IMG/VR virus record: IMGVR_UViG_3300036770_004143
Coordinates: 186,001 to 250,000 of that record
Length of the DNA stretch: 64,000 nt
Direction: 5' to 3' (one strand)
Part shown: positions 1 through 64,000 of the stretch, piece after piece
Layout: every line of letters begins with the position of its first letter
Numbering within the stretch: the first letter of the stretch is position 1
Translations under genes and position numbers: made by a program
The notes under the pieces: model-generated
What the model was told of the DNA's origin: nothing
Databases searched by the model: none
Seen by the model: only the letters and a program-made list of their open reading frames with translations

Positions 1-629
1 CAGGGGGAGTTTGGCACAGTTTTTGCACATAACAATACCCCTCCGGAGGGGGCAAAAATAGGGGATAATCCCCAAGCAAAACTGCCCCTACATACCCCCC
101 ATACCATAATTGCCCCTCACATAGTTAAAAAGGGCAATTATGAACTAAAATTGCCCCTCACATACTCAAAAATACTATATACTTTTCCTAGCAAAAAATA
201 ATGAGTTATGGAACAAGGTGGGGGTAGCGAATGTAATGAGCCTGTAATCCCCCATCACCACCCTTCAATTAGCCCATATATTACATATAATGAACCTTTA
301 TTGTCAATATGATATGACACATAGGTATGTCATTATCTATTGTTAGAAATCAAATATGCCCCATTACAATCATATAGTAATTTATACAACCCCCTCTGGG
401 GGTATAAAACAAATTAATACTTATGATATAGTTATAGGGTTTTAGGTGTCTATAATAGGGCAACCATTAAGCCATATGGCTTTTATTATGCCCACACCCA
501 GACCATAATCAGTAGGGGAAATAAGTTTGAACGCAGCAACCCGCCAAACAGATGCGGTAGCATCGTGTGGGGGTGGGGGGATGTGAGAAAACTTATTTCT
601 TGATATATTTATGTAATAAAACATATAGT

Positions 630-1406
630 ATGAGAAATAGATTAAATGAGCAAGTGAATAGGTTCAAACAAATAATGAATGTCATTAGTGAGAATACAAA
701 TGATAATGTTGATTTTGTTACATTAACTGGACAAGTGATAGATCAGTTAGAAGGTGGATATTACCATCCAGATATGAGGTATAGATTAAAAGGTGATTGG
801 TCTAAGTATGGTAATTCTGGTGAAACTATGTTTGGGATTGATAGATTAAGAGGTGGTTCAATCAATACAACTTCTGCTGGTAGGGAGTTCTGGACTTTAA
901 TTGATAATGCTAATGCAAAGAATACTTGGGATTGGAATTATAAAGGTGGTCAATTGGGTGATAGGTTAAAGGTATTGGCTGCACAAATGATGAAACCACA
1001 GTTTGATTTATATATGAGGAAATATCTTACACCAGAAGCACAGAAGATTGTTAATAGTAGTAAAGCATTGACATTTAATTTCATCTATGCCACTTGGAAT
1101 GGTCCAGGTTGGTTTAAGAAGTTTGCAAATAAGTTTAATGAAGATGTTAAAAAGAATTTAAGTATTGGAGAACTTGTTGGTAAAGTTCTTGAATATAGAA
1201 GAGATAGTGGTAATAGAATTATTGTTGATACTGGAAAGAAGTTAGAGAAGATATTACCAAATATTGAAAACATTAATATTTCTCCCCTATCAACAGGTTC
1301 ATCATCAGATACAGGTATTACATCAAGTGATAATAAACAACCAGGTTTTATTGATATGTTATATGATAAGTTCTTGGCTTCACAAAAGGCATCAAATAAG
1401 GCATAG
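630..1406 (+). CDS. Putative peptidoglycan hydrolase (GH108/lysozyme-like)
   Basis: LEGGY..D and ETMFGIDR motifs recall GH108-like muramidases; start moved to ATG 630, downstream of TATTTAT (606-612). Confidence 0.45.
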   Translation: MRNRLNEQVNRFKQIMNVISENTNDNVDFVTLTGQVIDQLEGGYYHPDMRYRLKGDWSKYGNSGETMFGIDRLRGGSINTTSAGREFWTLIDNANAKNTWDWNYKGGQLGDRLKVLAAQMMKPQFDLYMRKYLTPEAQKIVNSSKALTFNFIYATWNGPGWFKKFANKFNEDVKKNLSIGELVGKVLEYRRDSGNRIIVDTGKKLEKILPNIENINISPLSTGSSSDTGITSSDNKQPGFIDMLYDKFLASQKASNKA

Positions 1407-1492
1407 AATTGCATTGTGCTTAACTTTATGATATGTTTTGCTATTGGTGCTTGTCTTTTATTATAGTGTGTCTTAAATTGCCTTAAAATAAG

Positions 1493-1525
1493 AAAACCCC
1501 CATATTGTTATATATGAGGGGTTCT
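1493..1525. terminator. Probable bidirectional intrinsic terminator
   Basis: gaaaacccccatat...atatgaggggttctt hairpin between convergent genes. Confidence 0.55.
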
Positions 1526-1546
1526 TTGTTTAAATGAAAAAAGCAA

Positions 1547-1966
1547 TTAAAGAATAATAAATCCCTTGTTAATTAAATACTCCTGGTTCTCATAATGTTT
1601 CTGGATTTGTTCCTCCCTGGTTAAATTGTGATATGATACAGCTAGTTTGTTCTGAATCAATCCCTCATTAATGTTTAACCCATCCTTTGTGAATACAGTT
1701 GCCAATAATCTACCATACTTCTCACGCTTGTCAAGCACAGTCTTTATTGTAACCTTATCCCCAACCTTTAAATTATCAAACAAATACCTTGTGGCCATAA
1801 TTGCCTGTAATCTTAATAATGGATCCTCTGATGTCATCTCTGGTGTGTCCAATCCATACAACCTAATCTTGGTCTCATTCATAAACATGTAAAAACCCAA
1901 ATCAATGTCCAGGATTAAACTGTCCCCATCAATGATTCGCTTTACTGTTGCTTTGTATTCATACAT
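1547..1966 (-). CDS. Thermonuclease (SNase-like)
   Basis: IIDGDS, IRLYGLDTPE and DKREKYGRLLA motifs; start moved to MYEYKA. Confidence 0.85.
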   Translation of the reverse strand: MYEYKATVKRIIDGDSLILDIDLGFYMFMNETKIRLYGLDTPEMTSEDPLLRLQAIMATRYLFDNLKVGDKVTIKTVLDKREKYGRLLATVFTKDGLNINEGLIQNKLAVSYHNLTREEQIQKHYENQEYLINKGFIIL

Positions 1967-2026
1967 AATCTTATAGTTTATTATAAATATGTTTAGATGC
2001 AAAAGTTTGTTTTACCTATATGGTAT

Positions 2027-3121
2027 TTAGGTGCAATTTTCATGTTTCATATTAACCTTTGTGTTTAAATATTCTTTAATTTTTTTTGTAAGCCTGTCTC
2101 TACTAACTCTCACATCTTTATTTAATTCTTTATAAATTTTATAAAAACTAACACCTTCTTCATATTGTTTAGCAGCTTTAGCTATAACCAATTCATCTAA
2201 TACAAAATGTTCAAACTCAACATTGTATTTGTTTTTTAATTTTTTTCTAATCTGTGAACCACTAAACCCAGTCTTTTTTTCAATTTCTTTAATAGTTAAA
2301 CCTTTCTGGAACATTTCAAATGCTAAAAGTATATCAGATTCTAACATATAAACTTTTGATTTATATTTATTATCAATATTAAAATTCTTTTTTAATTTAC
2401 GTGTTATTTGAGCTCTACTAAATCTAGTCTTTTTTTCAATTTCACTAAAATTAAACCCATTTTGATACATTTCAAACACCAAAAGTATATCAGATTCTGA
2501 CATGTGTTCACCTTTATATCTTTTTGGTTCTAATTTATCGTATTTAATATTTGACCATAAATAACCATATGCTATTCCACCAGTTTTACATGCTCTACTT
2601 ATTAACCTATTACATAAAGGCAAACCTAACTCTTTAATTAATAAGTTTTGAGATTCAAAAGATTTAATATAATCACCATTCAAAGAATATTGATAAGTTT
2701 CAACTGATTTGTGATTTTTCTTACCTGTTTTACCAAAAAAAGGATTTTTTTCACCTTTAAAAACACCACTCAAAAGACTTCTTTCTCTAACTTTAATACA
2801 AACTTCTTGAGTATGTTTATAACCCTTTCTAACACCATCACCACCATTTGTTTGATTTTTTAAAATGAAACCTCTTTCTTTATGTAATCTTATTTCTTCT
2901 ATTTCAGCAAAATCACCTTTATCTTTTTCTACTTCACAAATAAGTGAAATTTTTAAATCATTATAACCATATTTACTAAGCCAATTATATAATTTAGTTT
3001 TTTTATTTTTTTTAGAATTATATATATGTTGTCTAAACCTAAGTTCCAATGATTTTTCTGTTTTACCAATATAAATCACATTTGGGTTATTTTCATAAAA
3101 TATTTTATATATTTTTACCAT
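2027..3121 (-). CDS. GIY-YIG homing endonuclease with NUMOD/HTH DNA-binding modules
   Basis: N-terminal KIY...YIGKT, NQTNGGDG, KGEKNPFFGK and repeated C-terminal HTH-like units. Confidence 0.85.
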   Translation of the reverse strand: MVKIYKIFYENNPNVIYIGKTEKSLELRFRQHIYNSKKNKKTKLYNWLSKYGYNDLKISLICEVEKDKGDFAEIEEIRLHKERGFILKNQTNGGDGVRKGYKHTQEVCIKVRERSLLSGVFKGEKNPFFGKTGKKNHKSVETYQYSLNGDYIKSFESQNLLIKELGLPLCNRLISRACKTGGIAYGYLWSNIKYDKLEPKRYKGEHMSESDILLVFEMYQNGFNFSEIEKKTRFSRAQITRKLKKNFNIDNKYKSKVYMLESDILLAFEMFQKGLTIKEIEKKTGFSGSQIRKKLKNKYNVEFEHFVLDELVIAKAAKQYEEGVSFYKIYKELNKDVRVSRDRLTKKIKEYLNTKVNMKHENCT

Positions 3122-3170
3122 TTTTATAGTTTTTATGTCTTTTTTAGCAACTGAAACTTAATTGTTTTTA

Positions 3171-3437
3171 CTAGTTTAAAATATAACCACCCTCTTTAAG
3201 GATCTTTACCACCTTCTTCTCAACTGTTGTGCAAATGGCTGGTTTATTTGCAATGCTACCAAACTTACCATCAGAAAAGATAATATAATATTTCTCCTTA
3301 TTGTTATCGTAGAACCTTGTAACCTGGCAATATTCATTTTTATCATTTTTGAATATACCATAACGTTTTCCAAGCAATAACATCCATAATCTTTCCATAG
3401 TCTTTTGGTTTTGTTTATTTCTCCTGCTAAGATACAA
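3171..3437 (-). CDS. Hypothetical protein
   Basis: ORF in gene-dense run. Confidence 0.5.
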   Translation of the reverse strand: MYLSRRNKQNQKTMERLWMLLLGKRYGIFKNDKNEYCQVTRFYDNNKEKYYIIFSDGKFGSIANKPAICTTVEKKVVKILKEGGYILN

Positions 3438-3460
3438 ACTTTATCCCAAATACCAAAATA

Positions 3461-3781
3461 TCATTGGGGTTTATTTATATAATCACTATATTTCTTTGTC
3501 TGGATAATAAACATTGTTTCATTCTTTATTGGATATGTCTCCACAAACCATTTGCAATAACTAAAATCCTGCTCCAATACATCAATTATCTTCTTACCCT
3601 TATGTTTGCCAAACCAGAACATATGATCACGACTTAATTTCATTGGGATATTCTTGCTTTGTATATATGTTGATGTTTTTGAATTTGGAAATGTCCTAAC
3701 AAACCAACTACAATAGTTTATATCCTTCTGGAATACATCATCAACCATCTCCCCATTGTATTTGCCAATATAAAACTTCAT
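3461..3781 (-). CDS. Protein with two (I/F)GK(Y/H)xG repeats (ExoX C-terminal-like)
   Basis: FYIGKYNG..D..YCSWF and FWFGKHKG..D..YCKWF. Confidence 0.6.
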   Translation of the reverse strand: MKFYIGKYNGEMVDDVFQKDINYCSWFVRTFPNSKTSTYIQSKNIPMKLSRDHMFWFGKHKGKKIIDVLEQDFSYCKWFVETYPIKNETMFIIQTKKYSDYINKPQ

Positions 3782-3787
3782 ATCATT

Positions 3788-4126
3788 TTATTTATACATC
3801 TCCGGATAATCATCCATTAATTGTTTTTTAATCTTGTTTCTACCCAAATTAACCAATTCATTATAATTACCACTATCTATAATCCCAACTGATAATTGTA
3901 TGAAATCAGGCTGGGGATTGCCCAAATGTTTTATCATTGTCTCAGCAATTAAATAATTTTCTGGGGCAACCCTAAATGATATATTTGGATTATAGAATTG
4001 TTCAAAATAATGATATTTCTCATCCAGTTCCCTTATATCAATCATTTGCTCAATTTTATTTTTTAAGTAAAGCTGTTTCATATTTTTATTCGTAATAAAA
4101 TTCATCCAATATAACCTTCCAATCAT
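3788..4126 (-). CDS. Hypothetical protein (true start probably downstream)
   Basis: ORF; 5' part overlaps the neighbouring gene. Confidence 0.45.
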   Translation of the reverse strand: MIGRLYWMNFITNKNMKQLYLKNKIEQMIDIRELDEKYHYFEQFYNPNISFRVAPENYLIAETMIKHLGNPQPDFIQLSVGIIDSGNYNELVNLGRNKIKKQLMDDYPEMYK

Positions 4127-4493
4127 TTATCTGCCCATCAGAATCAATGTCCATAATAATATAATCACCCCAACCATCCTTCTTTGGAGATAACATCCTG
4201 GGAACATAATCCCTAATCTTCTTTATTAACTCCATATTGCTATCAAGAAGTTTATATGTCCCATTATCACATACCTTATAATGCGTGGTTGCCCTAACCC
4301 CCTGGGTCCAGTTTACAATCTTTCCAGTATTGATGTTTATCAATGGCTTCCAACAATCCCCATCCCTACAAGGAATGTTACCATCCTTATCCTCAATCCC
4401 ATTCATTATACCATCATCCCAGCGTCTTACACCAGCCTCAACAAACAAATACTCAATGTCAAACTCTTTTGTAACTGTGAATTTTGCTTTCAT
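4086..4493 (-). CDS. Hypothetical phage protein
   Basis: GVRRWDD, HYKVCDNG and GDYIIMDI motifs; ATGA coupling with upstream gene. Confidence 0.6.
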   Translation of the reverse strand: MKAKFTVTKEFDIEYLFVEAGVRRWDDGIMNGIEDKDGNIPCRDGDCWKPLININTGKIVNWTQGVRATTHYKVCDNGTYKLLDSNMELIKKIRDYVPRMLSPKKDGWGDYIIMDIDSDGQINDWKVILDEFYYE

Positions 4494-4699
4494 AATTTAT
4501 TGTTTTTTTTAATTTGTTTTTTAATCCCGTGATTTACACTAGAAAAGGGAATTTGTCTTTGTCCTGGATCAAAAACTATAAAATCATATATATAAGAACA
4601 TTCATAATGACTTCTATGTGTGCTAATAAGATTAACTATCTTATTGTGTGTTCCATTACTATTGAATGCTAAATTAATATTTTTTTTAATATTCTTCAT
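4490..4699 (-). CDS. MKNI-family microprotein
   Basis: MKNIKK start; array 1. Confidence 0.65.
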   Translation of the reverse strand: MKNIKKNINLAFNSNGTHNKIVNLISTHRSHYECSYIYDFIVFDPGQRQIPFSSVNHGIKKQIKKNNKL

Positions 4700-4892
4700 G
4701 TTGTTTTTCTAATTCATTTTCAATCTGACTATATAGTGTAATCTTTAATATATCTCTTACACCATTAAGAGTTTTATCACTCACACTATTATATACATTG
4801 GCTTTAAGACAATCATCTGTTCTTGTTAGAGATTTAGCCAATCTAAAAAAGTTTATCTTATCACCAATACTTGTTCTAATATTTCTCATCAT
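4686..4892 (-). CDS. MKNI-family microprotein
   Basis: MRNIRT start; array 1. Confidence 0.7.
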   Translation of the reverse strand: MMRNIRTSIGDKINFFRLAKSLTRTDDCLKANVYNSVSDKTLNGVRDILKITLYSQIENELEKQHEEY

Positions 4893-5082
4893 TCCTATTT
4901 AAATTAGTATCATTCTGGTCAAGTATTGAAGCCTTGAATACTGTTCCTCTTACACCAAGAAGAGCATATTCAACAACAATATCATATAGATCAGGCCCAA
5001 CACTATTTATTGTTTTTTGGTCATATTTATCCCACCTAATGTTGTTTAGAATATAACCAATTTTTGCATTAACATTTCTCAT
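4876..5082 (-). CDS. MKNI-family microprotein
   Basis: MRNVNA start; array 1. Confidence 0.7.
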   Translation of the reverse strand: MRNVNAKIGYILNNIRWDKYDQKTINSVGPDLYDIVVEYALLGVRGTVFKASILDQNDTNLNRNDEKY

Positions 5083-5271
5083 CTATTTGTTTTTTAAATT
5101 ATCCTCAACCTGGTCAGATATTGAAATCCTTGCTATAGCACTTACACCAATAAAAGGATTAGTTATATTGCCAATTACATTTTCCATAACGTAACCATTT
5201 ATTCTTGGCCTACACTTGTACCATCTAAAAGCATTTATCTTATCAGCAATATTTCTTTTAACATTTCTCAT
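5083..5271 (-). CDS. MKNI-family microprotein
   Basis: MRNVKR start; ends QVEDNLKNK. Confidence 0.7.
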   Translation of the reverse strand: MRNVKRNIADKINAFRWYKCRPRINGYVMENVIGNITNPFIGVSAIARISISDQVEDNLKNK

Positions 5272-5463
5272 CTATTTGTTTTTTAAATTATTCTCAACCT
5301 GGTTAAATATTGAACTCCTTAATACACCGCTTGCACCATGAATAGTAACTTCAACCACATTGGTATATACGTCAATTGCAATGTAATCATCTATTTTTAT
5401 TTTATGCATACCCCGAATAAAATCAAGTATATCATCACCAATCTTTCCTCTAAAATTTATCAT
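5272..5463 (-). CDS. MKNI-family microprotein
   Basis: MINFRG start; ends QVENNLKNK. Confidence 0.7.
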   Translation of the reverse strand: MINFRGKIGDDILDFIRGMHKIKIDDYIAIDVYTNVVEVTIHGASGVLRSSIFNQVENNLKNK

Positions 5464-5705
5464 TTTTTATAAATTAAATTATTCACCAATTCCATTTTGA
5501 CAGCAGAACTAAATTCAATTTCTCTATTAACTTTACCATTTTGTGTAGAAAGGCAAATTCTAAACATATCTCTTCCACCATCAAGATTTGAATCAATTAG
5601 ATTATGATGTATATTTTCCTCAAAGCCATTTCTATTTTGTTGTTTATACATCCTTTGTATAAAAGTAATTGTAAAATCCCTAATCACCCCTTTTTTATTT
5701 CTCAT
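5460..5705 (-). CDS. MKNI-family microprotein
   Basis: MRNKKG start; array 1. Confidence 0.65.
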   Translation of the reverse strand: MRNKKGVIRDFTITFIQRMYKQQNRNGFEENIHHNLIDSNLDGGRDMFRICLSTQNGKVNREIEFSSAVKMELVNNLIYKK

Positions 5706-5913
5706 AGTTTAATTTGTTTTCAATCACATTACGTACCTCATAACCACTTTGAATTAGAAATATAATTGAAAAATTTACTTTATCTTTCATACTCTGATGA
5801 ACAGTGTTAGTTACTTTATCATTATCTCCAAGAACAACAGATGTGTTTGCTGTAAATTTATTGTGTCTTAAATAATTCATACATTCACTAACACTTGTTC
5901 TAATATTCTTCAT
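5695..5913 (-). CDS. MKNI-family microprotein
   Basis: MKNIRT start; array 1. Confidence 0.7.
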   Translation of the reverse strand: MKNIRTSVSECMNYLRHNKFTANTSVVLGDNDKVTNTVHQSMKDKVNFSIIFLIQSGYEVRNVIENKLNYEK

Positions 5914-6097
5914 AGTTTAATTTCTTTTTTAAATTATTTTCAATATGAGAATAAACCTGATCTGTTATCTGCATTTCTATATTATAAGATATCATATCCC
6001 CTATCTTACGCCAAGATTTTTGCATAGTGTGATTTGACACTATGTCTAACATTTCAGCACGTAATTTGGCTTGACCTCCAATCTTAATCTTTTTCAT
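5900..6097 (-). CDS. MKNI-family microprotein
   Basis: MKKIKI start; ends IENNLKKK. Confidence 0.7.
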   Translation of the reverse strand: MKKIKIGGQAKLRAEMLDIVSNHTMQKSWRKIGDMISYNIEMQITDQVYSHIENNLKKKLNYEEY

Positions 6098-6098
6098 A

Positions 6099-6281
6099 TT
6101 ATTTTTCTAATTTATTTTCAATCTCCTTACACACATCATAAGTAGATTCAATTTTTTTAATGTCATTAGAAATATCCCAAGTACAACCCCAGGCAACACC
6201 ATTTATACGATTAATTGTAATTACAAACATAGCAGCATCAACTCTAGTACGTAAATTAACCTTTTTACTAATATTTTTCAT
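6099..6281 (-). CDS. MKNI-family microprotein
   Basis: Start moved to MKNISK; ends IENKLEK. Confidence 0.7.
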   Translation of the reverse strand: MKNISKKVNLRTRVDAAMFVITINRINGVAWGCTWDISNDIKKIESTYDVCKEIENKLEK

Positions 6282-6489
6282 ATATTTGGGTTTTAAGACG
6301 GTCAAGAACCTGGATTATTATATCCTCTTCTATATCAAAGGATCTATCAAGAAGCTGGTATATTACATCCTCTTTTGAATTAAAAGATTTAACTGAAATA
6401 GAAGTCCCAACACAATCAAATACTTTATTTGAAATTTTGTCATGGGTATTACTAAATTTTGCTCCAATTGTGTAATGAATATTCTTCAT
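6268..6489 (-). CDS. MKNI-family microprotein
   Basis: MKNIHY start; array 1. Confidence 0.7.
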   Translation of the reverse strand: MKNIHYTIGAKFSNTHDKISNKVFDCVGTSISVKSFNSKEDVIYQLLDRSFDIEEDIIIQVLDRLKTQIYEKY

Positions 6490-6671
6490 TCTATTTGTTT
6501 TTTTACTTTTTCTACAACCTCTCTATATAAAGGTAAAGTTCTTAACCAAACTACTGAAAAAATAACATTGTTTGCACAATCATAAGTCTTGTGTTCAACA
6601 CAGTCAACTGCATTATTTAATCTTTTCCTATAGGGAAAATTAAAACTAATATCATACTTTATATTATTCAT
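6486..6671 (-). CDS. MKNI-family microprotein
   Basis: MNNIKY start; array 1. Confidence 0.7.
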   Translation of the reverse strand: MNNIKYDISFNFPYRKRLNNAVDCVEHKTYDCANNVIFSVVWLRTLPLYREVVEKVKKQIE

Positions 6672-6852
6672 TGTTGCCTATTATTAAATTATTTTCAACT
6701 TCAAGCCAGTGAACATCACTATTTTCTTTATACATTTTACTTCTTATTTTAACTTCTAAATTAGAGCATAATTTATTGGACACCCTAGCCTGTAACCTCT
6801 CCTGGAATATACTCCATATATCATCTAATTTTTTTTCAAAAATGTTCTCCAT
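6664..6852 (-). CDS. MKNI-family microprotein
   Basis: MENIFE start; array 1. Confidence 0.7.
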   Translation of the reverse strand: MENIFEKKLDDIWSIFQERLQARVSNKLCSNLEVKIRSKMYKENSDVHWLEVENNLIIGNNE

Positions 6853-7042
6853 AATTATGTTTTTTTAAATTATTTAAAGTCTGAAAATACACCTGGTTCT
6901 CTGTCTGAGCCAATATATTGAAAAATGCCTTATCCCTTATCTTATCTTCCAAAAGATAATTTACTTTCTTGGACAACTTAGCCAGTAAATGCTCCCAAAT
7001 CATATCCCATTTCTGAAAATTCTTTACACCAATGTTCTCCAT
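6836..7042 (-). CDS. MKNI-family microprotein
   Basis: MENIGV start; array 1. Confidence 0.7.
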   Translation of the reverse strand: MENIGVKNFQKWDMIWEHLLAKLSKKVNYLLEDKIRDKAFFNILAQTENQVYFQTLNNLKKHNYGEHF

Positions 7043-7044
7043 GA

Positions 7045-7227
7045 TTATTTTTTTACGTTATTTTTAATAAGTGAATAAAACTGGTGACTTACCTCAACTA
7101 GCATATTATCATAAACCCTACCCATTATATTTTGTAAACAGAAATCCATTTTCTTATATACCTTTATATTTAAAGGCGAATGTAATTTGTTAGTTATTTT
7201 CAAATCAATTTTACTAATATTTATCAT
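7045..7227 (-). CDS. MKNI-family microprotein
   Basis: MINISK start; array 1. Confidence 0.7.
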   Translation of the reverse strand: MINISKIDLKITNKLHSPLNIKVYKKMDFCLQNIMGRVYDNMLVEVSHQFYSLIKNNVKK

Positions 7228-7399
7228 ATATTGTATGTTTTACATTGTTTAAGATAGTTTTTGTGTTTTCATAAATTGAGTTTATTTTCTCATCTGTTAT
7301 TTTATTCTTTATATCCTGATCAAAAAATACTGTTTTATATGCCATCTTTTGTGTAAAAGAAACCCCCCTATCTGCCAATATGTATTTAATATTTTTCAT
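7214..7399 (-). CDS. MKNI-family microprotein
   Basis: MKNIKY start; array 1. Confidence 0.7.
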   Translation of the reverse strand: MKNIKYILADRGVSFTQKMAYKTVFFDQDIKNKITDEKINSIYENTKTILNNVKHTIYDKY

Positions 7400-7587
7400 T
7401 TATTTTTTTTTAATTTACTACCAATCACCAAACAAACTGGTAAACTTGTTTGCGTAAATAATAGTCTGTTAATAGGGCTATTACTCCTACTGGTTCTATC
7501 CCAGGCATAACCCACAACATAATCAAATAACTTATATAAGATTTTACCACGTGTTTTTATATCAATTTCATGACTAATATTCCTCAT
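7396..7587 (-). CDS. MKNI-family microprotein
   Basis: MRNISH start; array 1. Confidence 0.7.
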   Translation of the reverse strand: MRNISHEIDIKTRGKILYKLFDYVVGYAWDRTSRSNSPINRLLFTQTSLPVCLVIGSKLKKNK

Positions 7588-7798
7588 CTACGTTAATATT
7601 TAAGACCTCTATATTATTCCAGCCATTATTCAAAACATCCCAGTATATTGGGTGTTTCACTTCCATATTAAGATTACGACTAACAGCATTATTTATTATA
7701 CCACGAATATAACTAGCAACATGATAAGATATTTTATCCGAAGTGTCATTACGCTTAGTATTAACCCTATTACCAATTATAGAGTTAACCCTCTTCAT
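7574..7798 (-). CDS. MKNI-family microprotein
   Basis: MKRVNS start; array 1. Confidence 0.7.
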   Translation of the reverse strand: MKRVNSIIGNRVNTKRNDTSDKISYHVASYIRGIINNAVSRNLNMEVKHPIYWDVLNNGWNNIEVLNINVDEEY

Positions 7799-7980
7799 AA
7801 CTTTACATTTTGTTTTACTTGTTTCACTACCCTATCCCTTACTTTATTAGATACCTTATCACTTACTTTATTACATACCTTATCACTTAATTCATTACAT
7901 ACTTCATTACTTACTTTAACTCCAAAACTAATTCTCCTCTTGTACAACTTTTCATGAATCTGATTAGAAAAACTGTTCAT
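7795..7980 (-). CDS. MKNI-family microprotein with 4-residue V-x-(D/N)-K repeats
   Basis: VSNEVCNELSDKVCNKVSDKVSNKVRDRVVKQV. Confidence 0.7.
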   Translation of the reverse strand: MNSFSNQIHEKLYKRRISFGVKVSNEVCNELSDKVCNKVSDKVSNKVRDRVVKQVKQNVKL

Positions 7981-8168
7981 AACTTTACATTTAGTTTTAC
8001 TTGATTCACTCCTTGATTCATTATTTTATTGCTTATCACTCCTTCATCCCCTGCTTTAGCCCTTACTGTAAGCCTAACATTATCACTAACTTTATCCCAC
8101 GCTTCATCACCCAAACCAATTCTCATCTTATATAATGTAAAATGAATCTGATTACAAATATTTTTCAT
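7977..8168 (-). CDS. MKNI-family microprotein
   Basis: MKNICNQIH start; close paralog of 7795-7980. Confidence 0.7.
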   Translation of the reverse strand: MKNICNQIHFTLYKMRIGLGDEAWDKVSDNVRLTVRAKAGDEGVISNKIMNQGVNQVKLNVKL

Positions 8169-8497
8169 AAATTCATTTTTTCAATAAATGGATTTAGGTT
8201 ATTCCCCTGGACTTCTGGAATAAAGTATTGCACCTTATCATAATGCCAAACTTCTTTCCCAGTTATATCATCATAATAAACCTCAATTGGTTTTGTTGAA
8301 TGGGTGATTTTATGACAATAATCCAAATGAATTTGGCTGCCATCCCTAAATATAAATTGCTCATTATAATATTCAATAACTTGACAAATCTCTTCAACTT
8401 CAATCTCGGAGCAATACACATAAACCCAATCACCTATTTCAATATCCAAATCATCCACAATGATGTAATGATCTTCACTAATATTCACTAGTCGCAT
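8165..8497 (-). CDS. Hypothetical protein
   Basis: ORF; shares IEIGD..Y/CHKI motifs with 9066-9983. Confidence 0.55.
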   Translation of the reverse strand: MRLVNISEDHYIIVDDLDIEIGDWVYVYCSEIEVEEICQVIEYYNEQFIFRDGSQIHLDYCHKITHSTKPIEVYYDDITGKEVWHYDKVQYFIPEVQGNNLNPFIEKMNL

Positions 8498-8502
8498 ATT
8501 AT

Positions 8503-8730
8503 TTAGTTTTTTTGTTTGTAAGATTGACCAAATGTCCTGGGGAGAGTATTAACCAACTGCTGAATTTCATCAGGCTCTAACTCAATTGTTACCCCATTTT
8601 TAATTATAATCATTTTTAAACCTTCTGTCCAGTGAGAATATTCAAAAAGACCATCTGTATTGCATATAGAATATGAAAAAACATTGAACTCTGTTGAGGT
8701 GGGGGTAATGGTTTCATTAAGTTGTTTCAT
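8503..8730 (-). CDS. Hypothetical protein
   Basis: Start moved to MKQLNE. Confidence 0.5.
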   Translation of the reverse strand: MKQLNETITPTSTEFNVFSYSICNTDGLFEYSHWTEGLKMIIIKNGVTIELEPDEIQQLVNTLPRTFGQSYKQKN

Positions 8731-9064
8731 CTTGTTTAGTTTTTTTAAATTGATTAAACCACTCTTGTAAAATTTCCTCTGCTGATTTATTAGAATTTTG
8801 CATTGTTGAGTTAAATTCTTCTTGAAAATAAAAATGTGCAAAACTAATCAAATCTTCCTCACTATACATCTGTTCTTGTTGCCATTTCGCGCCTTTTTTA
8901 AATGCTTCTTTTGTTAGCCAATTACCAACGTTTACCCCCAAAAGGTAAGGATTGAAGTCTATATAAATATTTTTAGCAGCCTCATCAACTGTTTCTTTTT
9001 TAGGAAGACATTCTTTGTTACAAATACCTTCGCAATACATACAACCTCTAGCTATATAGTTCAT
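8717..9064 (-). CDS. Hypothetical protein (ETVxxAA...GAxWQQExMYSEE family)
   Basis: Motif shared with 9066-9983; start moved to MNYIAR. Confidence 0.55.
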   Translation of the reverse strand: MNYIARGCMYCEGICNKECLPKKETVDEAAKNIYIDFNPYLLGVNVGNWLTKEAFKKGAKWQQEQMYSEEDLISFAHFYFQEEFNSTMQNSNKSAEEILQEWFNQFKKTKQDETT

Positions 9065-9065
9065 T

Positions 9066-9983
9066 TTATTTCTTTTTAAATTGTTCAATAATGGTTTCAC
9101 AATCACTTAAATATTTACCACAATGACCTTTATCTTTGTAGGTGTATTTAAGATGATTTATTTCTGAAATACTACGTTTAAGCATCTCTAGTAAATCATT
9201 AACTTCTTCCTCACTATACATTCTCTCTTGCATCCATTCAGCACCTTCAATAAATCCTATTTTATGTGCATAAGGATTTAATCCATTTTTATATTCTGAA
9301 TTTATTTTATCCCAGTTATTTTCAGCAGCATCTTCAACCGTTTCTTGTTTACGTTTCATCATAATAGAATTAGATATTCTTTCTTCCTTCTTTGCTGATT
9401 CTGTGTATGTGAGTTTTTCTTGTTTAGGTTTACCACCAAACAAACCAGATGCTAAGTCATTAAACTCTTTTGTTCCAATTTTTGGTAATCCAAAATATTC
9501 TAAATTTAATTGTTTAGGTTCTTTTTTTGGAATAATTATTTTGTATTCCTTATGGAAAGTTGGATAACTTGTATGTCCTGCAAATCCAACATAATCTTCT
9601 ACTTCAATTTCTCTAACCTCAACCTCCTCACAACTTGGATTATTAACAAACCATTCTAAAAACTCATCATCAATAGCTTGAACATGGTCTTTAATCAAGT
9701 CTTGGTCTGTGGTTAGGATGATTTTTTTACATAGTTCATATCTATCATAATAACCTAAACGATATTCAGCAAAAAAATATTCATCACCATTTTTATAGAT
9801 AATTAAATCCCCTTCTATAATTTCTTCATCATTAGTGATGTATAGGTGTTGATTTTCGCTATCCAAAATGTTAGGCATAACCCTATCAAATAACCTTAAA
9901 TCATTAAAGACTTGCTTACCTTTTTTAGTTAGATATCCTAACCTACTTGGTTTATCTGTTGGAATTATGTGTATGTTTTTCAT
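9066..9983 (-). CDS. Hypothetical mosaic protein
   Basis: 305 aa ORF containing the ETVEDAA..GAEWMQERMYSEE module. Confidence 0.65.
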   Translation of the reverse strand: MKNIHIIPTDKPSRLGYLTKKGKQVFNDLRLFDRVMPNILDSENQHLYITNDEEIIEGDLIIYKNGDEYFFAEYRLGYYDRYELCKKIILTTDQDLIKDHVQAIDDEFLEWFVNNPSCEEVEVREIEVEDYVGFAGHTSYPTFHKEYKIIIPKKEPKQLNLEYFGLPKIGTKEFNDLASGLFGGKPKQEKLTYTESAKKEERISNSIMMKRKQETVEDAAENNWDKINSEYKNGLNPYAHKIGFIEGAEWMQERMYSEEEVNDLLEMLKRSISEINHLKYTYKDKGHCGKYLSDCETIIEQFKKK

Positions 9984-9988
9984 AATAT

Positions 9989-10351
9989 TTATTTTTTAGC
10001 AATTTCAATCATTTTTTGTAAAATTGACTCTTCTACTTCTTCATATGTTTCAAAAATAGGACTATTCCAATCCCCCCATTCAACCCACCATTTATCTACA
10101 TCAAACTTCTTTGGCTGCATATAAACACCATACTTCTCCCTAAACCACCTGAATACTTGTTGGTATAGTGGTGTTACTAATCTAAATCGGTCTTCTGAAA
10201 ATATTTTACTAAAATTAGAATTGGTTATGAGTCCAGAATTATCAATTATTACTTTTGTTTTATTTTCTTGAAAGTATCCAAAACATGGTTCGTCAAAATC
10301 TAACTGTTTGAGTTCTAACGCTATTTGATAACTTACAAATTCCTTTTCCAT
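9989..10351 (-). CDS. Hypothetical protein (ALELK..FDEPCF family)
   Basis: Paralog of 11982-12428 and 10353-10727. Confidence 0.65.
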   Translation of the reverse strand: MEKEFVSYQIALELKQLDFDEPCFGYFQENKTKVIIDNSGLITNSNFSKIFSEDRFRLVTPLYQQVFRWFREKYGVYMQPKKFDVDKWWVEWGDWNSPIFETYEEVEESILQKMIEIAKK

Positions 10352-10352
10352 A

Positions 10353-10727
10353 TTAATTTATTTTGTTTTTAGCAATTTCAATCAATTTTATTAAACACTC
10401 TAACTCCGCTTCTTCGTAAGTTCCAACTTTAGGGTCTTTATTAAACTCTTCCATTGTTCTTTGTTTAGCGTATTCTAAACCTGATAATGACATATCATAA
10501 ATGTGACAATCAAATTGTTTAGTATTTGGTCTAAACCCAATAAACCCTCTTAAATTATACTTCTCTCGAAACCACCTGAATGCTATAGCATTGACCACAG
10601 TTCTGTGAATCTTATTTAATGGTAATTCATCAAGATATTCTGGCGATATGTCAGTATCTTTTAAATTATGAGTTTTTGATAACCACTCAAACAATCCTAA
10701 AGATTCTAATTCATTGTATATTTTCAT
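10353..10727 (-). CDS. Hypothetical protein (FRWFREKY..YEEAE family)
   Basis: Shared motifs with neighbours; start moved to MKIYNE. Confidence 0.6.
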   Translation of the reverse strand: MKIYNELESLGLFEWLSKTHNLKDTDISPEYLDELPLNKIHRTVVNAIAFRWFREKYNLRGFIGFRPNTKQFDCHIYDMSLSGLEYAKQRTMEEFNKDPKVGTYEEAELECLIKLIEIAKNKIN

Positions 10728-10755
10728 TTTGTTTAGTTTATGGTTAATAAATTCC

Positions 10756-11016
10756 TTAAAACCTATCTGCAATCTTATTAATTAGTTCCTCATCCTCAAC
10801 AGTCAATTTCCAGTAGTTTTCACTTATTTTAGAAAGTTGTGTTTTCCTATCATCATATTTATCATCACCACCTCTATTAAGAACAAATCCTATATTATCA
10901 TCTTCCATTGCTTGTAATAGGTTCTCTCTAAACCTTTTGTTTCTTTTGAACATATAGATGATTTCATCTGAATAATCATCCAAATCAATATCAGCTTCCA
11001 CTGTAATGTATGACAT
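10756..11016 (-). CDS. Hypothetical protein
   Basis: ORF; TAnnTTTG promoter-like motif upstream (about 11039-11046). Confidence 0.6.
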   Translation of the reverse strand: MSYITVEADIDLDDYSDEIIYMFKRNKRFRENLLQAMEDDNIGFVLNRGGDDKYDDRKTQLSKISENYWKLTVEDEELINKIADRF

Positions 11017-11058
11017 AACTATTATTTTTTTTGATACACAAATATAAGGGAAATAAAA

Positions 11059-11559
11059 TTACTGCGCAAGTTCTTTCTGTAATATTTTCAAAACAGCATG
11101 ACTTGTATGACCATCAAAAGGAAATAATGCTTTTGATGTTTCTGGGACTTTAAAATCATCCCACCTATCTGCTGGATAGTGATTGGATATTTGGCCACTT
11201 GGTAATTTTGCCACAACAATAAACCAGCCCCCACCAAAACAAGGATAACCATCATTATGTTTCCAACTCTTATGGACACTATATTTGGTGTTCTGCATCA
11301 CCTGGTTCAAATCCTGGAACTCTTCATCACCTTTCTGATTTGCCCACTCATTAAACAATAAAGCATTGTAGGCTGCTCTAAAATCATATAATTCCTTAAA
11401 GGTGTGATATCCATCAGAGGTGTTTTCTGTTACTTTATGATAATCCTCTTCTAGTTTCTTGATACGTTCAAAAACCTCATTTGGGATTGTGTAATTTGTA
11501 ATCCTGCTACCATACTGGCTATTGATAACATCACATAAATAATCAACTGGTGTTTTCAT
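11059..11559 (-). CDS. Conserved phage protein (SDGYHTF..ELY..R, QISNHY, (W/F)DGHT family)
   Basis: Motifs recognised by eye. Confidence 0.65.
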   Translation of the reverse strand: MKTPVDYLCDVINSQYGSRITNYTIPNEVFERIKKLEEDYHKVTENTSDGYHTFKELYDFRAAYNALLFNEWANQKGDEEFQDLNQVMQNTKYSVHKSWKHNDGYPCFGGGWFIVVAKLPSGQISNHYPADRWDDFKVPETSKALFPFDGHTSHAVLKILQKELAQ

Positions 11560-11578
11560 AGTTTTAGTTTTTTTGTTG

Positions 11579-11980
11579 TTATAATTTTTCTATTTCTTGT
11601 TTAACTTCTAAATAATGTGCAATAGACCTTTCCATTTTAAAATCAAGATTAAAGTTAAGTACAAACAATATCTTATCAACTGCAATCAAAGCACATTGTT
11701 TAGCCTGTCCCCAAGCTGTATAGGTTTCCATAAATTCCCCTAAAGGCTCATCAATCCAAGTCTCATTAGGAGTTGTTTGATAGAATGTATCAACTAGCTC
11801 TTTTGCTTCTTCTTTTGGTGTTAAAATCATTTTGTTTTGTTTTTCTAACCCATTGTATATTAGTTTTTCCACATCCTTTTCCATTTCCTTTTCCATTTGT
11901 TTTAGATAATCATAATCATCATTTATTCTATCTTCCCAATGTTGTTGACTTCCTATATAATTTTCTGTTTGTTTGCTCAT
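11579..11980 (-). CDS. Hypothetical protein (TPKEEAKEL..AKQCALIAVD family)
   Basis: ORF with motifs typical of Bacteroidota phage proteins. Confidence 0.55.
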   Translation of the reverse strand: MSKQTENYIGSQQHWEDRINDDYDYLKQMEKEMEKDVEKLIYNGLEKQNKMILTPKEEAKELVDTFYQTTPNETWIDEPLGEFMETYTAWGQAKQCALIAVDKILFVLNFNLDFKMERSIAHYLEVKQEIEKL

Positions 11981-11981
11981 T

Positions 11982-12428
11982 TTATTTGTTTTTTACAACC
12001 TCAATTAATTTATTTAAACCTGCTAAATCAGCTTCTTCATAGGTTTCATATTCCCAATCACCAGAAGGTCTATTTTTTGGCATTGTATGGTATTCTTCAC
12101 CTGTTTTATGATTCCAAATCCAATAATTGTAACCAAGTTCACAATTGTGCTGATCAGATGTTGCTTCTACTGAAAATTGCCAATCAAACTTCTCCCTAAA
12201 AAACCTAAATGCTGCTGTAAAAGTAGGAGCTGAAGCATCTGTCTCTTTATTATGCTCATTATAATCTTGAAGACCATTTATAGTATCTAAAAAGATATGT
12301 TTATTATGTCTTCCAAGGTTGTAATCTATTATTTCAGTTTCTTTATAATTACCAAAACAAGGTTCTCTAAAACCTAGTTTTTTAAGTTCTAATGCTAGTT
12401 CATAAGGGACAAGGTCTTTAATAGCCAT
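11982..12428 (-). CDS. Hypothetical protein (ALELK..FREPCF family)
   Basis: Paralog of 9989-10351. Confidence 0.65.
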   Translation of the reverse strand: MAIKDLVPYELALELKKLGFREPCFGNYKETEIIDYNLGRHNKHIFLDTINGLQDYNEHNKETDASAPTFTAAFRFFREKFDWQFSVEATSDQHNCELGYNYWIWNHKTGEEYHTMPKNRPSGDWEYETYEEADLAGLNKLIEVVKNK

Positions 12429-12453
12429 AATTATTTAGTTTTTGAAAATGTAA

Positions 12454-12651
12454 TTAAAAATTATGCTTCAACATAGTCTTTTTTACATTTGGTTCTAAAT
12501 TTTGATATAATTGACCAATAATCTGTTCAAAAACTTCCCCTTCTGCTTGAATAAGCACTTTATTACTTATTTGAAGAATACTTTTTTTAACTACATAGGT
12601 AGTTACTTTATCTCCTAATTCTTTAGATATTTTCTGGCTTACACTATTCAT
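12454..12651 (-). CDS. MKNI-family microprotein
   Basis: Start moved to MNSVSQ. Confidence 0.65.
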   Translation of the reverse strand: MNSVSQKISKELGDKVTTYVVKKSILQISNKVLIQAEGEVFEQIIGQLYQNLEPNVKKTMLKHNF

Positions 12652-12800
12652 AATTTTAGGTTGTTTTGTATTTGAAACCATAGTTGACCATTTGTTTGAA
12701 CCTCTCCTACTCTAAGTATTTTTTTTCTTAATTGCATATTTGGTTTATCATGTACAAAATAACCCACTTGCATATACACTTTATCTATTACATTTTTCAT
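12648..12800 (-). CDS. MKNI-family microprotein (50 aa, not in track)
   Basis: MKNVIDKVYMQV...QIQNNLKL; ATGA overlaps at both ends. Confidence 0.7.
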   Translation of the reverse strand: MKNVIDKVYMQVGYFVHDKPNMQLRKKILRVGEVQTNGQLWFQIQNNLKL

Positions 12801-12970
12801 ACTTTAAATTTTAAGTTTGCTTTCATTTGCATAGATACTTGTTGGCTAACTTGCCTCCATACCTGATGATATACTTGATGCCTAGCATTATTAACCACTG
12901 GTACCCGTGCATGTTTATTCCATCTTGGATACTGGACTTTAGCTTCTATTTCATGACCTACATTTCTCAT
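12797..12970 (-). CDS. MKNI-family microprotein (57 aa, not in track)
   Basis: MRNVGHEI...QVYHQVWRQVSQQVSMQMKANLKFKV. Confidence 0.7.
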   Translation of the reverse strand: MRNVGHEIEAKVQYPRWNKHARVPVVNNARHQVYHQVWRQVSQQVSMQMKANLKFKV

Positions 12971-13140
12971 ACTTTAAATTTTAGGTTTTCTTTTATTTGA
13001 ATAGATACTTGTTGATGAACTTGTGTCCAAGGTCGTAGATATACTTTATCCCTAATATGATGAACCACTTGTATTGATATGGGAGTAATGGATCGTGGGT
13101 TTTGTATTTTATTTCCAATTTTACTAGCCACATTTTTCAT
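12967..13140 (-). CDS. MKNI-family microprotein (57 aa, not in track)
   Basis: MKNVASKI...QVHQQVSIQIKENLKFKV. Confidence 0.7.
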   Translation of the reverse strand: MKNVASKIGNKIQNPRSITPISIQVVHHIRDKVYLRPWTQVHQQVSIQIKENLKFKV

Positions 13141-13307
13141 GCTTTTAATCTTTTTTCTATTTTGGAAAACAATTCTTGAAGTGTTTGATTACCAAATTGG
13201 GGGTAATCATAGTATTCAATAGTTATTTGTTTACGTAATTCTTTACGTAATACAAAATTAACTTTCATACCTATATGTTTCCGTATTTTATCATCTACAT
13301 TTTTCAT
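13137..13307 (-). CDS. MKNI-family microprotein
   Basis: Start moved to MKNVDD. Confidence 0.65.
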   Translation of the reverse strand: MKNVDDKIRKHIGMKVNFVLRKELRKQITIEYYDYPQFGNQTLQELFSKIEKRLKA

Positions 13308-13311
13308 GCTT

Positions 13312-13698
13312 TTAATTTTTTTCAAAATAAAAAACTATATCAATCTCATTCTCCTGGACAAGACCATAACGTTTTGCAATTTTATATTGGGTTGATTTCT
13401 CATTTAGATGTTTCATGAACCCTTTAATCAAAGACCTAAACTCTTCCAAAGATAATGAATGTTTATTAATATTGCAACTTGGACAGCTTGGATTTTGATT
13501 TTCAATTGTTAATCGTTCTGGATGCTGCATAGGATTATCTTTATCTATCACAAATTTCTTCTTAACTTTGTCATATATATGATTTCTTTTAACAGGTTCT
13601 ATTTCGTCAATGTGCCAACCTTTCTCTAACTTATCACCACAATAACAACATCTACCATTGCATTTTTCAAACAACAAATCTCTAACTTTCTTACTCAT
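13312..13698 (-). CDS. HNH endonuclease
   Basis: CNGRCCYCG, WHIDEIEP, NQNPSCPSCNINK; start moved to MSKKVR. Confidence 0.85.
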   Translation of the reverse strand: MSKKVRDLLFEKCNGRCCYCGDKLEKGWHIDEIEPVKRNHIYDKVKKKFVIDKDNPMQHPERLTIENQNPSCPSCNINKHSLSLEEFRSLIKGFMKHLNEKSTQYKIAKRYGLVQENEIDIVFYFEKN

Positions 13699-13865
13699 AA
13701 AATTATCTTTGGCAAGTTTCTTAATTTTAGGTTGATTATTCCTTGCATATAAGCCCCCATCCAAACATTACCAGGAAGATATTCTTTTATTTTTATTACA
13801 CCCTTTAAATTTCTTAGAGTTTCATCATGCACTTGATTCAAAATTATAGTTCTTATACTTTTCAT
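13695..13865 (-). CDS. MKNI-family microprotein (56 aa, not in track)
   Basis: MKSIRTIILNQVHDE...NLKLRNLPKIIL. Confidence 0.7.
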   Translation of the reverse strand: MKSIRTIILNQVHDETLRNLKGVIKIKEYLPGNVWMGAYMQGIINLKLRNLPKIIL

Positions 13866-14032
13866 AAAATTATCTTTGGCAAATTTCTTAATTTTAGGTT
13901 TATTGTCACTCGACTATTAAACCACCTAAACTGATTACCAGGTAGGTATTCTTTTTCTTCTATTGTATCCTTTAACTTAACTTCAATTTCATCATACACT
14001 TGATTCAAAATTTCAATTCTTACACTTTTCAT
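13862..14032 (-). CDS. MKNI-family microprotein (56 aa, not in track)
   Basis: MKSVRIEILNQVYDE...NLKLRNLPKIIL; recent duplicate of 13695-13865. Confidence 0.7.
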   Translation of the reverse strand: MKSVRIEILNQVYDEIEVKLKDTIEEKEYLPGNQFRWFNSRVTINLKLRNLPKIIL

Positions 14033-14379
14033 AATATTATAGATTTAACTTTATACCATATTTGTTTACCTATGACACTTATTAAGCGACGACCAGTACG
14101 TAGATATGATAACTTTGTATCAACTTTAAAATCAACTCTATAACTAACATTATCAGTTTTAGTGTGAAAAACATTAACCTGTATTTTAGTAAATTTACTA
14201 TTTACCACACTTGAAATATTTCTCATTGTTAGCATTTGATTTGTTGTTTTATGATATAGTTCTGTCCAGATTTTATGGCGCAATCTACTAAATAAAGTTT
14301 CATAACTTCCATTCCAAATTGGGATTCTAATTTCATTTACTAATTTATCTTTTGTTTCTTGCCCAATATTTTTCATCAC
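14029..14379 (-). CDS. Fused double MKNI-family unit
   Basis: MKNIGQ... followed in frame by an internal MRNISS... Confidence 0.65.
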   Translation of the reverse strand: MMKNIGQETKDKLVNEIRIPIWNGSYETLFSRLRHKIWTELYHKTTNQMLTMRNISSVVNSKFTKIQVNVFHTKTDNVSYRVDFKVDTKLSYLRTGRRLISVIGKQIWYKVKSIIL

Positions 14380-14564
14380 TTAAACATTATTTTTATTCTA
14401 AGATTATCTGTAAAATTATGTGTCATTTGCTTAAATATTTGGTCATTTATTATTTCTCGATATCTAATATGATATGCAGGATTAATAGTTGGAATTAAGT
14501 TAAGTCTTTCTAACTTCTCTATTGATGAAATTTTCTTTGTGATTTTACTGTTCACTCTTTCCAT
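14376..14564 (-). CDS. MKNI-family microprotein
   Basis: MERVNS start. Confidence 0.65.
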   Translation of the reverse strand: MERVNSKITKKISSIEKLERLNLIPTINPAYHIRYREIINDQIFKQMTHNFTDNLRIKIMFK

Positions 14565-14776
14565 TTCTTAATTTTAAGTTTTTTTGGATTATCTATTTCA
14601 AGCCACACCTGGTCTCTTATTGGTAAGAAAACTTGTCCGTATATACCATCCTCTACCTTATCCCACATAATTTTCCATAATCTATCACCAATATTTGTGG
14701 CAGCATTTTGTTTTATGTTAGAATTTACACCATCATATATCATCACATCAAATATGTTTCTACTAATGTTCTTCAT
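14552..14776 (-). CDS. MKNI-family microprotein
   Basis: MKNISR start; contains IRDQVW. Confidence 0.7.
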   Translation of the reverse strand: MKNISRNIFDVMIYDGVNSNIKQNAATNIGDRLWKIMWDKVEDGIYGQVFLPIRDQVWLEIDNPKKLKIKKWKE

Positions 14777-14969
14777 AGTTTAATTTATTCTTTATTTGGG
14801 TAATTAATTTTTCTGCAATATTATTATCCACCTGCAACCAAGAAGGATCCCATAATTTAACTGTAAGTTTAGTATATATTTTCCATCCTTTGTCAAATAT
14901 AGCATTATCAGCCTTCATCCTATATTGGTCATATATTTTACGTAATATAAATTCATTAATATTCTTCAT
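14763..14969 (-). CDS. MKNI-family microprotein
   Basis: MKNINE start; paralog of 14956-15162. Confidence 0.7.
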   Translation of the reverse strand: MKNINEFILRKIYDQYRMKADNAIFDKGWKIYTKLTVKLWDPSWLQVDNNIAEKLITQIKNKLNYEEH

Positions 14970-15162
14970 GTTTTAATTTATTTTTCACTTGCATAACTAC
15001 ATTATTAGTCACGTTATTCTCCACCTGAAGCCAAGCAACATCCCACAACTTATTTCCAATATTAGCATATATGTTGTATCCTTTGTCATTAATAATATCA
15101 TTGACCTTTTCCCTATGTTGCTTATATATTTGATAAATTATTTGTTTATCAATATTCTTCAT
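14956..15162 (-). CDS. MKNI-family microprotein
   Basis: MKNIDK start; shares KLWD..WLQV.NN. Confidence 0.7.
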   Translation of the reverse strand: MKNIDKQIIYQIYKQHREKVNDIINDKGYNIYANIGNKLWDVAWLQVENNVTNNVVMQVKNKLKHEEY

Positions 15163-15168
15163 GTTTTG

Positions 15169-15348
15169 TCATTTTAATTTTCTAACTTGTTGAATAACAT
15201 TATTTGTTAACCAATGAAAACGGCTTATTTGTATAAATTTACTATTCATGTTAGTTTTAAGATACATACTATATGATATATCTTTTGTAACTTTCTCCTT
15301 AATCTTTAAATGTATTTTCCACACTATTAAGTCCCCAATGTTATCCAT
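15169..15348 (-). CDS. MKNI-family microprotein (59 aa, not in track)
   Basis: MDNIGDLIVWKI...NNVIQQVRKLK. Confidence 0.65.
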   Translation of the reverse strand: MDNIGDLIVWKIHLKIKEKVTKDISYSMYLKTNMNSKFIQISRFHWLTNNVIQQVRKLK

Positions 15349-15538
15349 GTTTAAAATTATTTTTCATATTAGGAAATAAATTTTTGATTATGTTATAATA
15401 TGCAATGTTATCTACCTGATTTTTTGATTCATCCATAATAGGTGCAGCTTGAAACCATGCTTTCTCATACTTCTTACCAGGATAAATTTTATCAATATAT
15501 AATCCTTTTGAAGTTATAACTCTGGAAACATTCTTCAT
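15341..15538 (-). CDS. MKNI-family microprotein
   Basis: MKNVSR start. Confidence 0.7.
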   Translation of the reverse strand: MKNVSRVITSKGLYIDKIYPGKKYEKAWFQAAPIMDESKNQVDNIAYYNIIKNLFPNMKNNFKHG

Positions 15539-15544
15539 TCTTGT

Positions 15545-15730
15545 TTATTTTAAAATGGTTTCTTTAATCAATGGTGGTTGTGCATTAGTTATCTGATTAC
15601 GAACCTCACTATTTAATTTGAGGTGAATCCTATACATTGTATCCATACTCCAAAAACTCACAAGCGTAGGTGTACGATATTTAACTAAATAATTAATTTG
15701 ATTATGGATATGTTGTTTAACATTCTTCAT
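15545..15730 (-). CDS. MKNI-family microprotein
   Basis: MKNVKQ start. Confidence 0.7.
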   Translation of the reverse strand: MKNVKQHIHNQINYLVKYRTPTLVSFWSMDTMYRIHLKLNSEVRNQITNAQPPLIKETILK

Positions 15731-15731
15731 T

Positions 15732-15926
15732 TTATTTATTTTTTCTAATTAAAAACCTAACAATAGGTATGCAGGGCATTTTATTCTGTATCTGCTCTAA
15801 CATCTCCTCAAATTCTAAATCACTTTTACGCCTCAAATATTTATTTACTTTATAATCAATAAATGCTTCATTATTTGTATTTAAAATATCAATTTGTTTT
15901 GTTATTTTTGAACCAACGTTTTTCAT
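15732..15926 (-). CDS. MKNI-family microprotein
   Basis: MKNVGS start. Confidence 0.7.
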   Translation of the reverse strand: MKNVGSKITKQIDILNTNNEAFIDYKVNKYLRRKSDLEFEEMLEQIQNKMPCIPIVRFLIRKNK

Positions 15927-15944
15927 ACTTTTGTATTTTAAAGT

Positions 15945-15980
15945 AAGAAGGCTACTTAAAAATCTCCAAGTAGCCTTCTT
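15945..15980. terminator. Hairpin (terminator or processing site)
   Basis: Perfect 13-bp inverted repeat aagaaggctactt/aagtagccttctt. Confidence 0.6.
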
Positions 15981-15985
15981 TGTTA

Positions 15986-16372
15986 TTAGTCAATAACCCT
16001 TTTCTTCATATTCTCCAAAGGATCAAACCTTGTCTGGATTCCAGCATAGTATTTGCCTGGTGGAACAATAGTGTGTCTGTGGTCTTTTTTAGGCGTAATA
16101 ACAGCCGTATCCATAGAAACACCAGATCCTAATAGTTCTGACTGTAATGAGTGGTTTAGAATACACTCATCATGAGCCTCAATAAGAAATCCCCCATCTG
16201 GGTATTCATAAATGTCATAGTTACCAAATAAGGCATGGAAACTACCTGACCTTTCTGATGCAGCAATAAATTGCTTTTGCACCTTTTTAACATCACTAGG
16301 GAGTTCAGTTAATCCAAAGAACTGGACATCACCTTGGTGGAAAGAAATGTTGGAAAAATTTAATTTACTCAT
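15986..16372 (-). CDS. Conserved protein (HQGDV...H family), usual neighbour of DUF6745-type genes
   Basis: FHQGDV, GSFHAL and HRHTIVPPGKY motifs. Confidence 0.55.
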   Translation of the reverse strand: MSKLNFSNISFHQGDVQFFGLTELPSDVKKVQKQFIAASERSGSFHALFGNYDIYEYPDGGFLIEAHDECILNHSLQSELLGSGVSMDTAVITPKKDHRHTIVPPGKYYAGIQTRFDPLENMKKRVID

Positions 16373-16397
16373 TTTTTTGTTATTTTAAGTTTAAAAT

Positions 16398-17357
16398 TTA
16401 GTTGGCAGAATACCACGTGTAATCAACAGAACCAGGAACATTACTTGGTCTATGCCATTTGGCACACTCAATAGCATCAGTGAATGTTGGACATGTATCA
16501 ATTAGATACACAGATTTAGTGCTAGGACAAGTGAACTCAATCCAGGCATAAGGTTGGTCAAACTCACCTTTGCTGTTCTGTAAGAAAGGATATGTGCTTT
16601 TTGTTTTGTATATCCTTATAGTTTCAGCATAACCATTTTTGTGGGTCACATTTTTCTCATCAACAGTAATTGCATCTAGCATTTCCAATAATCCCTCGTT
16701 TCCAAAATTCTCTTTTATAATAGTGATGATGGCTGCTTTAATATCCTCATTACTCTCATTGTGGAAACGTATCTTTGCATTAATTAATGCATCACAATCC
16801 TTGAATATCTCCTCCTCAATAAACCTGCCATTCACATAGTGCTGACCATACCCATCAGCAAACTCAATAGCATACCCTGTTGTGCAATGCAAGTCATTGT
16901 TTTCATTTCTTGCAATCTTTTTTGGGTATTTTGATACCAAGCAAACCTCATCCATTTGGATTTGAGCATAAGAGTTTTCAACACACTCTAGGATTAGATT
17001 AAAATCCTCTCTGTATTCATCAAGGAAGTCAAAGTTGTCCATAAAGTAGCCATAGAATGACAACCAAGGAATATCTTCTGCATTGATATATACAGAGAAT
17101 GGTTCATATTCAATGTTATCACCTGTATTACCCTTTAACCTGTTAATTTCTAATTGACAGGCCATTGGGCTATCTAATAGAACCACTCTTGGTTCTTCAA
17201 GGCCACAAAATTTGTATAACTTTTTCATAGCTATCTCTGTCTTTTCAACATTATGGTTTTTATAAAACTCATAGTTGAATATTTTGCTCAGCCAGGCATC
17301 TCTGTGGATGTCTAGCTTAGCTTCCTGTTCTGGGGTTAGACTCTCAATTTTTTGCAT
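16398..17357 (-). CDS. DUF6745-like protein
   Basis: KIESLTPEQE, LDSP..C, WLSFYGYF, LHCTTGYAIEFADG and CPST..VY motifs; start moved to MQKIES. Confidence 0.6.
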   Translation of the reverse strand: MQKIESLTPEQEAKLDIHRDAWLSKIFNYEFYKNHNVEKTEIAMKKLYKFCGLEEPRVVLLDSPMACQLEINRLKGNTGDNIEYEPFSVYINAEDIPWLSFYGYFMDNFDFLDEYREDFNLILECVENSYAQIQMDEVCLVSKYPKKIARNENNDLHCTTGYAIEFADGYGQHYVNGRFIEEEIFKDCDALINAKIRFHNESNEDIKAAIITIIKENFGNEGLLEMLDAITVDEKNVTHKNGYAETIRIYKTKSTYPFLQNSKGEFDQPYAWIEFTCPSTKSVYLIDTCPTFTDAIECAKWHRPSNVPGSVDYTWYSAN

Positions 17358-17404
17358 CTTTCTATTTTTAAGTTTTAACAAATGTAATATATTTTTTTCA
17401 CAAT

Positions 17405-17665
17405 TCAAAACCATATTTTAATTAAAAACCCCCACTTTTGAATTAATTTTATTGTAGATAAAACCAATTTTGTTTTTGAAAAAGTTTCAGCATCTGTGCT
17501 AGTTTCAAACAACTTGCCAAATGTTAAGATAACAGTATCGCGCATTTCTTTTTTTTCAATGCCCTTATCTGGACCAGAAAAAACCATTGAACTAACTTCT
17601 TCAATTTGAATGATTTGCACTTGAAACCAAGTACCTGACTTTATTACTTTTGTGGTGATTTCCAT
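17405..17665 (-). CDS. Hypothetical protein
   Basis: ORF; TATCTTTG promoter-like motif upstream. Confidence 0.55.
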   Translation of the reverse strand: MEITTKVIKSGTWFQVQIIQIEEVSSMVFSGPDKGIEKKEMRDTVILTFGKLFETSTDAETFSKTKLVLSTIKLIQKWGFLIKIWF

Positions 17666-17734
17666 TGTGTTTGTTTTTTGTTAATGCAAAGATAATCTTT
17701 AATCTTGAATAAACAAACACTATGAATAAGTTTT

Positions 17735-17995
17735 TCATTTTATTTTATAATAATCTTCTAGGAAAGAATGTAATCCCTCAATTGTCCTGGGAATTTCCAC
17801 GTTTGTTTCTTTTGTTCCAAAATCTATGTCAAAAATATAGAAATGAATCCACTCCCAGCCAATGTTTCCATACTCTTTCAATATGGTTTCTTCAAACGAT
17901 TTAAAGAACACATCCCATATTGCAGGTTGATCCTCTTTCTCTGAATGGAATTTCTTAAAGTTATCCATTATAATCTTGAACTTATCTAAAGTCAT
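17735..17995 (-). CDS. Hypothetical protein
   Basis: ORF. Confidence 0.6.
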   Translation of the reverse strand: MTLDKFKIIMDNFKKFHSEKEDQPAIWDVFFKSFEETILKEYGNIGWEWIHFYIFDIDFGTKETNVEIPRTIEGLHSFLEDYYKIK

Positions 17996-18001
17996 TTGTT
18001 A

Positions 18002-18475
18002 TTACTTTTTATATGTTAATATCAAAATATAATCTTCATAATCCCATGACCTATGAATGTAATAATCACTATCAATTAACTTATAACCAAATTCTAATCC
18101 TAAATTTTTTGCTCTTTTATTCACAAAATCTTTGATAATTTCTTCTTCAGTTTTGCCTTTATATTGTGTTTGCTTTTTAAAGCCCTTCCAACATAAACTA
18201 GAAAACCCCTCATAGTATTTAAAAGTATTATCATTAATATACTGGATATATGTTTGATGTTCATAACCATCATAGTGATCAGGTTCTAACAATAAATCAT
18301 AATCTGGTTCATCAGATAATTCTTCTTTAATATCTTCATCAGAAATATTCTTTAAATACTGGTCTATTAAGTCTCTCCTTAATGCATCAGCAAAAGAACC
18401 TTCTGGTAAACAATTAGTTTGTTCATTTAAATAACCCTTTATTGTAGTCTTAATGGAATCTCTCAAATCATTCAT
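18002..18475 (-). CDS. Hypothetical protein with IKxxIxxYLNE leader
   Basis: N-terminal motif shared across several genes. Confidence 0.65.
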   Translation of the reverse strand: MNDLRDSIKTTIKGYLNEQTNCLPEGSFADALRRDLIDQYLKNISDEDIKEELSDEPDYDLLLEPDHYDGYEHQTYIQYINDNTFKYYEGFSSLCWKGFKKQTQYKGKTEEEIIKDFVNKRAKNLGLEFGYKLIDSDYYIHRSWDYEDYILILTYKK

Positions 18476-18480
18476 GGGTA

Positions 18481-19014
18481 TTATTTTTTGTTACGAAGCA
18501 AAGATAATAAAAATTTATACAATTCTCTACTGTTTGTGATATATTTTAATTCTTCATCATTATATTCATCACCAACCAATCTTCTTTTAATAACAACTAA
18601 CTCATCATCACCTAGGTATAAGAATGTCCCAGTGAAATCATCATCTTTTTTGAGATTCCAGACATAACCCCCACCCCAATCTGCATTATTTGTGAATGGT
18701 TTTTTATCTAAATGATTGCTAATAACTCTCTTTAATTTGGATGTGTTCTGAAAAATATCTTCATCCTCTTCAAATTCATCAAATAATAACTTATTGCCAT
18801 TTACATCAAATGTATTGTTGTCATCACTAAACAACCATTCTTCTAAATCTGGATTAATGTCACCATCACTATATTGTTCTAAATATGTCTTTTCATCAGG
18901 GGTTAGGCTTTCTTTCCCATTCTGACTAACCTTATCTAATATTTTATTAACATTCTCCTCATTCTCATTCACAAAGTCTTTTATAGTGGCTTCTATAAGT
19001 TTTCTTAATTTCAT
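18481..19014 (-). CDS. Hypothetical protein with IxxTIKxFVNE leader
   Basis: Shared N-terminal motif; ILDKVSQNGKESLT..EK.YL motif. Confidence 0.65.
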   Translation of the reverse strand: MKLRKLIEATIKDFVNENEENVNKILDKVSQNGKESLTPDEKTYLEQYSDGDINPDLEEWLFSDDNNTFDVNGNKLLFDEFEEDEDIFQNTSKLKRVISNHLDKKPFTNNADWGGGYVWNLKKDDDFTGTFLYLGDDELVVIKRRLVGDEYNDEELKYITNSRELYKFLLSLLRNKK

Positions 19015-19032
19015 ATTTTATTAATATTTAAT

Positions 19033-19371
19033 CTAATCATTATAAAATTTATTTAAAATTTCATCTTCAACTTTTTCCCAATTATTATTATAATATTGTT
19101 CTGTTTCATCATCCATAAAATAAGTAGGTTCAAATTCGTGTTCTTCGCTCCTACCAGTGCCAAATTGATTTAAAATACCTTCAATTTCAATTAATTTACC
19201 ATCAATAGTAATTTGATAATTGACATAAAATTTATCTGATCCTGTAATTTCAATATCCAAATTTTCTTTTCTTAATGGTTCATTATTTATTAATTTCCAT
19301 TTTAATGGTGCTTTTTGTTTTTCCTTTTCTTCAAGGAATACAAATATTTTTTTAAATTGTTCTTTTTCCAT
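19033..19371 (-). CDS. Chimeric protein: LRR-family N-terminal cap fused to an unrelated C-terminus
   Basis: MEKEQFKKIFVFLEEKE..APLKWKLINNEPL matches the genes at 36.4-47.8 kb; no LRR repeats follow. Confidence 0.7.
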   Translation of the reverse strand: MEKEQFKKIFVFLEEKEKQKAPLKWKLINNEPLRKENLDIEITGSDKFYVNYQITIDGKLIEIEGILNQFGTGRSEEHEFEPTYFMDDETEQYYNNNWEKVEDEILNKFYND

Positions 19372-19407
19372 TATCTAAATATTTTTATTATATAAATATA
19401 ATAATCA

Positions 19408-20325
19408 TTACTTTTTCAAACTTTGGAAAATATGTGCAATCACATCCACTGTCCAACCATTGCCCAACATTTTGTATCTATGTGAATCCAATAAACCAAC
19501 ATTTGTATAGTTATCCGGAACAGTTTGCAACCTCTCACATTCCAAAGGTGTTGGTATTCTCAAATAATCATCAGAAAACTTTATGTTTGTTGATCCTGAA
19601 TTTGATATCCCATGCCCAGATGTTGTCAATGTCTTTGACTTCCTTTCTGGTGGTCTAATATTGCCCCTAGATTTCTTATATGATAATGTCCCCTCTTTCT
19701 TCTTATAGAACCTCTCTGTGATGTTATATTTTTCATCCACCTTATCCTCCATAATATCCTTCAAGCACAATCCTAGGTCATCTGGTTGGCTTATTTGACC
19801 AATATTTGTCCAATATAATCTCTTCCTATCCTGGGCTGAAACAAGGTTTGAATTTATCATCACAGGCTCAACTCCCAATGTGTCACTTATGATTTTTTTC
19901 CAATAATCTTTCATCATAACATTTTCAAGAAGAAAATATTTGGGTTTTAATTCCTTCAATAATCTAACATATTCCCAAAACAAATAGGATTCACCCTCAA
20001 ACTCATATCCTTGCTCTTTTAATTCAAGATATGAATCCAATGATAATATATCCCTCTGATCCTTTGTTGACATACCTTTCATCTTTCCAGCAAATGAAAA
20101 AGATTGACAAGGTGAACCCCCCATTATCAAATCAATTTGGGGTAAATCACTTGCCTTAATCTTTGATACATCTCCCAACTGGATTGTGTTTGGGAAGTTA
20201 TGTTGTGTAACCTTTATTGAATTCTTTTCAATCTCTGATGCAAAATATTTATCATATTCAACACCAACACGATTTAAGGCAATCTGCCCGCAACTCATTC
20301 CATCAAATAAACTTAATACATTCAT
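19408..20325 (-). CDS. dcm: DNA (cytosine-5)-methyltransferase
   Basis: LSLFDG, GGSPCQ, LLENV, QDRKRLYW and RLQT..GNGW motifs. Confidence 0.93.
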   Translation of the reverse strand: MNVLSLFDGMSCGQIALNRVGVEYDKYFASEIEKNSIKVTQHNFPNTIQLGDVSKIKASDLPQIDLIMGGSPCQSFSFAGKMKGMSTKDQRDILSLDSYLELKEQGYEFEGESYLFWEYVRLLKELKPKYFLLENVMMKDYWKKIISDTLGVEPVMINSNLVSAQDRKRLYWTNIGQISQPDDLGLCLKDIMEDKVDEKYNITERFYKKKEGTLSYKKSRGNIRPPERKSKTLTTSGHGISNSGSTNIKFSDDYLRIPTPLECERLQTVPDNYTNVGLLDSHRYKMLGNGWTVDVIAHIFQSLKK

Positions 20326-20339
20326 AGTTGTTTTGTTTG

Positions 20340-20413
20340 TAATCCTGGTTGGATTTGAACCAACGATCCCCTAATTAAAAGTTAGGTGCTTTAAACCACT
20401 AAGCTACAGGATT
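20340..20413 (-). tRNA. tRNA-Lys(TTT)
   Basis: Cloverleaf; anticodon arm cctaa-CTTTTAA-ttagg. Confidence 0.9.
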
Positions 20414-20423
20414 ATTAAAAATT

Positions 20424-20496
20424 GTTACCACAACTGGATTTGAACCAATACTAACAGAATCAAAATCTGTGGTGCTACCTTTACACCATGTGGCAA
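20424..20496 (-). tRNA. tRNA-Gln(TTG)
   Basis: Anticodon arm acaga-TTTTGAT-tctgt; T loop TTCAAAT. Confidence 0.85.
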
Positions 20497-20504
20497 TTTA
20501 AAAA

Positions 20505-20700
20505 GAAATAAGTTTTTTGTCCCCGTTGAACATCATGATCCAGTTTTACCTGGATGGTTGGATTTTCCTAGTTGCTACCAAATTGGCCACAGTAGCCCAT
20601 AGTTATATCAAACTCTCGGTCACTTGCTAATATATCGCGAATCAAGCAAGTTAAACCTTACATATACCCTGGGGTTTCACCAGAGTCATCACTTATTTTC
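20505..20700 (-). ncRNA. Unassigned structured RNA (~195 nt)
   Basis: Terminal stem (gaaaataagt/acttatttc) plus four internal hairpins; no ORF. Confidence 0.55.
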
Positions 20701-20708
20701 ATCTTTTG

Positions 20709-20778
20709 AGGTTAGTGTTAGAATTGTACTAACTCTATGAGATTTGCAGTCTCACTGGTCTCCATGACCAAACTAACC
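20709..20778 (-). tRNA. tRNA-Cys(GCA), atypical T loop
   Basis: gtgaga-CTGCAAA-tctcat; T loop reads TACAATT. Confidence 0.75.
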
Positions 20779-20785
20779 ATAATTG

Positions 20786-20862
20786 GGTGTTTGATGGGAT
20801 TCGAACCCACATTTAATATGAGTCACAATCATACCCCAAAGGCCAATACGGGTTCCAAACAC
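20786..20862 (-). tRNA. tRNA-His(GTG)
   Basis: tatga-TTGTGAC-tcata; T loop TTCGAAT. Confidence 0.85.
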
Positions 20863-20864
20863 AG

Positions 20865-20935
20865 TGGTCTTATAGGGATTTGAACCCCAACTTCAGCATC
20901 CGTAGTGCTGTGTGCTGTCATTACACAATAAGACC
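20865..20935 (-). tRNA. tRNA-Arg(ACG)
   Basis: cagca-CTACGGA-tgctg. Confidence 0.9.
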
Positions 20936-20943
20936 AAAATCAA

Positions 20944-21015
20944 TCAAGCATTCTACTCCCAGCCCCGAGGAATTGTATCTAACTTAGCCCATCTCACCGC
21001 TGTGTGGGTACTTGA
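20944..21015. ncRNA. Small GC-rich structured element
   Basis: Closing stem tcaagca/tacttga with internal ccca/tggg pairing. Confidence 0.4.
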
Positions 21016-21029
21016 CCTTTTGTATTTTC

Positions 21030-21818
21030 CTAATTCAATTCAGGTATTTGTTCTTTTAAATACTTATAAATCTTCCAAGTTTGAATTTTAGGTGAAGAAA
21101 TAAATGGATATAAATTCTTCCAGTCTGTCTTTTTCATCACATCTAAAACTCTTTCTTGGTATGTTTTATTGTTTATAATCACATAATTTTCCTGACAAAA
21201 TGTTCCTATTTCCTTCACTTCTTTTCCAATACTTGCCCCATATGTATTCATAGCAAAATCAAAAGTTTCAGGTTTTTTATATGTTCCACCTCTTCTATAT
21301 TCACCAACAAATACATCATTTAACTTGTAATCTATTGCTTTTTTGTTAATCCCATTTTTAGGCCTTTGGTACACATTAAAACAACATAATAATTCAATAC
21401 CACTATATTTAATTAAAGGCAACACTTCTGAATGGATTAAATCAAACTCATACATTTGTTGATTATTGTTATATTGACTAACAGGTAATATAAAAGCAAT
21501 ATAATCACCCATTTTAGCTGCTTGTTTATAAAAAGCAACACTCAAAGTATTCCTTGTCCCAAATGGGGGGTTTCCAATAAACAACCTACCTTTCTTATAA
21601 GGTAGTTCAAGTTTTAGAAAATCTTGTTTAATAATACTTTTATGTTCAGGCTCTAAATCATAAGCAATGCAATTGGGTATCTGTAAACTAAAACTACCTC
21701 CACCAGCAGCTGGTTCAATTGTTTCAGTTATTTCAAATCCTAGATTATTTACAACATCAATACAATATTTTGCAAGTTCTTTTGGTGTATAATATTTGTC
21801 TAAATTTATTTTTGACAT
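21030..21818 (-). CDS. DNA amino-methyltransferase (N6A/N4C, NPPF type)
   Basis: YYTP, IEPAAGGGSF, DF and IGNPPFG motifs. Confidence 0.85.
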   Translation of the reverse strand: MSKINLDKYYTPKELAKYCIDVVNNLGFEITETIEPAAGGGSFSLQIPNCIAYDLEPEHKSIIKQDFLKLELPYKKGRLFIGNPPFGTRNTLSVAFYKQAAKMGDYIAFILPVSQYNNNQQMYEFDLIHSEVLPLIKYSGIELLCCFNVYQRPKNGINKKAIDYKLNDVFVGEYRRGGTYKKPETFDFAMNTYGASIGKEVKEIGTFCQENYVIINNKTYQERVLDVMKKTDWKNLYPFISSPKIQTWKIYKYLKEQIPELN

Positions 21819-21849
21819 GATTGTTTTTTTTTAAAAGTAAAACAGAAAG

Positions 21850-21975
21850 TGTGGGATTCAAACACCGCACATGATACCGACCATGATACCAACCATGATA
21901 CTTTTATCTTTTGCGTAGGTGGAAGATTCAAACCATACATGATACCATACATGATACCAATTACACCACACCTAC
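21850..21975 (-). repeat. Two degenerate tRNA-like units with CATGATAC repeats
   Basis: Five CATGATAC copies at 21870, 21882, 21894, 21938 and 21950; gtaggtg/cacctac stem; TTTGAAT T-like loops. Confidence 0.55.
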
Positions 21976-21982
21976 TTTAAAA

Positions 21983-22234
21983 TCACTTGGATTTTTTGCC
22001 ATCCAATTCTGTAAGTTTGTTTTCAAACTCTACAAGCCTTCTGTCAAATCTATTCTCAACCTCATCTATGATATTATAAATATCCCTGTGGAAGTTTGAA
22101 TTAGCATGTTGTTTGTCTTTTAATTCATCTGTGATTGCGTTCACTTTGGCTTTAAGATAAATAACACCAGTAAATGACCAAAATAATGTTACGATAATTG
22201 TGGTGACAATTGCACCTAATGCAAATTCTATCAT
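21983..22234 (-). CDS. Membrane-anchored coiled-coil protein
   Basis: Hydrophobic N-terminus. Confidence 0.6.
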   Translation of the reverse strand: MIEFALGAIVTTIIVTLFWSFTGVIYLKAKVNAITDELKDKQHANSNFHRDIYNIIDEVENRFDRRLVEFENKLTELDGKKSK

Positions 22235-22575
22235 AGTTCTGTTTTTAATTTACTTAAATCTTCATTTAATCTTCTAATAAATGATTCCTCACCATCATCA
22301 CCAGATACCAACCAATCAATCCTTTGTGCATAAATATATGCAATCTGTAAATGAGTTATTCCTTTTTTAAATTCTTCAATAACTTCATCTGGATATTTAT
22401 GCCAGAACATATCTTCTGGATACTTATTGAAATAATCATCATCAAAAGCACCCCAAGCACCATCTATAATTTCTTGTTCTGTTTTAACTCTACCATTATT
22501 TGCAATCAAATCTTCAATAGAATCAATCATATTCTTTATCTTAGATTGGTCATAGTCAAAAAATCCTCCAGACAT
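22231..22575 (-). CDS. Conserved phage protein (MSGG.FDY...RIDWLVSGDDGEE)
   Basis: Motif recognition; start moved to MSGGFF. Confidence 0.65.
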   Translation of the reverse strand: MSGGFFDYDQSKIKNMIDSIEDLIANNGRVKTEQEIIDGAWGAFDDDYFNKYPEDMFWHKYPDEVIEEFKKGITHLQIAYIYAQRIDWLVSGDDGEESFIRRLNEDLSKLKTEL

Positions 22576-22745
22576 ATTTGTTGCTTTTTTTTGTTTAGTA
22601 ATTAGGATAGTATTTGAATTAATGCCCCTAGTAATGCAATCACACCAAATATATAAACAATCATTGGGTCTAATGGATAACACCCTTCAACCATTACTTG
22701 ATGTAGTTCTTTTAAAAATCTTTTCATTTTTTTGATTTTAGTTAG

Positions 22746-22828
22746 TGAGGGTAATAGGATTTGAACCTATTCAGACATAATCATTTGATTTACAGTCAAA
22801 CCCAGCTCTCCCACTCTGGCGTACCCCC
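22746..22828 (-). tRNA. tRNA-Tyr(GTA)
   Basis: tttga-CTGTAAA-tcaaa; long variable arm. Confidence 0.9.
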
Positions 22829-22845
22829 TAGTTTAAATTTGTTTG

Positions 22846-22917
22846 AGCCAATAGAGGGATTTGAACCCCCAACCCCATCTTTACAAAAGACGTGTTCTAC
22901 CGTTGAACTATATTGGC
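22846..22917 (-). tRNA. tRNA-Thr(TGT)
   Basis: cgtct-TTTGTAA-agatg. Confidence 0.88.
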
Positions 22918-22921
22918 AATA

Positions 22922-23323
22922 TTACAATTTTATCTCGAACCTTTTCCGCATTTTATCAATTGCCTCGTCTGGCACATTGTGAACATTCTTCCCCCCATGC
23001 CTATTCTCAACAACTATGGAATAAACTCTATACCCATATTTTTCTGCTAACTCATAGTAGGGCTTCATTTCCCACTCTTGGGTGAATGTGTTAGATACAA
23101 CAATTCTATCAACATTATACCCAGAATTATCCACCTCCATCCACTTTCTAACTTCTTCTCTGCACCAAGCATGAGCCTCTTTCAATTTTGATGCATCAAA
23201 TTTATATTCACCATACTGCATAAAGTATCTATCTGCTTCAACCAATGATCCACCCAACTGGGCTGCCAATGTTGATTTACCTGAACCAGGTAGTCCTCTT
23301 AATAAGAAAAGTTCCTTTGCCAT
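22922..23323 (-). CDS. P-loop kinase (AAA_33 / polynucleotide-kinase-like)
   Basis: LLRGLPGSGKST, EADRYF, VVSNTFT and HNVP motifs. Confidence 0.85.
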   Translation of the reverse strand: MAKELFLLRGLPGSGKSTLAAQLGGSLVEADRYFMQYGEYKFDASKLKEAHAWCREEVRKWMEVDNSGYNVDRIVVSNTFTQEWEMKPYYELAEKYGYRVYSIVVENRHGGKNVHNVPDEAIDKMRKRFEIKL

Positions 23324-23337
23324 AATCTTCTTTTTAT

Positions 23338-23835
23338 TTAATAAACATTAAAAGGTAAGTTTGTGTTCAACACAGTATGACCTTCTTTTTTAACTTTTGA
23401 ACAAAAAGTTCTCAACATTTTAATAGCCTCTTCATTCTTTATTAAATCAACCATTGAAAGTCTCTTGCCACTTCCAGCATTAACAAAAGTCTGTATGGTA
23501 TATTTTGTTGTATCTCCATAAAGAATTCCCTTCTTTTCATCTTTCTTTATTGCTTGATTTGTTAACCAATTTTGGAACAAATCATCAACAACCCACTCCA
23601 ATTTATTACCATAACCTTCTATGCCTAGGCTATCACAATATTCTTCCATCTTTTTGAAAGCCTCTTTGGTTTTGGCTTCACCATCCCAAAGGTTGCAATC
23701 AGTACTCCCACCAGTTCCCCTATTTATACAATATCCAATTTTTTTGTTATCAAAAAAAATATCTGCTTGGAATGCATAAGTTTCTTCTGAAAACTTTGCA
23801 GAATATTTCACATTTTTTAACTTAATTCTTTCCAT
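23338..23835 (-). CDS. Hypothetical protein (SEET.AF.A..N.GTGG family)
   Basis: ORF; TATCTTTG motif upstream. Confidence 0.6.
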   Translation of the reverse strand: MERIKLKNVKYSAKFSEETYAFQADIFFDNKKIGYCINRGTGGSTDCNLWDGEAKTKEAFKKMEEYCDSLGIEGYGNKLEWVVDDLFQNWLTNQAIKKDEKKGILYGDTTKYTIQTFVNAGSGKRLSMVDLIKNEEAIKMLRTFCSKVKKEGHTVLNTNLPFNVY

Positions 23836-23918
23836 TGTTCTTTTGGTTTGATTACCTCACAAAGATAAACTAAAGTTTGCAGAAGTCCAAATGTAATGAT
23901 TATTTTTTTTTCAATTAT

Positions 23919-24518
23919 TTAATCTAAACTATTAGGAAAATACAACAAAGTTGGATTACGTTTCTGAATGTCAACCTGGGGATATGATTTCCTAAACATA
24001 TCAACATCAAATCTTTTTGTGATTAAATGATAACCACTTTTAGTTGGGATTACTGCTTCAACCTTATTACCCCCTGGTCTAGTTTCATCAAGTATAGCAA
24101 TAGTCTTTGCTAATTCTTTTTCATCTTTATCATCAATATCAACAATCCATCTATTCTCCATTCTTTTTACCTTCCCAACAACACTCTCAAATAAATTTTT
24201 CTGATTATGTTGTCCATTTTTGATTCTTTCAGCCAAAAGCATCATCATATCCAAGGCCACATCTTTATGGTTCTGTTTTTGAATGTGAATGTAGGTTCTT
24301 GCTTTGAAGAGTTCTGATAACTGCATAATCTCTTCATATTTGCTATCAAGATAATCCAGGCTATCAATACAATACGTTTTAATGGTTCTGGATGACTGGT
24401 GATTATCTCTCTCCTCTTTTGGTTGATCCTTCTTTCTTTTAAGAATATATAACATATAGAAATCACCCTCTTCTGTGAAGTTTAGTAATGGTTTGATTAT
24501 GTCCAGGTTGTTTATCAT
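23919..24518 (-). CDS. Possible AEP/PrimPol-superfamily protein
   Basis: WIVDID (DxD) and TKSGYHL (sGxH) motifs; start moved to MINNLD. Confidence 0.45.
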   Translation of the reverse strand: MINNLDIIKPLLNFTEEGDFYMLYILKRKKDQPKEERDNHQSSRTIKTYCIDSLDYLDSKYEEIMQLSELFKARTYIHIQKQNHKDVALDMMMLLAERIKNGQHNQKNLFESVVGKVKRMENRWIVDIDDKDEKELAKTIAILDETRPGGNKVEAVIPTKSGYHLITKRFDVDMFRKSYPQVDIQKRNPTLLYFPNSLD

Positions 24519-24576
24519 GTTTTTGTTTTTTTGATAAAGCAAAGATAAACCTAAAAACTGGTAAATGCAAATCTAT

Positions 24577-25059
24577 TTAAAACTTTTTCATTTTGTAATG
24601 AATGGCAATGAATTTCTCATGATTTATATCATTTTCATCACATATTTTAATGATTTCTCTTAATTTACCACTAACTTCTGAAACAACTTCACCTAATTTG
24701 TTTACCTCATCAATTAAGTTATCAATCTCTTCTTCTATGCTGGTATAACCCCCCTCTTCCCAATCAACATCATACAATGTTTCATCATCATCTAATGTGA
24801 TATATAGAAAGGCACTAAATTTACCACTATTATGTTCAATTTGAATATAAGATGCCACATCCATTGTATATAACTCAAAAAGAACCACATTTGGTTGTTC
24901 ATTTTCAATAGAAAACTGGATGCCCAGATTTTTTAGGTGTTCACTTACATTTTCAATAAACTCTGCACTATTTGCCATAACTTTACTGTCCTCAACCAAA
25001 TTTGTTGGTCTGGATTGAATAAGTTGTTTTAACCTATCAATATTTTCTTGTAATTTCAT
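24577..25059 (-). CDS. Hypothetical acidic protein with KLQE leader
   Basis: ORF; TATTTAT upstream. Confidence 0.65.
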   Translation of the reverse strand: MKLQENIDRLKQLIQSRPTNLVEDSKVMANSAEFIENVSEHLKNLGIQFSIENEQPNVVLFELYTMDVASYIQIEHNSGKFSAFLYITLDDDETLYDVDWEEGGYTSIEEEIDNLIDEVNKLGEVVSEVSGKLREIIKICDENDINHEKFIAIHYKMKKF

Positions 25060-25086
25060 ATAGTTCTTTTACAATAAATATATCCA

Positions 25087-25323
25087 TTAACTAATTAAAT
25101 CAAATGATACATTATTACTATCCATCAATTCATGTAAGGTTGTCCTAACTTGAACCAAAGCATCATGTACCTCCTGGCTCATTGTGTCTGGTGCATACTT
25201 TGTCTCTGACCTCAAGTGTTGATCCAGTTCATATAAAGTCATCATTATGTCCCTACCTTTTGCAGCCAACATAAATTGCTCCATATCCTCTGGTAGATTA
25301 AATTCCAATATTGCTTTTGCCAT
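25087..25323 (-). CDS. Conserved phage protein (KAILEFNLPED)
   Basis: Motif recognition. Confidence 0.65.
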   Translation of the reverse strand: MAKAILEFNLPEDMEQFMLAAKGRDIMMTLYELDQHLRSETKYAPDTMSQEVHDALVQVRTTLHELMDSNNVSFDLIS

Positions 25324-25328
25324 CTTAT

Positions 25329-25511
25329 TTAGTTTTTAATGAATTTATAAAGTTCAAGTAATAATAACCCAGCTTCAGCCTTGGTTAGAAACATCTTACC
25401 CCTATCATGATTGATATAGGTATGAACAACAAGGATTTCCTCTGAACCATTTGATTTATCAATGGTCACTACTGGTGCTTCAACATAAATTTCATTGGGT
25501 TCTGTAATCAT
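25329..25511 (-). CDS. Hypothetical protein
   Basis: ORF; TATCTTTG upstream. Confidence 0.55.
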   Translation of the reverse strand: MITEPNEIYVEAPVVTIDKSNGSEEILVVHTYINHDRGKMFLTKAEAGLLLLELYKFIKN

Positions 25512-25721
25512 TTTATTCTTGTTTAGACCTCAAAGATAGTAAAATACTTTTAATAATCCCAGGTAGATTTATCTACTTTTTTACCATTCATAATGCAATC
25601 AAACACATAATCCCATTTTTGATTTTTAGTGATATAATCCACTAAAATTTGGCTAAACCCCAAGGAAGTGGATCCGTTTTCTGTTTCTAATTTAATGTCT
25701 AATATTTTCATAATTTTTGTT

Positions 25722-26045
25722 TTAATATAAGTCTTCTGAAAACAATCTGTTGCCCCTAATTTGGGATAAATCAATTACCTGGTTTTCTTGTAATGCAATT
25801 TGAAGCCCCTCTTCACGGCTAACAAACCTATTTTTTGATGTCAAAAACCCTTGTTCATTTTCACCACTTTCAGCATCTCTTAACCCTGTAATAGCATATT
25901 TTGTGTAAATACATTGCCCATGCCTATGGCCACTAAAAACAATACCCCTATCAAGGTTTGCTGGAAGATAAACCTCAATTGGTAATTCCTTTTTAAGTTC
26001 AATGTTTTTATACCAAATAGCAGCACATATTATTTTCTCATTCAT
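25722..26045 (-). CDS. Conserved phage protein (CAAIW..GHRH..QGFLTS.NRFV)
   Basis: Motif recognition. Confidence 0.65.
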   Translation of the reverse strand: MNEKIICAAIWYKNIELKKELPIEVYLPANLDRGIVFSGHRHGQCIYTKYAITGLRDAESGENEQGFLTSKNRFVSREEGLQIALQENQVIDLSQIRGNRLFSEDLY

Positions 26046-26589
26046 GTTTTTGTTTATATTCTTTAATAAAAGTTTCTAAATCTTGTGGTATATCACCGTA
26101 ATTATGTAATTCATATGCAAAGTTTTCAACCCATTCTTCTTCATCACCATATTCTAAATATTCATAACCAAATAAATCATATTCTAATTCACATATTGCA
26201 TGTCCAAGTTCATGAAATATTGTTGTTTCAACTGTCACCCATAATGGTACATTATATTCTTTAGAACCTTCTAAAATATCCTTTTCTGATAAAATAACTA
26301 TTGGTATTGATGAACTTGTACCACTTCTAAATCTACCTAAAGCACCTTCTCCAATATTATTGACAAATATTATTCTAATATCCTTGAATAAATCTATTTT
26401 ATTTTTAAATATTTCAATTGCTTCCCTAGAAAACTTAACTATATCAGAATGTACTTTGGTTATATCTTTAACCCCATAGTCATTAATAATATGGTTATAG
26501 TCATCACTTTCTTTATTTAAAAGAAATTCAATATCCTCATTCAAAAAATCTTGAATTGTGGTTTTAATAATTCTTCTCAAATCTTTCAT
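26038..26589 (-). CDS. Putative zinc metalloprotease-like protein with FLNE leader
   Basis: HELGH (HExxH) followed by EEEWVE. Confidence 0.55.
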   Translation of the reverse strand: MKDLRRIIKTTIQDFLNEDIEFLLNKESDDYNHIINDYGVKDITKVHSDIVKFSREAIEIFKNKIDLFKDIRIIFVNNIGEGALGRFRSGTSSSIPIVILSEKDILEGSKEYNVPLWVTVETTIFHELGHAICELEYDLFGYEYLEYGDEEEWVENFAYELHNYGDIPQDLETFIKEYKQKHE

Positions 26590-26629
26590 ATTTTATTTTA
26601 TATATAAATATTAAGTTTTAAAAGTTTTG

Positions 26630-26715
26630 TGGTCAGGATAGGATTCGAACCTATATTGTTGAATTACCCAGCTTCAACTGCTTAAGTATAGCGTTTACCA
26701 TTCCGCCACCTGACT
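26630..26715 (-). ncRNA. tRNA-like RNA E1 (no canonical anticodon arm)
   Basis: agtcagg/cctgacc acceptor, Leu-type D arm, TTCGAAT T arm. Confidence 0.7.
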
Positions 26716-26719
26716 AATT

Positions 26720-26917
26720 AACACCCTAATTTATCCAACTTACAGATGTTATGGCTGTCCCCCCACAGAAGGGGGTTAGGAATAGTCATTTTGTCCTGAT
26801 GAGGTCGAGGTGACATCCTCTGACGTTCTCCCTATACGTCAATGTACGTGCCCATACAGTAATCACTCTGTTTCTTCATATTGGGCATACTATCTGGTGA
26901 TTAACCAGAACGTATCT
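26720..26917 (-). ncRNA. Unassigned structured RNA downstream of the HNH gene
   Basis: Five short hairpins; GC-rich; no ORF. Confidence 0.5.
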
Positions 26918-27331
26918 TTAGAGTAATAGTTTTTTATCTTTCCAATTTTTATAGTGTATAGATTTTAAGTTTTTACATTCATCACATCTACAACCTCTAT
27001 TATACGCTCCTAAACTTGGGTGTTTTTTTAATTTTTCAATATTAATTCCACCTAACAATTTTATTTTACCTTTGTCAAATCCATCTTGCCAATTATCTTT
27101 TGGAGTGCCTAAAAATAAATGTTCAGGATTAACGCATTTTCTATTATCGCATTTATGACAGACATATAATCCTTCTGGAATTTCACCATAATGTAATATA
27201 TATGACATTCTATGGGAATCAACTGTTTTTTTATTTATTTTAAACACTCCGTAGCCAGTTTCACCCCTCAAACAGGCAGTCCACAACCAACAATAATCTG
27301 TTTTAATTACTTTGTCAAAAAATCTTTTCAT
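26918..27331 (-). CDS. HNH endonuclease (HNH_3 type)
   Basis: CWLWTA, SHRMSY, VCHKCDNRKCVNPEHLFLGT and GCRCDEC motifs. Confidence 0.9.
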   Translation of the reverse strand: MKRFFDKVIKTDYCWLWTACLRGETGYGVFKINKKTVDSHRMSYILHYGEIPEGLYVCHKCDNRKCVNPEHLFLGTPKDNWQDGFDKGKIKLLGGINIEKLKKHPSLGAYNRGCRCDECKNLKSIHYKNWKDKKLLL

Positions 27332-27373
27332 GTTTATTTATTTTAGCAATAAATATACAAACTTTTTTAAAAA

Positions 27374-27487
27374 AAGCAAGGGCAGGATTTGATACCTACA
27401 AGCTAGGCTCAACAGCCCAGAACAGTTTTGTTTAACGTCAGCATCCTTCTGATTTCTGTTTTGCGTCTACCATTCCGCCACCTTGCT
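27374..27487 (-). ncRNA. tRNA-like RNA E2 (about 30-nt loop on anticodon stem)
   Basis: agcaagg/ccttgct acceptor, D arm, aacag..ctgtt stem, variable arm, T arm. Confidence 0.7.
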
Positions 27488-27559
27488 TTGCTTGTCTTTC
27501 CAGGCTGTCAACAACTTATATACCAGCTTTGTACATCAATCACTAGGTTGTCAGCTTTG

Positions 27560-27657
27560 TAACAAGAATAGGATTCGAACCTATATTTAGGATTATTTAA
27601 TCGGGATCCATACCGTACCTACCTTTCGGCGTGTCTAACCAGTTCCACCACCTTGCT
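27560..27657 (-). ncRNA. tRNA-like RNA E3
   Basis: agcaagg/tcttgtt acceptor, D and T arms, unrelated central insert. Confidence 0.7.
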
Positions 27658-27904
27658 ATAAATCTTTTTGAATATCTAATTTACATTTTTGGCGATCTGA
27701 TTTGGAGAACATCCTTTTGATATTCTTCTTTACCTTATCACCCCAAAAAGAAGCCCATTTTCCTTTACCAGAAGGATTCATTTGTGGTTTCATATCTTCA
27801 ATAATTTTGTTAATTCTAGTTATTAATACATTTTGACCAATGAAAAATCCTACCCAAAAAGTTAAGATGAATACTGATATTAAATAAATTACTTCTATAA
27901 TCAT
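27656..27904 (-). CDS. Membrane-anchored hypothetical protein
   Basis: Hydrophobic N-terminus. Confidence 0.55.
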   Translation of the reverse strand: MIIEVIYLISVFILTFWVGFFIGQNVLITRINKIIEDMKPQMNPSGKGKWASFWGDKVKKNIKRMFSKSDRQKCKLDIQKDL

Positions 27905-27926
27905 AATATTATTTTTTTAAAAAAGG

Positions 27927-28054
27927 TAACAATGACAGGATTCGAACCTGTATGATGTTTTATATCTGTTCCAACAGTGTGCATCAGTTGTATCTACATC
28001 TCACATCACTTAAAATTAAGTTAATTAGCGTCTAACCAATTCCGCCACCTTGCT
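27927..28054 (-). ncRNA. tRNA-like RNA E4 (about 70-nt insert)
   Basis: agcaagg/cattgtt acceptor, D and T arms. Confidence 0.7.
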
Positions 28055-28121
28055 ACCATACCTCAAAGATACATCAAGATTTTTAGAAAACCAAATCTAT
28101 TTTTAACTTATTTTGTTTTTG

Positions 28122-28234
28122 TAGCAAGAGTGAGATTCGAACTCACACGGTGGATTTTATAAGGTTATTTTCTCTGTTTTACGTTGCAACATCCACCCAA
28201 CCCTTAAGCGTCTATCCAATTTCGCCACCTTGCT
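28122..28234 (-). ncRNA. tRNA-like RNA E5
   Basis: agcaagg/tcttgct acceptor; ggtggat..atccacc stem around the insert. Confidence 0.7.
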
Positions 28235-28287
28235 GTATTTATATTTTTAAAACCAATATTTACCAAGTAATTAGTTATAGCCAATAG

Positions 28288-28470
28288 CTAAAATCGTGGT
28301 ACATGGGTGTCTATCTTTTCAGACAGAACATTTTTAATCATTTCCCAACTTTGCATTACATCTCTATCAATGCTTGCGGTTTTGGTTTTACTATCAAGTG
28401 ATCTTGCAACCAATCTAAATGTATCTTCAATTTGCTTTGCTTGAAACTCGTAAATCTTCAATTCTTTCAT
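28288..28470 (-). CDS. Hypothetical protein
   Basis: ORF. Confidence 0.55.
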   Translation of the reverse strand: MKELKIYEFQAKQIEDTFRLVARSLDSKTKTASIDRDVMQSWEMIKNVLSEKIDTHVPRF

Positions 28471-28612
28471 GATTTTTATTTTACCATTTAACCCAATAAG
28501 TTCTATTTAGCCACCCAAAACCTATTTCATTTGTACCATCTGAACATTTGGTATAAGTAAACATTGGAAATATTAGCCATGTTTTATCTTCTTTCATAAT
28601 TTTAATTGTTTG

Positions 28613-28734
28613 TAGTCAGGGCAGGAATTGAACCTGCGTCACACTCGCTTGATACCCTACACACCTCATATTTTCATATGGAACGGACTCGAACCGTCGT
28701 CACCAGTTGCTCTACCCATCTGAGCTACCTAACT
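28613..28734 (-). ncRNA. tRNA-like RNA E6 with a second internal T arm
   Basis: agttagg/cctgact acceptor; gacgg-TTCGAGT-ccgtt internal arm plus terminal T arm. Confidence 0.7.
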
Positions 28735-28796
28735 AGTTAAGATTTCTAAAACCCATCTCTTACAAGGCAAGGAAACTCCATCTTATGTTTTTTGCG

Positions 28797-28876
28797 TAGT
28801 CAGGGCCGGATTCGAACCGGATAAGCAACCGTTTTTAATGGACTTGGAAACCATTCCGCATTACGCCCACCTGACT
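28797..28876 (-). ncRNA. tRNA-like RNA E7
   Basis: agtcagg/cctgact acceptor, TTCGAAT T arm, abnormal D and anticodon region. Confidence 0.65.
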
Positions 28877-28966
28877 AAATTGCCTGTCTTTCCAAGCTGT
28901 CACCCACTTATAAGCCTCTAGGTTTTTGTTCCTGTCAGGGTAAGGCAATTAGCTGCATTGCAACTG

Positions 28967-29046
28967 TAGTCAGGGCCGGATTCGAACCGGATAAGCAACC
29001 GTTTTTAATGGACTTGGAAACCATTCCGCATTACGCCCACATAACT
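28967..29046 (-). ncRNA. tRNA-like RNA E8 (duplicate of E7)
   Basis: 28966-29040 is identical to 28796-28870. Confidence 0.65.
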
Positions 29047-29097
29047 ATCATAATTCCTTATTGACAATTCAAAGATACATCAATGTTTTCATAAAAC

Positions 29098-29286
29098 CTA
29101 ATTTAACTTTGTATTTTGTACTACTTGAATATATATTTTATCATTCACTTGATTTTCCAATGTATCACATATTTTAAAAATTACTTGATCATGTACACCA
29201 TGAGGCACTTTGTTACGTAATTGCATTACATTTAAATACCTAACGTCTTTAAATACTTGTTCAGAAACATCCATAATTTTTGCCAT
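29098..29286 (-). CDS. Isolated MKNI-like microprotein
   Basis: Same size and QV/DKI pattern as the array genes. Confidence 0.5.
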   Translation of the reverse strand: MAKIMDVSEQVFKDVRYLNVMQLRNKVPHGVHDQVIFKICDTLENQVNDKIYIQVVQNTKLN

Positions 29287-29304
29287 ACTATTGTTTTTTA
29301 AAAA

Positions 29305-29607
29305 TTCAAGTTGCAGAAATGAGAAGTTATATAGACAAAAACAAAATCAAAATAAAAATCAAAGACCCAACTTACTTCAAAGGCAAAAACAAAAACCAAG
29401 ACCCTTTTTATTACATAATTAACAATTTAATGCAACCTATGTAATGTTTGGGTTCTATCCCAGTTTTATGTTTGTAAGTTGGCGGTTGTGATATTCATCA
29501 TTTGTAGTTTTTTGTCAACCTTTCGGTTAACCGGTCATTAATATACCTCCCATTCCCACATAAAAGTGGGGGTGCTTAAACTCCTGCAAAACACCCCACA
29601 CTACCCC
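29305..29607 (-). ncRNA. Putative structured RNA with U-rich hexamer repeats
   Basis: Hairpins, a GAAA tetraloop, and a gttgca/tgcaac stem enclosing TTTG-type hexamers. Confidence 0.45.
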
Positions 29608-30534
29608 TTACTCTTTGCTATCACCAATTGTTCCCAAGAACTGATCAACAACTGGCTTAAATCTTGCATCAACCATAATTCTTAATGCAGCAACTCTTCC
29701 AGTTTCTTCCTGGATTTTGGAATTAAATTCTAGTTCGGCTTTCTTTCTCTTACCCTGCCATTCTTGAATTGCAATAGAGTATTGCATATTCAACTTGTTG
29801 TTGGCCTCATTAACCAAAGTTTGTAAACCAGCATTCTCATTTGCAATTTTTGCATTCTCCAATGTAACCAGGTTCTTTACCTTTGCTTTGTAATAATTAA
29901 CTTTCTGCTCATATTGTCTATGAATAGCAGATAAGTTTTTGTGCAACTCACCCAACTCATCAATTGTATGATGAATGGTAACATTCATTGGAGTTTTCTT
30001 CTCCCTCTCTAATTCAATCCATTCCAGAGTTTTTAACTTTGGCAATTCATTTCTTAATTTATCCAATTTACCACCCTTATGGATAAACTGACCATAATGG
30101 GCAGCAAAGGCTTCTGCCTCCAAATACTCATTGTATTCGCTTGAGGTTAATTGTTGCCAACCCCACTCTTCATTTACCTCATCCTTGTAATCAATAACCT
30201 CATAATTTGGTGATGTAGGTTGGGGGACATCAAAGGTAAATGATTTCTTTTTTAAAGCATCAAGCATCTTATCCTTTGCCTGGATATTATCCATTAGGAA
30301 TGCTTGCGTTGCGTGTAGCCTTGCTTTCTCTTGAAGCAAATCCACAATGTTCTCTGGCATTTTAACTCCCTGTGTCTCAATATATACCCCACTTGGTAAT
30401 GTTAAGGTCTTATGAGAGTTATTAACACTATCAATCTTTGACTGAATATCTCTTGCCTCTTGATTGCAAAGATTGGAGATTGATTGTGCTTGCGATAAAG
30501 ACAACCCTTTATTGGATAATGAATTACTTCTCAT
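29608..30534 (-). CDS. Conserved coiled-coil protein (GLSLSQAQSISNLCNQ family)
   Basis: 308 aa helical ORF. Confidence 0.7.
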   Translation of the reverse strand: MRSNSLSNKGLSLSQAQSISNLCNQEARDIQSKIDSVNNSHKTLTLPSGVYIETQGVKMPENIVDLLQEKARLHATQAFLMDNIQAKDKMLDALKKKSFTFDVPQPTSPNYEVIDYKDEVNEEWGWQQLTSSEYNEYLEAEAFAAHYGQFIHKGGKLDKLRNELPKLKTLEWIELEREKKTPMNVTIHHTIDELGELHKNLSAIHRQYEQKVNYYKAKVKNLVTLENAKIANENAGLQTLVNEANNKLNMQYSIAIQEWQGKRKKAELEFNSKIQEETGRVAALRIMVDARFKPVVDQFLGTIGDSKE

Positions 30535-30559
30535 GGTTATTGTTTTTTTGGTTTAATAT

Positions 30560-30787
30560 TTATTTTAATTTACCTGAAGCATCTTTTAACATCTTTGGTA
30601 AATAGTCTTGCATTAACTGTTTTCTAGTTACTTCCCATCCAATTTCAGGCAAAGCATAATCTTCAAAGTAAGTATATCTAACCATACCACATAAGTTTGA
30701 ACCAGCTTCTTTAACTTCATCCTCTCCCACTTTTACCTGGAATTTTCCTTCACCAAGATGAGTTATTACATAATCTTCTATTTCCAT
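30560..30787 (-). CDS. Hypothetical protein
   Basis: ORF. Confidence 0.55.
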   Translation of the reverse strand: MEIEDYVITHLGEGKFQVKVGEDEVKEAGSNLCGMVRYTYFEDYALPEIGWEVTRKQLMQDYLPKMLKDASGKLK

Positions 30788-30967
30788 AATTTATTTTTTT
30801 TTACCCAATAACTGATTGATGCGGATTACCAAGTTGGCATAAAACCTTACAAAGATTTTTACACCTTTTGGTGTTTCATCTAATATTTCTTGGAAAATCT
30901 TACTCCTCATATATTGTTGTTTTTTATTCAACAAAGATATTTATAATAAATCAACAAGTCAAACAAT

Positions 30968-31342
30968 ATGAAGAAAATATTTCTTTTAATTTCACTTTTA
31001 ATTTCACTTTTTATTTCAAGCCATTCATTTGGTCAAATTCCCCAGGATAAACTATTACACTTTGGTGCTGGTGTTGGCATTGGTGCAACCATAACTTTAA
31101 CCCATAAGAAACCAAATATACATATTGGGTATGGAGAAATCATTCAAAAAAGCGTATTTGCTGGGGCTGGTATTGGATTATTAAAAGAATCCTATGATGC
31201 ATCAGTATATGGAAACAAGTATTTTGATGTTGGTGATGCTGCTGCAACCGCATTGGGTTCATTGGTTGGATCCTTAATAATATATTCCATTGTTAAAGAT
31301 AAAAAACCAAAATCAAAATACCACTTCTGTCCCCAATTTTAA
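30968..31342 (+). CDS. Membrane protein (YfiM/VanZ-like, DKLLHF)
   Basis: Signal peptide; QDKLLHF, GLLKE.YD and D.AAT.LG motifs. Confidence 0.6.
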   Translation: MKKIFLLISLLISLFISSHSFGQIPQDKLLHFGAGVGIGATITLTHKKPNIHIGYGEIIQKSVFAGAGIGLLKESYDASVYGNKYFDVGDAAATALGSLVGSLIIYSIVKDKKPKSKYHFCPQF

Positions 31343-31375
31343 ACAGTATGTGGAATCATCTTCAAACCTTTTAAA

Positions 31376-31639
31376 CTATTTTGCTTCAAGAACCGTAAAT
31401 TCAACTACACCTGTTTTCATTGTGTAATATATGGAATAATTTATTTTATCACTATCAGTATTACTTACACTCCAATAACTATTGTTTTCAGACTTGTTAG
31501 TCCAGCTATTATTTAAGATAGCATTCATAACCATTCTATAAGGTAATTTACCAGTAAACTTTTTTTCTACACATTCAGCATATTCTTTAGTAATTTTTGC
31601 TGCGTTCAACATCCAGTTTAATTCTTTTGTAGTTACCAT
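31376..31639 (-). CDS. Hypothetical protein
   Basis: ORF; TATCTTTG upstream. Confidence 0.55.
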   Translation of the reverse strand: MVTTKELNWMLNAAKITKEYAECVEKKFTGKLPYRMVMNAILNNSWTNKSENNSYWSVSNTDSDKINYSIYYTMKTGVVEFTVLEAK

Positions 31640-31729
31640 TTTTGTTGTTTTTATAATTGAAGTGCAAAGATATAAAATTATTCTGATAATGCAAACTTTT
31701 TTATTTTATTTTTTATACAGCGGACAAAT

Positions 31730-32260
31730 TTAAGAAAAAATGTTATTATTATTTATATCCCAAGTTCCATCATTATCAACTGATTTAATTTGGTTTGGTT
31801 CAAATGTAACATAAACACTATCTGAATCTTGATAATCTTCGTCATCAATCCAAGAATCTTTTACATTCACAAAGATAACACCATCATATTTACTTCTATT
31901 TTTATAAACATTTGCCACAACTTCTCTTGTGGAAGTACCATATTCACTCTCAATATCATCCCATTTTTTGTCTTTACAATCCAAAATTAATGGTCTTTTA
32001 ATACTCAAATAAACTTCATAAACAATTCCATCCCTAGAATACCCCTCGGCATTATAATAATCAGGAGTGAAATACGTAATACCCATAAATTCATCAAACT
32101 CTTCATATGAACCGTGATAAACAGGTAATGGTTTCCCGTTATAAGCAACTTTACTACCACTAAACCACTTCCTAAAATTATTATTTAAGTTATTTTCAAC
32201 TTCTTGTTCTTCATTCAAATATTTACGTATTGTTTTTACTATAACTTTTCTTAGTTCCAT
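31730..32260 (-). CDS. ADP-ribosyltransferase-like protein (ART-PolyVal type) with YLNE leader
   Basis: F..WF..SKV, PVYHGS, YFT..AEGY, YDGVIF and VTFEPNQIKS motifs. Confidence 0.6.
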   Translation of the reverse strand: MELRKVIVKTIRKYLNEEQEVENNLNNNFRKWFSGSKVAYNGKPLPVYHGSYEEFDEFMGITYFTPDYYNAEGYSRDGIVYEVYLSIKRPLILDCKDKKWDDIESEYGTSTREVVANVYKNRSKYDGVIFVNVKDSWIDDEDYQDSDSVYVTFEPNQIKSVDNDGTWDINNNNIFS

Positions 32261-32273
32261 ATTATTAATTAAT

Positions 32274-32687
32274 TTAAACAGTATGTGGGACAACCCACCT
32301 TATGCAATCCTGGGGTTGTCTGGTTATATGCTTGTAGTTGTTGATATAACCCATCATATTTGCAGATCCAATTGCATTGGCTGAATGAACCTTAACCTCA
32401 CATACTGGTGCACCATCCATCCATTTTTCAACCAACCACTTGGTGCAATCCATTCCAGTTTTTTCTGTGATGTTGTTGTAGTCCAATGTGAAATTGTGAT
32501 ATACATTGTTATGCCACTCTTCTATGGCTGTATCACCCAAGTCGTGATCCAATGATATAAGTTTAATGTTTTCTAACCCAAGTTCAGTTATCTTGGAAAC
32601 AAATTCATCATAACTTCTAACTATAATCCATCTGATATTGCTAGTTATAGGTGTACGCACGTCATCCAAATAAATGTTATATTTCAT
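32274..32687 (-). CDS. Cyclic-phosphate-processing receiver-domain protein
   Basis: IYLDDVR, ISLDHDLG, TGMDC and VHSAN..G..M motifs. Confidence 0.75.
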   Translation of the reverse strand: MKYNIYLDDVRTPITSNIRWIIVRSYDEFVSKITELGLENIKLISLDHDLGDTAIEEWHNNVYHNFTLDYNNITEKTGMDCTKWLVEKWMDGAPVCEVKVHSANAIGSANMMGYINNYKHITRQPQDCIRWVVPHTV

Positions 32688-32741
32688 AGTTATTAGTTTA
32701 GAATACAAAGATAGTTTAATTATTTTAAATTTCCAAAAAAA

Positions 32742-33191
32742 TTAATCCTTATACCTCCATTCATCACCTTCCACATTAACATCATATACATCATCCCAAG
32801 TTATATAATCACGTAATGTGCCTTTTGAAAAATCATATATCTTATCATTTATTGTAATCCAGTGATGGGTCATTAATGTTTGTTCATCACCATATTCATC
32901 AATATAAGGTTCATCTACTTCTATCTCACCAAATACTTTTTTAACAGTTTTGAACTCATAAATAATTGTTGAAACAATACCCTGGCAATCCCCATTTTCT
33001 TGATTATCAACAAAACTTTTCCAGGCTAAATCCAAATCACCATCATATAACTCATTAAACTCCTCTTCATCTACTAATGTTTCCATTATTAGTGATTTTT
33101 TTATTTGCTGAATTAGTTCTTCTGAATTTTCAATACTTTCATTCAAATAACCCCTTATCACACTTTTAATAGTTTGCTTCAAATCTATCAC
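32742..33191 (-). CDS. Hypothetical protein with YLNE leader, possible papain/transglutaminase-like triad
   Basis: GDCQ...HHW...YDFS. Confidence 0.45.
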   Translation of the reverse strand: MIDLKQTIKSVIRGYLNESIENSEELIQQIKKSLIMETLVDEEEFNELYDGDLDLAWKSFVDNQENGDCQGIVSTIIYEFKTVKKVFGEIEVDEPYIDEYGDEQTLMTHHWITINDKIYDFSKGTLRDYITWDDVYDVNVEGDEWRYKD

Positions 33192-33234
33192 CTATTTTGA
33201 TTTATTTATAAATATCAGTATTTTAAATTTCTAC

Positions 33235-33453
33235 TTACTGGCAGTTTCTTTTGTTGCGTTCTGCACAAAATTTACAATTCCCTTTATGGGCAAGAAAATC
33301 TCTATTACCCCCTACTACACTTCCCACATATTCACATTCATCAATAATATAGGTTTTTATATATCTACTATTTATGGTAGATATAACTTCACCATCTTTT
33401 TCACATCCACAAATAATGATAGATGCCAATAATACATAAGCAAATTTGTTCAT
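33235..33453 (-). CDS. Small lipoprotein-like protein
   Basis: Hydrophobic N-terminus ending ICGC. Confidence 0.5.
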   Translation of the reverse strand: MNKFAYVLLASIIICGCEKDGEVISTINSRYIKTYIIDECEYVGSVVGGNRDFLAHKGNCKFCAERNKRNCQ

Positions 33454-33454
33454 A

Positions 33455-33703
33455 TTAGTTATATTTTTTGTAAATTAATTCATAAGCACGTTCTAATTGT
33501 TTCTCCCAAGAATCTATTGGATAACCAGATGATTGTGAGTTTAAATTTTTTGACATCACCTTGAACTGGTCCGCACACCCCTCTGTTAACATTCGATACA
33601 ATGGGGCATCAACATCTTTTATTTCCAAAGCAACTTTTCTTGTTCCACTCTCAACCTCATCCATAAGTTTCTGGATAAGACGCATTTTCTCCACTATTGT
33701 CAT
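33455..33703 (-). CDS. Hypothetical protein
   Basis: ORF. Confidence 0.55.
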   Translation of the reverse strand: MTIVEKMRLIQKLMDEVESGTRKVALEIKDVDAPLYRMLTEGCADQFKVMSKNLNSQSSGYPIDSWEKQLERAYELIYKKYN

Positions 33704-33976
33704 ATTCTATGAATTATATTGGTTCATTAAGTCAGCAAAATCAAATGCTTTGTCTATATTAATAGACCTATAAACAATTCTAACATCTTTATCTTCTGCT
33801 ATGATACTTAATGCATCTTGCTCATCAACAACAAAAGCAGACGTTCCATCAAAAAGAACATAATGTAATCCCATAGTAAAATGTTTTTAGAAATTTCCGT
33901 GAATACCACATCTTTATTTCTTTCACAAATATACACATTTTTTTTGAAACAAAAACTATTTATAAAAAAAAAGAAT

Positions 33977-34231
33977 ATGGAAGCCAAAAATATCAAAAAT
34001 GTAAAAAAAATTAAGTATTACGAAGTTCCATTAGATGATGGAAAATTTGCATTAATGGACCAAAAGGAATTTGATAAATGGTCTGTAGGTTCACCAGATG
34101 ATGCCATTGCAAAAGCAAGTGGTCTTATTGAATATATTCTTTTTGAAATGGATGACAAGAATTATGCCATACCTGAATCAAAATTTGAAGCCTACATCAA
34201 AAAATTAAATGAAGATGCAAAAAACATATAA
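33977..34231 (+). CDS. Hypothetical protein
   Basis: Start moved to MEAKNI, downstream of TATTTATA. Confidence 0.55.
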   Translation: MEAKNIKNVKKIKYYEVPLDDGKFALMDQKEFDKWSVGSPDDAIAKASGLIEYILFEMDDKNYAIPESKFEAYIKKLNEDAKNI

Positions 34232-34943
34232 GATAATCATAATGTCAGACTTGCATCTGGGTATGAATGATTCAAAACCAAAAGAAATACTTAACTTCTT
34301 ATCCAGAATACAAACAGATACCTTAATCCTAAATGGTGATATCATTGATATTGATGCCCTAAATAGAGGAGCAAAATGGAAAAATAAACACACAAAAGTA
34401 TTATTAAAAATACTTGAAATGTCAAAGAAGACAAAAGTGGTTTATGTTAGGGGAAATCATGATGATGTTATAAAAAACTTCTTTAATGCAAGAATAGCAG
34501 GTATTGAATTTACTGATGAATATGAAATACAACTTGAAGATGATAAAAGATATTTAGTCTTACATGGTGATCAACTTGAAAACTTTGAAGGAAAACTAAA
34601 AATACTTTATCATATTGGTTCAATAATGTATGATGCATTACTAACTCTAAATAATTATTACAACATCATTAGAACAAAACTAAACCTACCCTATCACTCC
34701 CTATCCAAAGCAGCAAAAACAAATGTAAAGAAGATAATGTCATTTATATTTAAGTTTGAAACCAAGGCCATTGAACTAGCTGAAAATAGAAACTTTGATG
34801 GTATAATATGTGGTCATATCCATACACCAATAATAAAGAAAATATCCAATATAGAATACCTTAATAGTGGCGACTGGGTTGAAAATAGAACAGCATTAGC
34901 CTTGGATTCAAACAACAAATGGTCAATCCTTAATCTTGAGTAA
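34209..34943 (+). CDS. LpxH-like metallophosphoesterase (UDP-2,3-diacylglucosamine hydrolase family)
   Basis: SDLHLG, LNGDIID, RGNHD, LHGD, CGHIH and NSGDWVE motifs. Confidence 0.8.
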   Translation: MKMQKTYKIIIMSDLHLGMNDSKPKEILNFLSRIQTDTLILNGDIIDIDALNRGAKWKNKHTKVLLKILEMSKKTKVVYVRGNHDDVIKNFFNARIAGIEFTDEYEIQLEDDKRYLVLHGDQLENFEGKLKILYHIGSIMYDALLTLNNYYNIIRTKLNLPYHSLSKAAKTNVKKIMSFIFKFETKAIELAENRNFDGIICGHIHTPIIKKISNIEYLNSGDWVENRTALALDSNNKWSILNLE

Positions 34944-35026
34944 TTCAAAATATTTTTTCCTAACCAATGCACCCAACTCCTGATCATTTGGTGTTTCCAA
35001 TATTTCTTTTTCTGTAATTTTTATAT

Positions 35027-35575
35027 TCATATAATTTGATTTAATATTCTCCCAACAGTTTCATCATCAACACTTATGGTTTCATATTTAACGCCATACA
35101 AATCCAACATATCTTTTATCTCTTTATCAATTATTATTGATTCATCCAATGTCTGAAACCTTTCCCCCTCATCATATGATGAATTTAAATTACGTTCAAG
35201 AAAATAATTAACATTATCATATCTATTAAATAAATTAACTATAAATGAATCAAATTCTTTACCATATAGAGATGATATGAAATCCCCCTCCTTCTTGTAT
35301 TTTTCCTTATAAACAAGTGCAAACAATATTGGTGAATCACATATAACAAAATCAACCTTACCATAAGACCTAACAATATTCCTATGCTGATTTGCTGTAA
35401 TATAAAACTGATCCTTTATTGCACCTGTATTTTCATCCCAAGCCAAGTTTTTGGGAAACTCATATGGATTATCAACACTAATATGTTGTTTCTTTAATTC
35501 ATACATCAAACCACTAGCAATAGTGCTTTTTCCAGCACCTGGACCAGCAAATAAATTAATTATCTGTGTTTTCAT
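35027..35575 (-). CDS. NadR-like P-loop NTPase/kinase (AAA_28)
   Basis: GPGAGKST, YEF.K, CDSPI and ERFQ motifs. Confidence 0.7.
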   Translation of the reverse strand: MKTQIINLFAGPGAGKSTIASGLMYELKKQHISVDNPYEFPKNLAWDENTGAIKDQFYITANQHRNIVRSYGKVDFVICDSPILFALVYKEKYKKEGDFISSLYGKEFDSFIVNLFNRYDNVNYFLERNLNSSYDEGERFQTLDESIIIDKEIKDMLDLYGVKYETISVDDETVGRILNQII

Positions 35576-35639
35576 TTTTTTTTTAAAATTTAAAAAAAAA
35601 GATTTATGATGTCCAGTTTCTATTGTAAAAAACTTGACA

Positions 35640-36371
35640 CTAATCTGGCAAACTTGTTCCCCTCTTTAACACAACTTTATATGCCATCTTATTTCCTGTT
35701 CTTATGGCTTCTATGATGCTTTCATTCTTATATAGGGATAATGCCAAGGCAGCGGTAAAAGTGTCTCCTGCTCCACTTATGTCAATGGTGGGGGCATTTT
35801 TCTCTTGCATGTAAACTATACCATTATGGGAAACTCCATTACCACCCATTGTTATGATAAACTTCTCTCTATTCTGATTATTAATCAAATCCTTATTGTT
35901 CTCATACTCATCCTGGTTTAGTTTAATATAATCAATGCTATTGATAATATCATCTGTTAATCTCCTCTTGCTATCCAATATGGTTGTCTTGGATTGCTTT
36001 GCTATTTTAACAATATCATCATTAGTCAAATAACCCTTATTGTAATCACTAATAATAGTGATACCATATTTGTTATCAATGTCACCATAATAAGAATCAA
36101 CATTATCCTCACCTGTGTCAACCCTTATAAAAGAATGATTGGTTTTCTCATCAACATACCTCTTCTTCTTTATCTTATTCTTCTGTGTAATTAACCTTAT
36201 GCTCACATTTGAATCCATATTAATAACATTATTATATACATTCATAGCCATCCCACCAGCCTTAACCTTATGTGTTGGAATTAATACCGGAACAGGTGCT
36301 TCTGGTGATAACCTTGTGCTTTTTGTGTAAACATATATGTCTCTACAACTTTCTCCTATTACTATAATCAT
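35640..36371 (-). CDS. PfkB-family sugar kinase (HldE/RfaE kinase-domain-like)
   Basis: RLSPEAPVPV, GGMAMNV, ISDYNKG and DISGAGDT motifs. Confidence 0.85.
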   Translation of the reverse strand: MIIVIGESCRDIYVYTKSTRLSPEAPVPVLIPTHKVKAGGMAMNVYNNVINMDSNVSIRLITQKNKIKKKRYVDEKTNHSFIRVDTGEDNVDSYYGDIDNKYGITIISDYNKGYLTNDDIVKIAKQSKTTILDSKRRLTDDIINSIDYIKLNQDEYENNKDLINNQNREKFIITMGGNGVSHNGIVYMQEKNAPTIDISGAGDTFTAALALSLYKNESIIEAIRTGNKMAYKVVLKRGTSLPD

Positions 36372-37078
36372 TATCTATATATTTTTCCTTTTATAAACCC
36401 AGGTTTAATCATTTCTCTTAATTCTTCATCTGTATATTTTTCTAATTTTGTACTACCCATATACAACATACCCCCAACCTTTAAGCCTTTTGGTAATGAG
36501 GTTATTTTTATATGTCTTAAATCCAAATTACCACCAACTTTCAATCCTTCTGGTAATGATGTTATTTGTTCACAGCCAAATAATGACAAATCACGCCCAA
36601 CTTTAAAACCTTTGGGTAATGAGGTTATCTTTGTATATGATAAATCCAAATTACCCCCAACTTCCAAGCCTTCTGGTAATGAGGTTATGTTTGAATCATA
36701 TAAACTCAAATTACCCCCAACTTTCAATCCTTCTGATAATGAAGTTATATTTGTATATTCTAAATTCAAATCCATTTTAACTTTTAATCCTTTAGGTAAT
36801 GAAGTTATGTCTGTGTCGTTCAAACTCAAATGACCCCCAACTTCCAAACCTTCTGGTAATGAGGTTATTTTTGATTGTGCTAAATACAAATCACCCCCAA
36901 CTTTAAAACCTTCTGGTAATGAGGTTATATTTGTATATTCTAAATCCAAATCACCTTCAATGGTTAAATCTTTCTCTGTTAACGGTATATCATTCATATG
37001 TTTCCACAAAAATGGTGCTCTACGCTTCTCCTTCTCTTCAAGGAACTCAAATATTCTTTTTAATTGTTCTTCTTCCAT
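36371..37078 (-). CDS. LRR-like repeat protein
   Basis: LPEGLxVGG repeats. Confidence 0.85.
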   Translation of the reverse strand: MEEEQLKRIFEFLEEKEKRRAPFLWKHMNDIPLTEKDLTIEGDLDLEYTNITSLPEGFKVGGDLYLAQSKITSLPEGLEVGGHLSLNDTDITSLPKGLKVKMDLNLEYTNITSLSEGLKVGGNLSLYDSNITSLPEGLEVGGNLDLSYTKITSLPKGFKVGRDLSLFGCEQITSLPEGLKVGGNLDLRHIKITSLPKGLKVGGMLYMGSTKLEKYTDEELREMIKPGFIKGKIYR

Positions 37079-37605
37079 TATCTATATATATTTCCTTTTA
37101 TAAACCCAGGTTTAATCATGTCTCTTATCTCATCATCTGTGTATTTGGCTAAATTTGTTCCATAAATATACAAATATGTACCAACCTCCAATCCTTTTGG
37201 TAATGAAGTTATTTTTGTATGTCTTAAATCCAAATTACCGCCAACTTTCAATCCTTCTGGTAATGATGTTATTTGTTCACAGCCAAATAACGACAAGTCA
37301 CGCCCAACTTTAAAACCTTCTGGTAGTGAAGTTATTTTACTATTTTTTAAATATATTATACCATCAACTTTTAAACTTTTTGGTAATGAGGTTATGGCTA
37401 AACCAATCAAACTCAAGGAACCCCCCACTTCCAATCCTTCTGGCAATGATGTTATTTTTGAACCTTTTAAATTCAAATTACCTTTAACAATTAATTCTTC
37501 TTTTGTTAATGGCATTTCATTCTTAAATTTCCATAAAAATGGTACTTTGTGACCTTCCTTCTCTTCAAGGAACTCAAATATTCTTTTTAGTTGTTCTTCT
37601 TCCAT
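37078..37605 (-). CDS. LRR-like repeat protein
   Basis: LPEGLxVGG repeats. Confidence 0.85.
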   Translation of the reverse strand: MEEEQLKRIFEFLEEKEGHKVPFLWKFKNEMPLTKEELIVKGNLNLKGSKITSLPEGLEVGGSLSLIGLAITSLPKSLKVDGIIYLKNSKITSLPEGFKVGRDLSLFGCEQITSLPEGLKVGGNLDLRHTKITSLPKGLEVGTYLYIYGTNLAKYTDDEIRDMIKPGFIKGNIYR

Positions 37606-38369
37606 TATCTTACTATTCTTCCGTTTATAAACCCAGGTTTAATCATTTCTCTTAATTCTTCATCATCTAAATCCATTGCAAATACACTTGCTCGGATAAA
37701 TAAATCACCCCCAACTTGCAAACCTTTTGGAATCGGTGTCACATTGGTGTTATATATATTTAAATACCCACCAACTTTTAATCCTTCTGGTAATGAAATA
37801 GTCCCCAACCCAGTTAAATCCAAATCACCTTTAATATCCAAAGTGTTAGTAATAAAAGTTTTTGAAGTTATTAATCCACCAATTTTTAAACCATTTGGTA
37901 TTTTTGTTAACCTATCTAATTCTGTGTATTTCACAATTAAAATACCCCCAACTTGCAAACCTTTTGGAAGTGATTCCACTTGTGTATCTGATAAATCCAA
38001 AGAACCACCAACTTGCAAATCTTCTGGTAATGAGGTTATGTTTGCATATGATAAAGTTAAATCAACCCCAACTTTTAATCCCCTTGGTAATGATTTTATA
38101 AGACTATGATCCAAATATAGGCTACCACCAACTTCCAAACCTTCTGGTAATGTTTCTATATCTGATTCAGTTAAATTCAAATCACCTCCAACTTTCAATC
38201 CTTCTGGTAGTGATTCTATATTTGAATCTGAAAAATCCAAATCACCTTTAACATTTAAATCTTCTTCTGTTAATGGTTGATTATTTATTAACTTCCAAAT
38301 AAATGGCACTTTATGTTCTCCTTTTCCTTCAAGGAATTCAAATATTCTTTTTAGTTGCTCTTTTTCCAT
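37605..38369 (-). CDS. LRR-like repeat protein
   Basis: LPEGLxVGG repeats. Confidence 0.85.
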   Translation of the reverse strand: MEKEQLKRIFEFLEGKGEHKVPFIWKLINNQPLTEEDLNVKGDLDFSDSNIESLPEGLKVGGDLNLTESDIETLPEGLEVGGSLYLDHSLIKSLPRGLKVGVDLTLSYANITSLPEDLQVGGSLDLSDTQVESLPKGLQVGGILIVKYTELDRLTKIPNGLKIGGLITSKTFITNTLDIKGDLDLTGLGTISLPEGLKVGGYLNIYNTNVTPIPKGLQVGGDLFIRASVFAMDLDDEELREMIKPGFINGRIVR

Positions 38370-38372
38370 AAG

Positions 38373-38888
38373 TTACTCCCATTCATCATCTATTTCTCCA
38401 CCCACTTGGCCACCAGTTGATTCAATCTTGTTATATAACTGATCAACTGTATATGATTTGGCAAGTGGAGTATTAGCAATATAAAAATTATTATAAATGT
38501 ACAAATTATTTGGCACATTTGTTATTTCATTACATCCCATAATATATAAATTCTGCCCAACATACAAATTGTCTGGAAGACTTGATATATTAGTATAATC
38601 TAAATATAAATCATCTTGAACATATAATCTATCTGGTAGATTTATTAACTCTTTGCAAAAACTCAAGTTCATTGTACCCTTAATATATAAGTCATTTGGC
38701 AATTTTCTTATATCAGAATTATTTACATCTAAATAACCATCATATACATATCTTTTATCACTTGAATATGCTTCAAGTTCATCAACCAAATCTTGCTTAA
38801 GAATGAAGTTTACCATTCTTATAGGTTGATCCACATTCTCTCTCTCTTTGAGAAATTTGAATATCTTGCTTAATTGTTCTGCTCTCAT
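38373..38888 (-). CDS. Divergent LRR-like repeat protein
   Basis: LPxxLY(V/I) variant repeats; related N-cap. Confidence 0.8.
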   Translation of the reverse strand: MRAEQLSKIFKFLKERENVDQPIRMVNFILKQDLVDELEAYSSDKRYVYDGYLDVNNSDIRKLPNDLYIKGTMNLSFCKELINLPDRLYVQDDLYLDYTNISSLPDNLYVGQNLYIMGCNEITNVPNNLYIYNNFYIANTPLAKSYTVDQLYNKIESTGGQVGGEIDDEWE

Positions 38889-39583
38889 GGTCTTCTTATT
38901 CTTCCTAATACAAATCCAGGTTTTATCATTTCTCTTATTTCATCATCTGTGTATTTTATTGCTATAAACAAATCACCCCCAACTGCCAATCCTTTTGGCA
39001 ATGTTTTTATTGATAACATAGATAAATCCAAGTCTTGGCCAACTTTTAAATCCTCTGGTAATGAGTTTATTTTTGTGTTATTCAACCACAAGTTGCCCCA
39101 AACTACCAATCCTTCTGGTAATGATTCTATTTTTGATTTTATTAAATCCAAACTACCCTGGAGTTTTAAACCTTTTGGTAATGAAGTTATTTCTGAACCA
39201 AGAAGACTCAAATTACGATAAACTTCCAAGCCTTCTGGTAATGAGGTTATTTTTGAATTATTTAAATTTAAATTACCCGTAACTTTTAATCCTTTTGGTA
39301 ATGATTTTATACTTGATGCGTTTAAGTCCAAATCACCCCCAACTTCCAAGCCTTCTGGTAGTGATTTTAAAAATTTGGTCATATCCAAGTGCAAATCACC
39401 ATAAACTTTCAAGCCTTCTGGTAATGAGGTTACGTTACTATACGACAAATCCAAATCATCATCAACAATTAATTCTTCTTTTGTTAATGGTTGATTGTTT
39501 ATAAACTTCCATCTTAATGGCACTTTATGTTCCCCTTTCCTTTCAAGGAAATCAAATATTCTTTTTAATGCTTCGTTTTTCAT
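38885..39583 (-). CDS. LRR-like repeat protein
   Basis: LPEGLxV repeats. Confidence 0.85.
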   Translation of the reverse strand: MKNEALKRIFDFLERKGEHKVPLRWKFINNQPLTKEELIVDDDLDLSYSNVTSLPEGLKVYGDLHLDMTKFLKSLPEGLEVGGDLDLNASSIKSLPKGLKVTGNLNLNNSKITSLPEGLEVYRNLSLLGSEITSLPKGLKLQGSLDLIKSKIESLPEGLVVWGNLWLNNTKINSLPEDLKVGQDLDLSMLSIKTLPKGLAVGGDLFIAIKYTDDEIREMIKPGFVLGRIRRP

Positions 39584-39990
39584 TATCCTATTATTTCACC
39601 TTTTATAAATCCAGGTTTTATCATTTCTATTATATCCTCATGATAATAATCTTCACTTATGGGTGTTCTATAGATATACAATTTACCACCAACTTTCAAG
39701 CCTTTTGGTAGTGAATTTATTAATGAACCAGATAAATCCAAATTACCACCAACTTCCAACCCTTCTGGTAATGATTTTATTATTGTTTCATCTAATTCCA
39801 AAGTACCCTCAACTTTCAAGCCTTCTGGCAATGATGTTATATTTATATCTGTTAAAATCAAATCACCTTTAACATTTAATTCATCTTCTGTTAGTGGTAT
39901 ATTATTTTTCAACTTCCAAATAAATGGTGCTTTATGTTCCCCTTTCCTTTCAAGGAAATCAAATATTCTTTTTAATACTTCTTTTTTCAT
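39583..39990 (-). CDS. LRR-like repeat protein (short)
   Basis: LPEGLxV repeats. Confidence 0.85.
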   Translation of the reverse strand: MKKEVLKRIFDFLERKGEHKAPFIWKLKNNIPLTEDELNVKGDLILTDINITSLPEGLKVEGTLELDETIIKSLPEGLEVGGNLDLSGSLINSLPKGLKVGGKLYIYRTPISEDYYHEDIIEMIKPGFIKGEIIG

Positions 39991-40769
39991 TACCTTTTTA
40001 TTTTTCCTTTTATAAATCCAGGTTGAATCATCTTTCTTAATTTATAAGTAGTAAGTTCATTTAAAGATGAATATTCCAACATTAAATCTCCAAAAACTTC
40101 TAATCCTTTTGGCAATGACTTTATTGTTGTATATTGCAATAATAAATCACCACCAACTTTCAAACCTTCTGGCAATGATTTTATTTGCTCGCAACCAAAT
40201 AATAACAAATCACCCCAAACTTCCAATCCTTCTGGTAATGAAGTTAATTCTTTGCAATATGCTAAATTCAATTTACCATTAACTTTCAAATCATCTGGTA
40301 ATGTTTCTATCTTTGACTCTCGTAAATATAACTCACCACCAACTTCCAATCCTTTTGGTAATGATTTTATACCTGTATCTAATAAATTTAGAACACCATC
40401 AACTTTTAAGCCTTCTGGTAATGATTCTATTTCTGAACGCATTAAATTTAATGATCCAACTTTCAAACTTTTTGGTAGTGTTTTTATTGACGTATAAGAT
40501 AAATCCAAATTACCACCAACTTCCAACCCTTCTGGTAAAGAGATTATATTTGACCATTGTAAATTTAAATTACCACCAACTTTCAATCCTTTTGGTAATG
40601 AGGTTATGTCTTTCATACTCAAATTCAAATCACCTTTAATATCCAAATCTTTCTTTGTTAATGGCTCATTAAAGACTATTCTCCATAGTAATGTCCCTTT
40701 TGCTTGGTGTGATTTCTTTTCCTTATCTTCAAGAAATTCAAATATTCTTTTTAATGCTTCTTTTTCCAT
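39990..40769 (-). CDS. LRR-like repeat protein (long)
   Basis: LPEGLxV repeats. Confidence 0.85.
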   Translation of the reverse strand: MEKEALKRIFEFLEDKEKKSHQAKGTLLWRIVFNEPLTKKDLDIKGDLNLSMKDITSLPKGLKVGGNLNLQWSNIISLPEGLEVGGNLDLSYTSIKTLPKSLKVGSLNLMRSEIESLPEGLKVDGVLNLLDTGIKSLPKGLEVGGELYLRESKIETLPDDLKVNGKLNLAYCKELTSLPEGLEVWGDLLLFGCEQIKSLPEGLKVGGDLLLQYTTIKSLPKGLEVFGDLMLEYSSLNELTTYKLRKMIQPGFIKGKIKR

Positions 40770-41308
40770 TATCTTATTATTTCCCCTTTTATAAATCCAG
40801 GTTTAATCATATCTCTTAATTCTTTATCTATGTATTCTAATAATGCTGTATTTTTAATAATCAACTCACCTTTAACTTCCAACCCTTTTGGCAATAAGGT
40901 TATCTTTGTTCTTCTTAAATCCAAAGTGCCACCAACTTGCAAACCTTTTGGAAGCAATTCCACTTGTGTATCTGATAAATCCAAATCCCTACCAACTTGC
41001 AAATCTTCTGGTAATGAGGTTATGTTTGAACCTTCCAAATATATATCACGTCTAACATATAAATCACTTGGTAATGATTTTAATTTAGGTGTATAAGATA
41101 AATTCAAATTGCCACCAATTTTTAAACCTTCTGGTAAGTAGGGTATATCTGAATGTTCTAAAAACAAACCACCTTTAATATCCAAATCTTCCTTTGTTAA
41201 TGGCTCATTAAATTCAATTTTCCATCTCAAAGTTCCTTTTACTTTGGCCAATTTATTTTCCTTCTCTTCAAGGAATTCAAATATTCTTTTTAGTTGTTCT
41301 TTTTGCAT
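40769..41308 (-). CDS. LRR-like repeat protein
   Basis: LPxxLxV repeats. Confidence 0.85.
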   Translation of the reverse strand: MQKEQLKRIFEFLEEKENKLAKVKGTLRWKIEFNEPLTKEDLDIKGGLFLEHSDIPYLPEGLKIGGNLNLSYTPKLKSLPSDLYVRRDIYLEGSNITSLPEDLQVGRDLDLSDTQVELLPKGLQVGGTLDLRRTKITLLPKGLEVKGELIIKNTALLEYIDKELRDMIKPGFIKGEIIR

Positions 41309-41775
41309 TATTTATGTATTTTTCCTTTCACAAATCCAGGTTTTATCATTTCTAATAATTCATAACGTTCATATTTCATCATTGTTGTCAATTCCAAATG
41401 TAAATCACCACCAACTTCCAATCCTTTTGGTAATGATTTTATATCTGTATATGTTAAATCCAAATCACCACCAACTTTTAACCCTTCTGGTAATGATTCT
41501 ATTATTGAGCCTTCCAAGTATATATCACCTTTAACATCTAAATCACTTGGTAATGATTTTAATTTAGGTGTATAAGATAAATTCAAATCACCAGCAACTT
41601 TCAAACCTTCTGGTAAGGATTTTATTTTTGAAAATGCTAAATTCAAATCACTTGTAACATTTAAATCTTCCTTTACTATTGGCTCATTATTTACTAATTT
41701 CCATTTAAATGGTGTTTTATGTTCTCCCTTCCTTTCAAGGAAATCAAATATTCTTTTTAATGCTTCTTTTTCCAT
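41308..41775 (-). CDS. LRR-like repeat protein
   Basis: LPxxLxV repeats. Confidence 0.85.
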   Translation of the reverse strand: MEKEALKRIFDFLERKGEHKTPFKWKLVNNEPIVKEDLNVTSDLNLAFSKIKSLPEGLKVAGDLNLSYTPKLKSLPSDLDVKGDIYLEGSIIESLPEGLKVGGDLDLTYTDIKSLPKGLEVGGDLHLELTTMMKYERYELLEMIKPGFVKGKIHK

Positions 41776-42245
41776 TATCTATATATTTCTCCTTTTATAA
41801 ACCCAGGTTTAATCATTTCTCTTAATTCATCATCTGTGTATTTTGTTAATGGTGTATAACGAATATTCAAATCACCATCAACATATAAACTTTCTGGTAA
41901 TGAGGTTATGTTATTACAATAAGCTAAATTCAAACCACCACCAACTTTCAAACCTTCTGGTAATGATGTTATTCTGGTATGAAGTAAATTTAATGCTCCA
42001 CCAACTTTTAATCCTTTTGGTAATGAATTTAATTTTTCAGAATATGATAAAACCAAATCACCACTAACTTTCAATCCTTCTGGTAATGAGGTTATCTTTG
42101 AATCAAATAAATACAAACGACCCTTAATATTTAATTCTTCTTTTGTGAATGGTATTTCACATTTGACTTTAAATATAAACGGCACTTTATGTTTTTCCTT
42201 CTCTTCAAGGAATTCAAATATTCTTTTTAGTTGTTCTTTTTTCAT
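41775..42245 (-). CDS. LRR-like repeat protein (first in the operon)
   Basis: Repeats; TATTTAT motif upstream. Confidence 0.85.
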   Translation of the reverse strand: MKKEQLKRIFEFLEEKEKHKVPFIFKVKCEIPFTKEELNIKGRLYLFDSKITSLPEGLKVSGDLVLSYSEKLNSLPKGLKVGGALNLLHTRITSLPEGLKVGGGLNLAYCNNITSLPESLYVDGDLNIRYTPLTKYTDDELREMIKPGFIKGEIYR

Positions 42246-42337
42246 TATAAAATTTATTACAATAAATATACAAAATAAAAAAACCCCTAGACTAATCCAA
42301 GAGTTTTTTTAAATTTAAAAAATGTCCAAGAAGATTA

Positions 42338-43357
42338 TTAGTTTTTGTCCTTCAATAAGAACTTATTGCTAATGGCTTTAAATGAAATAACATTGTCAGA
42401 TGTCCTAATTACAATACCTTCTCTTTCTGTTTTTTCATTCAAGGATGACTTACCTTCGGCAAACTTCAATAACTCATCAATTGTTTTTGGCAAATCTGTT
42501 CCAGCCCTAATTGATAAGAGTGGTGCAACCTCCAACTGGTTCTGGGCCATAAACATAGCAAACTCTGCGTAATTAAACCTTTTGTGAGCATCAATGTCAA
42601 ATGCTGTAAAGAACCTAACTGTATGACCTTTTATCTTGTAGCGATTTCCCTGGATGCCCTCACCAATCAACTCACCTTGTATTGCAAAGTTCTTGTTTTT
42701 GGCTCTCATCTTGTTCTCCAAATCAAGTTCCCTTGCAACCTTCCAGAAAGTATTCCCCTCTGTTTCCAATAGTTCAAGATTTCTTGAACAAACCCCAAAC
42801 TCACCATTGTTTATGTAGAATGTTGCAGAGGATCCATCCAGTTTTTCTGTTATATAGAAATCATCATTTGATTCTATATATGTCTTATAATCATTTGGAA
42901 TATTCTGGGCTCTAATTTCATCTGTCTTGGAAATGAAGGATGGAAACATTCCTTTTGCCAGCCCAGAAAGTTCAGGTGAAATTGGTGTTTCATACTTCAC
43001 AATACCCAACATTTCTGTCACATCCATACCCTCTTCAAGAGATATTTCAGAACCTAAAACAGAAATAGGCAATATCAACCCCTGGGAGATTTGCCCCCTC
43101 ATTTTTATAGTTCTCAATCGAAAACCCTCTGCTTCAGTTGATTTCCTATATGAAGATTTCCTTAAAAATTCAAACTCTTCCCTAATGGGTAAGAAGGAAT
43201 CAATCTCACAATACACAATGAAATCACCCACCTTATGTTCAACATTCTTGGCAACAACAACTTGCCATCCATCAACAATGGCTAGTTCAATGTTGTCAGC
43301 ACCTTCAATAGGCTTTAAATCTGATATTTTTCTAACGCTTGCAAGTTTCCTTTCCAT
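42338..43357 (-). CDS. RNA ligase (DRB0094 / Rnl2-like family)
   Basis: KLASVRKI, GADNIE, VYCEIDS, TEKLDGSS (motif I), IQGELIG and REGIVI..FKAISN.FL motifs. Confidence 0.9.
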   Translation of the reverse strand: MERKLASVRKISDLKPIEGADNIELAIVDGWQVVVAKNVEHKVGDFIVYCEIDSFLPIREEFEFLRKSSYRKSTEAEGFRLRTIKMRGQISQGLILPISVLGSEISLEEGMDVTEMLGIVKYETPISPELSGLAKGMFPSFISKTDEIRAQNIPNDYKTYIESNDDFYITEKLDGSSATFYINNGEFGVCSRNLELLETEGNTFWKVARELDLENKMRAKNKNFAIQGELIGEGIQGNRYKIKGHTVRFFTAFDIDAHKRFNYAEFAMFMAQNQLEVAPLLSIRAGTDLPKTIDELLKFAEGKSSLNEKTEREGIVIRTSDNVISFKAISNKFLLKDKN

Positions 43358-43382
43358 TATTATTTTTTTTTGTTTAGTTAAT

Positions 43383-43418
43383 AATCCCCCCTACCCAGGC
43401 ATTTGAGTAGGGGGTTTT
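43383..43418. terminator. Intrinsic terminator-like hairpin
   Basis: aatcccccctac...gtagggggtttt. Confidence 0.55.
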
Positions 43419-43420
43419 AA

Positions 43421-43687
43421 TCAATCTACTAAAGTTTCAATCTTTGATTTGTTGATTATATGATCTGTGATTGTATAATCCTCCACTTTTGTCAAGATGA
43501 CACATTTGGATAAAATCTTATAAGGAACATTGATTAAGAAATCATTTCCATTATAGAACTGGAGGGTATTCTTTAACTGTAAGGATCCGTGTATAGATTT
43601 TAGGAATAACTTGAACTGTGTCTTATCAACAAAATTCTCATTGATTAAATTCTCATTCTTGTAAATTACTCTAATGTTATGTGTCAT
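43421..43687 (-). CDS. Hypothetical protein
   Basis: ORF with its own promoter module. Confidence 0.6.
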   Translation of the reverse strand: MTHNIRVIYKNENLINENFVDKTQFKLFLKSIHGSLQLKNTLQFYNGNDFLINVPYKILSKCVILTKVEDYTITDHIINKSKIETLVD

Positions 43688-43863
43688 AGTCTTGTTTTTT
43701 TTGTTGATGCAAATTTAAAGTAAAAGATTGAATTAACCAAATATTTTTTTCATTATTTTCTGGGTTAGGTCATCATCATAGCCACACATTGACCTTTCTT
43801 ATCAGAAGCCCTATTGGCAGGCTACTCCTGGAAGTGTGGTTCACCCATTGATTCTTTTTAACA

Positions 43864-44199
43864 CTAGATTACATACTCTGGAATTCTTTCAATTGAATCA
43901 TCTATTGTATCCAATAACCCATCACAATATACATCTTTGATTTCTTTCTTAACTCTTCCAAGAGTATTCACCAAATACACATCATACAAATCACTACCAT
44001 TTAATGTAATTAAAACCCAGCCTTTGTGCCTACGGGCAGACACTCTTAAAAGCAAACCCTTGTTGCTTAAATTTATTGTTTTTGACACACCAAAAGACCA
44101 GAACACAGGTTGATTATATGTGAGCCAACCCATTGTTTCCTGTGGGTTAAATTCTAATTTGTCTTCAAGTAAAGGTTTGATTGCTGTTATGATTTTCAT
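43864..44199 (-). CDS. Conserved phage protein (I.L.gsDLYDV family)
   Basis: Motif recognition. Confidence 0.6.
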   Translation of the reverse strand: MKIITAIKPLLEDKLEFNPQETMGWLTYNQPVFWSFGVSKTINLSNKGLLLRVSARRHKGWVLITLNGSDLYDVYLVNTLGRVKKEIKDVYCDGLLDTIDDSIERIPEYVI

Positions 44200-44255
44200 G
44201 TTGGTTGTTTTGTTGATGCAAATTTAATACAAAGAAATGAATTGACCAAATTTTT

Positions 44256-44498
44256 CTACACCAATTCTGGTTGATTTTTTCTAAACCCATCCCAATGGTT
44301 TCTAACCCTCTCACAAGCATATGGGTAAGATCCGCCCCTATTGATGACCATATGCATTCCTGTTTCACCAAACATCCACCACTGGAATTCTGACTCATGT
44401 TCGCTAGCAACACAGTATAATTTACAATTATTGCCCCATGCCCACAATACACCTACTGATTCAATTTCTCTTTCTTTTTCTCTAACTTCTGTTCTCAT
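44256..44498 (-). CDS. Hypothetical protein
   Basis: Start moved to MRTEVR. Confidence 0.45.
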   Translation of the reverse strand: MRTEVREKEREIESVGVLWAWGNNCKLYCVASEHESEFQWWMFGETGMHMVINRGGSYPYACERVRNHWDGFRKNQPELV

Positions 44499-44746
44499 TT
44501 TAATTTTGTTTAGTTTGGTTTTAAAGTATTTTCCAAGAATATGTAGTATAACTATTACGAAGAAACCTATCACATTCTTTTTTTGTCTTGAACTCACGCA
44601 CAAACACCCTGCCTGTCTTTTTTTCTGTCAATTCTAACACTTGCGGCTTTCTCATAGTGGTTGGTTGTTTTGTTGATGCAAATTTACAGCAAATAATTCA
44701 AACCACCAAATCTTTTTTTCAAAAAAATAGTATTTATGGTAAAAAA

Positions 44747-45640
44747 ATGAAAAAGTTTATAACATTTATTTTATTAACTATTGTAATACAGAGTTGTAAC
44801 ACATTATCCCACACGAAAAAGACATATGTCCACCAGTTTGCAACCTCAACCAAGGATTTACCAAAGTATTCCTTAAAGTTCAACCAAACATTATCCAATG
44901 TGAGGAAAAGTAGGGGTGTATATTTTGCCAATACATTATCAACACCATCATTACACCTAACAGAATTAGATAGCATATACGCACAACAAAAATTGGATGA
45001 AAGAAAAACCATTTTATTTCAAAACTCATTTGAAATTCTTAATACATACTCAAAAATATTATTGGCCTTATCATCAGATGTTTATGTTGATGATTTATAT
45101 AACAATATAAAAGAACTTGAATATGATTTAGAATCCTTAATAAACCTAAATAATAAATTAACATCATTTAACACTCCAACCGGTTTCGTAAATATAGGGG
45201 CTAAAATAGGAGTAGTTTCTGGAAGAATTTATATAAACCAAAAACAAAGTAAAGAGATAAAAATATTATTAAATTCTTCTGACACATTAATAACAAATGT
45301 ATCAAATAATATTATTTCATATTTGGATTCTAAAAACTTAAATGCTATCATTGATAATGAAGATAAGATGTTATCAATAAACTACTTGAGTTATATACAA
45401 CAATCAAATAGAACTAGTATTTATACTGATTTGGATTATATCAAATTAAAATCAGATTTATCTAGCATAAAAGAATTAAAAGATAATTTAATTATTTGTA
45501 TGATTAATTTAAGAGATTCTCATAAAATAATGGTGGAAGAAATTAATAAAAAAAATTCAACTATTGATACTATAAATGAAATAAAAGAATTAGCAAAAAC
45601 CATAGTTGAAATAAACCAAATAATTAAAGAATTAAAATAA
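44747..45640 (+). CDS. Putative lipoprotein
   Basis: MKKFITFILLTIVIQSC signal and lipobox; TATTTAT upstream. Confidence 0.65.
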   Translation: MKKFITFILLTIVIQSCNTLSHTKKTYVHQFATSTKDLPKYSLKFNQTLSNVRKSRGVYFANTLSTPSLHLTELDSIYAQQKLDERKTILFQNSFEILNTYSKILLALSSDVYVDDLYNNIKELEYDLESLINLNNKLTSFNTPTGFVNIGAKIGVVSGRIYINQKQSKEIKILLNSSDTLITNVSNNIISYLDSKNLNAIIDNEDKMLSINYLSYIQQSNRTSIYTDLDYIKLKSDLSSIKELKDNLIICMINLRDSHKIMVEEINKKNSTIDTINEIKELAKTIVEINQIIKELK

Positions 45641-45641
45641 T

Positions 45642-45938
45642 ATGGAATACCTGTTAAAAGAAATACATACTTCAATTACAAATGTTGAAAATGAAAGATA
45701 TAATGAGAATTTATCCAAGGTAGAAAAAACTCATCTTGAAAATACTTTATTAACATTAAGAAATATGGAGAGATCTATCATTAATAAAAAAAATGATGAT
45801 ATGCTCCAAGAATTATCTACCATCACACCATCCCTAACTAAACTAATAAATGAAATGGAATCATCTGGGGAAAGACTTAATGAACTGAATATAAAACTAA
45901 AACGCTTAATCAATATTATCAACTTTTTAAAATTCTAA
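45642..45938 (+). CDS. Coiled-coil hypothetical protein
   Basis: ORF coupled to the upstream gene. Confidence 0.6.
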   Translation: MEYLLKEIHTSITNVENERYNENLSKVEKTHLENTLLTLRNMERSIINKKNDDMLQELSTITPSLTKLINEMESSGERLNELNIKLKRLINIINFLKF

Positions 45939-45940
45939 AA

Positions 45941-46195
45941 ATGGATCAGTATATTAAAATCATTGGCTTTATTGCCACAATCATCACAATCACATCTTTC
46001 ACATTTAAGGACATTCTAACCATTAGACTAGTTAATGTTTTAGGGTCATTTGTTTGGCTTGTGTATGGCTTTTATACAAAAGACCACCCAATAATCATTG
46101 TGAATTTAAGTGTTGTTATAATCCAAGTATGGGGCATATTTTTCTTGTTAAAAGATAGAATGTTTCCACCTCCAAACAAAAATCAAATTCTTTAG
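45941..46195 (+). CDS. Small inner-membrane protein (YgjV/PQ-loop-like)
   Basis: Three TM segments; IRLVN..GS..WLVYG..PII.VN. Confidence 0.65.
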   Translation: MDQYIKIIGFIATIITITSFTFKDILTIRLVNVLGSFVWLVYGFYTKDHPIIIVNLSVVIIQVWGIFFLLKDRMFPPPNKNQIL

Positions 46196-46269
46196 ATGGG
46201 TTTTTCACAGAGGGAAATTGATTTCCCTCTGTGAGCATAAAATGTTGATTATTAGTATAGTTAGGAGTC

Positions 46270-46683
46270 TTAAAAGTAATGAATCCTCTTTAAATACCCA
46301 TCATCTCCAACCATATTTCTCAATTCACTATTACTATATTCACCTAATGGTGATGTATCAATGTATAAAGTGCCACCAACTTTCAATCCTTCAGGTAATG
46401 AGTGTAAGTTGTAACAATTTTGTAAAATCAAATTACCTCTAACTATTAACCCTTCTGGTAATGAACTTATATTATCACAAAAACTTAAAATCAAATCACC
46501 ACTAACTTCCAATCCTTCTGGTAGTGATTCTATATTTGAATATGTCAAATCCAAATCACCTTCAATATCTAAATCTTTTTCTGTTAATGGTATTTCATTT
46601 TTCCATTTCCATAAGAATGGTGGATTGTGTTCTTCCTTTTCTTCAAGGAATTCAAATATTCTTTTTAATGCTTCTTTTTTCAT
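46270..46683 (-). CDS. LRR-like repeat protein
   Basis: Same family as the 36.4-42.2 kb array. Confidence 0.85.
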   Translation of the reverse strand: MKKEALKRIFEFLEEKEEHNPPFLWKWKNEIPLTEKDLDIEGDLDLTYSNIESLPEGLEVSGDLILSFCDNISSLPEGLIVRGNLILQNCYNLHSLPEGLKVGGTLYIDTSPLGEYSNSELRNMVGDDGYLKRIHYF

Positions 46684-47330
46684 TATCTAAATATTCCTCC
46701 TTTTATAAATCCAGGTTTAACCATTTCTCTTAATTGATTATCTGAATATTCTTCTAATGCCGTACCTAATATAAATAGGTGTTCACCAATTTCTAATCCT
46801 TTTGGTAATGAGGTTATTTTTGTGCCTGATAAATCCAAATGCTCACTAACTGTAAGTCCTTGGGGTAATGATTTTAATGTTGTACAACTATTTAAAGCAA
46901 GATAACCATCAACCTTTAAACCTTTTGGTAAAGATTGTATTTTTGAAAAAGCCAAATCAATACTCCCATTAACCTCCAAATCTTTTGGCAGTATCTCAAT
47001 GGATGTGTATGATAAAATTAAATCTTCTTCAACTACCAATCCTTTTGGTAAATATTTTATGCTTGAATATGATAAATTGAAATGTTCTCCAACTTCCAAT
47101 CCTTCTGGTAATGATTCTATTTTTGAAGCATATAAACTTAAATTACCCCCAACCTTCAACCCTTTTGGTAATGAGGTAATTTCTGATCCTTCAAAAATTA
47201 AATCCCCTTTAACATTTAACTCTTCTTTTGTTAATGGTATATTATTAATCAATTTCCATTTAACTGGTAGATTATACCCTTCCTTCTCTTTTAGGAATTC
47301 AAATATTCTTTTTAAGGTTTCTTTTTTCAT
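46683..47330 (-). CDS. LRR-like repeat protein
   Basis: Same family. Confidence 0.85.
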   Translation of the reverse strand: MKKETLKRIFEFLKEKEGYNLPVKWKLINNIPLTKEELNVKGDLIFEGSEITSLPKGLKVGGNLSLYASKIESLPEGLEVGEHFNLSYSSIKYLPKGLVVEEDLILSYTSIEILPKDLEVNGSIDLAFSKIQSLPKGLKVDGYLALNSCTTLKSLPQGLTVSEHLDLSGTKITSLPKGLEIGEHLFILGTALEEYSDNQLREMVKPGFIKGGIFR

Positions 47331-47338
47331 ATCATATA

Positions 47339-47809
47339 TTAATTATCATCATCTTCTTCATAATCATCTTCATCTTCATAATCATAATCAATGTAATATT
47401 CAGAAATTATATCACCTTTTATAAAACCAGGTTCAATTGATTTTCTTAAATGATCATCATTTTTATAGTAATAAGGTAGTTCAGATTCAGTTACATCTAA
47501 ATGCCCCCCAACTTTCAATCCTTTTGGTAATGAAGTTATGCTTGTTCTTACTAAAAATAAACTATCACCAATTTCCAATCCTTCTGGTAGTGATTTTATT
47601 TTTGAACGAGATAAATCTAACCAACCACTAATTTTCAAGCCTTTTGGTAATGAGGTAATTTTTCTATCCTGTAAATCCAAATCACCTTTAATATTTAATT
47701 CTTCTTCTGTTAATGGCTCACCATTTTCCCATTTCCACAAGAATGGAGTATTATGTTCTCCCTTCTTTTCAAGGAACTCAAATATTCTTTTTAATGCTTC
47801 TTTTTCCAT
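47339..47809 (-). CDS. LRR-like repeat protein with acidic tail
   Basis: Same family; ends DYDYEDEDDYEEDDDN. Confidence 0.85.
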   Translation of the reverse strand: MEKEALKRIFEFLEKKGEHNTPFLWKWENGEPLTEEELNIKGDLDLQDRKITSLPKGLKISGWLDLSRSKIKSLPEGLEIGDSLFLVRTSITSLPKGLKVGGHLDVTESELPYYYKNDDHLRKSIEPGFIKGDIISEYYIDYDYEDEDDYEEDDDN

Positions 47810-48711
47810 TATTTTCTATTTGTTTTCTCACCCTCTATTCTTACAGATATTTTTGGTTTATACCCTTTTGGCAATCTATTATCTATTCCAACAAATTCCC
47901 CCATTTCATTATCCATTCTAATAGTAATTTCTCTCTTATCCAAATTCATCATTATCTGCCCCACAGTCTGCATATTATACATATTCTTCATTCTATAAGG
48001 ATTCAAGAACTTATTTTTCTTATATTGTTCTTTCATCTTATCAATAACATCTTGATCCTTTTGAGCATCTTGCAAATGCTTTTTGGCCAACTCCAATCTT
48101 GAATGGGATGACTTCTTCTTTATGCCATAAATATAACCTGTTTTTTTGTGTACTATGCCATGATTGGTTCTTACCTCAACCTTATCATCACCCATCTTTG
48201 TTATGACCGGAGTGTCCTTACTTGTGAGTTCAATAATATATATATTCTTTGGGCTTCCAACAATTGTCTGCCCCTTAATTCCAACATTCTTTGGATCATC
48301 TGCGTCATAAGATATGATTGATTTAATCACATCTTTTAAATTCCTAAAACTTAATGCTCTACGTATTTTCTTACCATCATTGGAGTTCTTAACTTTCTTG
48401 GACTTGAATACTTTATTACTTTCCTTCTCATCTTGCCTAACCAATAGACTTGAATTAACTATTCCAATACCGTATTCATTCATTCCCTCGGACCAGTCTG
48501 TTTCTGTATCTCTCCAATACATAACCTCAACATCATCCACAATCTCATGGACAATTTCCATCTTTGCCAAATAACCCCTATCCCTGTTTTTGGCTATAAC
48601 ATTCCCATCATCTAATCTAACAGCAGCAATTGTGCATTCTTGGATTAGCCTTTGTTCATCTAAAATATTTACTTGACTTTCAGTAAGCAAAATGAATTTA
48701 TTATCTTTCAT
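47809..48711 (-). CDS. Ntn-hydrolase-like protein with N-terminal leader
   Basis: CTIAAV...AKNRDR, EGMNEYG.GIVNSSL and RTNHG motifs. Confidence 0.6.
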   Translation of the reverse strand: MKDNKFILLTESQVNILDEQRLIQECTIAAVRLDDGNVIAKNRDRGYLAKMEIVHEIVDDVEVMYWRDTETDWSEGMNEYGIGIVNSSLLVRQDEKESNKVFKSKKVKNSNDGKKIRRALSFRNLKDVIKSIISYDADDPKNVGIKGQTIVGSPKNIYIIELTSKDTPVITKMGDDKVEVRTNHGIVHKKTGYIYGIKKKSSHSRLELAKKHLQDAQKDQDVIDKMKEQYKKNKFLNPYRMKNMYNMQTVGQIMMNLDKREITIRMDNEMGEFVGIDNRLPKGYKPKISVRIEGEKTNRK

Positions 48712-48730
48712 TTTTTTTACTATAAATATA

Positions 48731-49147
48731 TCAAGACAATGATTTAATCAAACTCATCATCTTATCATCTATATATAACCCACTTAATTCTTCATAGGTA
48801 AAATAGCCACATTCTGTATGCTCATCACCATCCATAGCATTCTCCAAATCTGGAACTAATTTCTTATCTGGGCTGTCTAATAAGAACACATTGAACCTAC
48901 CATTTATCTTGCTACCATCTCTTGAATATCTATCAATGGATGCAATAGGTGTTAGTTTCCTATTTGTTATATGAATATTAGTTTCCTCATAGAACTCCCT
49001 TTTAGCACCTTCATGTGTTGTTTCAAATGTTTCCAATTTCCCAGCAGGAACTGACCACATTCCAGGCAAACTATTGCTCTTTGGACTTCTCTTGCAAAGT
49101 AGAAACTCCTTATTGTGTCTTACTAATACACCAACATACTCTCTCAT
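48731..49147 (-). CDS. NUDIX hydrolase
   Basis: PAGKLETFETTHEGAKREFYEET Nudix box. Confidence 0.9.
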   Translation of the reverse strand: MREYVGVLVRHNKEFLLCKRSPKSNSLPGMWSVPAGKLETFETTHEGAKREFYEETNIHITNRKLTPIASIDRYSRDGSKINGRFNVFLLDSPDKKLVPDLENAMDGDEHTECGYFTYEELSGLYIDDKMMSLIKSLS

Positions 49148-49158
49148 ATTCTTTTTAT

Positions 49159-49860
49159 TTATTGTTTGATTAAATGATAAGCATTTTTATTTCCAGTGTC
49201 AATGAATACCAATTCAGCATCATCATATTTCTTAATTACTTTTTCATCCAAATGAGTATGACCAACCACTTGGTTAAATCCTGGAATATAATCATTTGTC
49301 AATTCCTTCATACCTGCCCAAAATACACCAGAGAAAGGATCAATACCACCCCTCTCATCACCAATGTAAAAAAGGGTCTTGCAACTAATTTCAAACAAGA
49401 AGTTTAACTTGTCTGCAATGTCATTATGCTCTTTTACATCACCCCAACCCAAATCCAATGCTGTTAAATAATCATTCTCTGTTGATTGAACCAACTTGTT
49501 TGTAATCCCAGCATGGGAAACAATGGTATTACCATATAGAAATGTTGCTTGGAACAAATCTTTGTGCTTCTTGAATAAGTTATTTACATCAAACATAATG
49601 CTATAATCAAATCCTGTTCCCCTATAATTACTATTCAAGTAATAATAATGAATATCATGATTACCCAAAAGCAACTTAACCTTATCTGGATAAGTTTGTT
49701 TAAGTTTGATGATTTTCCTAAAATTATCCAAAATCTTTTTTGACCCAATGGAATAAGAATCAAAGTAATCACCTACAAAGACAATATAGTCCTCATCCAT
49801 ATGCTCATTAACAATGGATTTCCAGAAGTCTTGACCATGAATATCACCAATTACTAACAT
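49159..49860 (-). CDS. Calcineurin-like metallophosphoesterase
   Basis: GDIHG, VGDYFD, GNHD, SHAG and VGHT motifs. Confidence 0.9.
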   Translation of the reverse strand: MLVIGDIHGQDFWKSIVNEHMDEDYIVFVGDYFDSYSIGSKKILDNFRKIIKLKQTYPDKVKLLLGNHDIHYYYLNSNYRGTGFDYSIMFDVNNLFKKHKDLFQATFLYGNTIVSHAGITNKLVQSTENDYLTALDLGWGDVKEHNDIADKLNFLFEISCKTLFYIGDERGGIDPFSGVFWAGMKELTNDYIPGFNQVVGHTHLDEKVIKKYDDAELVFIDTGNKNAYHLIKQ

Positions 49861-49931
49861 TTTTTTGTGTTTTGTTTTGCAAAAATAGAATTAAATTTGA
49901 TTAAAACCTATTTATTATATAAATAATTATC

Positions 49932-50279
49932 ATGAAATTGAAAATAAATGATTTAACCTTTGAAGCAAAATTGGCAATATCTCGTGAAGAGAAAGAAAAA
50001 GGAATGATGAATAAGGAATTTGATGAAACCTTTAATTCTATGTTATTCCTTATGGATGAACCCAGATCCTGTTTCTGGATGAAGAATTGTATCATACCAT
50101 TGGATATAATAATGATTGATGATAATGTAATCACAAAGATACATCACAATTGCCCCCCATGTACAACTGAAAGATGTAAAAGATATTGTGGTGATGGGAA
50201 TATGGTGTTAGAGGTGATAGGGGGAACGTGTAAAAAAAATAACATCAAGGAGGGTGATGTCCTTGATGTTAATAGTTAA
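49932..50279 (+). CDS. DUF192-family protein
   Basis: GMM..MLF..FWMKN..IPLDII..VLEV.GG. Confidence 0.8.
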   Translation: MKLKINDLTFEAKLAISREEKEKGMMNKEFDETFNSMLFLMDEPRSCFWMKNCIIPLDIIMIDDNVITKIHHNCPPCTTERCKRYCGDGNMVLEVIGGTCKKNNIKEGDVLDVNS

Positions 50280-51757
50280 TATTTGCTAACTTCTGTTTCT
50301 AACTTATCTTTAATTTTACTTGCAATAGTTTTCATTAAACTCAAGTATTCTGTCTCTCCGCCCTCTTTTTTAGAATCAGATTTGACATATTTTGGTTCTG
50401 ATGATGCTGTTCTTGGTTCTGTTGATTTTGGTTTTGGTGTTCTTGGACCAGGAGGCCTTTTACCCCTACCTATGAAGTTCAATCCTGAAATGTTTGTAAT
50501 ACTTGGATGACCACCACTATTTGCTTGGATTATATCCCAAGCATTTAATGCAACACAATCTAATTTTTGTTTCTCATCTTCTGTTAATTCACTAAATAAC
50601 TTATCCATAATTGATTTCAATTCAGCATTTGTTTTTGGCGCACCAGGTTTTGTATAATACTTATCCCCATATGTTGCATGAAAATCATTGTATGTAAATC
50701 CAACACTATCTTCCTTTGCTTTTGATTCATTAACCCACTTCATTGTTGATAATAAGATTAACTTATCTTCCAACATTGGTTTGAATTGTGCCATAACCTT
50801 TTGTGCTAATTCCCCTAAATGAAGTGCCTTGTATTTTGGATTTTCTTTAAATGGATTTTTTGAAACCTGGATTAAACCCAATGGCCAATAAATAATCAAA
50901 AAGTTTGCATCTGGTTGATTCTTAAATGCAACATATCTATCATATGATCCTGTACCCTTTAAAGTACCCATACCATATTGATATATAATACCATCCTCAT
51001 ATTTAACACTTGGACTGTCTTTCATTGATTCAATATATTTCTCTGCATTCATCTGCAAATCCTCTGGTAATTCATCTGTATTCTCTTTCATCCATTTCTT
51101 AATATTATTCAATATAGATAATATAGATGGTGTTGAATTCATTACAAGATATTCAAGAAATCCTTTCTTATTCTTAAATGCCAATAATAATTTATTTGCA
51201 ACAAGACCAAGTAATAATTTATTCTCCCTCATTGATTTTGACTTATCATACTTATATAAGTAATTGATAACATTGTCTGGGGTTAAACCTTGTCTAACAA
51301 AATCAGCCGAATCCACTGTATTGATTATCAAAATATCTGTATCACTAAACAAATCACTTTTTGAAATAACTTGTGAAATGGTTTCAGCATTTGACCTTGC
51401 TTTCTTAAATTGTCCTGATGTTTTTTTGGTATCAACACCAATCTGGCTATCATGGTGATCTGTATGTATTTTGAACATAGGTTTTCCATGTGCAAAATCC
51501 ACTAGAACAGGCATAGTATCCCCTAGGGCATCATTCTTCTTTACAGCAAACTCCATATCCCCGTATTGGATAACATGTGCATCAATAACTTCAATGCCAT
51601 TATCTTCCAAGTATTTTTTCATAGCTAAAGCCGATGTAACACCATCAAGCCCTCAGAGGTCCTGGTGAAAGTAGATCTCCGCTTTATTATAACGGTTTGC
51701 AAGAGCATCAATATCTCTAATTCCACTTTCTACCAGGACCTGATTGTTTTTTTTCAT
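50276..51757 (-). CDS. DHH-family phosphoesterase-like protein interrupted by an in-frame TGA (51653-51655) in a 9-nt insert; candidate recoded gene
   Basis: ATG 51757 is in frame with the track ORF: MKKNNQVLVESGIRDIDALANRYNKAEIYFHQD-L*G-LDGVTSALAMKKYLE; LVDF and DHH motifs follow. Confidence 0.75.
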
Positions 51758-51792
51758 AGTCGTTTATTTTTTTTATTACAATAAATATATAA

Positions 51793-52689
51793 CTACTTTA
51801 AATAAGTAGTTAAGTTATATAACTCATTTTTAGTTATCGAACATTTACTTTGTTTTGAACAATTTTCACTTCCCAAAATTGGTTCTAAATTCTCTTTTGC
51901 TGACAAAATTTCAGGAGGAATATTATTTTTAAAACCTTCAAATATGCTATACTTATGATCAATATGATATAAGTATTTACCAATTTTATAATTGTTAGGG
52001 TTAATTATGTCTTTATATCTTCTATATGTGATTTTTGTTAATGAACGCACTTTTTTAGCATAATTCATATATTCTAATAAATCCTCATTTTTAAAACCAC
52101 ATTTTATTGAATCATAATAACAATAACTACAAATAAATTTTTTATGTTTAGCAGCAAAATTAACATATCTTTTATCAGAAATATGTCCATTTTTACACTC
52201 AACAACTAATTTACTATTTTTACCATCTAAATCTAATAATGATAGCAATTTAAAACCATTTTTATTTACTATTTTTTTTAAAAAAACTTCATTTATTATA
52301 CTTTGATTCTTTTTTATTTTAACATCATCAATTAAAGAGGGATTTTTAGCACCTTTCCATTTTTCAGAATAGATTAATTTTAATTCTTTAACTCTTTCTT
52401 CACTATGAAAATCACTCCATTTTCTATTATCACCAAATCTACCATTACCATCACCACTACATTGACAAGGTCTGCATATTTGAATATCAAAATTCAATTT
52501 ATCCTTAATTAAATGACACGCATTTATTGAGTGCAATTTATTAGGTGTTTTACATGTTAAAGAATCACAAGCCCAAATAACTTTATAACCAGTAGTTCCT
52601 TTTTTATTATCCAAATATTTCCCATCAATTTTGGTATAATAATTAGGTTTAGATTTATAATAAAATGGCTTCCAAATTGATTTAATCAA
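51793..52689 (-). CDS. Putative homing endonuclease (Cys-rich, C-terminal HNH-like)
   Basis: CxxC pairs; HIDHKYS...NLEPI..ENCSK. Confidence 0.6.
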   Translation of the reverse strand: MIKSIWKPFYYKSKPNYYTKIDGKYLDNKKGTTGYKVIWACDSLTCKTPNKLHSINACHLIKDKLNFDIQICRPCQCSGDGNGRFGDNRKWSDFHSEERVKELKLIYSEKWKGAKNPSLIDDVKIKKNQSIINEVFLKKIVNKNGFKLLSLLDLDGKNSKLVVECKNGHISDKRYVNFAAKHKKFICSYCYYDSIKCGFKNEDLLEYMNYAKKVRSLTKITYRRYKDIINPNNYKIGKYLYHIDHKYSIFEGFKNNIPPEILSAKENLEPILGSENCSKQSKCSITKNELYNLTTYLK

Positions 52690-52690
52690 C

Positions 52691-53059
52691 TTAATTAAGT
52701 GTTAATAAATATTTCATTTTATTCACTTCTGCCAAAATTTCATCTCTGATATTTAGCAAATCAGTGTCTTCTCCTTCTGTTAATTTTTCTGATAAACTCA
52801 TCAAAAACTCTGTAAAATCATCCAGATACTCCTGCATTGAAAATCCCTCAATATCTTTAAACTCCATTGAGAAATCACCCCCAAACTCAGGACGACCATG
52901 CTTACCCATACAAACTTCAACATACTTATCAATCAAATCATCCAGATTTTCATAAAAAGCACCATAAGCCTGGTGCTTTGCATATGATTTTGTTTGCCAA
53001 TGCAAGAACCTAAACTGAATTTGAGTGCTAACTAGTTCTAATATAATCTCTTCATTCAT
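52691..53059 (-). CDS. Ferritin/Dps-like protein (DUF5856 type)
   Basis: HWQT.SYAKH.A..FYE.L..LID..VE; LLNIRDEI..KY.LTL. Confidence 0.75.
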   Translation of the reverse strand: MNEEIILELVSTQIQFRFLHWQTKSYAKHQAYGAFYENLDDLIDKYVEVCMGKHGRPEFGGDFSMEFKDIEGFSMQEYLDDFTEFLMSLSEKLTEGEDTDLLNIRDEILAEVNKMKYLLTLN

Positions 53060-53060
53060 A

Positions 53061-53663
53061 TTATAATAATTTTATTAATCTTCTTTCTCCACCTCCACGG
53101 GCTTCTCTATACATATCATTAAATGTTTTTTCATCTATTTCATATAAAAAACTTTCATCCATACTATATAGAAACTTTTTATCTCTATGACTACCCTTTG
53201 CTAATTTAGAGAAAAACTCTTTTGTTAAATCAGTATCTATTTCCATATTTTTATCCCAGCCTTTTTTTGTGAAACTATTTATAACCTTACCCATACCTGA
53301 TGCATCATTAGTTCCAATTTCAACAAACTCATTACTATCTTTATATATAACTGAATACTGATCATAATACTCCCCCAAGAAAAGTAAGCGTTCTTTACTT
53401 ATGTTTGGTATAAAAAGTGTTTTTTCATTTATCCAATCACCTTCTTCTTTAAAACCACCTTCTAATTCAATATAACCTAATTTAAGATTATTTCTAACAA
53501 AAGATTTTAATTCTTTATACCTTTCTAAATTTTCAACCCTAGATAAGTATTTTCTAAATGGAGAAATCACGCCAAAAGATGCTGAATCATCCTGAACATA
53601 TTTCCAAACTCTTGATAAACTACTTTCTTGTAGTATAACATTTTTTACTTTCCTTTTTTCCAT
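53061..53663 (-). CDS. Conserved phage protein (ESSLSR family)
   Basis: ESSLSRVW, ISPFR, N..R..LK and Y.Q.SVI motifs. Confidence 0.6.
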   Translation of the reverse strand: MEKRKVKNVILQESSLSRVWKYVQDDSASFGVISPFRKYLSRVENLERYKELKSFVRNNLKLGYIELEGGFKEEGDWINEKTLFIPNISKERLLFLGEYYDQYSVIYKDSNEFVEIGTNDASGMGKVINSFTKKGWDKNMEIDTDLTKEFFSKLAKGSHRDKKFLYSMDESFLYEIDEKTFNDMYREARGGGERRLIKLL

Positions 53664-53680
53664 ATAACTATGTTTTAATA

Positions 53681-53923
53681 TTAAATACTTGTTCCTGACA
53701 ATTTATTTATCTTAAACTCAAGATATTCTATTGCTTTTTTTAAATCTTCAATTTCCTTGTCTGGATTTTTCCTGCCGGATCTTGCAACATATTTAACAAC
53801 ATTGAATAAATAGGCATCTTTATCCAAACCCCAAGCCTCACATACTTTATAAACCTCATATGTGTTATCTTCCCCAAATTTATAATGGTCTGGGTGTGAA
53901 ACCATTTCTTTGTTTGTTATCAT
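53681..53923 (-). CDS. DUF3310 / T7 gp1.7-like nucleotide kinase domain protein
   Basis: VSHPDHY..KYVAR.GRK..EDLKKA.EYL. Confidence 0.8.
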   Translation of the reverse strand: MITNKEMVSHPDHYKFGEDNTYEVYKVCEAWGLDKDAYLFNVVKYVARSGRKNPDKEIEDLKKAIEYLEFKINKLSGTSI

Positions 53924-54639
53924 AATTTATCAATATTTTTAAAGATTATTTTACGTTTTGCAATTGGTAATATGGTTTCTCTTACTGGAAAGTCTTGTGT
54001 AGATGTAATTTCATAAACCTGTTTATTTGTATCATATCCTTTTTCTTTAAGTTTATCAAAAACCTTAATCATAGATATCTTATCATAATCACCACAATAA
54101 ATTTCATTGAATGAACTGCTTGTGCTATACTTTCCATCATTGAGAAGAACTTCAAACGAATAAATATATAATAATTTTTTTGTTTTGTCAAAATAATAGA
54201 AATAACCTGTTGAACTTATTGCTGATTTATTTTTTTTTAATTTAACATCAATATTCTCAAAAGCTAAAGTCCAAATTGATTTGGCAAAATTAAATAAATC
54301 AAGAAATTTTGGGTATGTAAAATTAATTGTTCTACTAACTTCACTCTTATCCTTAACCATTAGTTTAGGAACTTCATCATATCTAAAATCCCCAAGTTCA
54401 ATCTCATCATCATATTCATTTAACTGCCTGGTTAATGAAACAATTTTATTATCCTTACCTATGGAAGCAATATTGATTAAGTTTAATGTTATGTCATGTA
54501 AATCAGGATATATCTTTAATTCATTTAATCTACCCTCTGAACTCTTTATATAGTTTAGAGCAATGTATTTATTGTATTCAAAATCAATAGGACGTCTAAA
54601 CACCCACTCAGAATTAAGTTTTTCATTCATCATCATCAT
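53920..54639 (-). CDS. Hypothetical protein
   Basis: W....IDFEYNKY..L.Y motif. Confidence 0.6.
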   Translation of the reverse strand: MMMMNEKLNSEWVFRRPIDFEYNKYIALNYIKSSEGRLNELKIYPDLHDITLNLINIASIGKDNKIVSLTRQLNEYDDEIELGDFRYDEVPKLMVKDKSEVSRTINFTYPKFLDLFNFAKSIWTLAFENIDVKLKKNKSAISSTGYFYYFDKTKKLLYIYSFEVLLNDGKYSTSSSFNEIYCGDYDKISMIKVFDKLKEKGYDTNKQVYEITSTQDFPVRETILPIAKRKIIFKNIDKL

Positions 54640-54734
54640 CTTCTTTTTTTTAATATAATTTCTAAAATGTAGAAATCAAAATATCCTTTATTATTTTTAT
54701 AAATATCTATATATTTATATATAAATATAAAATT

Positions 54735-54872
54735 ATGGGATGTGGTTGTAAATCTAAAACAAATGAAAGTGTGCAATCTTCTGCATCTTCCTCTCAAGAG
54801 CAAGAAAACTTGAAAGATAAGATAAAGAAAACAGTTGAAAAATACTACACAGCACAGAAAACAAAAGGCTAA
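54735..54872 (+). CDS. Small MGCGCK protein (45 aa, not in track)
   Basis: MGCGCKSKTNESVQ...QKTKG; TATTTATA upstream and terminator downstream. Confidence 0.65.
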   Translation: MGCGCKSKTNESVQSSASSSQEQENLKDKIKKTVEKYYTAQKTKG

Positions 54873-54879
54873 ATTGCAG

Positions 54880-54907
54880 AAAAAGGGGTTTATTGCCCCT
54901 TTTTTTA
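54880..54907 (+). terminator. Intrinsic terminator
   Basis: aaaagggg-tttattg-ccccttttttt. Confidence 0.6.
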
Positions 54908-54951
54908 TTTATATTGTAAAATATTATTTATATGTTTATCAAAAAAATAAT

Positions 54952-55638
54952 ATGAACATTAAAAAGAAAACTATAATCTGTAATTTATTTTCTGATTTTA
55001 TTCTTGAAAAGATTGGTCTGGATACCAACACTAAAATCCAGATTACTGATTGCTCAAACTTCTATACAATAAATGGTGATAGCAATAGTCTAATAGTCCT
55101 AAACATAAATGAAACTGTTGATGAATTTAATTCAAAATTTAAAACATTCCTGGGTGAAGACAAAATCTTAAGAACAATTGACTTAATTAACTATGGTGCA
55201 AAATTAACCCCCACTCAAAAACTAAAATATAAGTTCTATAACACAGAAAATTGCTTATACCCAAAAGATGAAATAAATGACACCATAAAATCCTATACAA
55301 CCACATCCACATTCCCCCACGGCTATTCTTTCCTCCAAGGTAGGAGTTTGTTATATAAACTTAAAAACATTGCTTACAACGTCTTTAAACTAGGTTATAT
55401 CAAATGGCTTGATATTGAAATGAATTGTAATGAGGTTGATGATGATATTATCAACATAAGCCACAATCTCTCCCCATTAAAACACGACTTTATTAAATCA
55501 GCAATACTAGATGTGTTTGATATTGAATCAATCACTAATATGGATATTAACAAATATGATATCTACAATGAATCACTAAAAATCACAAGAGAATCCCCAA
55601 AAATTAAAAAATTATATAAGGACTTTATTGTGATGTGA
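54952..55638 (+). CDS. Hypothetical protein
   Basis: Start moved to MNIKKK because the track 5' extension crosses a terminator. Confidence 0.6.
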   Translation: MNIKKKTIICNLFSDFILEKIGLDTNTKIQITDCSNFYTINGDSNSLIVLNINETVDEFNSKFKTFLGEDKILRTIDLINYGAKLTPTQKLKYKFYNTENCLYPKDEINDTIKSYTTTSTFPHGYSFLQGRSLLYKLKNIAYNVFKLGYIKWLDIEMNCNEVDDDIINISHNLSPLKHDFIKSAILDVFDIESITNMDINKYDIYNESLKITRESPKIKKLYKDFIVM

Positions 55639-55639
55639 T

Positions 55640-55670
55640 AAAAATGGGGGATTCAATATCCCCCATTTTT
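55640..55670. terminator. Bidirectional terminator
   Basis: aaaatggggga-ttcaata-tcccccattttt between convergent genes. Confidence 0.75.
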
Positions 55671-55671
55671 A

Positions 55672-55956
55672 TTATAGTATTGTTTTCTTTACCAAATCTA
55701 GGGCTTCAAATATTGTTTCATATTCTTTTGTTGGTGCAAAAAAATGTGTTTTTTCTTTTGGTGAATTTGCATCTGTAATTAACATAACTGATGGAACAAA
55801 TTCAGTTTTGGTTATCTTACTATACATATCATACTCCTCATGATATTTGTCAATATCTCGATCATGATAAGTGATATTCTCCTGTTCTAATAACTTCTTA
55901 AATTCTATACAATGGGAACATCCTTCCATTGTATAAATAACTAATTCATAATTCAT
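55672..55956 (-). CDS. Glutaredoxin-like protein
   Basis: YT..GCSHC and VP motifs. Confidence 0.85.
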   Translation of the reverse strand: MNYELVIYTMEGCSHCIEFKKLLEQENITYHDRDIDKYHEEYDMYSKITKTEFVPSVMLITDANSPKEKTHFFAPTKEYETIFEALDLVKKTIL

Positions 55957-56237
55957 AACTTTTTATTTAAACTATTTATGTAAAATTTAACCTCATCCAA
56001 TTGTGATGGTTTGAAGTAAATTGTTACAATATATTTATCATCAAAACAATTTATTAAATGAATAATAAATCCATTTTTTGTTAAATAAACAATTTCTGTT
56101 GGAATATCAATTAGTTTTTCAGTTGCACTAATATATAATATATCACCACTAAAACTATTTCTTTTGTGTTGGCTGCTTAATTCTATTTTGGATAAATCAT
56201 AAGCCAACTTTTCTTTAAATTTTTTTAAAAATTCCAT
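55953..56237 (-). CDS. Hypothetical protein
   Basis: ORF. Confidence 0.55.
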   Translation of the reverse strand: MEFLKKFKEKLAYDLSKIELSSQHKRNSFSGDILYISATEKLIDIPTEIVYLTKNGFIIHLINCFDDKYIVTIYFKPSQLDEVKFYINSLNKKL

Positions 56238-56293
56238 AATAATTTTTTAAATTAAAAACCCCCCCACCTCAATTAAGAAGTAGGGGGTTATTA

Positions 56294-57046
56294 TTACACC
56301 ACTAAGTACTCTTCAGCAATTTCCCATAGTTGGGTGTTTAACTTGTTGTCATTGATGAAATTGACAATTGGTTTTGACCTTCTATTGGTGTTCTGGAACT
56401 TAACCCCACCTTTAATTACTTTCTCTTGAAGCACATTGAAGATTGTCCAGAGGTCATTTGACTTATCTTCCTCTCTGTAAGGTCTTAATACTTGCTCAAA
56501 ATCTACCTTATTGGCAGCCTTGTCAAAACGAATGTCAATGGCTCTTTGTGCAAACTCTTCAATCTCTCTCTGACCCAATACTCTCTCCTGCATCTCACCC
56601 ATTCTATTAAAGATTACTGGGATTTTTGAGAAGAAATCATTTGTCATCACCTCTGTGAAGTCTGTGCTTAAATCCACATGTTTCATGGAAATTGTATTAG
56701 CCACTGATGTTGGAACTACCAACCCATTAGAACACACTAGTCTATAAATTCCCATTGAAATGTCCATTTTAGATGTCCCATTGTGGGAATTGTTGAACAT
56801 AATCTGTGGAAGAACATCACCCACATTATGAAAATCATTGTGTCTTAAAATGACTTGGTGTGCAGAGTATTGGGAGTCCCCAACTTGCTTTGCAGAGTTT
56901 ATCTGCCAACCACTACCTACCAAGTTCTCCAAGATTGCTCTTGAATTGGCAAAGTTGTATCTATTAGACATTTTAGGATCTGGACCTTCTGCAAAGATGG
57001 CTGGAACTGATGTCTTTAATACTTCAAGATTTAGTGATGTGTTCAT
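56294..57046 (-). CDS. DUF932/DUF945-family protein
   Basis: NSHNGTS, GIYRLVCSNGL and LWTIFNVLQE motifs; start moved to MNTSLN. Confidence 0.85.
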   Translation of the reverse strand: MNTSLNLEVLKTSVPAIFAEGPDPKMSNRYNFANSRAILENLVGSGWQINSAKQVGDSQYSAHQVILRHNDFHNVGDVLPQIMFNNSHNGTSKMDISMGIYRLVCSNGLVVPTSVANTISMKHVDLSTDFTEVMTNDFFSKIPVIFNRMGEMQERVLGQREIEEFAQRAIDIRFDKAANKVDFEQVLRPYREEDKSNDLWTIFNVLQEKVIKGGVKFQNTNRRSKPIVNFINDNKLNTQLWEIAEEYLVV

Positions 57047-57115
57047 ATTTTTTGTTTTTTCTTTTTGGTTAATTTGATGTTGCAAAGATATATGGTTCCA
57101 AATTAATTTCCAAAT

Positions 57116-57391
57116 CTAATTCAAATTTATTTTTCCCAAAGGTCCATCAAAATATTTGACACTAGAATAAGGTTCATGCCCCTTATTAACCAAAACACAA
57201 ATATCAATAATTTGTTGCTTGGTTAACACATAATCTTCACCTTTATCAAAATTAAAGTAACTAAATTTACGCAGTTTATCAAAAAATAATTGTTTTTTAT
57301 CCAACTTAACCAATTTCTTTAACTCCTCCTCATTCTTCTCAAAAAAAGAAATAACCTCGGATAAATAAATCTCAACATTAACATTTGTCAT
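57116..57391 (-). CDS. Hypothetical protein
   Basis: ORF. Confidence 0.55.
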   Translation of the reverse strand: MTNVNVEIYLSEVISFFEKNEEELKKLVKLDKKQLFFDKLRKFSYFNFDKGEDYVLTKQQIIDICVLVNKGHEPYSSVKYFDGPLGKINLN

Positions 57392-57580
57392 AGAAAGTAT
57401 TTTAAATTCACAATTTCATAATTATACATATTATTAAAAGAAAAAAAACAATGCTAAATCTAAAAAAATGTGATAATTGTAAATCAAAGAAACTTTCCTA
57501 TGAAACACCCATCACAATATTAAGCCTATATCTACTAGGATCTGGCATATATGTTGCCATATTGCTAATAAAACATCTTA

Positions 57581-58477
57581 TCACTCTCTTTTAAACTTAA
57601 CCTCTAACTTAACATAGAAGTCACCCCCAGGATAACCCTTATCCTTAATTCTTAATGGTTTGCTTGTATCAAACACATCTAATGCCCTTATTGATAAATC
57701 TCCATTAGGGTGGGGTACAATATACTTATCATCACATATCTGACTATCATTAAGGAAATGAGTATAAACCAAATCATTCCCCACTTTTGAGAATCCATCA
57801 GAATCAATAACTTCAATTCTTAAAACCAAATCCCCAAAATCATATTTATCAAAATCTCCCAATTTATGCATCTTTAGAAATTGGCCATTATCTGCAGTTC
57901 TTGGAACTTCTATTGTAACTTGATTCATTTCACTCTTAACCCCAATTCCATTACATTTATAACACTTATCAATAATCATCTGTCCTGTTCCTGTACAAGT
58001 AGGGCAAGTAGTCTGCACCTGTTGAACAAAAAAACCTGAACCAAACCTATTTATGATAAAACCCCCACCATTACAAGTTTCACAAGTCTTTTTAGTTCCA
58101 CATGATCCTTTACATTCATCACAAGGAATATTTCTGTTGTAAACAATATCTTTTACTGCACCCTTATATATCTCAATTGGATTTAATTTTAAAGATATTA
58201 CCTTATCTGGGGGTCTATGTTGCCTATTTGACTGATTAAAGAAGTTAGCAAATATATCATTCATATTATGTCCACCTTTCCTCTCCATATCATACTGTCT
58301 CCGTTTATTTGCATCAGATAATATATCATAAGCCTCACTGATATCTTTAAACTTATCACCACCACTTGGATTTATGTCTGGATGATATTTCTTGGAAAGT
58401 TCTCTATATTTTTTTTTTAACACATCTTCTGTGAAATTCTCTTCAATTTCTAAAATTTTGTAATAATCTTTTAACAT
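57581..58477 (-). CDS. dnaJ: DnaJ chaperone (J domain, zinc finger, C-terminal domain)
   Basis: DYYKIL..HPD..AY.ILSD; four CxxCxGxG-type repeats; GDL.L. Confidence 0.9.
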   Translation of the reverse strand: MLKDYYKILEIEENFTEDVLKKKYRELSKKYHPDINPSGGDKFKDISEAYDILSDANKRRQYDMERKGGHNMNDIFANFFNQSNRQHRPPDKVISLKLNPIEIYKGAVKDIVYNRNIPCDECKGSCGTKKTCETCNGGGFIINRFGSGFFVQQVQTTCPTCTGTGQMIIDKCYKCNGIGVKSEMNQVTIEVPRTADNGQFLKMHKLGDFDKYDFGDLVLRIEVIDSDGFSKVGNDLVYTHFLNDSQICDDKYIVPHPNGDLSIRALDVFDTSKPLRIKDKGYPGGDFYVKLEVKFKRE

Positions 58478-58478
58478 T

Positions 58479-59135
58479 ATGAATTATTTTATTGTTCTAT
58501 TTAAAAATAAGCAAAAAAAACGAATTATCAAGAAATTCATCACTAAGAAAAAAGCATTAATAGCTTATAACAAAATGATGGATAAATCAAATAAAGTTTT
58601 TTTTGAAAAGAAGGTTCAAAATGCTGAAATATGTAGTTTTGAATTAGGGTTAATATCTTCCATCAGGGAATTAGACATTCCAATGTACCTTAAAGATGAG
58701 TTGGGTAGGAATCAAAGAGTATTCATCAATAATGAAAATGATTTATTCTTTGTTGCTATAAATATGTATAAGGTTGAAGAAACCATATTTGATATTCAAC
58801 AGAATAAAAAGATAACCATAAATGAATTTGACAAAAAGTATTTATCTGTCCCGGGGCTTAAAGTAATTTGCATTTTAAATCATAAAATTGTAGTACAAAA
58901 TGATGATAAATTCTACTTGTTTTCCTTGAAAGATGAAGATGAGGCTTTAAGATTCCTGGATAGTTTATCTGTCTATTTAACTGAAACAAATAACTTATCT
59001 TGTATGGTTCTTAAAAGCACAAGTTTGTCCCAAAAGAAATATATGTATGATTTACTAGTTAGTCATGGCTTTGACCCAGCATTACTATATAGAAAATTTA
59101 CAACTCAACCTCCTCGGAAACAAAATGGAAATTAA
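58479..59135 (+). CDS. Hypothetical protein
   Basis: ORF; start overlaps the divergent dnaJ start. Confidence 0.6.
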   Translation: MNYFIVLFKNKQKKRIIKKFITKKKALIAYNKMMDKSNKVFFEKKVQNAEICSFELGLISSIRELDIPMYLKDELGRNQRVFINNENDLFFVAINMYKVEETIFDIQQNKKITINEFDKKYLSVPGLKVICILNHKIVVQNDDKFYLFSLKDEDEALRFLDSLSVYLTETNNLSCMVLKSTSLSQKKYMYDLLVSHGFDPALLYRKFTTQPPRKQNGN

Positions 59136-59322
59136 TTCCAGATATATCAACAGTAATTCTACCATTATCACTCAAAAATATTTTATCAGATTTTGTATTT
59201 AATTTTCTAAAAAGGTCATCAAATTCTTTTTTACCTAATTCAAAAGCAACAAGTATTTTTGAATTAGGTGCAAATTGTTCTAATGCTTCAGTTATTAAAG
59301 CCAACTTCTCTACTTCCCCCAT
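59098..59322 (-). CDS. Hypothetical protein
   Basis: ORF. Confidence 0.55.
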   Translation of the reverse strand: MGEVEKLALITEALEQFAPNSKILVAFELGKKEFDDLFRKLNTKSDKIFLSDNGRITVDISGINFHFVSEEVEL

Positions 59323-59495
59323 AATAATAGTTTTAATTTAGCAAAAAATCCCAGTTTATTATTCTTGGGTTTAACTATGTCTTCCTTTTTTATTTTCTTT
59401 AAATCATTGATGAACTTCATCTTCTGATGCTCCAACTCCTGGTAATCCCTGTTTCTTTCTGCTTCTAGGATTTTCAACATTTTCTCCTTTTCCAT
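59310..59495 (-). CDS. Hypothetical protein
   Basis: ORF. Confidence 0.55.
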   Translation of the reverse strand: MEKEKMLKILEAERNRDYQELEHQKMKFINDLKKIKKEDIVKPKNNKLGFFAKLKLLLWGK

Positions 59496-59877
59496 TTTTT
59501 AATTCATTTTTTGGAAGTAAAAATTCTAATTTGCTTAAATCATCAAGTTTATTTTGATTGAAAAGAACTTTTAATATATCAATATTCTTGTTAAGTAAAA
59601 TGCTCTTCTGTTCAATCTCTTTATTGTCTCTGATTATTTTAAATATTTTTTCAATACCAATATTAAACTTTTCCTCATCAGCCTCAATAACAAAAGTTAT
59701 TCCAGTGCTATCTGCATCATTCTTAATGGCAAATGTCACAACAAACTTATCTTTCATATATGCTTGGGGAATTAACCAAGTCTTGGGAAAAACCAAATCA
59801 ATGAATACAAATTTATCTGCAACCCTAATAGAGGATAAATATGAATCAAATTCTTGTATATTTTTAAATAAACTCAT
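59404..59877 (-). CDS. Hypothetical protein
   Basis: ORF; C-terminus overlaps the next gene by about 90 nt. Confidence 0.55.
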   Translation of the reverse strand: MSLFKNIQEFDSYLSSIRVADKFVFIDLVFPKTWLIPQAYMKDKFVVTFAIKNDADSTGITFVIEADEEKFNIGIEKIFKIIRDNKEIEQKSILLNKNIDILKVLFNQNKLDDLSKLEFLLPKNELKNGKGENVENPRSRKKQGLPGVGASEDEVHQ

Positions 59878-59880
59878 TTT

Positions 59881-60075
59881 TTATGAAAATTTAATAAAAG
59901 TTATTATAAAACTTAAAGCAATACCAAAATATATTTTCTCATATGTTGTAAGTTTATTTTTTTCAATATAAGAGGCATCACCAAAAAGTAAAAGTACTAT
60001 TCTAGTAGTAAAACTAATCACTACCAGAATAGAAAATATAAACAAAAAATAGAATATTGGCAAATAATTATTCAC
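59881..60075 (-). CDS. Small membrane protein (2 TM)
   Basis: Hydrophobic segments. Confidence 0.55.
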   Translation of the reverse strand: MNNYLPIFYFLFIFSILVVISFTTRIVLLLFGDASYIEKNKLTTYEKIYFGIALSFIITFIKFS

Positions 60076-60256
60076 TTTCTTTAGTTGTTTTTCTCTGTTT
60101 AACTATATCAAGTCTGCTCTCCTGTAAAAGTGCCTTTATTTCTTGTGCTGTTTTTCTTGCCCTTGTCCCTGCACTTTTATTCCCCTTGCGATAGAATCTA
60201 TCAGCATCAGAATAAAACAAATCCATTAATTGTTTGATTTTTTGAATCGTTTCCAT
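60068..60256 (-). CDS. Histone H1-like (Hc1-type) protein
   Basis: FY.KGNKSAGTRARK..Q.IK..Q..R motif. Confidence 0.75.
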   Translation of the reverse strand: METIQKIKQLMDLFYSDADRFYRKGNKSAGTRARKTAQEIKALLQESRLDIVKQRKTTKESE

Positions 60257-60268
60257 TTTATTTAAATT

Positions 60269-60736
60269 TTATTTTATTACTAAATTTTTATCAAGTAGTT
60301 TATATATCTCTGTTAATATCTGCAAATCAGCTTTACTATATGTCCCTTCAATATCAAACAATTCTTTTATGAATGATTTTATTGCCAAGTGATTTATACC
60401 ATCAACTCTATTATAGAATATATCAAAATAGAAAATCTTCAAATACTTGTAATGATCACCATCTTCATTTAAAATGATATTTTCTTTTTTAAAAGAATCA
60501 ATAGTTTTTACCCAACACCAGTTAAAATGTTTCTCTTTATCATCATCAGAATAATCAATTGCTAATGTGTTATTCTCACTATCCCCCAAATATGTTTTTA
60601 TTATTGTGTTGTTTAATGAAACTAACACATCAGAAAATAAATCAACTTTCTCCCTATTAATATTATTCATATTAAAATAGGTTTCCAGTTCATCCTTTGG
60701 TATTGGCACAGCCAACCATTTAAAAAAATTCTCCAT
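60269..60736 (-). CDS. Hypothetical protein
   Basis: ORF. Confidence 0.6.
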   Translation of the reverse strand: MENFFKWLAVPIPKDELETYFNMNNINREKVDLFSDVLVSLNNTIIKTYLGDSENNTLAIDYSDDDKEKHFNWCWVKTIDSFKKENIILNEDGDHYKYLKIFYFDIFYNRVDGINHLAIKSFIKELFDIEGTYSKADLQILTEIYKLLDKNLVIK

Positions 60737-60806
60737 AAACTAACATCTATGGAGAATTTTAACACAAAAAAAATATAATTGTATATATTATGTTACAAAC
60801 TTTAAA

Positions 60807-61859
60807 TTACTGTGTGATTTTATTATAGTTAATCAACTTCTTCATTTTATTAAACTCTTCACTTAAAACTACATCATTATTTTCAATAGACTCACCCTTC
60901 ATTTTCTTAATGAAATCAGGTCTTTTATCACCATTCTGAACAATATGAACATCTTGTGATTTTTCATAAGCCCTCTTCTTTTCTGAACCATAAAAATTAT
61001 TCTTTCTTTTTGTATTCATTTTCTTATTAATATCTGTTTCAACAGCATTTGCCCACTTGGGATTATTCCCAGTCCTTGAACTTCCCTCAATATTATCTTT
61101 CATCCATTCTTCATTAGGATCCACCTCATCATACATTAAGTTCTCCATTCCTGGTCCACGACCCAAATTTTCAACATACTCTTCTTCTGCACCATCCATA
61201 CGGTAACCAACAATATCAGACTTCTTTAATTGCATATTTGATTGGGGGAAAGAATCTGGGTTCTCAACATACTTACCATTTGAGCCATATTTGATATATT
61301 CCTTCATCTTCTTACCAACATCTTTCATGTTGTCATCATTCTCCTTTTTTGACCTCTTTAATAGAGTTTCAACATTAGTTAGACTTTTTGGTTTTTTTGT
61401 AAATGTATCTCCATCCGCTTCATTAACTATATTTCTAATAAATGAAACCAATCCTTCTTCTGTCATCTTAACAGTTTTATCCCTTAATGTAATATCACCT
61501 GTTTCATTAATGATGTCTTCAATAAATGAAATAAGACTTTCTTCAGTCATCTTAACATTTTTCTTACCTTTCTTCAATAGTTTGAAATCTTCAGAATCAA
61601 TCTTGCCATTCTTATTCTTATCAATCTTATGTTGCTTACCAACCAATTTTTCCTTAACTTCTTTCTTACCTTTCTTCAATAGTTTGAAATCTTCAGAATC
61701 AATTTTACCATTTTTGTTCTTGTCAATCTTATGTTGTTTACCAACCAATTTCTCATCTATATTTTTCTTCACTTTCTTCTCAAATAACAAGTTTGACCTT
61801 TTACTAAATTCCTCATTCAATACCTTGTTAACAATTGAATCAATATTATTTTTATTCAT
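60807..61859 (-). CDS. Probable virion/prohead-associated protein with two 34-aa repeats
   Basis: EKLVGKQHKIDKNKNGKIDSEDFKLLKKGKK twice (period 102 nt, 61561 and 61663); VLNE leader. Confidence 0.55.
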   Translation of the reverse strand: MNKNNIDSIVNKVLNEEFSKRSNLLFEKKVKKNIDEKLVGKQHKIDKNKNGKIDSEDFKLLKKGKKEVKEKLVGKQHKIDKNKNGKIDSEDFKLLKKGKKNVKMTEESLISFIEDIINETGDITLRDKTVKMTEEGLVSFIRNIVNEADGDTFTKKPKSLTNVETLLKRSKKENDDNMKDVGKKMKEYIKYGSNGKYVENPDSFPQSNMQLKKSDIVGYRMDGAEEEYVENLGRGPGMENLMYDEVDPNEEWMKDNIEGSSRTGNNPKWANAVETDINKKMNTKRKNNFYGSEKKRAYEKSQDVHIVQNGDKRPDFIKKMKGESIENNDVVLSEEFNKMKKLINYNKITQ

Positions 61860-61883
61860 AATAACTTTTTTATATAAATAGTA

Positions 61884-63263
61884 TCATTTATTATTTCTGA
61901 TAATTCTTTTTACATCAGATTTGCTAATATTCCAATTTTTAGCAACATTTTCCACAATTTTATCAAATCTCAAAGGAGAATTAACCGCCTCCTCAATACC
62001 CCCAATGTCAATTGTTCCAAATCCTTTTAATTTATCAAATGCTGGATTTTGCTCAATAGGGTCTTTCTTTGCTTGTTTCATAACACCCCAGGTAGATGGC
62101 TTCATTTTCATATGATTAATAACCAAATATTCAATAACATCAACATTTGCCCCCTCAAATGATTCAATCCAATCAGCATATTGTTTCACATATTCAGCAG
62201 ATTTTGCATCATGACCATATGCTGTTGGTTCATTTGTTTTTGGGTTAATAGCATAAGTATCCATCTTACCCAAATCATGAAATAAAGCAGCCATAATCAT
62301 ATTTGGATCATCCCCATATTTGTTATATGCTCTCCTTAATACCAAAATTATATGTTTTAATGAGTTACCCTCTGGATGCCATTTACTTGTTTGTTTTGCA
62401 CCCCATTGGTCAAAAAGTAACTTCTTTAAATCTTGTGGTAATGACCTAATAAGGTCTTGTGCTGTGCCTGGAATTTCTCTCTTGTTCATATTTTGTTCAG
62501 TTAATTTTAACGCACCAATATCCCCCTGGTTACAGTAGGGGAATTTTAAACACTTCTTCTTTACTTGCACAAATTGCCCTCCTGGTATTTGTGTTTTACT
62601 CTTCCCTCTCCAATCTTTTTTCTTCATAGATTTCGCCCACATCCCTGGAACTTCATACGACCCTGTGGATGAAGTTGTAGTTGCTTCCTTGGCTTCCACC
62701 TTCCCTTCATTAAATATAGGCTTAAAATTAACTTCTGTCCACTTATTCTCCTTTATTGGAACACAATTTGGAACCATTTTTCCATTCTTCATTTTTCCAC
62801 CAACTCTCCTATATCCTTTCCAACACGCTTCACTCATATTCTCAAGGTTGGGGAATAATGGTGCAACATAACCACCAGATGAACCTGAACCAGTTGCTTC
62901 CTTAGTTTCCATCTTTGTTAATTTAACATAATATTTAGGATCCTCTAAAAGATGGTCTTTTGCAATCTGTATAGCAATTTTAATACTACTAGTATGTTCT
63001 TTCTCAATTTTAGCACCTTTGTTTAGTTGTTTTTCCAAGAAAGCAATATAATCCATTGAATCTTGTGTTTTATTGTGTTTTCTTTCAATATCTACTAAAG
63101 ATATATCTCTTTTTTTTAAATCCATTTTATCATCTTCTTTAATTTCTCCATCATTAACCATCCTAATATACTTGAATTGTTCTGGATATGACTTAGAACT
63201 TTTTGAGAATTCATTAGCAATGGTATTTGCAAAAAGTTTATTTGAATCTTCCATATTATGCAT
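61884..63263 (-). CDS. Modular protein: DUF5661-like, CWKGY..VPNCV, and HD domain
   Basis: EKEHT..IAKDHL.EDP.YY.KL; EACWKGY..VPNCVP; WHPEG..H..ALFHDLGK. Confidence 0.6.
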   Translation of the reverse strand: MHNMEDSNKLFANTIANEFSKSSKSYPEQFKYIRMVNDGEIKEDDKMDLKKRDISLVDIERKHNKTQDSMDYIAFLEKQLNKGAKIEKEHTSSIKIAIQIAKDHLLEDPKYYVKLTKMETKEATGSGSSGGYVAPLFPNLENMSEACWKGYRRVGGKMKNGKMVPNCVPIKENKWTEVNFKPIFNEGKVEAKEATTTSSTGSYEVPGMWAKSMKKKDWRGKSKTQIPGGQFVQVKKKCLKFPYCNQGDIGALKLTEQNMNKREIPGTAQDLIRSLPQDLKKLLFDQWGAKQTSKWHPEGNSLKHIILVLRRAYNKYGDDPNMIMAALFHDLGKMDTYAINPKTNEPTAYGHDAKSAEYVKQYADWIESFEGANVDVIEYLVINHMKMKPSTWGVMKQAKKDPIEQNPAFDKLKGFGTIDIGGIEEAVNSPLRFDKIVENVAKNWNISKSDVKRIIRNNK

Positions 63264-63501
63264 TTTTTAATTTTGGTTCCCAATAACTCCTATTCTGCCA
63301 CATAAACTGATAAAATTCCCTAAACATTTTAACTGTTATGTCTTTAACCTCTCCCTCAAATTTACCTCTCCTAAACTCTTTCTGTAACTTTTCAATGAGT
63401 TTATTTTCATACTGGGATAGTGTACTACTTTCAAAGAAGTCTTTAATTTCCTTTCTTGTTATAGTTTCAATCTCCTTTTTTTCAGATTGTGTTAGTGCCA
63501 T
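63256..63501 (-). CDS. Hypothetical protein
   Basis: ORF. Confidence 0.6.
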   Translation of the reverse strand: MALTQSEKKEIETITRKEIKDFFESSTLSQYENKLIEKLQKEFRRGKFEGEVKDITVKMFREFYQFMWQNRSYWEPKLKNA

Positions 63502-63914
63502 TACTTAAAAATTATAGAATATGTAAACCCAAATACGGATAACCCTACTAGGATTTGATTTATAGTGTTTTTCACTTTTTGCTTTTTTAATAAATTATTA
63601 TTATTTATGTAACTTTCATTAAGTATGTCATACTTCTCATTTTGAATTTTGATAATTTCTTTATATTTCTCTTCTTTTTCAATATATGAGAATAATAATG
63701 AATCCTTCAAAAATAATTTCTTTTCATTTTGAATAGCTATGTGATTAACAATCAATAACTCATTCTTCACAGAATCATAACGAACCAAATCTTTTGCTAT
63801 TTCCCTAACAATGGCTATTGGAAATGTTTTAGTTTGGATTGAAACTGTATCTACTTGTGAAAAAACTATCAATGGCAGCCATATTAAAAGTATCAATGGA
63901 TATAACCTTTTCAT
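63501..63914 (-). CDS. Signal-peptide, coiled-coil and C-terminal TM protein
   Basis: Hydrophobic termini with a coiled-coil core. Confidence 0.55.
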   Translation of the reverse strand: MKRLYPLILLIWLPLIVFSQVDTVSIQTKTFPIAIVREIAKDLVRYDSVKNELLIVNHIAIQNEKKLFLKDSLLFSYIEKEEKYKEIIKIQNEKYDILNESYINNNNLLKKQKVKNTINQILVGLSVFGFTYSIIFK

Positions 63915-64000
63915 AATAAAATCTTCTAACTATCTCTTTTTTGCTATTTATATCTTTTATATTCTTATCAATTTCATTAATCTCTAAAAAATATTTATCA

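Follow-up and report, generated by a model that had tools for sequence, protein, structure and literature searches.

A run of small genes in a jumbo phage

What is encoded by a run of very small, back-to-back genes in a jumbo phage genome, and why are there so many of them? We addressed this question in a 64,000-nt stretch of IMG/VR record IMGVR_UViG_3300036770_004143 (positions 186,001–250,000; hereafter the window). A preliminary description made from the sequence alone had noted 19 tandem ORFs of 60–81 aa at 4490–8168 (array 1), with conserved starts, basic C-termini and very divergent cores, and had proposed an accordion-like library of short amphipathic helices acting as host-takeover or anti-defence inhibitors under diversifying selection. 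The observation itself was confirmed; the interpretation was supported only in part.

All 19 ORFs are present on the minus strand. ORFs of at least 55 aa covered 99.9% of the region, compared with a mean of 3.1% (maximum 20%) in 2000 first-order Markov simulations, which had a mean of 0.58 such ORFs (maximum 4). Spacing between units was −17 to +2 nt, and both flanking genes (8165–8497 and 4086–4493) were joined to the array by 4-nt ATGA overlaps. The tight coupling of the whole block suggests that it is probably one polycistronic message. The N-terminal consensus was MKNI and the C-terminal consensus Q..NNLK. The near-identical block reported at two gene junctions is real, and longer than first described: 5070–5114 and 5259–5303 were identical at 44 of 45 positions, and 5069–5149 and 5258–5338 at 71 of 81.

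We next asked whether the units form one family, a condition on which the preliminary description had staked its reading, and found that they mostly do. In leave-one-out profile tests, 11 of 19 units scored E < 1e-3, above every shuffled decoy; four were marginal (E of 0.002–0.04), and four (a01, a06, a09 and a15) had no independent support. The units are listed below in order of transcription, all on the minus strand, with their leave-one-out E-values.

7977–8168 (−), a19, 63 aa, first transcribed unit, ATGA-coupled to the upstream gene 8165–8497; ends in QVKLNVKL, like free-standing perfect-repeat microproteins of other phages (E 1.6e-4)
7795–7980 (−), a18, 61 aa, clearest period-4 repeat of the array (shuffle z = 5.0); absent from relative L085 (E 4.8e-8)
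7574–7798 (−), a17, 74 aa (E 0.0023, marginal; period-4 z 3.6)
7396–7587 (−), a16, 63 aa (E 0.04, marginal)
7214–7399 (−), a15, 61 aa, member by position, size and MKNI start only (E 0.13, not independently supported)
7045–7227 (−), a14, 60 aa (E 1.1e-5)
6836–7042 (−), a13, 68 aa (E 6.9e-10)
6664–6852 (−), a12, 62 aa (E 0.011, marginal)
6486–6671 (−), a11, 61 aa; relatives L085 and L086 carry an extra or alternative a11-like unit next to it (E 0.0026, marginal)
6268–6489 (−), a10, 73 aa (E 1.2e-5; period-4 z 4.1)
6099–6281 (−), a09, 60 aa from the internal ATG at 6281, a more likely start than the TTG at 6305 given in the ORF list because its orthologue in L085 starts there; duplicated in L086 (E 2.8, not independently supported)
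5900–6097 (−), a08, 65 aa (E 8.8e-8)
5695–5913 (−), a07, 72 aa; absent from L086 (E 1.4e-4)
5460–5705 (−), a06, 81 aa, the longest; absent from relatives L082 and L083 (E 6.3, not independently supported)
5272–5463 (−), a05, 63 aa; absent from L082 (E 4.5e-8)
5083–5271 (−), a04, 62 aa; its junction with a05 is nearly identical to the a03/a04 junction (E 1.2e-9)
4876–5082 (−), a03, 68 aa (E 3e-6)
4686–4892 (−), a02, 68 aa, used for structure and complex prediction (E 3.2e-7)
4490–4699 (−), a01, 69 aa, last unit, ATGA-coupled to the downstream gene 4086–4493 (E 0.6, not independently supported)

The family extends beyond array 1, with 28–29 members in the genome. The other features of interest are as follows.

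12454–15926 (−), array 2 of the same family, directly downstream of the DUF6745 gene and its neighbor; nine units have profile support (12454, 12648, 12797, 12967, 14029, 14552, 14763, 14956 and 15545), more qualify by position only, and the array is interrupted by an HNH-like ORF
15986–16372 (−), a 128-aa gene, probably part of the module; a gene of this size (124–130 aa) follows DUF6745 in six of the loci we retrieved, and its product in L093 is visibly similar in sequence
16398–17357 (−), the phage's only DUF6745 (PF20530) gene, about 319 aa from the second in-frame ATG, lacking the tetrapeptide-repeat insert of close homologues; the proposed core partner of the microproteins
29098–29286 (−), a lone family member, 62 aa (E 4.6e-4)

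Degenerate tetrapeptide repeats and their link to DUF6745

The divergent cores turned out not to be arbitrary: they are degenerate tetrapeptide repeats, with V/I/L at every fourth residue. The observed-over-expected autocorrelation of V/I/L was 1.82, 1.44 and 1.30 at lags 4, 8 and 12, compared with about 1.0 in other small ORFs and in long genes. All 19 units had a positive signal (z > 0), and eight were individually significant (p < 0.05).

An exhaustive search with a profile of the family gave 272 hits (E < 1e-3, down to 5e-37). Of ten larger hits sampled for Pfam, nine (including the five best) were DUF6745 proteins, and wherever sequences were read the matched stretches fell in the (V-x-x-x)n repeat insert of these 350–570-aa proteins. 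A profile dominated by period-4 hydrophobic residues can match any period-4 repeat, so the apparent homology could in principle reflect convergence; the genomic complementarity described below argues against this but does not prove descent. Intermediates exist in the form of free-standing microproteins with an MKNV start, near-perfect QVxx repeats and a QVKQNVKL end. The DUF6745 protein of the window lacks the insert, whereas homologues that are 52%–58% identical carry one of roughly 120–240 aa at the same site, between the N-terminal part and the W-L-x-F-Y core. The units are separate ORFs, and hence a split variant of the fused architecture.

We then compared 62 viral loci. Of 24 loci with a repeat-less DUF6745 gene, 17 had at least three free-standing repeat microgenes within 10 kb, compared with none of 38 loci with a repeat-bearing gene (Fisher p = 4.7e-10). 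Of the seven repeat-less loci with fewer than three microgenes, at least one is a truncated contig: loci L117 and L118 encode identical cores, but only L118, with its longer flanks, shows microgenes. The pattern held in lineages with different repeat chemistry and GC content, including QVxx, SVxx, QLxx and KVxx. The core tree required at least 6–9 independent switches; in independent pairs, three to four went the expected way and none the opposite way, although this test was underpowered (median p = 0.125). In the window, the single DUF6745 gene is on the same strand as both arrays, but array 1 lies 8–13 kb downstream rather than next to it.

Predicted structure and predicted complex

AF2 predicted a02 to be one long helix (residues 5–67, pLDDT 87.5). 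The complex of a02 with the DUF6745 core scored an ipSAE of 0.81 in all three runs, compared with 0.00 for the best of three controls; that mark was reached by 58 of 80 solved complexes and two of 110 mismatched pairs. The predicted interface covered core residues 64–75 and 79–105, on both sides of the insert site, and nearly the whole microprotein. The score is the model's own confidence, and was obtained with alignments that we built ourselves. The core had no recognizable fold or catalytic motif.

These results bear on the reading in the preliminary description, in which each microprotein is an autonomous inhibitor of a host process or defense system, with no obligate partner in the phage. 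The units are indeed small, helical and often basic. However, the units are genetically tied to a repeat-less DUF6745 core gene and are predicted to bind it; neither the strict complementarity nor the confident, control-specific predicted complex is expected for autonomous inhibitors. The microproteins had no significant hit in PHROGs or PADLOC. The core and its 128-aa neighbor had no hit in PADLOC, NCBIfam or PHROGs, and in Pfam the core matched only PF20530 and the neighbor matched nothing. We consider the autonomous-inhibitor model doubtful, though an anti-defense role as such remains plausible, only by analogy with Tweety gp54.

Turnover and selection

Whole units are gained and lost among close relatives and within natural populations, supporting the accordion-like behavior proposed earlier. 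The proposed duplication of stop/start units is also supported. One minor variant skips 6497 to 7403, close to the 3′ ends of a11 and a16, which would remove a11–a15. The metatranscriptome signal was thin and could be carried-over DNA.

Diversifying selection, in contrast, is not shown. When pooled, dN/dS was significantly below 1, and the pooled value was below 1 in every comparison (0.55–0.88; 0.55 over 499 synonymous and 2231 nonsynonymous sites against L085), compared with 0.22–0.33 in three of the four pooled flank sets and 0.74 in the fourth (L089). This is relaxed constraint. Single units exceeded 1 (a19, 1.97; a05, 2.59; a07, 1.29), but these values rest on only one to five synonymous changes.

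Weak constraint raises the possibility that the array is a decaying by-product, in which a DUF6745 insert was broken up by slippage and stop/start insertion and the pieces drift with little or no function, only the junction being maintained as a translation or regulatory signal. The far greater degeneracy of the array 1 repeats compared with other phages, the dN/dS relative to the flanks, and the loss of detectable family signal in four units are in line with this. On the other hand, all 19 frames, and every orthologous unit in five related contigs that differ by 2%–40% in protein sequence, remain open in a 28% GC sequence where stops are frequent. Moreover, the split architecture arose or persisted in at least six lineages, and the period-4 hydrophobic pattern is kept at the protein level across different codon compositions. 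We regard decay as unlikely.

The conserved junctions also serve as the translation-initiation region of the next unit. In locus L129 the LEEE tail encodes GGAGGAGGAG 3 nt before the ATG, and locus L144 has GAGGTGA. The window has an A-rich tail in a genome without Shine-Dalgarno use (nine of 216 genes, against a 6.4% background). The basic C-termini are therefore at least partly a nucleotide-level constraint.

The conserved N-terminus, the most conserved protein feature, could alternatively be a capsid-targeting leader, with the units packaged and injected like T4 internal proteins and DUF6745 as a virion-associated protein. T4-type internal protein loci are hypervariable, with only a conserved leader, and in one 47-kb phage (L096) the fused DUF6745 gene sits between the large terminase and the portal. 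Yet on present evidence there is no identified prohead-protease cleavage motif, and the arrays of the window sit among small, nonstructural-looking genes, tRNAs, a methylase and a ligase. The N-terminal motif differs between lineages, and within an array it is conserved together with the preceding tail as one nucleotide block, which fits a duplication and initiation unit. The N-terminus is also part of the predicted interface with the core. We consider this reading very unlikely.

A proposed split of one protein into a core and many helices

The explanation we favor, with moderate confidence, is that the microproteins are the detached form of the (V/I/L-x-x-x)n segment that most DUF6745 phage proteins carry as an internal insert between their N-terminal helical part and their core. 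In this view, the jumbo phage encodes the repeat module as about 28 separate, diverged genes, each about 15 repeats long, with a family-specific MKNI start and Q..NNLK tail. Each microprotein would dock in trans as one long helix on the N-terminal/central helical surface of DUF6745, around the site where the insert sits in fused homologues, pairing one constant core with a library of alternative, interchangeable helices. Our analysis establishes the gain and loss of whole units, the dual use of the junctions, and the tight coupling of the block. That units come and go by recombination between the conserved junctions is inferred, as are translation and the docking mechanism, which rest on sequence and models rather than direct evidence. 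By analogy only, the most likely role is a variable host-interaction or counter-defense module, which would be tuned by repeat number in fused homologues and by the choice of helix here. Atlas lists cyanobacterial proteins that carry both DUF6745 and leucine-rich repeats, a classical binding module.

Comparison with known systems

Among the closest known systems are the repeat-bearing DUF6745 proteins of phages (for example, P0001, P0002, P0005, P0010 and P0173 in our searches), which share the repeat chemistry of a hydrophobic V/I/L at every fourth residue with polar, W, R, G, D or N residues between. They differ in that here the strongly degenerated repeats are spread over about 28 genes, each with its own start, tail and translation-initiation region. 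No paper in the literature library searched mentions DUF6745, and no function is known for any member.

Free-standing arrays of 50–90-aa genes beside short, repeat-less DUF6745 genes in other viral contigs (L091, L093, L144, L135, L115, L129 and L121) have the same architecture, with lineage-specific conserved starts and tails and period-4 cores; L093 is a fairly close relative of the window's phage. Their cores are still near-perfect repeats, whereas array 1 is highly degenerate, larger (19 units) and further from the core gene. None of these arrays is annotated or described.

The nearest functional analogue is mycobacteriophage Tweety gp54, a counter-defense protein built of an N-domain, a variable number of tetrapeptide repeats and a C-domain (PMC2884959; PMC9262239). 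Its repeat content differs between related phages, and changes in repeat number tune escape from a prophage defense. It is not homologous: the repeat is A-A-x-x rather than V-x-x-x, gp54 had no PF20530 hit, hhalign against the DUF6745 alignment gave a probability of 0.1, and neither the window's DUF6745 nor P0005 matched phrog_3416, which covers the gp54 N- and C-terminal domains. It is also a single fused gene, with no microgene arrays.

Finally, gene accordions and tandem paralogue expansions in large viruses, such as poxvirus K3L amplification, share the copy-number change of whole units between close relatives and within populations. The paralogues here are mostly 13%–40% identical, with only the a03/a04/a05 junctions near-identical, suggestive of a long-standing diversified family rather than a recent amplification of one gene.

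Genomic setting

The window, bases 186001-250000, belongs to a 270,075-bp IMG/VR virus record that is estimated to be 90% complete. This is a jumbo phage. It is about 30% GC, most ORFs of 100 aa or more lie on the minus strand, and it holds eight tRNA genes. The same phage, 99.98% identical over 20 kb and carrying an identical array, occurs in two other IMG/VR contigs, and at least 17 DNA metagenome runs hold 61-99% of the sequence words of the array. These runs come from subsurface, freshwater, wastewater and runoff samples dated 2019-2025. A comparison of the array with GenBank phages at the DNA level gave no match.

Genes in this genome do not use Shine-Dalgarno sites: GGAG or GAGG occurs upstream of 9 of 216 genes, against a background of 6.4%, whereas positions -15 to -3 are 55-70% A, against 36.5% overall. 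This pattern is typical of Bacteroidota and their phages, and points to a host among the Bacteroidota.

Several other genes in the window were noted:
9066-9983 and 8717-9106: the 305-aa protein just upstream of array 1, a member of a very widespread viral family (313 confirmed stretches in IMG/VR) without a Pfam domain, and next to it a partial paralogue that shares a C-terminal region
3788-4126: a 112-aa gene just downstream of the array region
20339-26715: a cluster of eight tRNA genes (Lys, Gln, Cys, His, Arg, Tyr, Thr, Leu)
19408-20325: a C-5 cytosine DNA methyltransferase gene, next to the tRNA cluster
42338-43357: an RNA ligase with a PHA02142 OB-fold domain, a homologue of which lies in the same neighbourhood as the DUF6745 module (see below) in the related contigs L093 and L094
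60807-63263: a 350-aa protein with EF-hand and dockerin-type calcium-binding motifs, next to a 459-aa protein with DUF5661 and HD domains

None of the 77 viral loci that share the 305-aa gene holds members of the microprotein family, so that gene is not linked to the arrays. The downstream 135-aa gene was found only in the same phage. The 112-aa gene is absent from the related contig L082, so gene-level indels in this region are not confined to the array.

A family of tandem microgenes

The preliminary description of nineteen tandem paralogs is correct. Nineteen minus-strand ORFs of 60-81 aa (units a01-a19) fill 4490-8168, spaced -17 to +2 nt apart, and both flanking genes are joined to the array by ATGA overlaps. 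ORFs of at least 55 aa cover 99.9% of the stretch, compared to a mean of 3.1% and a maximum of 20% in 2000 composition-matched simulations. The consensus is MKNI at the start and Q..NNLK near the end. The near-identical block that had been described across gene junctions is real, with 44/45 identical positions, extending to 71/81.

A profile built from the 19 units and iterated over all ORFs of the genome converged on 29 members, with no shuffled decoy below E = 1e-3. Leave-one-out tests were more sober: 11 of the 19 units were clearly significant, four were marginal, and four (a01, a06, a09 and a15) are members only by position, size and start. The members are distributed as follows:
4490-8168, minus strand: array 1, 19 units
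12454-15926: array 2, directly downstream of the DUF6745 gene pair, with nine units that have profile support and several more that qualify by position
29098-29286: a lone gene

The repeats of array 2 are better preserved than those of array 1 (for example QVYHQVWRQVSQQV). At 13312-13764 and 13695-14032, array 2 is interrupted by a 150-aa ORF with a weak HNH-endonuclease match (E 1e-3, below Pfam's cut-off) and by two 56-aa paralogues that share an ...INLKLRNLPKIIL tail, which may represent a homing-endonuclease insertion.

The cores are degenerate tetrapeptide repeats

The cores, which had been called very divergent, are not random. V, I or L recurs every fourth residue, with an observed over expected ratio of 1.82 at lag 4, 1.44 at lag 8 and 1.30 at lag 12, whereas other small ORFs and long genes of the same genome gave about 1.0. 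An exhaustive profile search of 1.84 billion representative proteins returned 272 hits at E < 1e-3. Most of the listed hits are 350-570 aa proteins matched in several stretches, and of the ten larger hits scanned against Pfam, nine, including the five best, carry DUF6745 (PF20530). In the hits whose sequences were read, the matched stretches fall in a long run of tetrapeptide repeats such as VWDQ-VRDQ or VGDK-VWAK. The hits also include free-standing microproteins from other viral contigs, with an MKNV/MKNI start, near-perfect QVxx repeats and a QVKQNVKL end, which bridge the fused repeats and units a18/a19 of this array. The repeat regions of two fused proteins (P0005 and P0002) gave sub-threshold matches to the NCBIfam gas-vesicle protein GvpQ (E 3e-8 and 7e-9; 34-36 bits against a cut-off of 100) and also matched phage tape-measure PHROGs; these matches are probably repeat or low-complexity artefacts.

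A repeat-less DUF6745 gene in the same genome

The proposed partner of the microproteins and its neighbor are located as follows:
16398-17357: the DUF6745 gene, the only one in the genome
15986-16372: a gene for a 128-aa protein that follows it

Aligned with homologues, the DUF6745 protein lacks the repeat insert. Proteins elsewhere that are 52-58% identical carry roughly 120-240 residues of repeat at exactly that point, between the LDSP..C motif and the W-L-S-F-Y motif. A gene of 124-130 aa follows DUF6745 in the window and in six other fetched loci, whether the DUF6745 gene is fused or split, although only the L093 product was seen to be similar in sequence to the 128-aa protein of the window. 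It is probably a third component of the module. In a 47-kb phage (L096, positions 936-6021), the fused 550-aa DUF6745 gene and its 124-aa partner sit between the large terminase and the portal gene, an unusual, moron-like position.

Fused and split forms are complementary across lineages

We fetched 80 viral loci with a DUF6745 relative, classified the 62 complete genes by whether they carry an internal period-4 run, and counted free-standing ORFs of at most 130 aa, within 10 kb, that carry the repeat or match the profile. At least three such microgenes were found in 17 of the 24 loci with a repeat-less DUF6745 gene and in 0 of the 38 loci with a repeat-bearing gene (Fisher p = 4.7e-10). At least one repeat-less case without an array is a truncated contig: L117 and L118 encode identical cores, but only the longer-flanked L118 shows microgenes.

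The arrays occur in very different lineages, each with its own start, tail and repeat chemistry: MINVKNK...QVWNTRND; MKSVHKQI...SHEISS; MNFTKPI with QLxx repeats; MKNKVGE...; and, in a GC-rich phage, MIDPGPCV...DSLEEEL. On a tree of the core with the repeat columns masked, the fused/split state changes at least 6 times on well-supported branches and 9 times on the best tree. In phylogenetically independent pairs the arrays follow the repeat-less state 3-4 times and never the reverse, although this sign test is underpowered (median p = 0.125).

Predicted structure and binding

Unit a02, modelled with the family alignment, is predicted to form one continuous helix from residue 5 to 67 (pLDDT 87.5). 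The DUF6745 core gave a confident model (pLDDT 92.6, pTM 0.80) but has no solved relative by sequence profile (E at least 0.058), Foldseek (best E 0.1) or VIA-align (best Z 5.2), so no activity could be inferred. The core plus a02 scored ipSAE 0.81, 0.81 and 0.80, whereas all three controls (two unrelated partners of similar size, and an unrelated protein in place of the core) scored 0.00. In the calibration of the method, that mark was reached by 58 of 80 solved complexes and 2 of 110 mismatched pairs. The predicted interface uses almost the whole microprotein and, on the core, residues 1-26, 47-53, 64-75, 79, 82-105 and 109-138, which include both flanks of the insert site. This supports binding but does not show it.

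Conserved junctions carry initiation signals

Within each lineage, the tail of one unit and the start of the next form one conserved nucleotide block that carries the host-appropriate initiation signal. In L129, another viral contig with an array, the LEEE tail encodes GGAGGAGGAG, which ends 3 nt before the ATG; a further such contig, L144, has GAGGTGA; and the window has AAT-AAT-TTA-AAA-AAA-type tails, which give the A-rich leader this genome uses. So the basic C-termini noted in the preliminary description are at least partly a translational constraint. The same junctions would be the natural substrate for unequal recombination. A purely nucleotide-level repeat, that is, a regulatory element with incidental ORFs, was rejected, since the frames stay open in relatives and the period-4 hydrophobic pattern holds across lineages with different codon composition.

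Turnover, selection and expression

Five contigs from related phages are 84-93% identical in nucleotide sequence over the main aligned blocks and keep every orthologous frame open, but differ by whole units. L085 lacks a18 and has an extra unit between a11 and a10; L086 lacks a07 and has two a09 copies; L083 lacks a06 and joins an a11-type end directly to a08; and L082 lacks a05 and a06. Minor population variants with junction-to-junction deletions were also observed. One metagenome (run X4) holds a variant that skips 6497 to 7403, close to the 3' ends of a11 and a16, which would remove a11-a15, and a metatranscriptome (run X18) holds joints at 7711-8062 that remove most of a18.

Pooled dN/dS for the array is 0.55-0.88, whereas the four pooled flank sets give 0.22-0.33 and, for L089 (one of the contigs compared), 0.74. 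This is weak purifying selection with relaxed constraint. Values above 1 for single units rest on very few substitutions, so the diversifying selection proposed earlier is not shown.

One freshwater metatranscriptome contains only eight short contigs spread over the array, seven of them at least 99% identical. Depth is low and DNA carry-over cannot be excluded, and we do not accept these contigs as proof of transcription. Scans for sigma-70 promoters and intrinsic terminators showed no enrichment and are uninformative for this host type. No terminator-like sites interrupt the array beyond chance, which, together with the tight coupling, fits one polycistronic block.

Interpretation

We interpret the array, which is more interesting than first proposed, as the split form of the hypervariable repeat module of a widespread, uncharacterized phage protein family. 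The analysis itself establishes that the ORFs are real, that most units form one family with a period-4 repeat and a profile link to DUF6745 repeats, that the core in this phage is repeat-less, that fused and split forms are complementary across lineages, that whole units turn over, and that the junctions carry initiation signals. Descent from a fused insert is inferred, as are binding in trans to the core, which is supported by one controlled prediction, and a variable host-interaction or counter-defence role, which rests on analogy only. The earlier interpretation, an expanded library of short helices acting as host-takeover or anti-defence inhibitors under diversifying selection, is supported in part.

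Arrays of tiny unannotated genes are common in large phages and are usually written off as ORFan noise or assumed to be independent inhibitors. Here the array can be tied to a specific partner gene and to a specific segment of a widespread but uncharacterized viral protein family. This gives the microproteins a testable molecular role, the predicted binding of the DUF6745 core, and gives DUF6745 its first functional handle, a constant core with a hypervariable helical module that is either fused or split. It also shows a recurrent evolutionary switch between an internal repeat and a multigene library.

A bolder reading, which we consider possible but doubtful, is a system of one core and many helices, in which the DUF6745 protein is a constant effector or scaffold and each of about 28 genome-encoded microproteins docks on it as an exchangeable specificity-determining helix. 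The phage would then carry a hard-wired combinatorial library, functionally equivalent to the repeat-number tuning of fused homologues and of the mycobacteriophage protein Tweety gp54, and used to recognize or neutralize variable host targets such as defence proteins. In this view, fission of an internal low-complexity repeat into an array of independently translated microgenes would be a previously undescribed route to protein diversification in viruses, one that would have recurred in at least six lineages.

Comparison with known systems

No paper in the literature searched mentions DUF6745, and searches on tetrapeptide repeats returned only the Tweety work as relevant. The microproteins have no significant match among PHROGs or PADLOC families. 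The core and its 128-aa neighbor match no NCBIfam, PADLOC or PHROGs family, and in Pfam only the core's own DUF entry.

The closest described system is Tweety gp54, which has unique N- and C-terminal parts flanking 40-48 A-A-x-x tetrapeptide repeats. Repeat content differs between related phages, and defence-escape mutants change the repeat number to neutralize a prophage (p)ppGpp-synthetase defence (PMC2884959, PMC9262239). We considered gp54 as a homologue of DUF6745 and rejected it; the resemblance is architectural only, and gp54 is kept as an analogue. If the analogy holds, the module described here would be a broadly distributed, tunable counter-defence architecture in environmental phages.

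Atlas clusters show that DUF6745 is mostly viral. One cluster of cyanobacterial proteins of about 680 aa combines DUF6745 with leucine-rich repeats, which may be a cellular version in which a different repeat type supplies the variable module, and which fits the idea of a constant core joined to a variable binding module.

Follow-up and report, generated by a model that had tools for sequence, protein, structure and literature searches.

A large LRR gene family in a T4-like jumbo phage is likely shaped by duplication, loss and homologous exchange between copies

The LRR genes of a freshwater T4-like jumbo phage form a family of 41 members that, in our assessment, quite probably evolves by whole-gene duplication and loss combined with homologous exchange between copies. 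The window analyzed here is a 64,000-nt stretch (positions 186,001-250,000 of IMGVR_UViG_3300036770_004143), and window coordinates refer to it. The full 270-kb record, about 90% complete and derived from a short-read metagenome assembly, encodes a T4 Gp23-type capsid protein and a UvsX-like recombinase (PHROG 97, E 3e-15). A sequence-only reading of the window had proposed that paralogs exchange sequence and thereby make new combinations, a proposal supported here by a triplet scan, synonymous divergence, four-taxon comparisons and independent assemblies.

Within the window, about ten small LRR genes with one divergent member lie head to tail on the minus strand (36371-42245), flanked by genes for an RNA ligase and a PfkB-like kinase. 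Neighboring genes abut via TAATG or ATGA overlaps, so the array holds no intergenic cassettes. The terminator-like hairpin upstream of the array, which follows the stop codon of the RNA ligase gene and precedes gene 1, is the only one present. The features of this region and the other family members of the window are given below; blocks 1 to 3 are stretches of near-identical DNA shared by two genes, and L171 is an ENA contig of a related phage.

42338..43357, minus strand: RNA ligase gene (PF21189 and PF09414), upstream flank of the array and synteny anchor
42276..42311, minus strand: terminator-like hairpin, a 16-bp stem followed by a T run; a match to the consensus only
41775..42245, minus strand: LRR gene 1, 156 aa, four repeats
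41308..41775, minus strand: LRR gene 2, 155 aa; has block 2 in common with gene 3
40769..41308, minus strand: LRR gene 3, 179 aa, five repeats; the clearest mosaic in the window
39990..40769, minus strand: LRR gene 4, 259 aa, nine repeats; L171 ortholog at 93% nucleotide identity
39583..39990, minus strand: LRR gene 5, 135 aa, three repeats; 91% ortholog elsewhere in the L171 array
38885..39583, minus strand: LRR gene 6, 232 aa, eight repeats; no L171 ortholog
38373..38888, minus strand: divergent family member, 171 aa, whose repeats and C-terminus differ; kept in L171 at 95% nucleotide identity
37605..38369, minus strand: LRR gene 8, 254 aa; block 3 partner of gene 3 (window 37948-38044)
37078..37605, minus strand: LRR gene 9, 175 aa, five repeats; block 1 partner (37218-37319)
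36371..37078, minus strand: LRR gene 10, 235 aa, eight repeats; block 1 partner (36511-36612)
35640..36371, minus strand: PfkB-like kinase gene, downstream flank; gene 10, the last of the array, ends in a stop codon that overlaps the kinase start
46270..47809, minus strand: a further array, made up of three family genes (46270-46683, 46683-47330 and 47339-47809)
19033..19371, minus strand: family member with the N-terminal module only and no LRR units, 112 aa

Across the genome, hmmsearch detects the 41 members, which form nine clusters covered by 68 tblastn matches; from the gene coordinates, we estimate that roughly 8% of the genome is taken up by these genes. In metagenomes, relatives number more than 1,600, almost all of them viral. 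The LRR proteins (134-275 aa) are built alike: a helical N-terminal module, conserved and some 50 aa long, is followed by 3-10 LRR units, each 20 aa long, and by a C-terminal module of some 40 aa that is likewise conserved, and the chain stops about 41 aa past the last unit. All 41 family genes are complete ORFs, and outside the member at 19033..19371 both caps are present. Charged and helical N-termini are the rule, with the consensus MEKEQLKRIFEFLEEKE, and no signal peptide was recognized in them by inspection. We extracted 124 units of exactly 20 aa, with spacings of 20-21 aa; L, I or V is near-invariant at unit positions 1, 5, 7, 11, 13 and 18, as is S or T at position 16.

Using LRR gene 1 as the query for fold prediction and homology searches, we obtained an AlphaFold2 model with a pLDDT of 92.7 and a regular strand pattern of period 20. 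This curved LRR solenoid is a predicted, not an experimental, structure, and its structural matches at Z 9-14.2 are all LRR proteins. In phmmer searches against the PDB, the query matched Vibrio FlrP at E 5.8e-18, in two stretches of the LRR core, and SlrP and SspH1 at 2e-6 to 3e-5. One member fell short of the Pfam gathering scores (LRR_4 23.3 bits against 27, LRR_8 20 against 27, LRR_1 17.6 against 20.6), and four other members gave no hit to the Pfam LRR models. By these sequence comparisons, the family is a divergent LRR subtype that Pfam misses.

In both sequence and structure, the closest solved relative is FlrP itself (PDB 8Z5U chain 0; Z 14.2, rmsd 2.7 A over 131 residues, 31% identity), an LRR protein of the Vibrio polar flagellar motor, where it is attached to the rod (bioRxiv 10.64898/2025.12.04.692373). 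FlrP and the phage proteins are both small and single-domain, with the 20-aa unit LPxGLxVxGxLxL. FlrP, however, is a periplasmic protein with a Sec signal peptide, whereas the phage proteins begin, by inspection, with a hydrophilic helical module; neither their conserved N-terminal module nor their C-terminal one has a match in FlrP, which is not described as a member of a multigene family (bioRxiv 10.64898/2025.12.04.692373). The LRR domains of IpaH, SspH1, SspH2 and SlrP, the target-binding part of these type III effectors, similarly have units of about 20 residues with the LP motif and match the phage family at E 2e-6 to 2e-3 in sequence and Z 9-10 in structure. In contrast to these effectors, the phage proteins have no NEL ubiquitin-ligase domain by Pfam and no secretion signal and reach only 134-275 aa, and they are not members of the IpaH/SspH/SlrP family.

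Variation within the units is concentrated at positions 10, 12, 14, 15 and 17 (entropy 2.9-3.7 bits, against 0.1-0.7 at the L/P/V/I scaffold positions). In the motif xLxLxx(T/S)x they fall on the x positions, which map to the concave face of the predicted fold. In one ortholog pair, with only about 10 substitutions, dN/dS is 2.8 at variable-position codons and 0.55 elsewhere. The fold and this pattern of variability suggest that the LRR family may be a diversified set of host-binding proteins.

The sequence-only reading had singled out three near-identical blocks, and direct comparison bears out their positions and mismatch patterns. Block 1 (36511-36612 and 37218-37319) covers 102 nt with 3 mismatches, block 2 (41060-41109 and 41539-41588) covers 50 nt with none, and block 3 (37948-38044 and 40932-41028) covers 97 nt, its 6 mismatches falling into two patches at offsets 23-24 and 54-58. 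All three lie in frame inside minus-strand genes of the one family. The partners had been described as non-adjacent paralogs, which is true of pair 3, where four genes lie between 37605-38369 and 40769-41308, but not of pair 1 (36371-37078 and 37078-37605) or pair 2 (40769-41308 and 41308-41775), whose genes are adjacent. We compared the blocks with a codon-resampling null in which each protein sequence is kept and codons are redrawn from the family's own usage. Runs of identical codons exceed the pair-specific null (p <= 0.001, 0.002 and 0.001 for pairs 1, 2 and 3), and the fifth-largest run score across the family is 26, compared with a null maximum of 12. The blocks thus exceed what protein conservation and AT-rich codon bias would produce.

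Tandem duplication followed by uneven divergence, without exchange, could also leave blocks of this kind, as slowly changing remnants of whole-gene duplicates, and the adjacency of pairs 1 and 2 fits such a history. The genes of pair 1 are near-identical over their first 50 nt and last 45 nt as well, and the 102-nt block that they share gave no significant triplet in the 3SEQ-type scan described below, so tandem duplication with uneven divergence could account for block 1 alone. Synonymous sites would nevertheless be expected to diverge steadily under this history, and they do not: pS is 0.07-0.15 inside blocks and 0.30-0.42 outside them in six of seven block pairs (0.08 and 0.22 in the seventh), with synonymous divergence 3-6 times lower inside than outside.

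The sequence-only reading had named recombination tests as one way to check for exchange. A 3SEQ-type scan that covered every triplet of the 41 paralogs, 63,960 in all, and took exact p-values from the max-descent test is significant after Bonferroni correction. The correction is passed by 115 of the triplets, in which 20 genes occur as the 'child', though some of these triplets have the divergent members w19033, w38373 or g95626 as background and may be inflated by poor alignment. The paralog nearest to gene 3 changes along the gene among three candidates (Bonferroni-corrected p 0.002-0.02), gene 3 resembling gene 2 at nt ~166-270, gene 8 at nt 281-377, and, at nt 401-540, a gene 132 kb away on the opposite strand (G000:C1:94070-94666, hereafter g94070). 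Neither this mosaic nor partner genes so far apart and on opposite strands would be expected from tandem duplication.

Comparison with related phages places part of this exchange after their divergence. Three stretches are closer to a paralog than to the gene's own ortholog in a related phage. First, the 3′-terminal 140 nt of gene 3 (40769..40908, minus strand) match g94070 at 130 of 140 positions and their own positional ortholog in L171 at 110 of 140; the 60 nt just upstream match the L171 ortholog at 59 of 60. Second, within the younger part of block 3 (40991..41028, minus strand), seven sites at nt 285-310 of gene 3 (window 40999-41024) agree with gene 8 and with the gene 8 ortholog, whereas the L171 ortholog of gene 3 differs. 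Third, g94070 and a further paralog, g96267, are identical over 302 of 302 nt in this genome but over 284 of 302 in the relative, and the orthologs of this stretch agree between genomes at only 296 and 288 of 302 positions.

Judged from these comparisons, some exchanges are later than the split from relatives at about 90-97% identity, and exchange partners may be neighbors, may lie 3 kb apart, or may be separated by 132 kb and sit on opposite strands. For each four-taxon result there is also another explanation, in which a third paralog has overwritten the copy in the relative or an allele has come in from another phage. Tandem duplication without exchange, by contrast, is ruled out as a general explanation by the synonymous contrast, the mosaic gene and the stretches that match paralogs over orthologs, and we regard it as very unlikely.

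Import from other phages would act through exchange between co-infecting phages, in which alleles or whole genes arrive by homologous recombination at conserved gene ends and the mosaics mirror mixing of the population's gene pool. The turnover of the arrays lends this possibility some weight, as does each case in which an ortholog differs, since an imported allele would look the same. Relatives at about 90-97% identity differ in the number, content and order of array genes: four arrays contain 6, 7, 8 and 3 genes in this genome and 10, 5, 11 and 6 in a relative, with order changed, the three-gene site at 46270..47809 holding six genes in the 97% relative. L171 has only five of the ten genes of the window array; overall, relatives whose common genes agree at 90-95% differ in about half of their array content. 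In a 97% relative, one whole gene occupies another locus, with no homology between the flanks, and this phage and its relatives co-occur in many samples. Against import as the source of the mosaics, the perfect 302-nt identity of two genes of the same genome, bounded by divergent flanks, requires an event within that genome, and both partners of block 2, of block 3 and of the 3′ block of gene 3 are present in this genome. We therefore hold exchange between phages to be a possible but somewhat doubtful explanation of the mosaics; it is compatible with exchange within the genome, and both probably act.

Chimeric joins between paralogous repeats during metagenome assembly could in principle imitate a mosaic family, and there are grounds for caution: the assembly is from short reads, Logan contigs are broken into pieces of 200-800 bp throughout the array, and contigs of several relatives end at arrays. 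Five arrays nevertheless recur in contigs from other samples, each matching over 20 kb at 99.96-100% identity, and two ENA assemblies of one relative (L171 and L172, with k141-style and scaffold-style names) carry the same mosaic ortholog. Furthermore, most blocks are 93-97% identical rather than 100%, whereas a chimera would match one parent exactly on each side of the join. An artefact of this kind is extremely improbable.

The exchanged modules had been described as cassettes. Stretches are indeed exchanged, but the tracts range from about 40 to 302 nt and their switch points have no fixed phase relative to the repeats; on these grounds, exchange looks like an ordinary homology-driven process and not a precise cassette mechanism. 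It also extends beyond the repeats to the N- and C-terminal modules and to whole genes. Hypervariable positions on a predicted binding face and modular repeats with conserved ends would suit programmed diversification, whether by a diversity-generating retroelement (DGR), a site-specific shufflon, or copy-choice cassette assembly of the lamprey VLR type. The sequence-only reading had argued against a DGR from the window, and its argument extends to the full record: a search of these 270 kb, about 90% of a complete genome, for the reverse transcriptase PF00078 gave no matches, while positive controls were detected. Mismatches within the blocks are not adenine-specific, as template-directed change would require, and include A/G and T/C on either strand as well as clustered multi-base patches. 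The family genes are complete ORFs, with no cap-less cassettes of the VLR type, and a read-level search gave no reliable joints. Finally, different samples of one strain carry identical arrays, which indicates that exchange is evolutionary and neither frequent nor programmed. We give programmed diversification hardly any credence.

Duplication, loss and homology-driven exchange between copies is thus the reading we prefer. The exchanges may represent gene conversion and unequal crossing-over, with UvsX-type machinery of the phage itself acting during recombination-dependent replication. The strongly conserved 5′ and 3′ ends of the genes, together with the conserved portion of each 60-nt unit, would hold the exchanges in register. 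Selection would favor new binding surfaces, and the proteins may be cytoplasmic binders of proteins of the host or of rival elements, acting as host-takeover or counter-defense factors.

Several known systems share parts of this behavior. T4-type hyperplastic regions are shuffled through promoter/stem-loop (PeSL) cassettes and likewise comprise small accessory gene blocks with fast turnover and homologous recombination at short conserved sequences; unlike in PeSL shuffling, the recombining homology here lies inside coding sequence, in the conserved gene ends and the repeat scaffold. Large eukaryotic viruses (mimiviruses, poxviruses) have expansions of ankyrin, LRR and FNIP repeat proteins, and giant-virus LRR proteins are among the weak structural matches in BFVD, but these families serve viruses of eukaryotic hosts, whereas ours belongs to a tailed phage of a bacterium. 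Bacillus phage G carries a roughly 35-copy zinc-ribbon expansion (PMC7824862). Like the present family, the giant-virus and phage G expansions consist of a small binding module in dozens of copies, lineage-specific and often in tandem. The jumbo-phage overview that we searched does not mention LRR.

Plant NLR/R-gene clusters such as RPP8 undergo birth-and-death evolution with ectopic gene conversion (PMC6771003). These clusters and bacterial antigenic-variation cassettes resemble the phage family in their tandem clustering, hypervariable xLxLxx positions, patchwork exchange between paralogs and copy-number variation. They belong, however, to hosts or cellular pathogens, whereas this repertoire belongs to a phage, and unlike cassette-based antigenic variation the phage family shows no sign of a single expression site or silent cassettes.

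The N-terminal module is conserved throughout the family and is also found in the one member without LRR units (19033..19371). The conserved module might be a common docking or capsid-targeting tag by which many binders are delivered or anchored alike.

Recombining, fast-evolving repeat-protein families are a hallmark of arms races, as in plant NLRs, lamprey VLRs, pathogen antigens, and giant-virus ankyrin and LRR proteins. In the literature searched, we found no description of a self-recombining repeat-protein family of such size in a tailed phage. Tentatively, the 41 genes may constitute a phage repertoire of diversified binders directed against host proteins such as defense systems, renewed by intragenomic and inter-phage exchange: a viral counterpart of host LRR immune-receptor clusters, clade-wide in freshwater T4-like jumbo phages. 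The rapid gain and loss of its copies and their swapping of DNA resemble the evolution of immune-receptor and antigen families in cells. If the proteins do bind host factors, they would represent a large untapped set of natural phage-made binders and a tractable model in which to study how recombination generates diversity in recognition.

The array belongs to an IMG/VR virus record of 270,075 bp (rated ~90% complete by CheckV), of which the window covers bases 186001-250000, with a GC content of ~30% and almost all genes on the minus strand. Because this 270-kb genome encodes a major capsid protein of the T4 Gp23 type and a UvsX-like recombinase, its source is a T4-like jumbo phage. The array and its flanks are arranged as follows (window coordinates):

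36371-42245, minus strand: main array of eleven head-to-tail genes encoding proteins of 135-259 aa
42276-42311: terminator-like hairpin between the RNA ligase gene and the array
42338-43357: RNA ligase gene, the upstream flank of the array
Downstream of the array: PfkB-like kinase gene and AAA_28 gene

Array genes mostly join through a 1-nt TAATG overlap, with one ATGA overlap and one 3-nt gap. AAGGAG lies within their conserved last codons (IKGEI..R), ~13 nt ahead of the following ATG; no such motif precedes the first array gene. Given this placement and the stop/start overlap, nucleotide conservation at the 3′ ends may benefit both the protein and the translation of the gene that follows. 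A promoter scan was uninformative (41 sites versus 49.8 expected by chance), and a TTTATA/GATAAT match repeated at every junction proved to be merely the conserved coding end. Long antisense ORFs across the array (37591-38109, 38874-39221 and 40252-41534, all plus strand) are not genes; they are by-products of periodic AT-rich coding repeats. Elsewhere on the window's minus strand lie eight tRNA genes (20339-26715; Lys, Gln, Cys, His, Arg, Tyr, Thr, Leu), an ORF with a GIY-YIG homing-endonuclease-like N-terminus (2027-3121) and a DNA methyltransferase (19408-20325; PHROG 116, E 3e-67).

Searching the genome with an HMM built from the window members identified 41 paralogs in nine clusters (at ~40-44, 93-97, 103-105, 120, 150-154, 174, 205, 222-228 [this array] and 232-234 kb). 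All but three divergent members share one plan: 53 residues to the first LP motif, 3-10 units of 20 (sometimes 21) aa, and a 41-residue tail. Since the ends are fixed and the number of 20-aa units is whole, protein lengths are quantised (~134, 155, 175, 195 ... 275 aa). One divergent member, mid-array (38373-38888, minus strand), carries LPDxLYVxxxLYL repeats and an acidic C-terminus unrelated to that of the family. No part of the protein is better conserved than the N-terminal module. It may serve simply as a cap or else act as a docking tag common to the members, and it may resemble the capsid-targeting sequences of T4. A 112-aa ORF (19033-19371, minus strand) carries this module without LRR units, suggesting that the module functions independently of the repeats.

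Pfam returned only sub-threshold LRR models for family proteins, and PHROGs a single unnamed PHROG. An AlphaFold2 model (pLDDT 92.7, 23-sequence alignment) aligned structurally, at Z 9-14, with LRR proteins only. Vibrio FlrP, an LRR protein of the periplasm that attaches to the flagellar rod, ranks first; next come Leptospira LRR proteins, SHOC2 and the LRR domains of IpaH/SspH/SlrP. Across 124 units, entropy peaks at positions 10, 12, 14, 15 and 17. These are the x residues of the motif xLxLxx(T/S)x; in known LRR structures they form the lining of the concave binding face. When gene 41775-42245 is compared with its 86% ortholog in L081, a locus of a relative, dN/dS is 2.8 at variable codons versus 0.55 elsewhere, on small counts.

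We examined three DNA blocks that a sequence-only reading had singled out as near-identical between otherwise divergent paralogs, together with the longest repeat in the family:

36511-36612 and 37218-37319, minus-strand genes 36371-37078 and 37078-37605: block 1, 3 mismatches in 102 nt
41060-41109 and 41539-41588, minus-strand genes 40769-41308 and 41308-41775: block 2, 0 mismatches in 50 nt
37948-38044 and 40932-41028, minus-strand genes 37605-38369 and 40769-41308: block 3, 6 mismatches in 97 nt, forming two patches
G000:C1:94130-94431 and 96327-96628 (coordinates of the whole record; locus L084): 302-nt repeat without mismatches, shared by two family genes at a distance of 2.2 kb

All three blocks have the lengths and mismatches that the reading reported. 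Its description of the paralogs as non-adjacent applies to the third pair, which has four genes between its members; the first two pairs are neighbors.

Taken over all pairs, the fraction of identical residues encoded by the same codon is 0.74, versus 0.58 expected from codon usage alone. As the genome is AT-rich and its codon bias strong, we tested the blocks against a null in which every protein was kept and its codons were redrawn. All three pairs exceeded their pair-specific null (p <= 0.001-0.002). The top run scores across the family were 102, 35, 29, 28, 26, 26, 23, 22 and 22, with a null maximum of 12 for the fifth-largest. All-against-all blastn and sliding "painting" showed discrete stretches of 93-100% identity on a background of ~73-89% among best matches, and in codon-level alignments the runs of identical codons are sharply bounded. 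Protein-level constraint is ruled out as the cause by synonymous divergence, which is 0.07-0.15 inside versus 0.30-0.42 outside the blocks for six of seven block pairs (0.08 versus 0.22 for the seventh).

Recombination was tested with a 3SEQ-type scan of all 63,960 ordered triplets, using exact max-descent p-values and Bonferroni correction. Significance was reached by 115 triplets, with 20 different genes as the "child". Gene 40769-41308 is a mosaic (corrected p 0.002-0.02) whose nearest paralog is 41308-41775 at nt ~166-270, 37605-38369 at nt 281-377 and the gene at 94070-94666 of the whole record at nt 401-540, the last lying 132 kb away on the opposite strand. Block 1 yielded no significant triplet in this family scan; its synonymous divergence is 0.14 inside versus 0.37 outside. 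We rejected block ends as a measure of breakpoint phase, as they necessarily fall at the start of variable codons. Homogenisation by concerted evolution was likewise rejected as the main mode: within this genome or L007, a locus of a relative, paralogs do not, as a rule, resemble one another more than they resemble genes from other genomes.

Sequencing runs of 13 studies, on freshwater, wastewater, runoff and subsurface samples, contain near-identical array DNA. Contigs from other samples are 99.96-100% identical over five arrays, so the arrays are stable within the strain and the assembly is reproducible. Logan contigs in the array are pieces of 200-800 bp, many with "joints" that have short sides and unknown letters between; we attribute these to different paralogs or phages and base no claim of population variants on them. 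A blastn search of INPHARED phage records gave weak matches to the RNA ligase and no relative of the array. Gene number differs in a relative from IMG sample 3300037502 (90-97% identity):

Family genes per array in the relative and in this genome
Array at 93-97 kb: 10 genes versus 6 here, order changed
Array at 150-154 kb: 5 genes versus 7 here
Array at 40-44 kb: 11 genes versus 8 here
Array at window 46270-47809: 6 genes versus 3 here

In a 97% relative (L003:3655-7088), the start codon of the 47339-47809 ortholog is the exact insertion point of three extra genes; of these, the first is ~95% identical to the solo gene G000:C1:174051-174665, with flanks that lack homology. The ENA contig L171, whose RNA ligase gene is 87-94% identical in nucleotides to that of the window, holds a syntenic main array. 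Orthologs of 40769-41308, 39990-40769, 38373-38888 and 37605-38369 keep their order there at 90-95% identity (38373-38888, at 95%, is the best conserved array gene), while that of 39583-39990 is placed elsewhere in the array. Orthologs are missing from the window array for seven L171 genes, and from L171 for five window genes. Immediately upstream of its RNA ligase gene, L171 carries an HSP70/MreB-like gene and an SNase gene (L171:1149-3026) where the window has small ORFs and a three-gene mini-array, so the neighborhood of the array is variable too. Contig P0140, known from its gene list, has a four-repeat version of gene 40769-41308.

Four-taxon comparisons with orthologs placed exchanges in time. 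Block 2 is also found in the L171 ortholog and therefore predates that split. Block 3 has seven sites (window 40999-41024) at which gene 40769-41308 shares its base with gene 37605-38369 and the ortholog of the latter but not with its own ortholog; the rest of block 3 is common to all four sequences and hence older. Over its final 140 nt, gene 40769-41308 is identical to gene 94070 at 130 positions and to its own ortholog at only 110; over the 60 nt before that, 59 match the ortholog. Genes 94070 and 96267 are identical over nt 61-362 here (302/302) versus 284/302 in the relative, with flanks only 44-80% identical. No other conversion tract identified in this genome is as long or as young, and such identity within one genome requires an intragenomic event. 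Older shared blocks, alongside exchanges absent from orthologs, show that exchange has happened repeatedly, before and after these lineages diverged.

The significant triplets, the synonymous contrast and the ortholog comparisons thus agree with the proposed exchange of modules by gene conversion or recombination. They establish a mosaic structure with tracts of ~40-302 nt, exchange among copies both close together and far apart, and the gain, loss and relocation of whole genes. "Cassette-level", the term used in the reading, fits the outcome; it does not describe a precise mechanism, as switch points have no fixed repeat phase. No reverse transcriptase was found anywhere in the 270-kb genome, extending beyond the window the earlier remark that a diversity-generating retroelement is not indicated. 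The likely process is homologous recombination, comprising gene conversion and unequal crossing-over. Substrates are plentiful in the conserved gene ends (the first ~50 nt and last 50-70 nt are >90% identical in nearly all members) and in the conserved stretch of every 60-nt unit. T4-type phages replicate through recombination, and the phage's own UvsX-type recombinase could supply the machinery. Recombination with co-infecting relatives probably adds to intragenomic exchange, most events being inseparable between the two.

A word search returned 1,647 relatives of the family, none with a name. In the closest ESM Atlas clusters, which reach 1,437 members, the viral share is 97-100% (85% for the lowest-ranked of those listed), and many IMG/VR contigs hold arrays, with up to 14 family genes per 20 kb. 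Matches in cellular genomes are confined to the LRR core. The Rhabdochlamydiaceae symbiont of Dictyostelium giganteum (NZ_OZ197277.1; loci L088-L090, L096 and L098) has at least five loci with the same LRR unit subtype, 42-54% identical to the LRR core and none with the N-terminal module of the phage family.

Literature searches found no description of such an LRR family in a tailed phage; an overview of jumbo phages reports a 35-copy zinc-ribbon expansion in phage G and nothing on LRRs (PMC7824862). We tentatively suggest that the family might form a collection of proteins that bind proteins of the host or of competitors, because its members combine a small soluble LRR domain lacking a signal peptide, a hypervariable predicted binding face, dozens of paralogs, fast turnover and a location among accessory genes. 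LRR receptor clusters and antigen families undergo the same birth-and-death evolution with ectopic conversion as this phage family. The process is familiar; what is unusual is its carrier, a tailed phage that has 41 copies.

Follow-up and report, generated by a model that had tools for sequence, protein, structure and literature searches.

The bypass in T4 gene 60 and the MobA element are reportedly described by Huang (1988) and Bonocora (2011). For decades, the T4 gene 60 lineage was essentially the sole bacterial or phage example of programmed bypassing, and every newly found case is a homolog of the same MobA element and sits in one and the same topoisomerase gene (bioRxiv 10.1101/2022.08.31.505936). 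Hopping between matched codons that flank a stop is otherwise represented by synthetic stop-hops in E. coli (Weiss, Dunn, Atkins and Gesteland 1987; O'Connor 1989; PMC5009743; bioRxiv 10.1101/2024.12.09.627546), in which 9 nt give one amino acid; no natural stop-hop was known as of the 2016 recoding review (PMC5009743). The byps of Magnusiomyces capitatus mitochondria are short mobile coding inserts that are harmless via matched-codon hopping (Lang 2014; Nosek 2015; cited in PMC5009743). The +1 frameshift site of prfB (RF2) reads CUU UGA C, and is stimulated by an upstream SD; its context is given in PMC13245932. The free-standing homing endonucleases of the seg and mob groups of T-even phages show localized marker exclusion.

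The locus studied here is located in IMGVR_UViG_3300036770_004143 (IMG/VR); positions 186,001 to 250,000 of this record, a stretch of 64,000 nt, were analysed and are called the window. On the minus strand, one reading frame starts at ATG 51757-51755 and reads YFHQD (CAC CAG GAC for the last three residues), CTC, TGA, GGG and CTT; it then reads GAT GGT and runs on into a 448-aa ORF (50276-51622). The features of the locus are as follows.

51647-52685, minus strand: whole mobile cassette, delimited by blastn and alignment against the nearest insert-free genome (L095)
51793-52689, minus strand: HNH-like free-standing homing-endonuclease gene, 298 aa, putative; supported by motif conservation, homologs and a model
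51656-51757, minus strand: replacement N-terminal piece, 34 codons from ATG to CTC ('HomR'-like), homologous to the displaced segment but diverged
51722-51741, minus strand: helix 5' arm, codons 6-12 (QVLVESG)
51657-51675, minus strand: helix 3' arm, codons I-Y-F-H-Q-D plus CU of the take-off codon
51656-51658, minus strand: proposed take-off codon CTC (Leu); CTN Leu in 29/29 unique insert alleles
51653-51655, minus strand: in-frame stop TGA; TGA, TAA or TAG at the same position in relatives
51650-51652, minus strand: spacer codon GGG; AGG in one relative (L092), missing from the 6-nt form
51647-51649, minus strand: proposed landing codon CTT, the 3' end of the cassette; identity to L095 resumes right after it
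50276-51646, minus strand: DHH/DHHA1 phosphoesterase body, from D33 onwards, with its TAA stop at 50278-50276

The initial annotation, made without any comparison to other genomes, had read this locus as a stop-containing mini-insert in DHH motif I, whose expression requires a hop, within an HNH cassette like that of gene 60 and mobA. The core of this reading, in which the bypass and the protection from cleavage are inferred, withstood every comparative test that we ran. In our opinion, the locus is best explained by an endonuclease cassette in which peptidyl-tRNA-Leu makes a programmed hop of 6-9 nt over the stop; our confidence in this explanation is moderate.

The host gene is a DHH/DHHA1 phosphoesterase, as shown by its fold matches and by its DxD, D, DHH, D and GGGH-type DHHA1 motifs. 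The model of P0001, an insert-free homolog of 96% identity, matches RecJ, DhhP, pApA phosphodiesterase and pAp phosphatase with a probability of 0.99-1.0. Pfam DHH matches the host gene under the gathering cut-off (E = 5e-4 to 2e-5), and a PDB profile search with the DHH family gave no match. D31, D33, D82, D95-H96-H97, D147 and G410-G411-H412 are invariant in the DHH family; the DHH and GGH motifs are present in the window body. The insert is located between the two Asp codons of the catalytic motif I (DxD). Different from MobA, which resides in the gene of the topoisomerase II large subunit, the insertion here is at the 5' end of its host gene, and there is no split into two ORFs with CTE/NTE extensions.

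The 9 nt are a genuine insert, foreign to the DHH family. All full-length homologs examined (120 proteins and 75 viral loci) carry an uninterrupted EIYFHQDLDGV; H29, Q30, D31, L32, D33 and G34 are invariant, and no homolog examined has extra residues between D31 and D33. A native extension of three residues, which would have refuted the initial annotation, was not found among these homologs, and its claim that removal of the 9 nt restores H-Q-D-L-D-G held, as homologs without insert read YFHQDLDG. Assembly error was considered and rejected; at the insert site, three independent IMG/VR contigs (L001-L003), each from a different metagenome, match the window exactly, and related inserts are present in dozens of other assemblies.

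From more than 50 contigs, we obtained 31 unique insert-bearing alleles. Seven of them have the 9-nt form found in the window, which is the rarer variant, and the rest have the common 6-nt form. The latter is always Leu-stop-Leu (CTT TGA CTT, CTT TGA CTG, CTG TGA CTT, CTT TAG CTT or CTT TAA CTT), and its stop is always followed by C. Inserts of 3 nt (stop-only) or 12 nt were not found in IMG/VR. Three further candidates (L093, L094 and L098) were chance pattern matches in GC-rich bacterial DNA and were discarded. The landing codon is CTT in 22, CTG in 6 and GTT in 3 of the 31 alleles, and Leu codons flank the stop on both sides in 28 of them. The pair of take-off and landing codons is Leu/Leu in these 28 alleles, including the window (CTC/CTT), and its decoding by one and the same tRNA is inferred. 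GTT occupies the landing position in three of the seven 9-nt lineages (L089, L090 and L091), whose bodies are still intact and well conserved; therefore, strict matching fails there. Pairs of CTT and CTG would need either one tRNA that reads both codons or wobble tolerance in the P-site. At the take-off position, 39 of the 47 insert-free alleles have TTR; CTC, the take-off codon of the window, is the rarest Leu codon there (1.3 per 1000).

Compared to L095, the cassette brings 1,039 nt in place of 92 nt of the uninterrupted gene, which correspond to codons 2-32. In the cassette, the HNH-like ORF is followed by a short intergenic leader, then by the N-terminal replacement piece and finally by the stop-containing insert. 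Its left break is directly after the shared TTG start (52689-52687) and its right break at the landing codon; the flanks are 99.2% identical to L095 upstream (DUF5856) and 93-97% downstream. Like the T4 gene 60/MobA system (bioRxiv 10.1101/2022.08.31.505936), the cassette is a mobile element with an endonuclease gene, HNH-type there and HNH-like here. Like MobA, it carries a stop-containing non-coding insert, with the 3' end of the element at the landing codon, and it brings along a diverged, element-encoded replacement of the adjacent coding region. The identity of the replaced region is 67-81% in MobA and 71% here (51/72 to L095), compared to 93-99% in the flanks of the cassette. The replacement piece keeps the family-conserved G, I/M, Y and IYFHQDL.

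Insert-bearing alleles are scattered across the tree of the bodies, and an identical cassette was found on bodies that are 52% different in amino acids; MobA, too, has inserted repeatedly into a single site of a conserved gene. The insert belongs to a widespread mobile cassette family, whose nuclease activity is inferred. Among the 9-nt alleles, the replacement piece varies at no more than 3% of positions, although up to 32% of the amino acids differ between their bodies. The near-identical N-terminal island of these alleles may come from recent gene conversion instead of constraint.

The HNH-like ORF starts at the TTG that serves as the DHH start codon in insert-free genomes. A comparison of 36 homologs shows conservation of H242, D244, H245, N267 and N276 (H-x-D-H...N...N) and of two Cys-rich fingers; in the AF2 model, residues 241-279 form a beta-beta-alpha arrangement (strands 241-245 and 268-272, helix 273-279). 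The C-terminal 100 residues are 40% identical (E = 4e-12) to annotated free-standing homing endonucleases of T4-like phages, which sit between the tail sheath and tail tube genes. A Pfam search with the ORF gave no match, Foldseek with the whole multi-domain model (pTM 0.41) found no significant match in the PDB, and in PHROGs only two families were hit, both of unknown function. The claim that the upstream gene is of HNH type held in part: the assignment as HNH homing endonuclease rests on the motif and the C-terminal homology, it has no profile or fold support, and cleavage is inferred only. Homology of the ORF to MobA is not established; mobA of the T4 laboratory-strain reference is a 114-nt remnant.

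HNH homologs of 50-73% identity are located at the same position in other cassettes. The gene was found in 12 of the 28 unique cassettes and in none of the 47 insert-free alleles (Fisher p = 1e-6), and it never lies beside close insert-free alleles; a 43%-identical homolog adjoins one uninterrupted but distant DHH gene (L103). The strict co-occurrence of insert and endonuclease that had been predicted failed, as the other 16 unique cassettes have no HNH gene. In MobA, too, the endonuclease is often lost and the bypass insert kept. Presence/absence polymorphism was observed between near-identical genomes (the window versus L095, L086, L091 and L092; L004 versus L089). The cassette resembles the seg and mob genes in its location between conserved genes, in its presence/absence polymorphism in close relatives and in adjacent co-conversion that gives mosaics. 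Different from it, those genes normally leave no stop-containing insert in the target gene; cleavage by the ORF of the cassette is inferred.

An in-frame stop in catalytic motif I could mean that the gene is dead. In this explanation, the cassette is a selfish insertion, and the body is either a recent pseudogene or yields a truncated protein from the internal ATG 51622. In its favour, one lineage (the L112 type) carries a second nonsense mutation, and some bodies may have gained the insert recently by cassette mobility. However, the bodies are under strong purifying selection. Between insert-bearing sister lineages their dN/dS is 0.05-0.2, even at saturated dS, and decay of the downstream ORF (dN/dS near 1), which would have refuted the initial annotation, was not found. 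The close 9-nt pairs of the window body with other insert-bearing alleles gave values of 0.07-0.13; the 6-nt pairs gave 0.06 at dS < 0.3 and 0.19 at saturation, with an omega of 0.046 at dS 1.2 for one of them (L105-L131). As far as sequenced, 30 of the 31 unique allele bodies have no further stop. L090 was considered as a decaying allele and rejected; its high dN was traced to a recombinant C-terminal half.

Inactivation also fails to account for protein-level conservation that begins right after the stop, upstream of any ATG. The nine codons between the landing codon and the first Met are conserved as protein with many synonymous changes; the D, G, V and A after the landing codon are conserved in 31/31 alleles, each with 2-4 synonymous codons, and the first Met after the insert is missing in three alleles. 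Conserved codons with synonymous change lie before the first Met; therefore, frame 0 is read straight after the stop and not from a site of reinitiation. We regard frame-0 translation past the stop as shown, with the qualification that it is deduced from comparison of sequences and that there are no protein, RNA or read-level data. Conservation of the N-terminal piece and of the helix described below is likewise unexpected of a dead 5' fragment, and inactivation is very unlikely.

Translation past the stop could also be readthrough by a near-cognate or suppressor tRNA, provided that the enzyme works with two extra residues in motif I (6-nt form) or three (L-X-G in the window). As the insert keeps the frame, readthrough would restore the downstream frame as well and would account for both the selection and the post-stop conservation. 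A stop followed by C is a weak termination context in E. coli, which favours readthrough. The products of hop and readthrough differ by just two residues and are confusable (Atkins et al., PMC5009743). Against readthrough, three different stop codons are used across lineages and would need different suppression mechanisms. Conversion of the stop to a sense codon, which should bring no cost, or even a benefit, to an enzyme that tolerates the extra residues, was not seen; in a scan without restriction on the codon between the two Leu codons, a sense codon occupied the stop position in 0 of 40 viral contigs. The absence of extra residues between D31 and D33 in the homologs examined and the invariance of H29 to G34 also argue against it.

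The stops of the window give no support to suppression either. Of its 79 long ORFs, 58 end with TAA, 14 with TGA and 7 with TAG, which confirms the claim that TGA is a normal stop there, and there is no suppressor tRNA among its 8 tRNAs. Genome-wide TGA recoding, Sec/Pyl insertion and a suppressor tRNA were rejected, since all three stops end window ORFs and the stop at the site varies by lineage. Readthrough is unlikely, but it cannot be excluded, and the choice of the Leu hop over it is an inference; no product has been observed.

The region upstream of the insert is predicted to form a long mRNA helix. In the window it has 19 bp with one bulge (MFE -41.6 kcal/mol, z = -4.0), and nothing comparable is predicted for the nearest insert-free allele (z = -0.1). 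An independent prediction with RNAalifold gives 17 bp family-wide, with 93% of cells paired; this family-wide helix stops at the final base of GAC, directly before the take-off codon. A GC-rich helix of 17-19 bp was found in all insert-bearing lineages but one and in no insert-free allele examined. The mean MFE of the 110 nt upstream is -35.5 for 27 insert alleles and -16.1 for 44 insert-free alleles (p = 4e-11); in MobA, upstream mRNA structure is also stronger in insert-bearing than in parental alleles. The sole lineage without the outer helix is the L112 type (MFE -11), whose second nonsense mutation is a TCA to TAA change at an invariant Ser. The association of the helix with the insert is shown, and its function is inferred. 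A search of Rfam found no known RNA family in the region.

In the 3' arm, the insert alleles have fixed their synonymous codons on rare GC-ending forms, ATC TAC TTT CAY CAG GAC CTN; the corresponding codons of the insert-free alleles are ATA/ATT TAT TTT CAC CAA GAT TTR. We used this codon table of insert and insert-free alleles instead of a pS/pN split, as pS/pN of arms versus loop was uninformative: synonymous sites are too few, and the covarying CAC/CAT and CTN positions dominate them. T4 gene 60 bypassing also involves a nascent-peptide signal in the exit tunnel; here, the insert alleles have conserved N-terminal peptides, but conservation of these residues extends to the insert-free family. 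Covariation was found at one pair (G-C 18, A-U 6, G-U 1). Support from covariation is thin, with a single compensatory pair, most pairs invariant and arms that also encode conserved residues.

The position of the helix bears on two other explanations. In the first, peptidyl-tRNA-Asp hops from GAC to the next GAY, a distance of 12 nt for the 6-nt form and of 15 nt for the window, and the product reads HQD-G. No allele lacks the GAC/GAY match, which extends to the three GTT variants; GAC is also the exact end point of the conserved helix, and a rare CUN codon and the stop stand ahead of it; and Asp take-off/landing pairs with 'hungry' A-site codons are documented in MobA-type cassettes. However, this product would be without the invariant L32 and D33, hence without DxD, although the rest of the active site is still strongly selected, and Leu on both sides of the stop in 28/31 alleles, with its synonymous CTT/CTG variation, would be unexplained. 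The Asp hop is not excluded, but we consider it very unlikely. In the second, the 6 or 9 nt are removed at the level of nucleic acid, either by helix-guided excision from the mRNA with ligation or by heterogeneity of the insert in the DNA population. A long helix with its end beside the insert might in principle serve as a signal for processing. To our knowledge, excision of 6-9 nt from bacterial mRNA has not been described; Rfam gives no match here, the Leu-stop-Leu pattern would be meaningless under such a model, and the insert is fixed in many independent assemblies. Removal of this kind is highly unlikely.

In our reading, an HNH-type homing-endonuclease cassette has invaded the 5' end of a phage DHH/DHHA1 gene and has taken over the resident start codon. 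For the preferred Leu hop, we propose the following mechanism. Once the CUN Leu codon is decoded and the stop has entered the A site, the ribosome would pause; peptidyl-tRNA-Leu would then unpair and re-pair on the second codon, 6 nt (common form) or 9 nt (window) downstream, and decoding would restart at GAY to give the HQDLDG product. The helix may act as stimulator, re-zipping behind the ribosome and pulling the mRNA through the exit channel, as proposed for the 5'/extended stem-loops of T4 gene 60. If the analogy with MobA holds, the cassette allele would probably owe immunity to the endonuclease to its insert and to the recoded codons beside it; the endonuclease would cut insert-free alleles in co-infections, and repair would spread the cassette. 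The role of the helix, cleavage and immunity are all inferred, and nuclease activity has not been observed.

In its details, the proposed hop differs from that of MobA. Compared to the 20-50-nt gap of MobA, the hop here is of 6 or 9 nt, with only 3 or 6 nt between the codons, and no take-off stem-loop fits. In T4 gene 60/MobA, an SD-like triplet is located 5-7 nt before the landing codon; in the 9-nt form GAGGG directly adjoins this codon, and an SD-like element is absent from the 6-nt form. The proposed hopping tRNA is Leu, whereas it is Gly or Asp in MobA. With the synthetic stop-hops, the locus shares matched codons that flank a stop; the 6-nt CUU UGA CUU is exactly of this type, and the window would be a +9 variant with one extra codon, of which the product has not been observed. 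Different from the synthetic constructs, which are artificial, low-level and without stimulators, the inserts here are natural, conserved across deep divergence, helix-linked and part of a mobile element. Stop-hops without stimulators are described as 'low-level' (bioRxiv 10.1101/2024.12.09.627546) and are inefficient; therefore, high-level expression is not guaranteed at this locus.

Like prfB, the site would have peptidyl-tRNA-Leu on CUU and a poorly recognised UGA-C in the A site. At prfB, re-pairing is +1, on an overlapping codon, and aided by an SD, whereas here the frame is kept, the proposed re-pairing is +6/+9 and the helix is the proposed stimulator. The byps are also short mobile coding inserts that matched-codon hopping makes harmless; however, they are 27-55 nt in length and mitochondrial, an unassigned codon takes the place of the stop in the A site, and no endonuclease is associated with them.

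A bolder reading is that this is the first natural maintained stop-hop, driven by the helix, independent of T4 gene 60, and serving as the immunity module of a second endonuclease-cassette family that is widespread in uncultured large phages; we consider this extended claim slightly more likely than not. If true, the locus would represent an independent second origin of the endonuclease-plus-bypass partnership and would test it as a general evolutionary solution. It would also be a minimal system (6-9 nt, one helix, ~130 nt in total) for testing the model in which pairing of the exiting mRNA is the driver, without a 50-nt gap. The ~30 natural variants are a ready mutational series, with three stops, CUU/CUC/CUG take-off, GUU landing, presence or absence of the spacer and one helix-less lineage. 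For annotation, apparently truncated genes such as the 448-aa ORF without motif I may be intact recoded genes.

The remaining claims of the initial annotation concern the local sequence around the insert. A TATTTAT promoter motif had been proposed, but its 6 matches, compared to 2.4 expected, are not significant; a hairpin after the stop is not conserved in relatives, and both claims are unsupported. The proposed 18-bp stem with one bulge at the take-off codon held. The stretch had also been called unusually GC-rich; its GC content is only modestly raised, 0.40-0.42 compared to 0.30, and similar peaks occur elsewhere.

The gene interrupted in the window was delineated by frame reading on the minus strand:

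51757–50276, minus strand: interrupted DHH gene, start ATG 51757, end TAA 50278–50276

From this ATG, 34 codons are read, the last of which are TAC TTT CAC CAG GAC CTC. They are followed by TGA at 51655–51653 and by GGG CTT GAT GGT, after which the same frame remains open to the TAA. Because the in-frame TGA splits the gene, the ORF listing picks it up only from the internal ATG 51622, as an ORF of 448 aa. Homology searches were run with the upstream and downstream pieces separately, and the downstream one yielded about 3,900 homologs. EIYFHQDLDGV is uninterrupted in all full-length homologs examined (465–490 aa), and 75 of 80 related viral loci also show the uninterrupted reading. Across 32 aligned, diverse homologs, no variation is seen at H29, Q30, D31, L32, D33 or G34. 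The AlphaFold model of P0001, an uninterrupted homolog of 96% identity, resembles RecJ, DhhP, the Thermotoga pApA phosphodiesterase and pAp phosphatase (probability 0.99–1.0); the Pfam DHH score is slightly below the gathering threshold. Based on the homologs, the invariant residues and the fold matches, the gene encodes a DHH/DHHA1 phosphoesterase, with 9 nt lying between the codons of the two aspartates of motif I.

The initial annotation had proposed a stop-containing 9-nt insert in DHH motif I, and this held. None of the full-length homologs examined natively carries three extra residues, a possibility it had raised. It had also considered an assembly error, which is ruled out, since the window allele was found identical at the site in three IMG/VR contigs from different metagenomes. 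Its claim that TGA serves as a normal stop elsewhere was correct: ordinary ORFs in the window end in TAA (58), TGA (14) or TAG (7).

The DHH gene sits in a conserved block (window 47809–54639) with a convergent DUF192 gene and with metallophosphatase, NUDIX hydrolase, DUF5856 and DUF3310 genes; the block may be related to nucleotide metabolism or signalling. Among deposited phage genomes, the gene matches only two uncultured phages of 630–640 kb. Much longer DHH bodies (the part downstream of the insert; 493–713 aa) occur at L113, L121/L144, L111/L141 and L115 and in proteins P0038, P0039, P0041 and P0072. Acetyltransferase domains are present in P0072 and PF25218 in P0038; the DHH family therefore includes C-terminal extensions or fusions.

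In total, 31 unique insert-bearing sequences were collected, in two forms. The 9-nt form is present in seven lineages, and the insert sequence itself is variable. Distant homologs of the HNH-like ORF upstream of the gene precede DHH genes broken at the identical site by a 6-nt Leu-stop-Leu insert, and a pattern scan located this form in 40 IMG/VR contigs.

Inserts at motif I. Counts for the 6-nt form cover the 40 contigs found by the scan and four loci, L099–L102.
9-nt insert TGA GGG CTT: window, L086
9-nt insert TAA GGG CTT: L004
9-nt insert TAA AGG CTT: L092
9-nt insert TAA GGG GTT: L089, L090
9-nt insert TGA GGG GTT: L091
Take-off codon plus 6-nt insert, CTT TGA CTT: 19 loci
Take-off codon plus 6-nt insert, CTT TGA CTG: 9 loci
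Take-off codon plus 6-nt insert, CTT TAG CTT: 8 loci
Take-off codon plus 6-nt insert, CTG TGA CTT: 7 loci
Take-off codon plus 6-nt insert, CTT TAA CTT: 1 locus

When the scan was relaxed to accept any codon at the position flanked by the Leu codons, it recovered exactly these 40 IMG/VR contigs; therefore, no allele has a sense codon at the stop position. Further pattern scans of IMG/VR found neither stop-only inserts nor 12-nt inserts.

Decay of the downstream ORF (dN/dS near 1), a possibility raised in the initial annotation, was checked and not supported: dN/dS is 0.07–0.13 between close insert-bearing pairs, equal to that of uninterrupted alleles. Close pairs of 6-nt alleles have a dN/dS of 0.06, and where dS is saturated the value is 0.19; the 6-nt sister lineages L105/L131 have an omega of 0.046 at dS 1.2. 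Along the nine codons from the landing codon, which follows the stop or its spacer, to the first in-frame Met, the amino acids are kept with two to four synonymous codons each, with D, G, V and A unchanged in 31 of 31 alleles. Reinitiation at the internal ATG is ruled out as the source of this conservation, because the codons before the Met are conserved and the Met itself is missing in three of the 31 alleles. The sequence comparisons show that the gene is not dead despite its interruption and that ribosomes must pass the stop while staying in frame 0; no product has been observed. The exception is the L112 lineage, in which an invariant Ser codon, TCA, is changed to TAA. In this 6-nt type (L112, L120, L132, L143 and also L142), the nonsense codon falls at the Ser of the RSN motif and the remaining frame is open.

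Upstream of the stop, the mRNA can fold into a long helix:

51741–51722 pairing with 51675–51657, minus strand: mRNA helix of 19 bp with one bulge (MFE −41.6, z = −4.0)

Folding of the nearest uninterrupted allele gave no comparable helix (z = −0.1). The mean fold energy of the 110 nt 5′ of the take-off codon, the Leu codon before the stop, is −35.5 kcal/mol in 27 insert alleles versus −16.1 in 44 insert-free alleles (p = 4e-11). RNAalifold independently predicted a 17-bp consensus helix that ends, on its 3′ side, with the final base of GAC, immediately 5′ of the take-off codon. In the helix alignment, paired bases fill 93% of cells. Covariation is limited to one pair (G-C 18, A-U 6, G-U 1), and the others show one-sided variation (wobble or mismatch) or are invariant; thus, covariation support for the helix is modest. 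Insert-free alleles use ATA/ATT TAT TTT CAC CAA GAT TTR at the site, whereas ATC TAC TTT CAY CAG GAC CTN is fixed among insert alleles, with the take-off codon always of the CTN family. This codon choice, judged from sequence alone, agrees well with a helix that accompanies the insert. Among the insert alleles folded, only L112 falls in the insert-free energy range; it alone among the lineages has lost the helix's outer half (MFE −11 versus about −35). The L112 type has probably died recently, and it serves as a natural negative control.

We propose that peptidyl-tRNA-Leu would hop from CUN across the stop onto the landing codon. Decoding would then restart at GAY to give HQDLDG, and the junction peptide would be ...IYFHQDLDGVTSALAMK. 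The helix may be the forward driver, a function that is inferred and has not been observed. At take-off, the GC-rich part of its 3′ arm would be within the ribosome, just behind the P site, and re-zipping of this arm would advance the mRNA a few nucleotides. Alternatively, stop-codon readthrough would place extra residues in motif I (...HQDL-X-G-LDG...). This is unlikely, as all three stop codons occupy the site, a sense codon never does, the flanking Leu codons vary only synonymously in 28 of 31 alleles and the DxD spacing is invariant across the DHH family. For these reasons we lean towards the Leu hop over readthrough, although the hop itself is inferred and has not been observed. An Asp-to-Asp hop from GAC to GAY (...HQDGV...) is very unlikely, since its product would be missing L32 and D33. 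Three points count against the simple Leu-hop picture: the three 9-nt lineages with a GTT landing codon look healthy, the GAC/GAY pair that an Asp hop would use is matched in every allele, and unstimulated stop-hops are inefficient (bioRxiv 10.1101/2024.12.09.627546).

Of the 8 phage-encoded tRNAs, one is a tRNA-Leu (anticodon AAG; 26629–26715, minus strand) inside a tRNA cluster at 20339–26715. Judged by its anticodon, this tRNA would decode CUU, plus CUC given deamination of A34 to inosine; with inosine at A34 it would match both the landing (CUU) and take-off (CUC) codons of the proposed hop. CTC is the rarest Leu codon of the window.

The HNH-like ORF (51793–52689, minus strand, 298 aa) has an invariant H-x-D-H...N...N motif and two Cys-rich fingers, and its model shows a strand-strand-helix (ββα) arrangement. 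Its C-terminal 100 aa share 40% identity (E = 4e-12) with free-standing genes of T4-like phages that are annotated as homing endonucleases and flanked by the tail sheath and tail tube genes. No supporting Pfam or PDB match was found for the ORF. Resting on the motif and fingers, the modelled arrangement and the C-terminal homology, its assignment as a homing endonuclease is likely; no nuclease activity has been observed.

Comparison with L095, the nearest insert-free genome (99.2% identical upstream and 93–97% downstream), defined the cassette:

52685–51647, minus strand: cassette of 1,039 nt, in place of 92 nt of the uninterrupted gene in L095

The left break is directly after the TTG start codon, which is taken over by the HNH-like ORF, and the right break is at the landing codon. 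The N-terminal coding region of the element is just 71% identical to the L095 region it displaces. The HNH-like ORF occurs in 12 of 28 unique cassettes versus 0 of 47 unique insert-free alleles, and each cassette subtype is known with and without it. The insert state is scattered across the body tree, identical cassettes sit on bodies 52% different in amino acids, the closest relative of the window body is an uninterrupted allele, and L090 is a recombinant relative to L004, with the C-terminal half of its body from another lineage. These results show horizontal spread of the cassette with recombination. The L091 and L092 bodies are nearly identical (dS 0.08), but the two diverge in the insert (3 of 12 positions) and over the next 30 nt; in these comparisons (L090 versus L004, L091 versus L092), recombination breakpoints lie inside and just past the cassette.

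In the MobA element, the endonuclease is followed by the element-encoded 'HomR' (67–81% identity) and a bypass cassette that extends as far as the landing codon; the endonuclease is often lost (Manning and Atkins, bioRxiv 10.1101/2022.08.31.505936). Likewise, the DHH cassette runs from the endonuclease through a diverged replacement region (71%) to an insert ending at the landing codon. Different from gene 60/MobA, it sits in another host gene, its hop would be 6–9 nt, the gap has no take-off stem-loop and the hopping tRNA would be Leu; it is thus not a member of that family. On balance we favor a locus that works like the gene 60/MobA system yet stands outside it, with the hop and the nuclease target inferred. 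The 6-nt form is the 'stop-hop' configuration of synthetic constructs. According to a 2016 review (PMC5009743), natural examples of it were not known, and no later report of one was found in the literature searched.

Taken together, the interpretation of the initial annotation is supported and extended. Its mRNA stem ending at the take-off codon held, and its HNH-type endonuclease is backed by the motif, the model and the C-terminal homology but by no Pfam or PDB match. Two claims held in part: the Leu codons are matched in the window (CTC/CTT), but the landing codon is GTT in L089, L090 and L091, and the insert co-occurs with the endonuclease in only some cassettes.

At L103/L104 (1457–3897), a 43%-identical HNH-like homolog lies divergently beside a distant uninterrupted DHH gene (motif THDDMDGV), and the HNH-like family may be tied to DHH genes, though not always with the insert. 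The DUF5856 gene, the upstream neighbour of the cassette, is a single 122-aa ORF in the window (52691–53059) and is called as two ORFs of 75 and 44 aa at L089 (3451–3819), possibly another interruption or a sequencing error. L099 has a further inserted ORF of 502 aa (4911–6419, plus strand), located after the interrupted DHH gene and before DUF192, with Cys-rich fingers near its N-terminus and ...GFEFNGVRWH... in its middle part. Its sequence suggests, tentatively, another free-standing endonuclease, which makes the locus look like a hotspot of selfish genes.
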